From: Pachysolen tannophilus NRRL Y-2460
Lineage: Eukaryota
Direction: 5' to 3'
Length of the DNA stretch: 23,387 nt
Assembly (NCBI GenBank): GCA_001661245.1
Contig: KV454011.1
Location: 709,498 to 732,884, forward strand
Every line of letters begins with the position of its first letter. The first letter of the stretch is position 1. Shown here piece by piece: positions 1 through 23,387 of this stretch. Both the position numbers and the translations under genes were made by a program. Under the pieces are notes generated by a model. It was not told where the DNA came from, did no database searches, and was given only the letters and a program-made list of their open reading frames with translations.

Positions 1-318
1 CAATTAAGAAATGAAATAAATTTAATATCAAATGTTTTGGACACACCTGAATTCTTCTGGTCATTTGAACCTTCCTTACATCCATTATATAATGCCATTA
101 GAGATTATTTGGAAATTGATCAAAGAGTTGAAGTTTTAAACGATAGATGTCAAATTTTCTTGGACTTCTTTGACGTTATAAGTGATTCCATAGCAGAGAC
201 AAATATGAACAGGATAACTAAAATGATTATTTATGTCTTGTTGGTTATGATTGTTGTTAGTTGTGTGGAGATTTTAATAAGGTATTTGATTATCAAGAGA
301 GATCATTTGAAATTTTAA
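1..318 (+). CDS. RMD8: C-terminal part of an RMD1/RMD8-family (DUF155) sporulation protein; 5' end lies outside the window
   Basis: Frame is open from base 1 (QLRNEINLISNVLDTPEFFWSFEPSLHPLYNAIRDYLEIDQRVEVLNDRC...) to TAA at 316-318. The LDTPEFFWSFEPSLHPLY...YLEIDQRV.VLNDRC block matches yeast Rmd8 as I recall it, followed by a hydrophobic C-terminal helix. Confidence 0.8.
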   Translation, partial: QLRNEINLISNVLDTPEFFWSFEPSLHPLYNAIRDYLEIDQRVEVLNDRCQIFLDFFDVISDSIAETNMNRITKMIIYVLLVMIVVSCVEILIRYLIIKRDHLKF

Positions 319-547
319 GCAAGTGGTAATGCTCTAGCTGTTGTACTTAATTTATATAGCCCTTTTATTTAATTATTAATATATTGCATCAAAATAATAC
401 ATAAGAGTGCATGTCGTACTAGTAGTAGTAATAGTAGTAGTAATAGGGTATCATCATCAAAAGTAATGGAAACTCGTTACTTTCATAAAGACGATGAAAC
501 CGATGGTACGTAAATATGCATTTATTACAGTTTATAGTAAAGCTTCG

Positions 548-641
548 TTCCTCATGGCCCAATGGTCACGGCGTCTGGCTACGATTTGCGTTAGTCACTT
601 CTGGAACCAGAAGATTCCAGGTTCGACTCCTGGTGGGGAAG
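548..641 (+). tRNA. tRNA-Arg, anticodon ACG (ICG), with a 21-nt intron at 585-605
   Basis: Acceptor stem TTCCTCA(548-554)/TGGGGAA(634-640), D arm GCCC-AATGGTCA-CGGC, anticodon stem TCTGG/CCAGA, ACG at 581-583, T loop GTTCGACTCC, discriminator G641. Removing 585-605 leaves a near copy of yeast tRNA-Arg(ACG). Confidence 0.95.
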
Positions 642-663
642 TTTTTAATTTTTTTTTTTTTTT
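642..663 (+). terminator. RNA polymerase III terminator (oligo-T) of the tRNA gene
   Basis: TTTTT directly after the discriminator base, then a longer T run. Confidence 0.75.
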
Positions 664-1631
664 TATTTTATTTATTTATTATGTATGTATTTCAAACCTT
701 TAAATTAAAAAAAATGAAAGAACCGTTTTTCCCTTTTCAATCAATCAAAATCCATTAGCCTAGCGTTAAAATAGGCTAACGTAATGGCTAATGTAATTGC
801 TGATGTAAATGTATAAGAACTTGTTCTATAAAAAGATAGTAGGTTGCCACAGAGGACGAGTTTTTCATTCTTAGATTTATAGTTTATGTAAAGACACAAC
901 GCACTCACTATAGTTTTAAAACTTATTCATGAACTCATGAATACGACTCAAAAAGATAGCAAGCAAATTAGCAAATTTTCTTTCAAGTTTTTTTAAATAA
1001 AAAAACTAAAATGAATAAAATAATTCCAAAAATTCCTTTATAGACCAGAAACAGACAATGCTGTTTAGTCTATAAAGAGCAGTCAATGGTTAAAAAGTTT
1101 TCAACCAGCAAAAACATGATCTCGGACGAATCCTCACTGATACACGTAATGCCCGAGCATAAGGACGGTGAAGAAAGGAAAAAAAAAAAAAAATTAAACT
1201 ATGAAAAACAGCGAAAAAATTCGCATTTATATCAGATTTTTCGAAAGGAAAAAAAAATTATCATCAAGAAAATATTCCCTTTTAGGACTACTCGGGCTGC
1301 TTCAGTTAACACCTTTAAAATAATGGTCAAAATTGGGGCTGCGGTCCTGGCTATTGCCTGTGTTTACACATTGCCTAATGAGGTTATATAATCATAGAAA
1401 ACATCTCTAACCATGCATAAGGTATATGCTTTTATTTACAATTTTTCCAAAGTAAAATTGAGTGAAGGTATTTGATTTAATTTTGACTTGTCTTGTCTTG
1501 TCATGTCTTTATTTTTATTTTTATTTTAAAAAGTTTCTTTTTTTTTTTTTTTTTTTTTTTTTTGTTTTTGCTTGCTGTTATTTGAAATAACGACTGGAAT
1601 CCGATTATATTTCATAGGAAAACTTTGAGCC

Positions 1632-4600
1632 ATGTCTGATCCATTCAAAGATCAAAACTCTAATGGTGAAAAGCATAACCCATTCCGTAATGAGTTTGAA
1701 GCATCTGGTATTTCAAGGCCAAGTAGTATATATTCCAATAGTACTTCCCCAAGACGTTATGCCAACGAATTGTACAATGAAAGCAATTGTAAGTTAAAGT
1801 TTTACTGAATAAAATTTTCAACTGAAAAAAAAAAAAAAAAAAAAAGATGAAATTACTAATAAATTTTCGAAAATTTTGATAACTAGCTGACCAAGTCCAT
1901 GGGTTCCCTACCCAAAACCAATATAGTCCAAATAAGAAAACAGCTAAATATTCTCCTGCGGTTTTCAGTAGATCGAGAGAAGGCAGAAATAATGATGACA
2001 TTTATGGATCCTCAGTTGGAAACAGTTTTATAGGTAGAGCCAGGAAAGATAGTGACGACGGCACCAGCGTTTCGGAAAGGTATAGATACACCAATATTCA
2101 TGAGTCTCCTAAAAAAAATAAGCCAACTTTCATCAATATGGATGATGACGTTATTGATACCTCAGATATTACAAGTCATTATAACGGTAAGAGTCCTTCC
2201 AGATTTGTCAGAAACACGAGTGCAAATAGCAGATCAACCAAATCATCAGATAGGGTGTTAGCACCTCCAAAACCAATTTTTTCAGCTCAAACTTTTGCTG
2301 CAGCTAATGCTTCTGGAAACTTTAGTAATCACCCAGATATAAACTCTGAAGCACGTACAAATTCTCACTATAGTGAAAAAAGCAGTATAAGTTTCAATGC
2401 CAATCAGTTTAGAATAAACGATACTGATGATGATGATAATACCACTGTCTATAGTAGTGAAAGCTTGGGTGGTGACAAATTATCCAATTCATTAAGTTAC
2501 TCGGATTATGAAGACTCTGAGTCCTTTAAACAAAGTTTAGATGGGAACATGTTTGCAGAATTACCACTGGATTATCAACCTCGGAGAAATAATCATACAG
2601 CAACTCAAAAACAATTTTATTTACAGAATGGTAACTTGATTCTTGATAATGCTGTTCCTTCTAAACTATTGAATTTCTTACCATTGAAAGATGAAAGAGA
2701 GTTCAATTATATGAGATACTCTGCGGTAACATCCGATGCAGATGACTTTTCCGCTTCAGGTTTTTCATTAAGAGCTGCAGATTTGAAAAGAGAAACCGAA
2801 ATTGTTATTTGTGTGACCATGTATAACGAAGATGCTGAAGCATTTACTAGAACAATGCACGCAATTATGAAAAATATAGTTTATTTGACTAAGAGAAAGA
2901 AATCACCAATTTGGGGAGATGATAGTTGGGAAAAAATTGTTGTTGTTATTGTTAGTGATGGTAGAGGCAAATGTAGCGAAAGTGTCTTGGAAGTTTTAAG
3001 TGCTATGGGTGTTTACCAAAGTGGGATTGCTAAGTCATTTGTTAATAATAAAGAAGTTAACGCACATTTATTTGAGTATACAACACAAATTTCCATTGAT
3101 GAAGATTTGAAATTTATGGGAAGTGAAAAGGGAATTGTTCCAGTTCAAATATGTTTTTGTTTGAAAGAGAAAAACGCTAAAAAAATCAATTCTCATAGAT
3201 GGTTATTCAACGCATTCTGCCCTGTTTTACAACCAAATGTCTGTGTTTTATTAGATGTGGGTACTCAACCTGATAGTCATGCTATTTATAACTTGTGGAA
3301 AGCATTTGACCAAGATTCAAACGTTGCAGGTACTGCGGGTGAAATTAAAACCATTAATGGTAAATATTGGAAGAATTTAATGAATCCTTTGGTTGCCTCA
3401 CAAAATTTTGAATACAAAATGTCCAATATTTTGGACAAGCCTTTAGAATCTGTATTCGGATATATCTCTGTCTTACCAGGTGCATTATCAGCTTATAGAT
3501 ATACTGCTTTAGAAAATCATGAAGACGGTACAGGTCCTTTAAACTCATATTTCAAAGGTGAAAACTTAGATACTGCTGAGAATCATGATATTTTTACTGC
3601 AAACATGTACCTTGCAGAAGATAGAATTTTGTGTTGGGAACTAGTTGCAAAGAGAAATGCCAAATGGGTCTTGAAATATGTTAGATCTGCCACAGGTTCC
3701 ACTGATGTTCCTGAAAAATTATCAGAATTCATCTCACAAAGAAGAAGATGGTTAAATGGTGCCTTCTTTGCTGCATTATATTCACAAGTCCATTTCAGGC
3801 AAATTTGGGCCACAGATCACTCATTTATAAGAAAGTTTTTTTTACATATTGAATTTATTTATCAATTTGTCCAATTATTATTCAGTTTCTTTTCGTTAGG
3901 AAACTTTTATTTGACTTTTTACTATTTGGCTGGTGCCTTAATCAATGTTATTCCTAATAATGGTGGTTATTGGATATTTCAAATCTTGAATTATTTATGT
4001 GTTTCAGATTTAGTTGGTATGTTTATGATATCTATGGGTAATAGGCCACAAGGTGCTAAGAAATTATACTTAACTTCATTGCTTATCTTAGTCTTCTGTG
4101 GTCTCTATGCATATGTTGCAGGAATATATTTCACTATATCAGCAATAAAAACTGAAACAATTGATCCTTCAAGTGATACTTCAAACTCATTTTCTGTGAT
4201 TATTGTTTCTTTGTTATCAACTTATGGGTTATATGCCTTTATGTCTTTAGCTTATATGGATTTTTTCCATATTTTTACTTCATCTTTGCAATATTTCTTA
4301 TTGTTACCCGCATATACTTGTTTATTACAAATTTATGCTTTCTGTAATACTCATGATGTTTCTTGGGGTACTAAAGGTGATAATGCTCCAGAGACTAACT
4401 TGGGTAATGCTGTCGTTAAAAAGGATAAATCCGGGAAAGAGATTGTTGAAGTGGAAATTATTGGAGACCAAATGGATATTGACAATGTTTATGATGAAGT
4501 CTTGTTCAATTTAAGATCCAGAAGACAAACACCTCTAGAATTAAGAACCAACAGTGATTCAAATGGACCAAGTCATGAAGATTATTATAGAGATGTTAGA

Positions 4601-5017
4601 ACTAGAGTCGTCTTGGTCTGGTTAGTTGCAAATTTAATCTTAATCATGACAATCACTCAAGTTTATGATGCTGATGCCATAAATACAAACAAGTATTTGG
4701 AAGTCATCTTGATTTGTGTTGCTGCACTAGCTGGGTTCAGAGCTATTGGTAGCTTTGCGTACTTGGGTCTCCTAGGTCTTAGAAATATTGACAAACAACA
4801 GACAAACAAAAAACAAACAAATAAACCTTACTTAAACACAGATATCAAAGAAAATGCAAAAGAAAAAATAGATAAAAATAATCAAAATAAAAAGTTTTTT
4901 TTTTTTTTTTTTTTACTTAACCTTAGTATTGACTATGGTTTGTGTATTCTATTTGGTGAAATAACGCTCTTTGAACTTACGATTACCTTGGATGTTTCCT
5001 CTGTTAAATTATTATAA
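1632..5017 (+). CDS. CHS2: Chitin synthase, division 1, probably class II (Sc Chs2/Ca Chs1-like); join(1632..1788,1887..5017), about 1095 aa; 3' end uncertain
   Basis: Motifs [30 protein letters not shown] and C-terminal TM helices. An upstream exon (MSDPFKDQN..., ATG at 1632) splices in frame (T+CT=Ser) into the open frame that contains the 2138 ORF. Confidence 0.88.
1789..1886 (+). other. Spliceosomal intron (98 nt) in the chitin synthase
   Basis: 5' site GTAAGT at 1789, branch-like TACTAAT at 1854-1860, 3' TAG at 1884-1886. Splicing joins two open frames in phase. Confidence 0.85.
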
Positions 5018-5209
5018 TAAAATTACCATTGATACCGATTTAAAAGAAAGTTGTAAGCGGGAGAAAGTGGGCAGCTACTACTACTAGTGGGCAGCAACAA
5101 GTAATTAATAGTTTAATAGTTTAAAAGTAATTTAATATTTAATACTGCGGAGGCCTCCAGACCCTCTCAAAAACCCAAAAAATCCAAAAAAAACAAAAAA
5201 AAAGGCTTT

Positions 5210-6450
5210 TCATTAGCGGAAAAAGGGTTTAACATTGGTTGGTTGATGGTTTTTTGAAGAATTTTAAACTGAATTCCTTTCCATGTAATTTAAGAAACAA
5301 GATTTGTGGGTGGAAATTTCTCCACAATTACTCGTATCTACTCGGGAATTTGAAAAATAAGCTTTTGTAAAAAAATATTGAAAAAGAGGAAGCTGAAAGA
5401 ATAATTTGACTTTTACTTTATTTTCCAAAATTTCAACAAAGAATATGTATTTGTCCATTCGGAAAATAATAATATTAAAAATAAGAAATTTTTTTTAACG
5501 ACAAATTTTACCATCATAAACTCGAGGTATTAAAAGGAAAAACTTTTCAATTTCTTTATTTCTTTATTTCAAAAACAAGCCTTTTTGTCCCGCTCTGAGA
5601 TTGATTGATTAACAATGCACAATTTCCCCATATTTCATTGATATTCAATAACATTTTCGGAGACAAGTACAAAGCAAAAATTTAATAAGGTTTGTTCATT
5701 AGATTACGTAGTAAAGTATAATCTTCTGTTGCCCCTGTTACATTTATTTCTCCCTTTTGTTACCACACATTACGTAAACGCAAAAATAAAAATAAAATAA
5801 AAAAAAAGGACAAGGTTTCTAAATTATGCGTCAGTTTTCTCATATTCTAGTAGTATTCTAGTTTTCAATCTTGAGCTAAGAGGGCAAACATATGCATTCC
5901 CCACACATGAATATGCATCGTGGATCCTAGATTGTACAGTAACGTCATGTTTTTTTTGGGCTTTTTTTTTTTTTTTTTTTTTTTCAATGTTGATTTCTTA
6001 AATGAATCTATAGCGAAAAAGGAATTACAATTTTATAAACTTGTGTAATTTCATTCTTATCGATAACCGAGATTGGAGAATGGAGGTTGGGGGATTGGAG
6101 AATAGAAGTTGGAGTAAAAGCTTTTCGTGTCAGTTGATTGTTTCGAATAATTTTTTCCGATCAAATATTTAGAGATAGAGTGGTGATTACTTTTTCTGGC
6201 CAGATGATGCATGAACAGCCTGGGTGCTATAATGTTTTTGGCTCAAATTGAAGGAAGGTAGACACATACTTCACACATTACATGCGGTGAACATAAGACT
6301 GGAATTTTTTTATTAACAATAATTAATTAGTGATTTTTTTATTTTCCCCAGAAAATGACGTAGATGAAGGATACGAAAGCATGAGCATAATATAGGTTTA
6401 GGTCTTATACTTGTCTTTCTTTACTCATCATTTACCAAATCTATATAAGA
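5210..6450 (+). promoter_or_regulatory. Putative glucose-regulated promoter of the HGT1-type transporter
   Basis: CGGAAAA (Rgt1-type CGGANNA) at 5217-5223, 5460-5466 and 6153-6159 (reverse). Mig1/CreA-type SYGGGG on the minus strand at 5899-5904 and 6346-6351, the latter with an AT-rich flank. TATATAAG at 6442-6449. Confidence 0.55.
6071..6114. repeat. Imperfect 22-bp tandem duplication containing four TTGGRG motifs
   Basis: GATTGGAGAATGGAGGTTGGGG (6071-6092) followed by GATTGGAGAATAGAAGTTGGAG (6093-6114). Confidence 0.8.
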
Positions 6451-6561
6451 GTGTGGTAAATTCCAAGGTAAGAAATAAATTAGTTCATCTTCTATAGTTT
6501 AGTATTTTTTTTCTGATAAAAGCAAAAAAAAAACAATAAAAACAAAATACAAATATTAAAA

Positions 6562-8262
6562 ATGGTATTATTTTTGAAAAGTTCATCGGCAACTGCTGCC
6601 CCTAGCGCTAATATAGCTAAAACAAATTTCTTGACAGATTTTTATGACAAATTTCCAAAGACTTATAACATGTATATCATTGCATTTGTTTCAACAATAG
6701 GTGGTTTGATGTTTGGTTTTGATATTTCATCTGTTTCATCATTTCTTTCTCAAGAGTATTATTTAAAGTTTTTTGATAGTCCCGATACTATTACCCAGGG
6801 GGGTATATCTGCTTCGATGGCTGGAGGTTCTTTTATTGGATCTCTTATAGCGTCTTATATTTCTGATCCATTAGGACGTAGAGTAAGTTTACAAGTTTCA
6901 TCTATGTTTTGGATGATTGGTGCTCTGATTCAAAGTTCTTCTCAAAATAGAGCTCAGTTGATTTGTGGAAGATTTATTTCTGGTTTTGGTATTGGAATTT
7001 CATCTTCTACAGCACCAAGTTATGTTTCTGAAATATCTCCAAAAAAAATTAGAGGTACTATGGGAGGAATATTTCAATGGTCTGTAACAATTGGAATTAT
7101 GGTTATGTTCTTTATTGGTTATGGTTGTACTTTTATTGATGGTGTCGGAAGTTTCAGACTTGCATGGGGTCTTCAAATTGTTCCAGGACTGATGTTATTT
7201 GTTGGTGTTCCCTTTTTGCCAGAATCTCCTCGTTGGTTAGCAAATCATGGACAATGGAGTAAAGCAGAAGATATTGTTGCTCGTATTAATTCAAAAGGAG
7301 ATCTTGAAGATCCAGAGGTTATTATTGAATTGAAAGAAATTAAAGAACAAGTTCTTATTGATGAAGATGCAAAAGATGTTACATTTCTGGAATTATTTAA
7401 TAAGACAAATATTAAACGTACAACAGTTGGTATGTGTGGTCAAATGTGGCAACAAATGTGTGGTATGAATGTCATGATGTATTATATTGTTTATATTTTT
7501 GAAATGGCAGGATATACCGGTAACACTAATTTAGTTGCTTCAAGTATTCAATATGTTATATTTGTTGTTATGACAGCACCTGCTTTGTTTTTCTTGGATA
7601 AAGTTGGAAGAAGACCTTTATTATTGATTGGTGCAGTATTAATGGCAGCTTTCTTATTTGCAGTTGGCGCTATCTTGGCTGTTTATTCTGAACCAACTAC
7701 AGATTTTGATGGAAATGAAAATATTACAATTTCAATTCCAGATTCAAATAAAGCTGCTGCTAAAGCTCTTATTGCATGCTCATATTTATTTGTTGCTACT
7801 TTTGGACCAACTTGGGGTCCAGGTATTTGGTTATACTGTTCAGAAATTTTCCCAAATAGAATTAGAGCTAAGGCTAATGGTGTTTCCACTTCTGTAAACT
7901 GGATTTTCAATTTTGCATTAGGTATGTTTGTTCCTACTGCTTTCCATAATATTAGTTGGAAAACTTACATGATTTTTGGTACTTTTTGTGTTGTTCTGTT
8001 TTTCAACGTTTACTTCTTATTCCCTGAAACTCAAGGTAAAACTTTGGAAGAAATAGATCAAATGTGGCAAGATGGTGTCCCAGCATGGAGAACAAAGAAC
8101 TATGTTGTCGAACTCCCACCTCTTGGCGAAGTCTTTGAAGAAAAGGCATCTGCTCGTGAAGTTGAAAATGCTTCAAGCGATGATAACGCTACAGTTGATG
8201 AAACTAGATTTAGACTTCAAAGTACAGAAAGAGTAAGAGAAGTAAATGTTGAAGAAGTCTAG
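6562..8262 (+). CDS. HGT1: High-affinity glucose transporter, sugar porter (MFS) family, HGT1-type
   Basis: GGLMFGFDISS, D.LGRR, PESPRWL, QQMCGMNVMMYY, DKVGRR and PETQGKTLEEID sugar-porter motifs. N-terminal DKFPK.YN and the QSSSQNRAQL segment resemble Kluyveromyces/Candida Hgt1. Confidence 0.9.
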   Translation: MVLFLKSSSATAAPSANIAKTNFLTDFYDKFPKTYNMYIIAFVSTIGGLMFGFDISSVSSFLSQEYYLKFFDSPDTITQGGISASMAGGSFIGSLIASYISDPLGRRVSLQVSSMFWMIGALIQSSSQNRAQLICGRFISGFGIGISSSTAPSYVSEISPKKIRGTMGGIFQWSVTIGIMVMFFIGYGCTFIDGVGSFRLAWGLQIVPGLMLFVGVPFLPESPRWLANHGQWSKAEDIVARINSKGDLEDPEVIIELKEIKEQVLIDEDAKDVTFLELFNKTNIKRTTVGMCGQMWQQMCGMNVMMYYIVYIFEMAGYTGNTNLVASSIQYVIFVVMTAPALFFLDKVGRRPLLLIGAVLMAAFLFAVGAILAVYSEPTTDFDGNENITISIPDSNKAAAKALIACSYLFVATFGPTWGPGIWLYCSEIFPNRIRAKANGVSTSVNWIFNFALGMFVPTAFHNISWKTYMIFGTFCVVLFFNVYFLFPETQGKTLEEIDQMWQDGVPAWRTKNYVVELPPLGEVFEEKASAREVENASSDDNATVDETRFRLQSTERVREVNVEEV

Positions 8263-8958
8263 TTTTTCCTTCTTTTTTTTTCTTTTTTTTTCCATTATTG
8301 CTTGTTTAACATAACCTTCATCATATTCAATTGTCGAAATCGAAAACTGTCTTTTTCTTTAGTTGGTCAATTTTATTTCCCTTTATATTTTTTTGCTTAG
8401 AAAGATCCTGGCTGATCACTACTTGACCAATTATTTTTTTTTTTTTTTATTTTTATTTTTTCCTTTTCCTTTTACTTATCCTTATTTAGTTTAGTTCACC
8501 AATTATGTTATAAAAATTTGTATATGGGCATTTAAATGAAATTTAAATTTAGTATTTCAGCAACTAAGGCAACTAAGGATACCTTCAGGTATCTATCTGA
8601 ATTATCCCTTTCTTAAAACTTTTTTTCTTTTTTCAAATGATTGTCTGACGCCCCCTTTTTTAAGTGGAAAAGTTGCATATTTCTCCTTTTGTACATTTTG
8701 TCATTTTAAAGACGACTTTATTTGAAAATTACCATTTTTGAAATTTTTGATATTCTGCAAACTACTGTTGATATTTTCTCGAAAGTCACCACTGGTAAAA
8801 TAATTAAAGAAGATCCAAGGTGACATATAACATATAGATAAAATATATATATATATATCTATATAATACAACTTCAAACTGAGAATTGTTCTATGGAATC
8901 ATTGATTTCAAGCAGTGTTGAATATAGTATTATAAAGGTAGCATTGGATATATAGACA

Positions 8959-9828
8959 ATGGATATTGTTTTAGGTATAAAAGTTCAGGACTCGGTAATT
9001 GTCGCCACTTCGAAAGCCGCCACTAGAGGTATTTCGATTTTAAAAGATACAGATGATAAAACAAGAGCATTGAATGAGCACAACTTGATGGCTTTTACAG
9101 GTGAAGCTGGTGATACAGGTAAGTTTAATATTTGATTTTGTTCGGCATTAAAAATTCTTTGAATTATTATTATATAATTTCGAATTGCCACCTCTTTCTT
9201 TTTTTAAAAACAAGAAAAGTGAAAATTTTAAATTAAGTTAGTTGATCATTGTATATTAACGAAGTTTTATTTTAAACTGTAGTTCAATTTGCCGAATACA
9301 TTCAAGCCAATATACAATTGTACGGTATGAGAGAGAATTTCGACTTGCCGCCAAAAGCAGTTAACCATTTTGTTAGAAACCAATTGGCTTCATCTATAAG
9401 ATCAAGAGTAAGTTAACAGTTCATTTCCAAAATGTGATGAAGGGTTTTCTTTTTTTTTCTTTCTCGATTTTGTTTTTACTAACAAGCTTTTTTTTTATTT
9501 TTTTATTTTTTTGCAAAATTAGAAACCATATCAAGTTAATGTTATATTAGCAGGTTATGATGAAGCAAAGGAAGAACCTTCATTGAGTTGGATAGATTAT
9601 CTTGGTACAAAAGTCGACATACCTTATGCAGCTCATGGATATGCTGGATTTTATACTTTTTCATTATTAGATCGTCATTATAGATCAGATATGTCTGTAG
9701 ACGAAGGGTTAAAGATATTGAAGTTATGTTCCGAAGAATTGAATAAGAGAATGCCAATTGACTTTAAAGGATTGCGTGTCAAAATTGTCGATAAATCAGG
9801 TATAAGGGAAATTGATGTTGGCCTTTAA
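8959..9828 (+). CDS. PRE1: 20S proteasome beta-4 subunit; join(8959..9118,9283..9407,9523..9828), 196 aa
   Basis: Spliced translation MDIVLGIKVQDSVIVATSKAATRGISILKDTDDKTR...GEAGDT|VQFAEYIQANIQLYGMRE...SIRSR|KPYQVNVILAGYD...IDYLGTKV..PYAAHGY...KRMPIDFKG. Exons of 160+125+306 = 591 nt keep the frame. Confidence 0.95.
9119..9282 (+). other. PRE1 intron 1 (164 nt)
   Basis: GTAAGT at 9119, variant branch TATTAAC at 9254-9260, TAG at 9280-9282; G+TT gives the conserved Val. Confidence 0.9.
9408..9522 (+). other. PRE1 intron 2 (115 nt)
   Basis: GTAAGT at 9408, TACTAAC at 9477-9483, poly-T tract, TAG at 9520-9522; phase 0 join SIRSR|KPYQVN. Confidence 0.92.
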
Positions 9829-10330
9829 AAGCAAAATCAAAATATTGTTTCAAGTCAATAGATGCATGTATATTTATCTATCTATCTATCCATCCATCTC
9901 TTTTTCAATAAATCTTATTTTTTTCGTTTTTCCTTTTTAAAAAATATGTAATCAACTAAATATCATATTGCCATCTCGTCTCCTGGGTCTCTCCTGGGTT
10001 TCTAACTCCTCCCAATTTGTCTTCTTTCCATGATAAAAGAAGTTTTAAATTGTAATCTTGTTTGTAGTGTGTGTCGAAGCTTTCGTAAGTTTTTATTATT
10101 GAAAAATCGCCCCAGTTTTAGATAAAAAATTAAAAAATTTTGAAAAGCAGATAAATCATCATCATCTCTAACATCTCTTCTATTATTTATAGAGGCAAAC
10201 TTGTATAAAGAAGTCAAAGTATATATATATATATATATTAAACGGATGACTAAGAATCTAAAAAGTTGTTGTTTTATTATTTTAGTACTCTAAATTTAAT
10301 AGAAGGGAGAGAATTATCTAGTTTTCGGAT

Positions 10331-13300
10331 ATGTCATCAGAGCGGTCTTTAATACAAAAATTGACCATAGAGATATGCAATAAGTTAAACATACCCAATG
10401 AACCATATAATACGGAAAATGAAATGATGGCCAATTTCATGTTGGATTTATTTGAAAAATCAACAACAAATTTGGAAGATTTTAAAACTAAATTGAAAAC
10501 TATGGGAGCGCCTGATTTGGCTGAAGATAACTTCATTCGCAAAATTAATAATTTGATCAAAAGTTATAGTTCTGATTCTCAATCTACTAAAATCAAACTT
10601 GAAAATGGTGGAACAGCAACGGCTATTTTTGATTCTTCTTTACCTAATGTGAAGACCAATTATAACGGCAAAGCACTAGATGGAATAAAGAAGGAGCATA
10701 AAACAGAAAAAGAAGAAGAAGAAGAAGAAGAAGAAGAAGATTTGATACCATGGCCAAATAATAAGAGAAAATTTAGGTCTGATTACGAGCCTCCATTTAA
10801 AAGAGAGAAGTTGGAAGAGGATGAGGAACCAGTTTTGGATAAGATATATAAAGGTAGAGTTGTTAATATGACGAATTTCGGTGCGTTTATAAGATTATAT
10901 GGGATAAAACCACTTGTTTCAAGTAGGAATAGATATATTGATGGGTTATGCCACATATCGGCAATTAGTAAAGATAGAATTGAACATCCGTCAGATGTAT
11001 TGAAAAAAGATCAAGAAGTTTATGTGAAATTAGTAGATATTCAAAGAAATGGGAAAATAAGTTTATCTATGAAAAATATAAATCAAATGAATGGGCAAGA
11101 AGAAGAAGAAGAATATCATTCGGGAGATCGTTTTAGAAGGGGAAGACAACAAGCTCCAATAGGTGAATCTGTTGGAAATTTGAAGAAAAGATTATCATCT
11201 CCTGAAAGGTGGGAAATACGACAATTAATAGCTTCAGGTGTTCTTAGCGCTAAAGATTATCCGGAATTAGCAGAAGATGTAAATGCTGCATTCCTGCAAG
11301 ACTTGGAGGATAATACAGAACTGAATGAAGACGTTGAAATTGTATTGAACACAGATGAACCTCCTTTCTTACAAGGACAGAAATATCATGCAAAAGATTT
11401 AGCTGCACCTGCAAGAATTAGGAGACCTAAAGGATCATTAAACAGAGTTGCAATATCAGGTTCTGCATTAGTAAAAGAGAGAAAGGAAAAAAAATTACAA
11501 GAGTTGAGAAGATTGGAAAAGGAAAAAAGACATAAACTGATACAGAGAAATAAAAATAGCGATGACCCATTATTGAACTATGATGATGAAGGAGATCTTT
11601 TAGAAAGAAATATTGATGAAGAAGATGAAGATGATCCTGAAAATCAAGCAAGGCTAACTTTAATTGAATCTGAATGGAAAAGGCAAATCAAACAACAGTC
11701 TTTAGGGAAAAGGACAAATTTAAGTATAAAGGAACAAAGAGAGTCTTTGCCTGTTTTCAAGATGAGATCAACTTTGGTAAAAGCAGTAAAAGAAAATCAA
11801 TTCATGGTAATTATTGGTGAAACCGGTTCAGGTAAGACAACACAAATCACTCAATACTTAGCAGAAGAAGGCTTCAATAACAACAACAAAATAATTGCTT
11901 GTACTCAACCTCGTAGAGTTGCAGCAGTAAGTGTCGCCAAAAGAGTTGCAGAAGAAGTTGGTTGTAAAGTTGGTCAGGAAGTTGGTTATACAATTAGATT
12001 TGAAGATATAACAAGTAAGGATACAAAGATCAAATATATGACTGATGGTATGCTTCAAAGAGAAGCATTAGTTGATCCAGATATGTCAAAGTATTCTGTG
12101 ATAATGTTAGATGAGGCTCATGAACGTACTATTGCTACAGATATTTTATTCTCATTATTGAAAAAAGCATGTAAGAAAAACCCAGACTTGAAAGTTATTG
12201 TTACTTCAGCAACTTTAGATGCTGAGAAATTTTCAAAATTTTTTTATGATTGTCCTATTGTGAGTATCCCTGGTAAGACATTCCCAGTTGAAGTTTATTA
12301 TACAAATGAGCCAGAAATGGATTATGTTAGTGCTTGTTTGGATGCAGTCATGGAAATCCATACTACGCAACCGAGTGGAGATATATTAGTGTTTTTAACT
12401 GGTCAAGAGGAGATTGATACGTGTTGTGAAGCGTTATTTGAAAGAACAAAGATTTTAGGAGATGCAATCCCAGAATTAATAATTTTGCCTGTTTATTCTT
12501 CATTACCATCAGAAATGCAAACAAAAATTTTTGAACCTACTCCAAAGGGTAAAAGAAAAGTTATTGTTGCTACTAACATTGCAGAAACTTCTATTACTAT
12601 TGACGGAATCTATTATGTTATTGATCCTGGATTTGTTAAATTAAATGCTTATGATCCAAAGTTAGGTATGGATTCTTTAGTGATTTCGCCTATATCTCAA
12701 GCACAGGCTAATCAAAGGAAAGGAAGAGCTGGAAGAACAGGTCCTGGAAAATGTTTTAGATTATATACTCAATCTGCATTTAATAATGAGATGATGCCAC
12801 AAACTGTTCCTGAAATACAAAGACAAAATTTATCTCGTACAATGTTGATGTTGAAAGCAATGGGGATTGATGATTTATTAAATTTTGAATTTTTAGATCC
12901 TCCTCAAACAAATACAATTTTGAGTTCTTTAGAAGAATTGTATACTATGGGTGCATTGGATAATGATGGTTATTTGACTAATTTAGGTCGTAAAATGGCT
13001 GATTTTCCCATGGATCCTGCATTATCCAAGACTTTAATTGCATCGATTGAATTTAAATGTGCTGAGGAGATTTTAACTATAGTTGCCATGCTTTCTGTTC
13101 AATCAATTTTTTATAGACCTAGAGAAAAACAAAATCAAGCAGATCAAAAAAGAGCCAAATTTAATCATCCTCATGGTGATCATTTAACACTTTTAAATGT
13201 TTATCAAATGTGGGAAAAAAATAATTTTTCCAAGAGTTGGTGTGAAGACAATTTTATTCATGAAAGATCGATGAAAAGAGCAAGAGATGTAAAGTTACAA

Positions 13301-13726
13301 TTGATTCAAATAATGAAAAAATATAGACATCCTATTTTGAGTTGTGGAAATGATACAGATAGAATTCGTAAAACTCTTTGTTCTGGATATTTTAGAAATT
13401 CAGCCAAAAAAAATACAACTGGTGGATGTTATAAGACACTTGTTGAAAAAAATACAATTTATATGCATCCATCTTCTTCATTATTTCAAAAACAAACTGG
13501 TGATTATGTCATTTATCATACATTATTATTAACTACAAAAGAATATATGCATTGTGTTACAATAATAGATCCAAAATGGTTAATCGAATTAGCACCTAAT
13601 TTCTTTAGATTTAATGATCCTCATGAGTTGAGTGATTATAAGAAAAGAGAAAGAATTCAACCGTTGTACAATAAATTTGATCCAAAACAAAGTTGGAGAT
13701 TAACAAAATCAAGAAGAAAAATGTAA
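10331..13726 (+). CDS. PRP22: DEAH-box pre-mRNA splicing helicase Prp22 (DHX8) with S1 domain
   Basis: S1 domain (IYKGRVVNMTNFGAFI...DGLCHIS), SSPERWEIRQLIASG, GETGSGKTTQ, TQPRRVAA, DEAH, SAT, ATNIAETS and QRKGRAGR motifs. Confidence 0.96.
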   Translation: MSSERSLIQKLTIEICNKLNIPNEPYNTENEMMANFMLDLFEKSTTNLEDFKTKLKTMGAPDLAEDNFIRKINNLIKSYSSDSQSTKIKLENGGTATAIFDSSLPNVKTNYNGKALDGIKKEHKTEKEEEEEEEEEDLIPWPNNKRKFRSDYEPPFKREKLEEDEEPVLDKIYKGRVVNMTNFGAFIRLYGIKPLVSSRNRYIDGLCHISAISKDRIEHPSDVLKKDQEVYVKLVDIQRNGKISLSMKNINQMNGQEEEEEYHSGDRFRRGRQQAPIGESVGNLKKRLSSPERWEIRQLIASGVLSAKDYPELAEDVNAAFLQDLEDNTELNEDVEIVLNTDEPPFLQGQKYHAKDLAAPARIRRPKGSLNRVAISGSALVKERKEKKLQELRRLEKEKRHKLIQRNKNSDDPLLNYDDEGDLLERNIDEEDEDDPENQARLTLIESEWKRQIKQQSLGKRTNLSIKEQRESLPVFKMRSTLVKAVKENQFMVIIGETGSGKTTQITQYLAEEGFNNNNKIIACTQPRRVAAVSVAKRVAEEVGCKVGQEVGYTIRFEDITSKDTKIKYMTDGMLQREALVDPDMSKYSVIMLDEAHERTIATDILFSLLKKACKKNPDLKVIVTSATLDAEKFSKFFYDCPIVSIPGKTFPVEVYYTNEPEMDYVSACLDAVMEIHTTQPSGDILVFLTGQEEIDTCCEALFERTKILGDAIPELIILPVYSSLPSEMQTKIFEPTPKGKRKVIVATNIAETSITIDGIYYVIDPGFVKLNAYDPKLGMDSLVISPISQAQANQRKGRAGRTGPGKCFRLYTQSAFNNEMMPQTVPEIQRQNLSRTMLMLKAMGIDDLLNFEFLDPPQTNTILSSLEELYTMGALDNDGYLTNLGRKMADFPMDPALSKTLIASIEFKCAEEILTIVAMLSVQSIFYRPREKQNQADQKRAKFNHPHGDHLTLLNVYQMWEKNNFSKSWCEDNFIHERSMKRARDVKLQLIQIMKKYRHPILSCGNDTDRIRKTLCSGYFRNSAKKNTTGGCYKTLVEKNTIYMHPSSSLFQKQTGDYVIYHTLLLTTKEYMHCVTIIDPKWLIELAPNFFRFNDPHELSDYKKRERIQPLYNKFDPKQSWRLTKSRRKM

Positions 13727-13797
13727 ATTAAATTAAATAGAATTTTATTTTTTAATTTTTTTAATTTTTTAATTTTTATTTATTATAATATACACAA

Positions 13798-14253
13798 TTA
13801 CGATTCTAATCTTTCAATAATATGACTTTGAGTCTTAGCCCTCTGTATAACTAAATTTTTCCCAAAAAAATTATCTCCTTGTAAAGATTTCATTGCTAAA
13901 TTTGAATCCACAACATTACTAAATACAACATGTGCTTGTCCCCTCATCTTAGGAGATTTCAAAGCTATTATCTGTATCACTTCTCCATAAGTAGAAAATA
14001 ATATATATAACTGCTGTTTCAACAAATTTTTGTGTAACTTGTCATTTAAATTTTTAAGATATAAAGTATATGTATTCTCTTCCTTGTTCAATATGTCCTC
14101 ATCTTCTTGCTCATCTTGTTCTTGTTCTTGTTCCTGTTCTTGTTGTTCCAGACCTTCAATTTTTTGTTTTTTCAACAGCGGTTGAGTAGTTATATCCTCA
14201 GCATCAATTCCCAGGCCATTATCACCAACTATACTATGTTTTGCCTTTGTCAT
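13798..14253 (-). CDS. MSL1: U2 snRNP B''/U1A-family single-RRM protein (Msl1-like), 151 aa from the ATG at 14253
   Basis: TLYLKNLNDK...LYILFSTYGEVIQI...KMRGQAHVVF...FFGKNLVIQRAKTQS is the U1A/U2B'' RRM signature. A single RRM favours Msl1. The ORF-track start at 14271 is TTG; the first ATG is at 14253. Confidence 0.75.
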   Translation of the reverse strand: MTKAKHSIVGDNGLGIDAEDITTQPLLKKQKIEGLEQQEQEQEQEQDEQEDEDILNKEENTYTLYLKNLNDKLHKNLLKQQLYILFSTYGEVIQIIALKSPKMRGQAHVVFSNVVDSNLAMKSLQGDNFFGKNLVIQRAKTQSHIIERLES

Positions 14254-14752
14254 TATCAAACCAACTAACAAGATACTATAGCCTTATATACTATAAAATT
14301 TTCTTTTTTTTTTGCTTTTTTTTTAGCTTCAATTAACTTTTTTTTACAGTATTAAAAAAGACAAAAAACATAGTAAGAAACGTTAGTCGTGCATAAACAA
14401 CACAAACTGTGTTTTTTTTTTTGCAAATACAAAAGTTGTTCACCAAAAGCCAAAAAAAACGGAAATTTTTTTACTTTTACCAGTTTGTTTCCATACTTGT
14501 CCCAATACGGGCTATTCAAGTTAACTCACTTCCCATTACACTAATTGCTTTTTACTGTAACTATACTACTGTTTTAGGCAAAACAATACAATTTTTTTTT
14601 TCTTTTTCTTTTTCAAATATTTCCGTCACGGAAAGCAAACCTTTATCACGCCGAACTTTTTTATATGAAAAATCATAACAAATGTTAACATTTTTTTTGA
14701 TAAACAAAAATTATATTTGGAGAAGGAGAAGAAAATTAAATATTTAGAAATA

Positions 14753-16066
14753 ATGACAACTAGTACTTATAATCAACAGTCGAATCAACACGACCCAACA
14801 TCAATTGCAGTAGCACAACAATTAACAGGTCAAAGAAGTTCATCACTGGATCAATTATCTTCGACGCTGGGGGAAGCAAATGTTGGTACAAGTGGTACAA
14901 GTGGTACAGGTTCAAGTATTGTTGGTGGGAATGTTCCCAAGACAAATAGTAGGAAACCATATACTGAAGAAGAAGTTTTTTATTTAATTGATATTTATGC
15001 CAAGTATACACAGAATGGGTTAAATATTAAACATAGATTGACTAAATTAGGTCCAAATAAGACATTAAATTCAATAATTGCAGAAGAAATGACAAAGAAA
15101 TTTCCAAATTCTTTAAAAATTTTTGATAAAGAAAATATTCGTAAAAAATTAGATGAAATTAAAAATGAATATATAATTTTCCGTTATTTATTACTTAAAA
15201 GTAGTGGGTTTGGTTGGTTAATTAATGAAGGTAGATTTAATTTAAATATTAATAATTTGGAATTTTATAAAAAAGATTTTGTTAATATGGGTGGTCAATT
15301 AAATAATAAAACTGATACTTTTAAAAAATTTTTAAAAAATGGAAATTTTTATATTTATCATTATCATGAATTAATAGGTCATAATTTAGATTTTGATCTT
15401 GATTTTAGCAAGGCAAGTGCTGAAAATGGTCTTCCATCTTCGACAAACCCAAATATTGAACCAGAGTTGATTAACCAGCAACAACAACTGCAACAACAAC
15501 ATCTGCTGCTGCTGCTGCATGATGGTAGTGCGTCATCATCGATTGCAGCTCTGGCAGCAGCAGCTGCACTGGCACATAGTGGCAGTAGCAGCCATGCTTC
15601 TAATGTGATTGCTCATAACAACACTGAAGACATTGAAGACGGAGACAACGACGACAACGATAATAACAACAACAATAACAATAATAGTAACGATAACAAT
15701 AACACCAATAATGACAATAATAACGAGAATGAAGTTGTTGGTCCATCGTCTCTGCTGCCAAGACATCAACAACAGCAAATAATCAATTCTTCTTCTTTAG
15801 CTTCTTCAAGACCTTATAAGCGTATCTTGGATAATTCCGACTTTTTAGTAGATAAGAGAATAAGGTACAATAACATTACAGAAAGAGATGAAGAAAATAC
15901 TATATTGGAATTTGTATTGAAATTGACTCAAGATGATCCAGAATTTTTCAAATTTAATCAACTATGCGCTTTAGTTGAAAATTATAGGTTGCTCAGAAGG
16001 TTAATCTTATCAAACAAATATGATTATACTCATAAGCAAAATTTGATTAAAGAATTTATTAGTTAG
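14753..16066 (+). CDS. Uncharacterised protein with a Myb/SANT-like DNA-binding domain (Myb_DNA-bind_3 / PIF-Harbinger ORF type) and Q/A/N low-complexity tracts
   Basis: 437-codon ORF from the ATG at 14753. Segment RKPYTEEEVFYLIDIY...IAEEMTKKF...DKENIRKKLDEIKNEY...LLLKSSGFGW fits the trihelix Myb-like pattern ending in SGFGW. The ORF itself is solid; the domain call is by eye. Confidence 0.7.
   Translation: MTTSTYNQQSNQHDPTSIAVAQQLTGQRSSSLDQLSSTLGEANVGTSGTSGTGSSIVGGNVPKTNSRKPYTEEEVFYLIDIYAKYTQNGLNIKHRLTKLGPNKTLNSIIAEEMTKKFPNSLKIFDKENIRKKLDEIKNEYIIFRYLLLKSSGFGWLINEGRFNLNINNLEFYKKDFVNMGGQLNNKTDTFKKFLKNGNFYIYHYHELIGHNLDFDLDFSKASAENGLPSSTNPNIEPELINQQQQLQQQHLLLLLHDGSASSSIAALAAAAALAHSGSSSHASNVIAHNNTEDIEDGDNDDNDNNNNNNNNSNDNNNTNNDNNNENEVVGPSSLLPRHQQQQIINSSSLASSRPYKRILDNSDFLVDKRIRYNNITERDEENTILEFVLKLTQDDPEFFKFNQLCALVENYRLLRRLILSNKYDYTHKQNLIKEFIS
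15476..15724 (+). repeat. Coding trinucleotide repeats (CAA, CTG, GCA, AAC/AAT/GAC) in the Myb-like gene
   Basis: Poly-Q, (CTG)5 at 15503-15517, GCN-rich run at 15545-15574, Asn/Asp tract at about 15640-15724. Confidence 0.85.
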
Positions 16067-16410
16067 AAATAGAGATTAGGGATAAGGATTTGTATCGTTA
16101 CATGTGTGTGTGTTTTTTTGTTTTTTTTTCTTCTTCTTCTGTTAGTTAGTTAGTTAGTTATAATTTGTAATTTGCTTTATATTTAGTCACTTTTTGTGTA
16201 ATCTTAGTATCAAAAGTTGTACTCATCGTATAGACCGCTTATTTCCTGAGTCCTCGGGTTTTCTCGTCAAATTAAAAGTTTTGAAAAAGTGAAAAAAAAT
16301 AAAAAAAAACATGAAAAAAAAAACATGGGACATAATCATTTTTCAATCAGGCAACTAAGTTGTTTGTACAATTGCATTTAAACTTCAGGTTCAGGTATTA
16401 TACTCAAGCC

Positions 16411-18132
16411 ATGTCAATTGCATCAAGGTCATTGCAAAAAAATCTAACTGTTGGTGTGATAGGTTCAGGGATTTCTGGCTTGAGTTTCACTTATTTTCTT
16501 TCTCAATTAAGACCGGATTTAAATTTTATTGTTTTTGAGAAACAGAAAGAGGTTGGAGGTTATATTCATTCAGAAACTAAAACTTATGGTAAAGATGCCA
16601 ATTCTAGTTTGAAGAAATCAGTGATCTTGGAGAAAGGTCCAAGGACTTTAAGAGGCTCTTCAGATGGTACCTTATTAATATTGGATACATTGTTGAAATT
16701 AGGTCAAAAGGAAAAAATTTATGCAGTTCATTCCAAATCACCTGGAAATAAAAAATATTTATTGTCATATGAAAAAAATTCAAATGATGAGGCCTTAACT
16801 GAAGTTCCAAACTCTGTGGAAACTCTTTTCAAATTTTTATTTTCTTCATTAACCAAATATTCCATAATAAATATTTTCTTGGAAATGTTTAGAAAGAAAA
16901 AAAAAGATTTTTCAAAAGATGAATCTATAGAACTGTTTTTTAAGAGAAGATTTGATAAATATTTAAATGAAAATATTGCCAGTGCAATGATTCATGGAAT
17001 ATACGCTGGAGACACTTCAAAATTGAGTTTCCAGACAATAATGCCGAAACTAGCAGAATTGGAAAAAACCGATAGGTCTATATTATTAGGTTTATTAAAA
17101 CAAAACTATAAAGCTTTCACCACAAAAAAATTAGAAAAGTCAGGAAAGGAAGAATGTCAAATTGAATTGAGTAAAAATTTAAAAGATTACTCAAAATATA
17201 TTAGTAGTCCCTCAATACCATTTATAAATTTAAAGAAATTTTTGAAAAATTACCCCATTATTTCATTTAAAGAAACGGGAATCAGTATTCTAACAAAAGT
17301 TTTGTATGAAAATTTGAAAAAAAATCCTAAAGTCAAGTTTTTGTTTGAACAAGACATTGAATCCATATCGAAAAATGAAAATGGCAAATTATCCTTGAAA
17401 ACTTTGCAAAAAGTATATGAATTAGATCATATAAGATCAACGATAAATAGCCATAGCTTAGCTTCTCTAATAAGTACATCTTTATTACTGAAAGATTTGC
17501 AAAAATTGAATTATTCAGACATATTGTTGGTTAACTTGTTTATTCCCAAGAATTTGTTATATACAGAAGGTTTTGGGTATTTAGTTCCCAAATCAAGTAT
17601 CTTAAAACATAATTATCTTCTTGGTTGTATCTTTGATTCCAGCATTGAAAAACATTCATTTAGATTGTTTGAAAACAATAGGTTATTAGTAAATTTGATA
17701 AATTATCCGAAAATCAAGCAAGAAGAAATTAACTCGTTGACATATAGCGATTTTAGCAAGAAGAAGCCAGCAGATCTTGGATACACAAAATTAACATTAA
17801 TGTATGGTGGAATATATAACAAAGAAGTTTTATCTCAGTCTTATAATCAGCTTTTCAAGAAAGTCAACAAGATCCTAGAAGATCAGTTCAATATCGATTT
17901 GAATGTATATAAAGACGAAAATGGATTTATCTTGGAAAAAACAGTAATTGAAAATTGTATTCCTCAATATGAAGTTGGCTATAACGATTTATATGAAAAT
18001 GTTATGAAAAACTTGCAGTCAGAATTTGAAGGCAAATTATCTATTGGAGGAATGAGCTTTAACAAACTGAAGAGTATTGGGGTTCCTGATTGCTTTATGG
18101 ACAGTTTTGAAAGTAGCATTGAACTTAAATAG
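16411..18132 (+). CDS. HEM14: Protoporphyrinogen oxidase
   Basis: N-terminal FAD-binding VGVIGSGISGL, EK..EVGGYI, LEKGPRTLR, SAMIHGIYAGD, GFGYLVPKS, LLGCIFDS, IPQYEVGY and GVPDC motifs. First ATG is at 16411. Confidence 0.92.
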   Translation: MSIASRSLQKNLTVGVIGSGISGLSFTYFLSQLRPDLNFIVFEKQKEVGGYIHSETKTYGKDANSSLKKSVILEKGPRTLRGSSDGTLLILDTLLKLGQKEKIYAVHSKSPGNKKYLLSYEKNSNDEALTEVPNSVETLFKFLFSSLTKYSIINIFLEMFRKKKKDFSKDESIELFFKRRFDKYLNENIASAMIHGIYAGDTSKLSFQTIMPKLAELEKTDRSILLGLLKQNYKAFTTKKLEKSGKEECQIELSKNLKDYSKYISSPSIPFINLKKFLKNYPIISFKETGISILTKVLYENLKKNPKVKFLFEQDIESISKNENGKLSLKTLQKVYELDHIRSTINSHSLASLISTSLLLKDLQKLNYSDILLVNLFIPKNLLYTEGFGYLVPKSSILKHNYLLGCIFDSSIEKHSFRLFENNRLLVNLINYPKIKQEEINSLTYSDFSKKKPADLGYTKLTLMYGGIYNKEVLSQSYNQLFKKVNKILEDQFNIDLNVYKDENGFILEKTVIENCIPQYEVGYNDLYENVMKNLQSEFEGKLSIGGMSFNKLKSIGVPDCFMDSFESSIELK

Positions 18133-18753
18133 AATTAAAATTATTTATTTAATTACATAGAGATTTATTTATTATATACGCCAAAAAAAAAAAAAAGTTG
18201 GTAGTTTAACAAGATTAATGAACAACTAACGAAAAATAGAATGATACCGTTAATAAAATATTTTGTACCAACTTTTCACGCCGCTTGCTGCATGATTAAG
18301 CATTTTAAATCAATAATACCGCTCAGATAAGCAGTATCAATTAACAACTCTATACTATTGATTATTATATCCGAGCAAGGAAATTGAAATCCACGGAAGC
18401 AGCATTGAAGCTATTGAATTAATCAAGGTTCAGTAATTTACTTATATATATGATCGGGGAGATCTTATAACTTTAATTTGAATGTTAATTCTATTCTTGA
18501 TGACCTTTTAATACATATATTTGGGGCAAAATTCAAAGTTTTCGCTAATTTCTAGTTAGACATCTAACTACTCCACGTCAAGCATCACGAATAAAATTTA
18601 AAGTATTTCAAGTGCCGACTTCCCCTTTCTGTGCCGAGCACCCCTCAGAATCATTCTCTCAACCTAGAAATCTTATATATAGTTTCTGAAATTCTGGTGA
18701 AGTATAATAATTAAGGAGTAAATTTGAAATATATTGGTAATTGAGTAAAGAAG

Positions 18754-20913
18754 ATGACGACGACGAATTTTTATGATTCCAGATATGATGCAAACCCAGT
18801 TTTCACTTCAATTTTTCAAGATGATAGAAATTTTTTTGATGTTCTTGAAGGTAAAATTTTACCAATTGAAAATCAAAGGGCTTGTAGGCTTTCCAATAGT
18901 AGAGAAGAAGGGTATTCTTCAATATATGCTAATAGTATGAATGGGGGTAAGAATCAAGTATGCAGTACGATTTTGCCTCAGGTTAAGACTTTTTTCGAAT
19001 TCTTGGACAGGGCAATGGAATTTTATGGTAATAAAGATTGTTTAGGTTTTAGAAAATTCAATGAAGACACTGGAAAGTTTGATAATTTTTTTACTTTCCA
19101 ATCATACAAGACCGTTTTTAAGAGGAAAAAAGATATTGGAAGTGGTTTATGTAAAGTTTTGAATAACGTGCAAGATAAGTTCATACTTACATTATACTCT
19201 CCAAACCGTGCAGAATGGATCTTGACTGATTTAGCTTGTCACAGTTATGATATTCCAACTACTGCTTTATATGATACTTTGGGTCAAAATGCCAGTGTTC
19301 ATATTTTACAAATCACCAAGTCTCCAATTGTAGTATGTCCTAAGGATAAACTTTTAAAAATTTCTACTCTTAAAAAGAAACATCCACAAGAGTTGAAGAA
19401 TTTGTCAATTGTTGTTTCAATGGATGACTTGAAACCAAAAGAAATTGGAAATTTTCAAGAGATTTTCAATAATTTAGGTATGAAATTGTTTGATTTGAAA
19501 ACAGTTGAAAAATTAGGTGAAGAAACCCCTATTCCATATATACCACCTAGTCCTGATGGTTTATATTCAATCTGTTTTACTTCTGGTACAACTGGAGCAC
19601 CAAAAGGTGCAGAGCTTACACATAAAGGTTTAATGGCAGGAATGACTTTCTACCTCAGTAAGCTTGAGAAACCTAAATCTCATTTAAAGAATGGGGCCTT
19701 ATATTCTTTATGTTTTCTACCATTGGCACATATTTTTGAAAAAATGGGATCTTATTATTGTTTAGCTTCCGGAATTGCAATTGGGTTTCCTCATGATAAT
19801 TCCCCTTTGAAATTATTGGAGAACCTTAGAATTTTGAAACCTAACCTTCTTGTTGCAGTTCCTAGGTTATATACCAAGTTTGAACTAGCATTGAAGCAAT
19901 ACATTTCTCAAAATGATCAATTGGCTAGATTTGTTGAAAGGAAACTTTTAGCATCTAAACAAAATCAACAGCTTTTGCTGCTGGAAGATAATCTTGATCT
20001 ATATATAACTGCAGAATTGAGAAGACTCTTGGGATTTGATAATATGGACTTACTTGTAACTGGTTCTGCACCAATTAGCCCTCAAACTGTATTTTTCTTG
20101 AAAACTGTTTTAAATACAAACATTGTTCAAGGGTATGGTTGTACTGAAACGTTTGCAGGCTTGTGTTTATCTTCAAAAACCGAACCACTGCCTTTTTCTT
20201 GTGGCTACCCTGGTTGTACAGTTCAATTTAGACTTAAAGACGTTGAAGAGATGGGATACCGTTCTAGCAATGATGATAATTTTGAAGAACTTGATGAACC
20301 AAGAGGTGAACTATTGATTAGAGGTTCTCAAGTATTTGAAAATTATTTCAAGAATAAACTTGCTACAAAAGAAGCTATTGATGAGAAAAATTGGTATCAT
20401 ACGGGAGATATTGCTAAAATCGATAAAGACGGTAAGATCCATATCATCGATAGAGTAAAGAATTTTTTCAAATTGGCTCAAGGAGAATTCATCACACCAG
20501 AGAGAATTGAAAATGTTTACTTGAGTTCATGTCCCATGCTATCACAAATGTTTATCCATGGAGATTCAAAACATGATTACTTGGTATCTATAATAGGTGT
20601 CGAACACCCCTTTTTACACAAGATCTTAAAACATGAAACTCCAATTGATTTAAACTCTATCAACAAAGATAAAAAAATTAAAAAATTCATTGTTGAAGAA
20701 TTAAATAAACATGTTGGTGATAAAGGTTTACACAGTTTTGAAAAAATACATAATACTTATATTGCCCATGAACCTTTAAAATTGGAAAATAATGTTATAA
20801 CACCAACTCTCAAGATCAGAAGAAACATCGCCAAGAAGTTCTTCCTGCAAATTCTCCAAGGATTATATTCAGAAGGCAGTTTGATCAAAGATGGTAGTAG
20901 CAACAAGTTGTAA
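18754..20913 (+). CDS. FAA2: Long/medium-chain fatty acyl-CoA synthetase, Faa2-like, probably peroxisomal
   Basis: AMP-binding SICFTSGTTGAPKG, FLPLAHIFE, QGYGCTET, WYHTGDI, IIDRVKNFFKLAQGEFITPE and TPTLKIRR motifs. C-terminus LYSEGSLIK...NKL resembles Faa2 and ends in a PTS1-like tripeptide. Confidence 0.88.
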   Translation: MTTTNFYDSRYDANPVFTSIFQDDRNFFDVLEGKILPIENQRACRLSNSREEGYSSIYANSMNGGKNQVCSTILPQVKTFFEFLDRAMEFYGNKDCLGFRKFNEDTGKFDNFFTFQSYKTVFKRKKDIGSGLCKVLNNVQDKFILTLYSPNRAEWILTDLACHSYDIPTTALYDTLGQNASVHILQITKSPIVVCPKDKLLKISTLKKKHPQELKNLSIVVSMDDLKPKEIGNFQEIFNNLGMKLFDLKTVEKLGEETPIPYIPPSPDGLYSICFTSGTTGAPKGAELTHKGLMAGMTFYLSKLEKPKSHLKNGALYSLCFLPLAHIFEKMGSYYCLASGIAIGFPHDNSPLKLLENLRILKPNLLVAVPRLYTKFELALKQYISQNDQLARFVERKLLASKQNQQLLLLEDNLDLYITAELRRLLGFDNMDLLVTGSAPISPQTVFFLKTVLNTNIVQGYGCTETFAGLCLSSKTEPLPFSCGYPGCTVQFRLKDVEEMGYRSSNDDNFEELDEPRGELLIRGSQVFENYFKNKLATKEAIDEKNWYHTGDIAKIDKDGKIHIIDRVKNFFKLAQGEFITPERIENVYLSSCPMLSQMFIHGDSKHDYLVSIIGVEHPFLHKILKHETPIDLNSINKDKKIKKFIVEELNKHVGDKGLHSFEKIHNTYIAHEPLKLENNVITPTLKIRRNIAKKFFLQILQGLYSEGSLIKDGSSNKL

Positions 20914-21394
20914 ACTCGTTACTCATTGCTGCAACGTGTATCCTTTAATATAGATATTATATTATCTTATATTATCTTATATACCCTAAAAGGTAACTAA
21001 CTAAATAACTAAATAATTAAATGCAAATACGTAAATAAATGATTTAAATCATAGAATTACACAGTTAGTAGTTGATTATAAACCTTTAAATCCCCCCATC
21101 TAGACTTTTTTAATCATTCATCTTTCTTTATATTACGCTCTCCATTTCAGATCTTCCTCTAATTTCACTTTTAAATCTTCTTCTTCTTCTTTGAATTTTC
21201 ATTTTCATTTTCAATTTTTTTTTTTTTTTTTTTCTCTGTTAAAATTGAACCGGAATTTTGCTATTCTTATTTCAAGTTTCAAGGTAAGTTTTACTTGATA
21301 TTAAAAGAGGACTAGATATAGAAAATAAATAATAATTTCATTGGGAATTTTTTAATCTTGTTAGGTTTGAAAGCGAGGTTAAAGATTGATTGAT

Positions 21395-21432
21395 AATAGG
21401 TTGATAGGCTGATAGGCTAATAGGCTGATAGG
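21395..21432. repeat. 8-bp tandem repeat (ATAGGYTR), about 5 copies
   Basis: atagg-ttg-atagg-ctg-atagg-cta-atagg-ctg-atagg upstream of the BMT ATG. Confidence 0.8.
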
Positions 21433-21528
21433 TGTTTCAGTCTAGGTTCATTTGACGCTATTGTTTTTCTTGTTAAGGGTTTAATTAATTAATAATTTTA
21501 TTTATAATAAGAAATCTTTTGATCAACT

Positions 21529-23313
21529 ATGAGTCTTATCATTAGGATACTATTATGTATATTGTTAGTATCTGTGTTTTATATAGTAAGCTATACTCAT
21601 TTAATAGCATATAATAAGAAGAGGAAAAGAAAAATATTGCTGGCTTTAGGGGTACTGCTACTTTTAACTTATAATTTGAATACTATCATAGACAATGTTG
21701 AATATTATCGCTTGTCATTTACTAAATATAAAAATATTCCGGAAAGTTCACCATTGAGTATACCAGTGATAAATGCAGAATATACAAGGTATAATATTAA
21801 TGGATATTCATTTAAGGCTAATTCTATTACATCTAATTGTCAAAATTTAGAAGTTCAAAGTAATTTACAAGTCACACGCAAATATGAATTAGTTGATGAT
21901 ATGTACAGTATTAGACGTAGAATTAGTCAAATGTTATTAAAAAATAGTATGTTTGAAAATTGTTTCTTGGATGAACCTGATGAAACTGAAGAAGAGATTT
22001 TAGCTACTAAATGGTTTAGATTTGGTGGTAGCAGTGCATGGTTATCAAAATATAAAATTCAATTTTTGGTGAGTAGAATCATATATTCAAATTTAAGTAA
22101 AAAAAATGATCCAACAATGAGTGTTTTACATGTTCAAGTATATAATAGAGATTGGAGAGAATTGAAAAATCATAAAATTGAAGTTTTACAAAATGATGAG
22201 CCTTTAATTTTCCCACAAGTTTTAAATATACCTTCTTTCCAATCTCCTGCTAATAGATTTGGTCTAATGGGACCCGAAGATCCAAGAGTTATTGTAAGAA
22301 ATTTTAAAACTCCAAAAGGTGAAGAAGATCAAGAACCAATAGTGGTGTTTAATATGCTTGATGATAATATCAATAAAAAGAGAGGTATGCACATTTTTAA
22401 ACCTTTTGCTAGAGAAGATGATGAATCAAGGTTCTTATTATTAAGATTAGGTGACCTATTACCAAGAAAAATTGAAAAAAATTGGATTCCATTTTTTATT
22501 GATGATGAACAAGATGAATTCTTACACTTTATGTATTCAATTGATCCGTTGTTAATTGTCAAATGTAGCTTAACAAATGGTATGTGTTATTGGGTCTTTG
22601 GCCCAGAATTTGATAATGCTCTTCAAATTGAAGATCATAATGTTCAAGACATAGGTGCAATGAGAGGTGGTACAAATCTCATAAGGATTCCAGATTACGT
22701 TTATGATAAAAATAGATTGATTAATAGAAACAAACAATATTGGATAGGATTCCCAAGATCTCATAACGATAATTGCGGTTGTACAAAAGTTACTTATAGA
22801 CCACACATGATGATCCTTTCTAGAAATTTAAAGGATAAGACTTATAAATTAGAATATATGAGTACATTATTAGACTTTAATATGGAAGTTTTATCATGGG
22901 AAAAGGGTAAGACTGTTTGTGAAAGCGGTAAAAGTGTTATGATTCCTAATGGTATTGCATATTGGGATTTTTTGAAAGAATGGGATGATGAGGAGAAAAA
23001 AGCTACAATAAAAGATGATTATATGGGATTAATAATCTCAGAGTCTGATACAAATATTGTGTTGATTCATATAAGAGGTTTCTACTATTACGTATTGAAG
23101 ATATTGAAAAATTTGGAAATGAAAGAAGTGCTGAAAAATAGCCAATCTGGAAAATCTAAAGCAGATAAAGAAGAAGAATTAGAATTGGATTTCGACGTTG
23201 CTGAATATCAAAATAATAAAATGGTAAAGTGTGCCCTCGAAGATGCTCCAAAGTATTGTAAGATTAACGGTCTTTTGGATCTGTTAATGAAGGATAATAA
23301 AGATGACGAATAA
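21529..23313 (+). CDS. Beta-1,2-mannosyltransferase (BMT family, GT91), membrane-anchored
   Basis: Hydrophobic N-terminal segments, then KWFRFGGSSAWL...VSRIIYS, GPEDPR, EPIVVFN, IEKNWIPF, RGGT, WIGFPRSH..CGC..YRP and SVMIPNGIAYW motifs typical of Candida/Komagataella Bmt proteins. The paralog cannot be assigned. Confidence 0.88.
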   Translation: MSLIIRILLCILLVSVFYIVSYTHLIAYNKKRKRKILLALGVLLLLTYNLNTIIDNVEYYRLSFTKYKNIPESSPLSIPVINAEYTRYNINGYSFKANSITSNCQNLEVQSNLQVTRKYELVDDMYSIRRRISQMLLKNSMFENCFLDEPDETEEEILATKWFRFGGSSAWLSKYKIQFLVSRIIYSNLSKKNDPTMSVLHVQVYNRDWRELKNHKIEVLQNDEPLIFPQVLNIPSFQSPANRFGLMGPEDPRVIVRNFKTPKGEEDQEPIVVFNMLDDNINKKRGMHIFKPFAREDDESRFLLLRLGDLLPRKIEKNWIPFFIDDEQDEFLHFMYSIDPLLIVKCSLTNGMCYWVFGPEFDNALQIEDHNVQDIGAMRGGTNLIRIPDYVYDKNRLINRNKQYWIGFPRSHNDNCGCTKVTYRPHMMILSRNLKDKTYKLEYMSTLLDFNMEVLSWEKGKTVCESGKSVMIPNGIAYWDFLKEWDDEEKKATIKDDYMGLIISESDTNIVLIHIRGFYYYVLKILKNLEMKEVLKNSQSGKSKADKEEELELDFDVAEYQNNKMVKCALEDAPKYCKINGLLDLLMKDNKDDE

Positions 23314-23387
23314 ATGGACATTTCAATAAAATAATTTTTTTTTTCTTTTTTTTTTTNTTTTTTTTTTTTTTTTTTTTTTTTTTTCGC

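Follow-up and report, generated by a model that had tools for sequence, protein, structure and literature searches.

Reading of CTG codons in a 23-kb window from a Pachysolen-lineage yeast: a low-complexity tract, homologue columns and the CUG-alanine code

The window, by which we mean the whole stretch of 23,387 nucleotides analysed here, is AT-rich (G+C content of 26-35% per kilobase) and carries yeast-type open reading frames (ORFs) without introns, whose products range from a chitin synthase to a beta-mannosyltransferase (Table 1). One of these frames, ORF4, hosts a tract of in-frame CTG codons at 15488-15574, from which a reading of the letters alone (here called the sequence-only reading) had concluded that this genome translates CUG as alanine. 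In the following, we describe the tract and its host gene, the use of CTG elsewhere in the window, and the evidence from public records, homologues and published work that bears on this conclusion.

Table 1. Features of the window, with the residues found in homologues opposite CTG codons (one-letter code followed by the number of homologues) and the residues of the two P. tannophilus paralogues of the transporter.
Feature	Position	Strand	Homologue residues or remark	P. tannophilus paralogues
Chitin synthase	2138-5017		Sole CTG is codon 144, beyond the reach of the PDB alignment	
Sugar transporter, high-affinity-glucose type	6562-8262	+		
Transporter codon 122	6925-6927	+	A81/I29/V8/L1 (119 homologues)	A/A
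Transporter codon 210			L66/F23/A15	M/I
Transporter codon 276			A38/L20/K18	M/L
Transporter codon 479			M85/L34, zero A	M/M
Prp22/DHX8 helicase	10331-13726			
Prp22 codon 322			N54/R38/A9	
Prp22 codon 331			L87/E11 (118 homologues), gap-rich region	
Prp22 codon 403			K86/Q10	
Small RRM protein	13798-14253	-		
ORF4, 437 codons	14753-16066	+	12 in-frame CTGs: codons 32, 39, 246, 251-255, 267, 273, 334, 335	
CAA-rich poly-Gln stretch, one CTG (codon 246) within	15479-15501	+	CAA, period 3, 7.7 copies	
(CTG)5 microsatellite, codons 251-255	15503-15517	+	AAAAA if CUG=Ala; LLLLL or SSSSS under other codes	
Eight GCA/GCT and two CTG codons (267, 273)	15545-15574	+	10-residue Ala run if CUG=Ala	
Asn/Asp low-complexity stretch, rich in AAT/AAC/GAT	15654-15730	+	Same ORF4 linker	
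Amine-oxidase-fold protein	16411-18132	+	Best solved relatives are protoporphyrinogen oxidases	
FAA2-like acyl-CoA ligase	18754-20913			
FAA2 codon 409			Mostly gaps, dropped	
FAA2 codon 410			A18/Q16/E15/S12/L10	
FAA2 codon 479			D36/N32/E27	
FAA2 codon 698			K39/A20/E18	
Beta-mannosyltransferase (BMT family)	21529-23313	+	E=6e-93	

ORF4 is conserved at residues about 63-239 and about 377-435, and the two conserved parts are separated by a lineage-specific low-complexity linker that contains the tract. A representative search (1.84 billion) returned the gene's own public copy, a single true relative (P0243, 53% identical) and one weak match, P0246 (E=6.9e-4). P0243 and its two cluster mates, all from one related organism, align to ORF4 at 49% identity over both of the conserved parts that flank the linker, in one and the same frame; the linker of these three orthologues is long and also of low complexity (Gln/Pro-rich), cannot be aligned to that of ORF4, and offers no alignable counterpart of the tract. 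In Pfam, ORF4 matches no family at threshold, with PF12776 (Myb_DNA-bind_3) scoring 18.0 bits against a gathering cut-off of 23.6 (E=0.0059, residues 77-157), and a Myb/SANT-like domain is possible in this protein. The public copy, P0242 (436 aa), is identical to the reading of ORF4 residues 1-436 by NCBI table 26; it is without the last residue (Ser) that ORF4 encodes before its TAG (16061-16066), and the public gene model seems to stop one codon short. As a consequence of this missing residue, the protein collection does not contain the 437-residue Ala version of ORF4. That the tract might not be translated at all, being part of an intron or of a mis-called ORF, is barely conceivable: the linker's want of a counterpart in orthologues would fit such a view, but the 437 codons are open, the conserved domains on either side share one frame, the orthologues too have a long low-complexity linker at the same place, and the public gene model contains the tract.

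Within the tract, there is a lone CTG (15488-15490), the (CTG)5 repeat (15503-15517) and the run GCA GCT CTG GCA GCA GCA GCT GCA CTG GCA (15545-15574). These letters are exactly as the sequence-only reading had given them, and all eight CTGs (ORF4 codons 246, 251-255, 267 and 273) lie in the ATG-to-stop frame of 14753-16066. Tandem Repeats Finder describes 15503-15518 as CTG with period 3, 5.3 copies and 100% matches, and the repeat is a trinucleotide microsatellite of the ordinary kind, which under CUG=Ala would encode poly-Ala. The motif CTGCTGCTG has four matches in the window, every one of them inside the tract (three overlapping on the + strand at 15503-15517 and one on the - strand at 15555-15563), against an expectation of 0.02 for the window, and four matches were reached in none of 100 shuffles. 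The tract translates as LQQQHLLLLLHDGSASSSIAALAAAAALA under the standard code, as SQQQHSSSSSHDGSASSSIAASAAAAASA under table 12 and as AQQQHAAAAAHDGSASSSIAAAAAAAAAA under table 26, and comparison of the three readings confirms that the 10-residue Ala run is unbroken only if CTG is Ala. All three translations are, as sequences, plausible low-complexity stretches, and for this reason the unbroken Ala run is by itself no evidence for the code. The argument that poly-Leu would be implausible in such surroundings is no more than suggestive, and the homologue columns (see below) favour Ala over Leu weakly. The caveat attached to it, that Ser could not be excluded from the tract alone, was correct; Ser is rejected instead by the columns (log-odds of -17.2, with 0/10 columns at ≥50% Ser). 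As a basis for alanine, then, the tract had led to the right conclusion, but on its own it does not discriminate between Ala, Ser and Leu: sequence of such low complexity may raise the suspicion of an altered code, yet it cannot tell which residue is inserted. Since the orthologues give no alignable counterpart, we infer the translation of 15488-15574 as Ala from the code itself, under which the tract would form a Gln/His/Ala/Ser low-complexity linker (A QQQH AAAAA HDGSASSSI AAAAAAAAAA).

CTG is a rare codon in the window, accounting for 31 of the 517 CTN and TTR codons in the seven ORFs of at least 300 codons, and 8 of these 31 are packed into the 29 codons of the tract. Outside ORF4, 19 CTGs are spread over six ORFs (3.2 per gene), and the eight ORFs examined in the window contain 34 in total, 12 of them in ORF4. 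Ala stands beside CTG at 6 of 56 flanking positions compared to a background of 4.8%, a result that adds nothing independent because four of these six Ala flanks lie in the tract. Five sequencing runs from two studies contain the stretch, one of them possibly its source, and none of those listed is of RNA. Contigs from four runs, at 80% likeness, match repeat parts only (15140-15300 and 15464-15571), and none of those listed spans the stretch. For the CAA/CTG stretch at 15476-15520, at least eight contigs per run, representing other loci of the same organism, match with 2-8 differences, and Gln-codon/CTG repeat tracts similar to it seem to recur in the genome, as far as these matches indicate. 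The crowding of CTGs into the tract and the matches at other loci together underlie the proposal that, once CUG means Ala, slippage of CTG/CAG microsatellites gives rise to poly-Ala tracts in a novel way, with CTG being recruited preferentially into fast-evolving low-complexity linkers. We regard this proposal as unlikely; were it true, one would expect strains to differ in the length of (CTG)5 and the genome as a whole to be enriched in CTG beside GCN and CAA/CAG runs.

Set against a standard-code translation, the public copies of three of the window's proteins deviate at CTG only, and always by a change from Leu to Ala, at 20/20 codons (4/4 in the transporter, P0002; 4/4 in the FAA2-like ligase, P0122; and 12/12 in ORF4, P0242). 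This agrees with the earlier statement that the standard-code ORF track is wrong at CTG. The records of P0002 and P0242 come from NCBI, UniRef, NCBI nr and MetaClust, and the protein collection contains neither the transporter nor ORF4 in a Leu or a Ser version. Ala at CTG in these records is the annotators' choice of code and not an independent measurement. The nearest named matches of the transporter are two paralogues of Pachysolen tannophilus NRRL Y-2460 (75% identity), which lie on other large contigs, followed by proteins of Babjeviella (65%), Komagataella (57-61%), and Candida and Spathaspora (55-57%). With respect to membership in the Ala clade, the transporter matches thus place P. 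tannophilus nearest and all other named taxa at 65% or less, a ranking by identity. For FAA2, none of the matches listed exceeds 45% identity except the window's own copy, P0122, as would be expected were the window part of the single annotated genome of this lineage.

The column test covers three proteins, the transporter, FAA2 and Prp22, each of which was aligned, with CTG masked as X, to its listed homologues (119, 119 and 118, respectively; MAFFT was used for FAA2), leaving out the own copies P0002 and P0122 and the long fused Prp22 matches P0247 and P0248. Eleven CTG codons were read, of which 10 were usable, FAA2 codon 409 having been dropped (98/119 gaps); the CTGs of the BMT, PPOX, Chs and RRM ORFs (11/34) stood outside the test. 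Over the 10 columns, Codetta-like log-odds were -3.3 for Ala, -5.2 for Leu, -7.4 for Lys and -17.2 for Ser, none of them positive, so that Ala ranks first with a negative score, 1.9 nats over Leu. As a control, subsamples of 10 columns were drawn 200 times for each of 41 ordinary codons and regained the codon's own residue in 172-200 of 200 draws; ten columns therefore normally suffice, and CTG is anomalous. The nature of this anomaly is apparent from conserved positions: (i) columns with ≥80% Leu hold 0/10 CTGs compared to 88/207 ordinary Leu codons (p=0.005); (ii) columns with ≥80% Ala hold 0/10 CTGs compared to 46/122 ordinary Ala codons (p=0.011); and (iii) columns with ≥50% Ser hold 0/10 CTGs compared to 70/151 ordinary Ser codons (p=0.003). 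Columns at the 207 ordinary Leu codons have a median Leu fraction of 0.664, compared to 0.059 for those at CTG (p=0.0006); the median Ala fraction is 0.101 at CTG, below the 0.622 of ordinary Ala codons (p=0.0018), and Ser does not exceed 12/119 in any CTG column. Judged by these alignments, the window rejects CTG as an ordinary Leu codon, rejects CTG=Ser, and weakly favours Ala over Leu. The sequence-only reading had proposed a genome-wide comparison with conserved columns as a check; in the 10 columns of the window, the lead of Ala is narrow and its score negative. A window of 23 kb has too few CTGs at conserved columns for telling Ala from Leu.

Transporter codon 122 is the sole test column with an Ala majority (1/10). 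The remaining three columns of the transporter are hydrophobic, and Leu would fit them at least as well as Ala. At these three CTGs of the gene at 6562-8262 (codons 210, 276 and 479), the paralogues carry Met and Ile, Met and Leu, and Met in both copies; a single base change in ATG or TTG may have produced the CTGs, in which case they would represent Met/Leu-to-Ala replacements in membrane segments. In PDB alignments of the PPOX-like ORF, the human PPOX sequence reads S at codon 175 and A at codon 360 and shows a gap where codon 553 lies; these alignments comprise too few sequences and were kept out of the column statistics.

Evidence for the code itself is found in published work. The tRNA(CAG) of P. 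tannophilus has G3:U70 and A73, its 5,288 predicted proteins contain 16,824 CUGs (3.2 per gene), and LC-MS/MS gave 907 CUG positions fully supported by fragment ions, 97.2% of which were Ala, with deviations that matched those of the AUG control codon (PMC4937558). The authors presume that tRNA-Leu(UAG) bears a U34 modification that blocks its reading of CUG (PMC4937558). Among the yeasts of PMC4986446, 61.1% of Leu-coding CUGs are reported at highly conserved Leu positions, against zero CUGs at such positions in Pachysolen, and the avoidance of conserved columns by CTG in the window corresponds to this published Pachysolen signature. The claim that Pachysolen, Nakazawaea and Peterozyma read CUG as Ala likewise matches the Ala clade described in PMC5951914.

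Compared with the CUG=Ala code of P. tannophilus (table 26; Muhlhausen et al. 2016, PMC4937558), the window is similar in every feature that we compared, with no difference found: its CTGs are rare and avoid conserved Leu columns, its public records have Ala at CTG, its nearest named relatives are P. tannophilus proteins, and outside ORF4 it has about three CTGs per gene, as published (3.2). The standard code, in which CUG is Leu, would turn the tract into Ala/Leu-rich and poly-Leu low-complexity sequence and the Ala of the records into an annotation error. This is very unlikely, even though CTG columns are in part hydrophobic or Leu-rich (L 66/119; M85/L34; L 87/118), Leu is the second-best residue at 1.9 nats behind Ala, and AALAAAAALA is an ordinary stretch under the standard code. 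Against it stand the 0/10 CTGs at columns of ≥80% Leu where ordinary Leu codons number 88/207 (p=0.005), the placement of CTG on A81/I29/V8/L1 and on the polar columns D36/N32/E27 and K86/Q10, and the proteomic proof of CUG=Ala that is reported for the species of the nearest named relatives (PMC4937558).

Reading CUG as Ser, as in Candida (CUG-Ser1) or in Ascoidea and Saccharomycopsis (CUG-Ser2), would make SSSSS and AASAAAAASA of the tract. The CUG-Ser1 code of Candida and Debaryomyces (table 12) resembles the situation in the window in that CUG has moved off Leu in AT-rich budding yeasts that use CTG seldom and at sites of weak conservation; moreover, the surroundings of the tract are rich in Ser (HDGSASSS, HSGSSS), so that Ser is locally plausible, the window is as AT-rich as many Candida genomes, and a beta-mannosyltransferase gene is present. 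However, the CTG columns of the window are nearly free of Ser (≤12/119 in any of them, with 0/10 reaching 50%), the log-odds for Ser lie 13.9 nats under those for Ala, and the relatives are Pachysolen and not Candida, the transporters of Candida and Spathaspora being 55-57% identical against 75% for Pachysolen. The CUG-Ser2 code and the stochastic Ser/Leu decoding of Ascoidea and Saccharomycopsis (PMC5951914, PMC6041473) are likewise reassignments of CUG in budding yeasts, but they involve a different residue, of which the window gives no sign, and Pachysolen proteomics, as reported in PMC4937558, are unambiguous for Ala. We consequently give Ser almost no credence. Equally hard to credit is an ambiguous decoding, with Ala and Leu both being inserted at CUG. 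The mixture of Ala-like and Leu/Met-like positions among the CTG columns would suit it, and dual decoding does exist in a yeast, Ascoidea asiatica, which is reported to read CUG as both Ser and Leu (PMC6041473), but the 97.2% Ala at the 907 CUG positions of P. tannophilus, with deviations at the level of the AUG control, argues against it (PMC4937558).

Taken together, we consider it highly probable that the window belongs to a budding yeast of the Pachysolen lineage, most likely P. tannophilus itself or a species very close to it, in which nuclear CUG is read as alanine (table 26), and that the tract is a Gln/His/Ala/Ser linker. The original conclusion in favour of Ala is upheld by the 20/20 Ala in public copies, the P. 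tannophilus paralogues at 75% identity, and the published account in PMC4937558; the assignment rests on the identity of the organism and on published tRNA and proteomic work, and not on the tract. The phenomenon is already known, and the public annotation of these genes takes account of it. As a mechanism, we infer for this window what the literature describes: a tRNA-Ala with a mutated anticodon (CAG) would retain the alanine identity elements G3:U70 and A73, and would be charged with Ala because alanyl-tRNA synthetase, being blind to the anticodon, does not read it, with no tRNA-Leu(CAG) in competition. ARAGORN found no tRNA gene in the window. In practical terms, a standard-code translation is wrong at every CTG of the window (34 codons in eight ORFs, 12 of them in ORF4), and the CUG=Ala code (table 26) is the right choice for downstream annotation.

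Several further observations concern the neighbouring genes. For the ORF at 16411-18132, Pfam gives just 'flavin containing amine oxidoreductase', and its solved relatives, 7/7, belong to the protoporphyrinogen oxidases (best E=8e-17), which makes a HEM14-type enzyme of the haem pathway its probable product. The public model of the FAA2-like gene, P0122 (658 aa), begins at codon 62 of a 719-codon ORF and leaves out 18754-18936; as FAA2 homologues are 705-798 aa long and span 92-99% of the 719 codons, translation may in fact begin at the upstream ATG. CTG codons 38 and 43 of the beta-mannosyltransferase fall within an apparent N-terminal membrane anchor, and a T run of about 50 nucleotides (91% matches) lies at the far end of the window (23335-23384). 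In a related yeast, the longest contig given for P0367, which clusters with the ORF4 orthologue, and for P0249, the orthologue of Prp22, measures 41,027 bases in both cases, and this shared figure hints that the Prp22-ORF4 neighbourhood is conserved.

What the first reader, a model, noticed from the sequence alone, without database searches (positions are those of the whole stretch)
14753..16066. Orphan Myb/SANT-like gene with a PIF/Harbinger-type SGFGW domain: possible domesticated transposon gene in a budding yeast
Seen: a trihelix-like domain followed by LLKSSGFGW, a low-complexity linker and a short helical C-terminal domain, intact and lying between two housekeeping genes. No transposase, TIRs or TSD are visible nearby. 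Established: Myb_DNA-bind_3-type domains followed by SGFGW are typical of the DNA-binding ORF of PIF/Harbinger elements in plants and some fungi, and such ORFs have been domesticated as chromatin regulators. Inference: a co-opted Harbinger Myb protein acting as a lineage-specific regulator, possibly with an HARBI1-like partner elsewhere. I do not recognise an S. cerevisiae ortholog. This is the best candidate for an undescribed system here.
Basis: partly seen in the sequence, partly recalled or inferred. Interest (0 to 1): 0.72.

Follow-up and report, generated by a model that had tools for sequence, protein, structure and literature searches.

The report
Lineage-restricted Myb/SANT-like yeast gene
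This is a real gene, seen so far only in a small group of yeasts that read CTG as alanine, and it probably encodes a DNA-binding regulator with a very divergent Myb/SANT-like domain; whether it came from a Harbinger transposon could not be tested.

Summary
The ORF 14753..16066 (+, 437 aa) is intact and holds the LLKSSGFGW stretch. It lies between a U2 snRNP B''-like (MSL1-like) gene and a protoporphyrinogen oxidase (HEM14-like) gene. The database copy of this protein differs from the standard-code reading only by L to A at CTG codons.

A HMMER scan of 1.84 billion representatives found one true relative, P0002. It is 73% identical in residues 60-225, clearly similar in the last ~60 residues, and unalignable in the linker.

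Three weak lines agree on a Myb/SANT-like fold:
- Pfam Myb_DNA-bind_3 at E 8.8e-4, 20.6 bits, below the 23.6 cutoff.
- Language-model neighbours carrying PF12776, PF13837 or MADF.
- Low-Z structural matches to Zeste and GT-1.

No transposase, TIRs or second copy are in the window. No genome is held, so the HARBI1-partner test could not be run. Most likely this is a lineage-specific nuclear DNA-binding regulator. Harbinger origin remains possible but unshown. Interest is modest.

The parts
14753..16066 (+). Whole ORF, 437 aa plus stop; to be read with CTG=Ala (table 26)
   Evidence: the database copy P0001 differs from the table-1 reading only by L to A
14254..14752 (.). 499-bp intergenic region shared with the divergently transcribed U2 B''-like gene; presumed bidirectional promoter (inferred)
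   Evidence: no repeats other than poly-T/poly-A runs
14753..14938 (+). Residues 1-62: S/T/G/Q-rich N-terminal tail, predicted disordered, not conserved in P0002
   Evidence: pLDDT 25-34; alignment A2; composition
14954..15226 (+). Residues 68-158: basic (pI 9.6 for 63-158) Myb/SANT-like trihelix core ending in SSGFGW (150-155)
   Evidence: PF12776 E 8.8e-4, profile positions 8-82 of 96; helices 72-86, 105-116 and 126-149; VIA match to Zeste DBD Z 5.6, 69 aligned, and GT-1 Z 4.5; Atlas neighbours
15227..15385 (+). Residues 159-211: conserved helical extension of the N-terminal domain (includes GNFYIYHYHELIG)
   Evidence: high identity to P0002; helices 166-183, 187-196 and 198-211; no Pfam family
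15386..15406 (+). Residues 212-218: LDFDLDF, a conserved acidic-hydrophobic motif; candidate activation or cofactor-docking motif (inferred; the likeness to the VP16 activation motif is recalled)
   Evidence: L212, F214, D215, L216, D217 and F218 invariant between the two proteins; segment pI 4.05
15452..15469 (+). Residues 234-239: NIEPEL, a short motif conserved inside otherwise unalignable sequence
   Evidence: invariant columns N234-L239
15473..15865 (+). Residues 241-371: Q/A/N/D/S-rich low-complexity linker with a (CTG)5 run (15503-15517) that encodes Ala5
   Evidence: pLDDT below 50
15881..16063 (+). Residues 377-437: conserved C-terminal helical domain of no known family
   Evidence: pLDDT 70-87; conserved in P0002; no Pfam hit at E up to 10; Atlas best 0.82; best VIA Z 5.6

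Best explanation
A real single-copy host gene, restricted (as far as sequence searches can see) to the yeast lineage that reads CTG as alanine. It most likely encodes a nuclear DNA-binding regulator. Inferred mechanism: the basic N-terminal module (residues about 68-211) is a very divergent Myb/SANT-like trihelix domain of the Myb_DNA-bind_3 type and contacts DNA through its long third helix. The conserved acidic-hydrophobic LDFDLDF and NIEPEL motifs, with the Q/N/A-rich linker, recruit co-factors and most likely act as an activation region. The conserved C-terminal helical domain (377-437) binds a partner protein or another copy. Shown: the ORF, the conservation pattern, the weak Myb-like signals and the absence of transposon features in the window. 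Inferred: DNA binding, activation, partner binding and nuclear location.
For: The ORF is intact and 437 aa long in 30% G+C DNA, and its GC3 (0.22) is like that of its neighbours. One true relative, P0002, shows domain-wise conservation: 73% identity over residues 60-225, a clearly conserved last ~60 residues, two conserved short motifs, and a linker that cannot be aligned. That pattern is expected under purifying selection on folded parts. Pfam Myb_DNA-bind_3 matches at E 8.8e-4 (domain) and 6.1e-3 (whole protein), and the match runs through SSGFGW; Myb_DNA-bind_4 matches in 2 of 2 members, best E 0.073. In the Atlas feature search, the listed neighbours with a Pfam family carry PF12776, PF13837 or MADF, scores 0.86-0.90. 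In the full-length model, residues 66-141 align to the Drosophila Zeste DNA-binding domain (Z 5.6, rmsd 2.8, 69 of 75 residues). Further rows for this part are GT-1, TEAD, CENP-B, ISWI SANT, RAD MYB, ARR1 and NgTRF, at Z 4.1-5.2. The core is basic (pI 9.6) and the next segment acidic (pI 4.05).
Against: Every Myb-like signal is weak. Pfam scores are below the curated cutoff (20.6 and 17.9 bits against 23.6). P0002 alone gives no Pfam family at E up to 0.01, and its domain misses PF12776 even at E up to 10. Both AlphaFold models rest on 2 sequences and have low confidence (mean pLDDT 59.6 and 44.8). The domain-only model gave no Myb-type match: Foldseek found none at E up to 0.001, and the best VIA Z was 4.9, to AsiA. 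Foldseek on the full model found nothing either. The tool itself warns that Z under 8 is common by chance for helical models. The classical Myb tryptophans are mostly replaced by Y, F or I. Nothing here shows expression, nuclear location or DNA binding.
Confidence: 0.5

Rival explanations
1. Domesticated PIF/Harbinger Myb-like gene. On this view the gene descends from the second ORF of a Harbinger element, lost its TIRs, and now works as a host regulator, perhaps with a HARBI1-like transposase-derived partner that the C-terminal domain binds.
For: The best Pfam family is Myb_DNA-bind_3. The size fits the roughly 300-400 aa Myb-like ORF of PIF elements, and such proteins evolve too fast to be found by BLAST (passages read in PMC9710019). 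Co-domestication of Harbinger Myb-like proteins is well documented in vertebrates, insects and plants (passages read in PMC9392472; search listings for PMC5339849 and PMC7282668). The patchy, lineage-restricted distribution fits a late acquisition.
Against: No transposase family was found in the 7 neighbouring proteins. There are no TIRs and no second copy in the window. No TE-encoded relative was retrieved. Myb/SANT-like domains of this type also occur in ordinary host proteins. The partner test was impossible because no genome is held. [quoted passage not shown]
Confidence: 0.2
2. SANT-type chromatin or protein-binding subunit. On this view the N-terminal domain binds histone tails or a partner protein rather than DNA, and the protein is a lineage-specific accessory subunit of a chromatin complex.
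For: The structural rows for residues 66-156 include ISWI SANT modules and a TIP60/TRRAP-lobe segment at Z 4.2-4.5. SANT/Myb/trihelix motifs bind proteins as well as DNA (passage read in PMC9392472).
Against: The core is strongly basic (pI 9.6); typical histone-binding SANT domains are acidic (recalled). The best family and the best structural rows are DNA-binding members. All of these matches are weak.
Confidence: 0.15
3. Diverged ortholog of a conserved yeast protein that sequence searches no longer recognise.
For: Regulators with long disordered parts evolve fast, and only 2 sequences were available to build a profile. The neighbours PRP22-like, HEM14-like and an acyl-CoA synthetase lie in the order recalled for S. 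cerevisiae YER013W-YER015W, so the region is otherwise conserved.
Against: A full HMMER scan with the domain profile found no further relative at E up to 0.001 among 1.84 billion representatives. The word-based searches found none. No Pfam family of a conventional yeast protein matched.
Confidence: 0.1
4. Not a functional gene: a chance or decaying ORF.
For: No RNA evidence was obtained. About a third of the ORF is low-complexity repeat.
Against: A 437-codon open frame in 30% G+C DNA is very unlikely by chance. A second species keeps the two folded parts at high identity while the linker has diverged.
Confidence: 0.03

Closest known systems
Pfam PF12776 Myb_DNA-bind_3 (Myb/SANT-like DNA-binding domain; clan with PF13837 Myb_DNA-bind_4 and PF10545 MADF)
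   Same: This is the best sequence match (E 8.8e-4), covering profile positions 8-82 of 96 and running through the GFGW motif. The predicted trihelix has a long third helix, and the domain is basic.
   Different: The score is below the curated cutoff. Only 1 of the 2 known members matches. The classical tryptophans are mostly replaced by Y, F or I. A conserved 50-residue extension and a C-terminal domain have no family.
Myb-like (second) ORF of PIF/Harbinger transposons and its domesticated descendants (NAIF1 and MSANTD genes in vertebrates, HDP2 in Arabidopsis, insect MADF partners)
   Same: An N-terminal trihelix-type domain in a protein of a few hundred residues, fast evolution, and no TIRs once domesticated (passages read in PMC9392472 and PMC9710019).
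   Different: No cognate DDE transposase or HARBI1-like gene is in the window, and the genome could not be searched. No phylogenetic link to TE copies was obtained. To my knowledge no Harbinger-derived gene is described in budding yeasts: the searches listed none, judged from titles and abstract starts only.
Drosophila Zeste DNA-binding domain (PDB 5cqq) and Arabidopsis GT-1 trihelix domain (PDB 2jmw)
   Same: These are the top structural rows for residues 66-141 and 66-152 of the full-length model: Z 5.6 with rmsd 2.8 and 69 aligned, and Z 4.5 with 75 aligned.
   Different: Sequence identity is 13%. The Z values lie in the range the tool calls common for helical models. These rows did not appear with the domain-only model.

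Membership tests
Pfam Myb_DNA-bind_3 (PF12776) | Score at or above Pfam's gathering cutoff (23.6 bits) | tested here: not met
   17.9 bits for the whole protein and 20.6 bits for the domain alone, E 8.8e-4. The P0002 domain has no PF12776 match at E up to 10.
Myb/SANT-like clan (PF12776, PF13837, MADF) | Three-helix (trihelix) secondary structure with a long recognition helix | tested here: met
   Helices 72-86, 105-116 and 126-149 appear in both AlphaFold models, but at low confidence (pLDDT 50-78 in this part).
Myb/SANT-like clan (PF12776, PF13837, MADF) | Fold similarity to solved Myb/SANT/trihelix domains | tested here: inconclusive
   Full-length model: Zeste Z 5.6, GT-1 Z 4.5, ISWI SANT Z 4.2-4.3, RAD MYB Z 4.1. 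Domain-only model: none of these among the listed rows, best Z 4.9. Foldseek found nothing at E up to 0.001 for either model.
Myb/SANT-like clan (PF12776, PF13837, MADF) | Conserved bulky aromatic residues in the three helices | tested here: inconclusive
   Y70, F76, F117, Y140, F143 and W155 are invariant between the 2 members. With only 2 sequences and no aligned reference family, the positions cannot be matched to the canonical ones.
Myb/SANT-like clan (PF12776, PF13837, MADF) | Binds DNA (or chromatin) | not testable with these tools
   Only indirect evidence: the core has pI 9.6.
PIF/Harbinger element or co-domesticated pair | Cognate DDE (DDE_Tnp_4 / HARBI1-like) transposase gene adjacent | tested here: not met
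   Pfam on the 7 other large ORFs of the window gave chitin synthase, sugar transporter, DEAH helicase, RRM, amine oxidase type, AMP-binding and BMT, with no transposase family.
PIF/Harbinger element or co-domesticated pair | HARBI1-like gene elsewhere in the genome | not testable with these tools
   No whole genome is held for this window.
PIF/Harbinger element or co-domesticated pair | Terminal inverted repeats and a 3-bp target site duplication | tested here: not met
   The 25 longest inverted pairs shown for 13700-16500 are A/T-rich runs of 70-86% complementarity. This fits a host gene or an old domestication and argues against an active element.
PIF/Harbinger element or co-domesticated pair | Nests phylogenetically among TE-encoded Myb-like proteins | not tested
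   No TE-encoded or other relatives could be retrieved to build a tree.
Conventional conserved yeast protein | Recognisable ortholog in other yeasts | tested here: not met
   The profile HMMER scan of 1.84 billion representatives gave 4 hits at E up to 0.001: the protein itself, P0002, and 2 tandem-repeat proteins judged spurious (8 and 6 weak stretches).

The most novel reading that the evidence does not exclude
This would be the first Harbinger-derived (Myb-like ORF) gene domesticated in budding yeasts. It would have been acquired in the ancestor of the CTG=Ala lineage, inserted between the MSL1-like and HEM14-like genes, and now serve as a clade-specific transcription or chromatin regulator whose new C-terminal domain docks a partner, possibly a HARBI1-like protein.
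Probability: 0.18. Interest if true: 0.6.

Novelty: new member of a known kind. Interest (0 to 1): 0.3.

Why it matters
If the reading is right, this is a clade-specific regulator in the small yeast lineage with the CTG=Ala code, and it has no counterpart in model yeasts. It would add a very divergent branch to the Myb/SANT-like (Myb_DNA-bind_3 type) domains. If transposon descent were shown, it would be a rare case of DNA-transposon gene co-option in the transposon-poor budding yeasts, beside Kat1, alpha3 and HO (those three recalled). As it stands, it is an uncharacterised lineage-specific putative transcription factor. That is useful for annotation but not surprising. It also shows that reading this genome with the standard code changes 12 residues of this protein.

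Tried and rejected
1. Word-based homolog searches. The whole protein gave 2 hits among 8000 scored candidates, and residues 60-225 gave 2 among 351: the protein itself and P0002 each time. The domain alignment in the 89-291 aa range gave none at E up to 10 among 2725 candidates. One search failed on an out-of-range E-value.
2. PDB sequence searches found only low-complexity or chance matches for the whole protein. With the domain profile the best E was 0.085.
3. Domain-only AlphaFold model (pLDDT 59.6). Foldseek gave none at E up to 0.001 and VIA wide gave a best Z of 4.9, so it was uninformative. Foldseek on the full-length model gave 6 rows at E up to 10, none meaningful.
4. C-terminal domain. 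There was no Pfam family at E up to 10. Atlas neighbours scored 0.82 or less and were bacterial, so gave no lead. VIA rows were mixed, including an SBDS-like archaeal protein, ANTAR regulators and a CUE domain at Z 4.5-5.6, with no consistent fold.
5. Homodimer test of residues 372-437 returned no verdict (score 0.02 against a mark of 0.32; the alignment was not used). It counts neither for nor against binding.
6. Sequencing runs. No RNA holder was listed. On laying 4 runs, only contigs matching the CAA/CTG repeats were placed, and the contig carrying the locus did not appear. This says nothing about expression, variants or transcript ends.
7. The metagenome scan with the domain alignment matched 595 pattern stretches, none a relative.
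8. Own-genome searches for paralogs and for DDE_Tnp_4 failed because no genome is held.
9. Earlier findings of this scan held nothing for this sequence or genome.
10. Literature. No paper was found linking Myb_DNA-bind_3 to a yeast gene (2 unrelated papers). No paper holds the motif GFGWD. PMC10799480, on fungal TE co-option, mentions the CTG=Ala yeast only for its genetic code and does not hold the words Harbinger or Myb; its supplements were not read.
11. DSN1 or PRI1 as positional orthologs, from the recalled S. cerevisiae order around MSL1, were rejected: no MIS13 or primase family matched.

Full report
**What is there.** The ORF at 14753..16066 (+) is open for 437 codons, starting at the first in-frame ATG after a stop at 14666. 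It lies in DNA of about 30% G+C, and its third-position G+C (0.22) matches its neighbours at 0.19-0.26. The stretch LLKSSGFGW is at residues 147-155.

The window's other large ORFs were named by Pfam and PDB sequence matches:

| ORF | Strand | Assignment | Key match |
|---|---|---|---|
| 2138..5017 | + | chitin synthase | Pfam |
| 6562..8262 | + | sugar transporter | Pfam |
| 10331..13726 | + | PRP22-like DEAH helicase | Pfam |
| 13798..14253 | − | U2 snRNP B''-type RRM protein | 3jb9_k, E 4.5e-27 |
| 16411..18132 | + | protoporphyrinogen oxidase | 3nks_A, E 2.1e-17 |
| 18754..20913 | + | acyl-CoA synthetase type enzyme | Pfam |
| 21529..23313 | + | beta-mannosyltransferase | Pfam |

The helicase, oxidase and acyl-CoA synthetase order matches what I recall for S. 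cerevisiae YER013W-YER015W. On that recollection the RRM gene and this gene are intercalated in an otherwise conserved block.

**Genetic code.** The database copy of this protein (P0001) is identical to the standard-code translation except that a set of L residues are A. Those positions are the 12 CTG codons, at residues 32, 39, 246, 251-255, 267, 273, 334 and 335. The organism therefore reads CTG as alanine (NCBI table 26, the Pachysolen-type code).
- CTG is enriched here, at 27 per 1000 codons against 1-20 in the seven neighbours, because of that repeat.
- No CTG lies in residues 60-225 or 340-437, so the domain analysis does not depend on the code.

**Relatives.** Word-based searches found only the protein itself and one relative, P0002 (397 aa). 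A third search in the 89-291 aa range found none at E up to 10 among 2725 candidates.

A profile of residues 60-225 from both proteins (A1) was run with HMMER over 1.84 billion representatives. It gave 4 hits at E up to 0.001: the two proteins, and two long tandem-repeat proteins matched by 8 and 6 weak stretches. I judge the latter two spurious after reading them. A metagenome scan found no relative.

The two proteins align with a clear domain pattern:
- 73% identity over residues 60-225.
- Invariant motifs LDFDLDF (212-218, all but D213) and NIEPEL (234-239).
- A linker that cannot be aligned.
- A conserved last ~60 residues.

This pattern argues for a functional protein with two folded parts.

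**The N-terminal domain.** Three weak lines of evidence agree on a Myb/SANT-like fold.
- **Pfam.** For the whole protein, the only domain-like match is Myb_DNA-bind_3 (PF12776), E 6.1e-3, 17.9 bits, residues 77-157. For the domain alone it scores E 8.8e-4, 20.6 bits, profile positions 8-82 of 96, which includes SSGFGW; Myb_DNA-bind_4 matches in 2 of 2 members with best E 0.073. Both PF12776 scores are below the curated cutoff of 23.6 bits, and P0002's domain does not match PF12776 at E up to 10.
- **Language-model neighbours.** Among the listed Atlas neighbours of residues 60-225, those with a Pfam family carry PF12776, PF13837 or MADF, at scores 0.86-0.90. The tool rates such scores as leads only.
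- **Structure.** AlphaFold with only 2 sequences gave low-confidence models, mean pLDDT 59.6 for the domain and 44.8 for the full length. Both place helices at 72-86, 105-116 and a long one at 126-149, as expected for a trihelix.

The fold searches were mixed:

| Model | Search | Result |
|---|---|---|
| Domain only | Foldseek | none at E up to 0.001 |
| Domain only | VIA wide | best Z 4.9, to AsiA |
| Full length | VIA wide | residues 66-141 to Zeste DNA-binding domain: Z 5.6, rmsd 2.8, 69 of 75 residues |
| Full length | VIA wide | GT-1, TEAD, CENP-B, ISWI SANT, RAD MYB, ARR1 and a telomere Myb at Z 4.1-5.2 |
| Full length | Foldseek | nothing |

The tool warns that such Z values are common by chance for helical models. 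The coherence of the list counts for something, but it is not decisive. The core is basic (pI 9.6) and the following segment acidic (pI 4.05). I put the Myb/SANT-like fold at roughly 0.8. Formal membership of PF12776 is not met.

**Other parts.**
- Residues 159-211 are a conserved helical extension with no family. From memory, plant Myb_DNA-bind_3 proteins continue after GFGWD with a similar aromatic/basic stretch ending in an L..I.G-like motif. That is a lead, not a test.
- LDFDLDF resembles, again from memory, the acidic-hydrophobic core of the VP16 activation domain. Together with the Q/N/A-rich linker this suggests an activation region.
- The C-terminal domain (377-437) is the most confidently modelled part (pLDDT 70-87), but it has no Pfam family, no Atlas lead and no consistent structural match.
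- A homodimer prediction for the C-terminal domain returned no verdict.

**Transposon question.** In the window there is no transposase family among the 7 other large ORFs. There are no inverted repeats beyond A/T-rich runs, and tblastn finds no second copy. This excludes an active element at this place. It is equally compatible with an ordinary host gene and with an old domestication.

PIF/Harbinger elements encode a DDE transposase and a Myb-like protein of about 300-400 aa, both needed for transposition. The Myb-like ORF evolves too fast to be found by BLAST, and the pair has been co-domesticated repeatedly (passages read in PMC9710019, and PMC9392472; search listing). [quoted passage not shown]

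The decisive tests could not be run. They are a HARBI1-like gene or Harbinger relics in the genome, and a phylogeny with TE-encoded Myb-like ORFs. No genome is held for this window and no relatives were retrievable. I put Harbinger descent at about 0.2.

**Verdict.** The gene is lineage-restricted and, probably but not firmly, Myb/SANT-like. "Domesticated Harbinger gene with a HARBI1 partner" remains an untested hypothesis.

The most likely function is a clade-specific nuclear DNA-binding regulator with three parts: a DNA-binding trihelix, an acidic/low-complexity effector region, and a partner-binding C-terminal domain. This is a new member of a known kind and of modest interest.

Noticed in passing
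window-wide; 15503-15517 in this ORF: The organism reads CTG as Ala: the database copy of this protein differs from the standard-code reading only at CTG codons. A (CTG)5 run next to CAA/CAG repeats encodes Ala5. Any standard-code annotation of this window mis-assigns 1-12 residues per gene.
   Followed up: partly
1015-1166 (-): A U4 spliceosomal snRNA gene (Rfam RF00015, 96.2 bits, full length). It overlaps the 101-aa ORF 1086..1391 (+), which is therefore probably spurious.
   Followed up: no
548-641 (+): Rfam finds a tRNA gene (48.8 bits) spanning 94 nt, so it probably contains an intron. ARAGORN in bacterial mode missed it. The anticodon was not determined.
   Followed up: no
8263-10330: About 2 kb between the sugar transporter and the PRP22-like gene has no ORF of 100 aa or more on either strand and no Rfam or tRNA hit. 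It was not examined further.
   Followed up: no
10331-20913: The PRP22-like, HEM14-like and acyl-CoA synthetase genes lie in the same order and orientation as recalled for S. cerevisiae YER013W-YER015W. The U2 B''-like gene and the gene studied here are intercalated between the first two (the S. cerevisiae order is recalled).
   Followed up: no
2138-5017 (+), 3' end: The last ~45 codons of the chitin synthase ORF read through a poly-T tract (a run of F) into hydrophobic sequence that does not look like coding sequence. The true stop, an intron or a sequencing error there was not checked.
   Followed up: no
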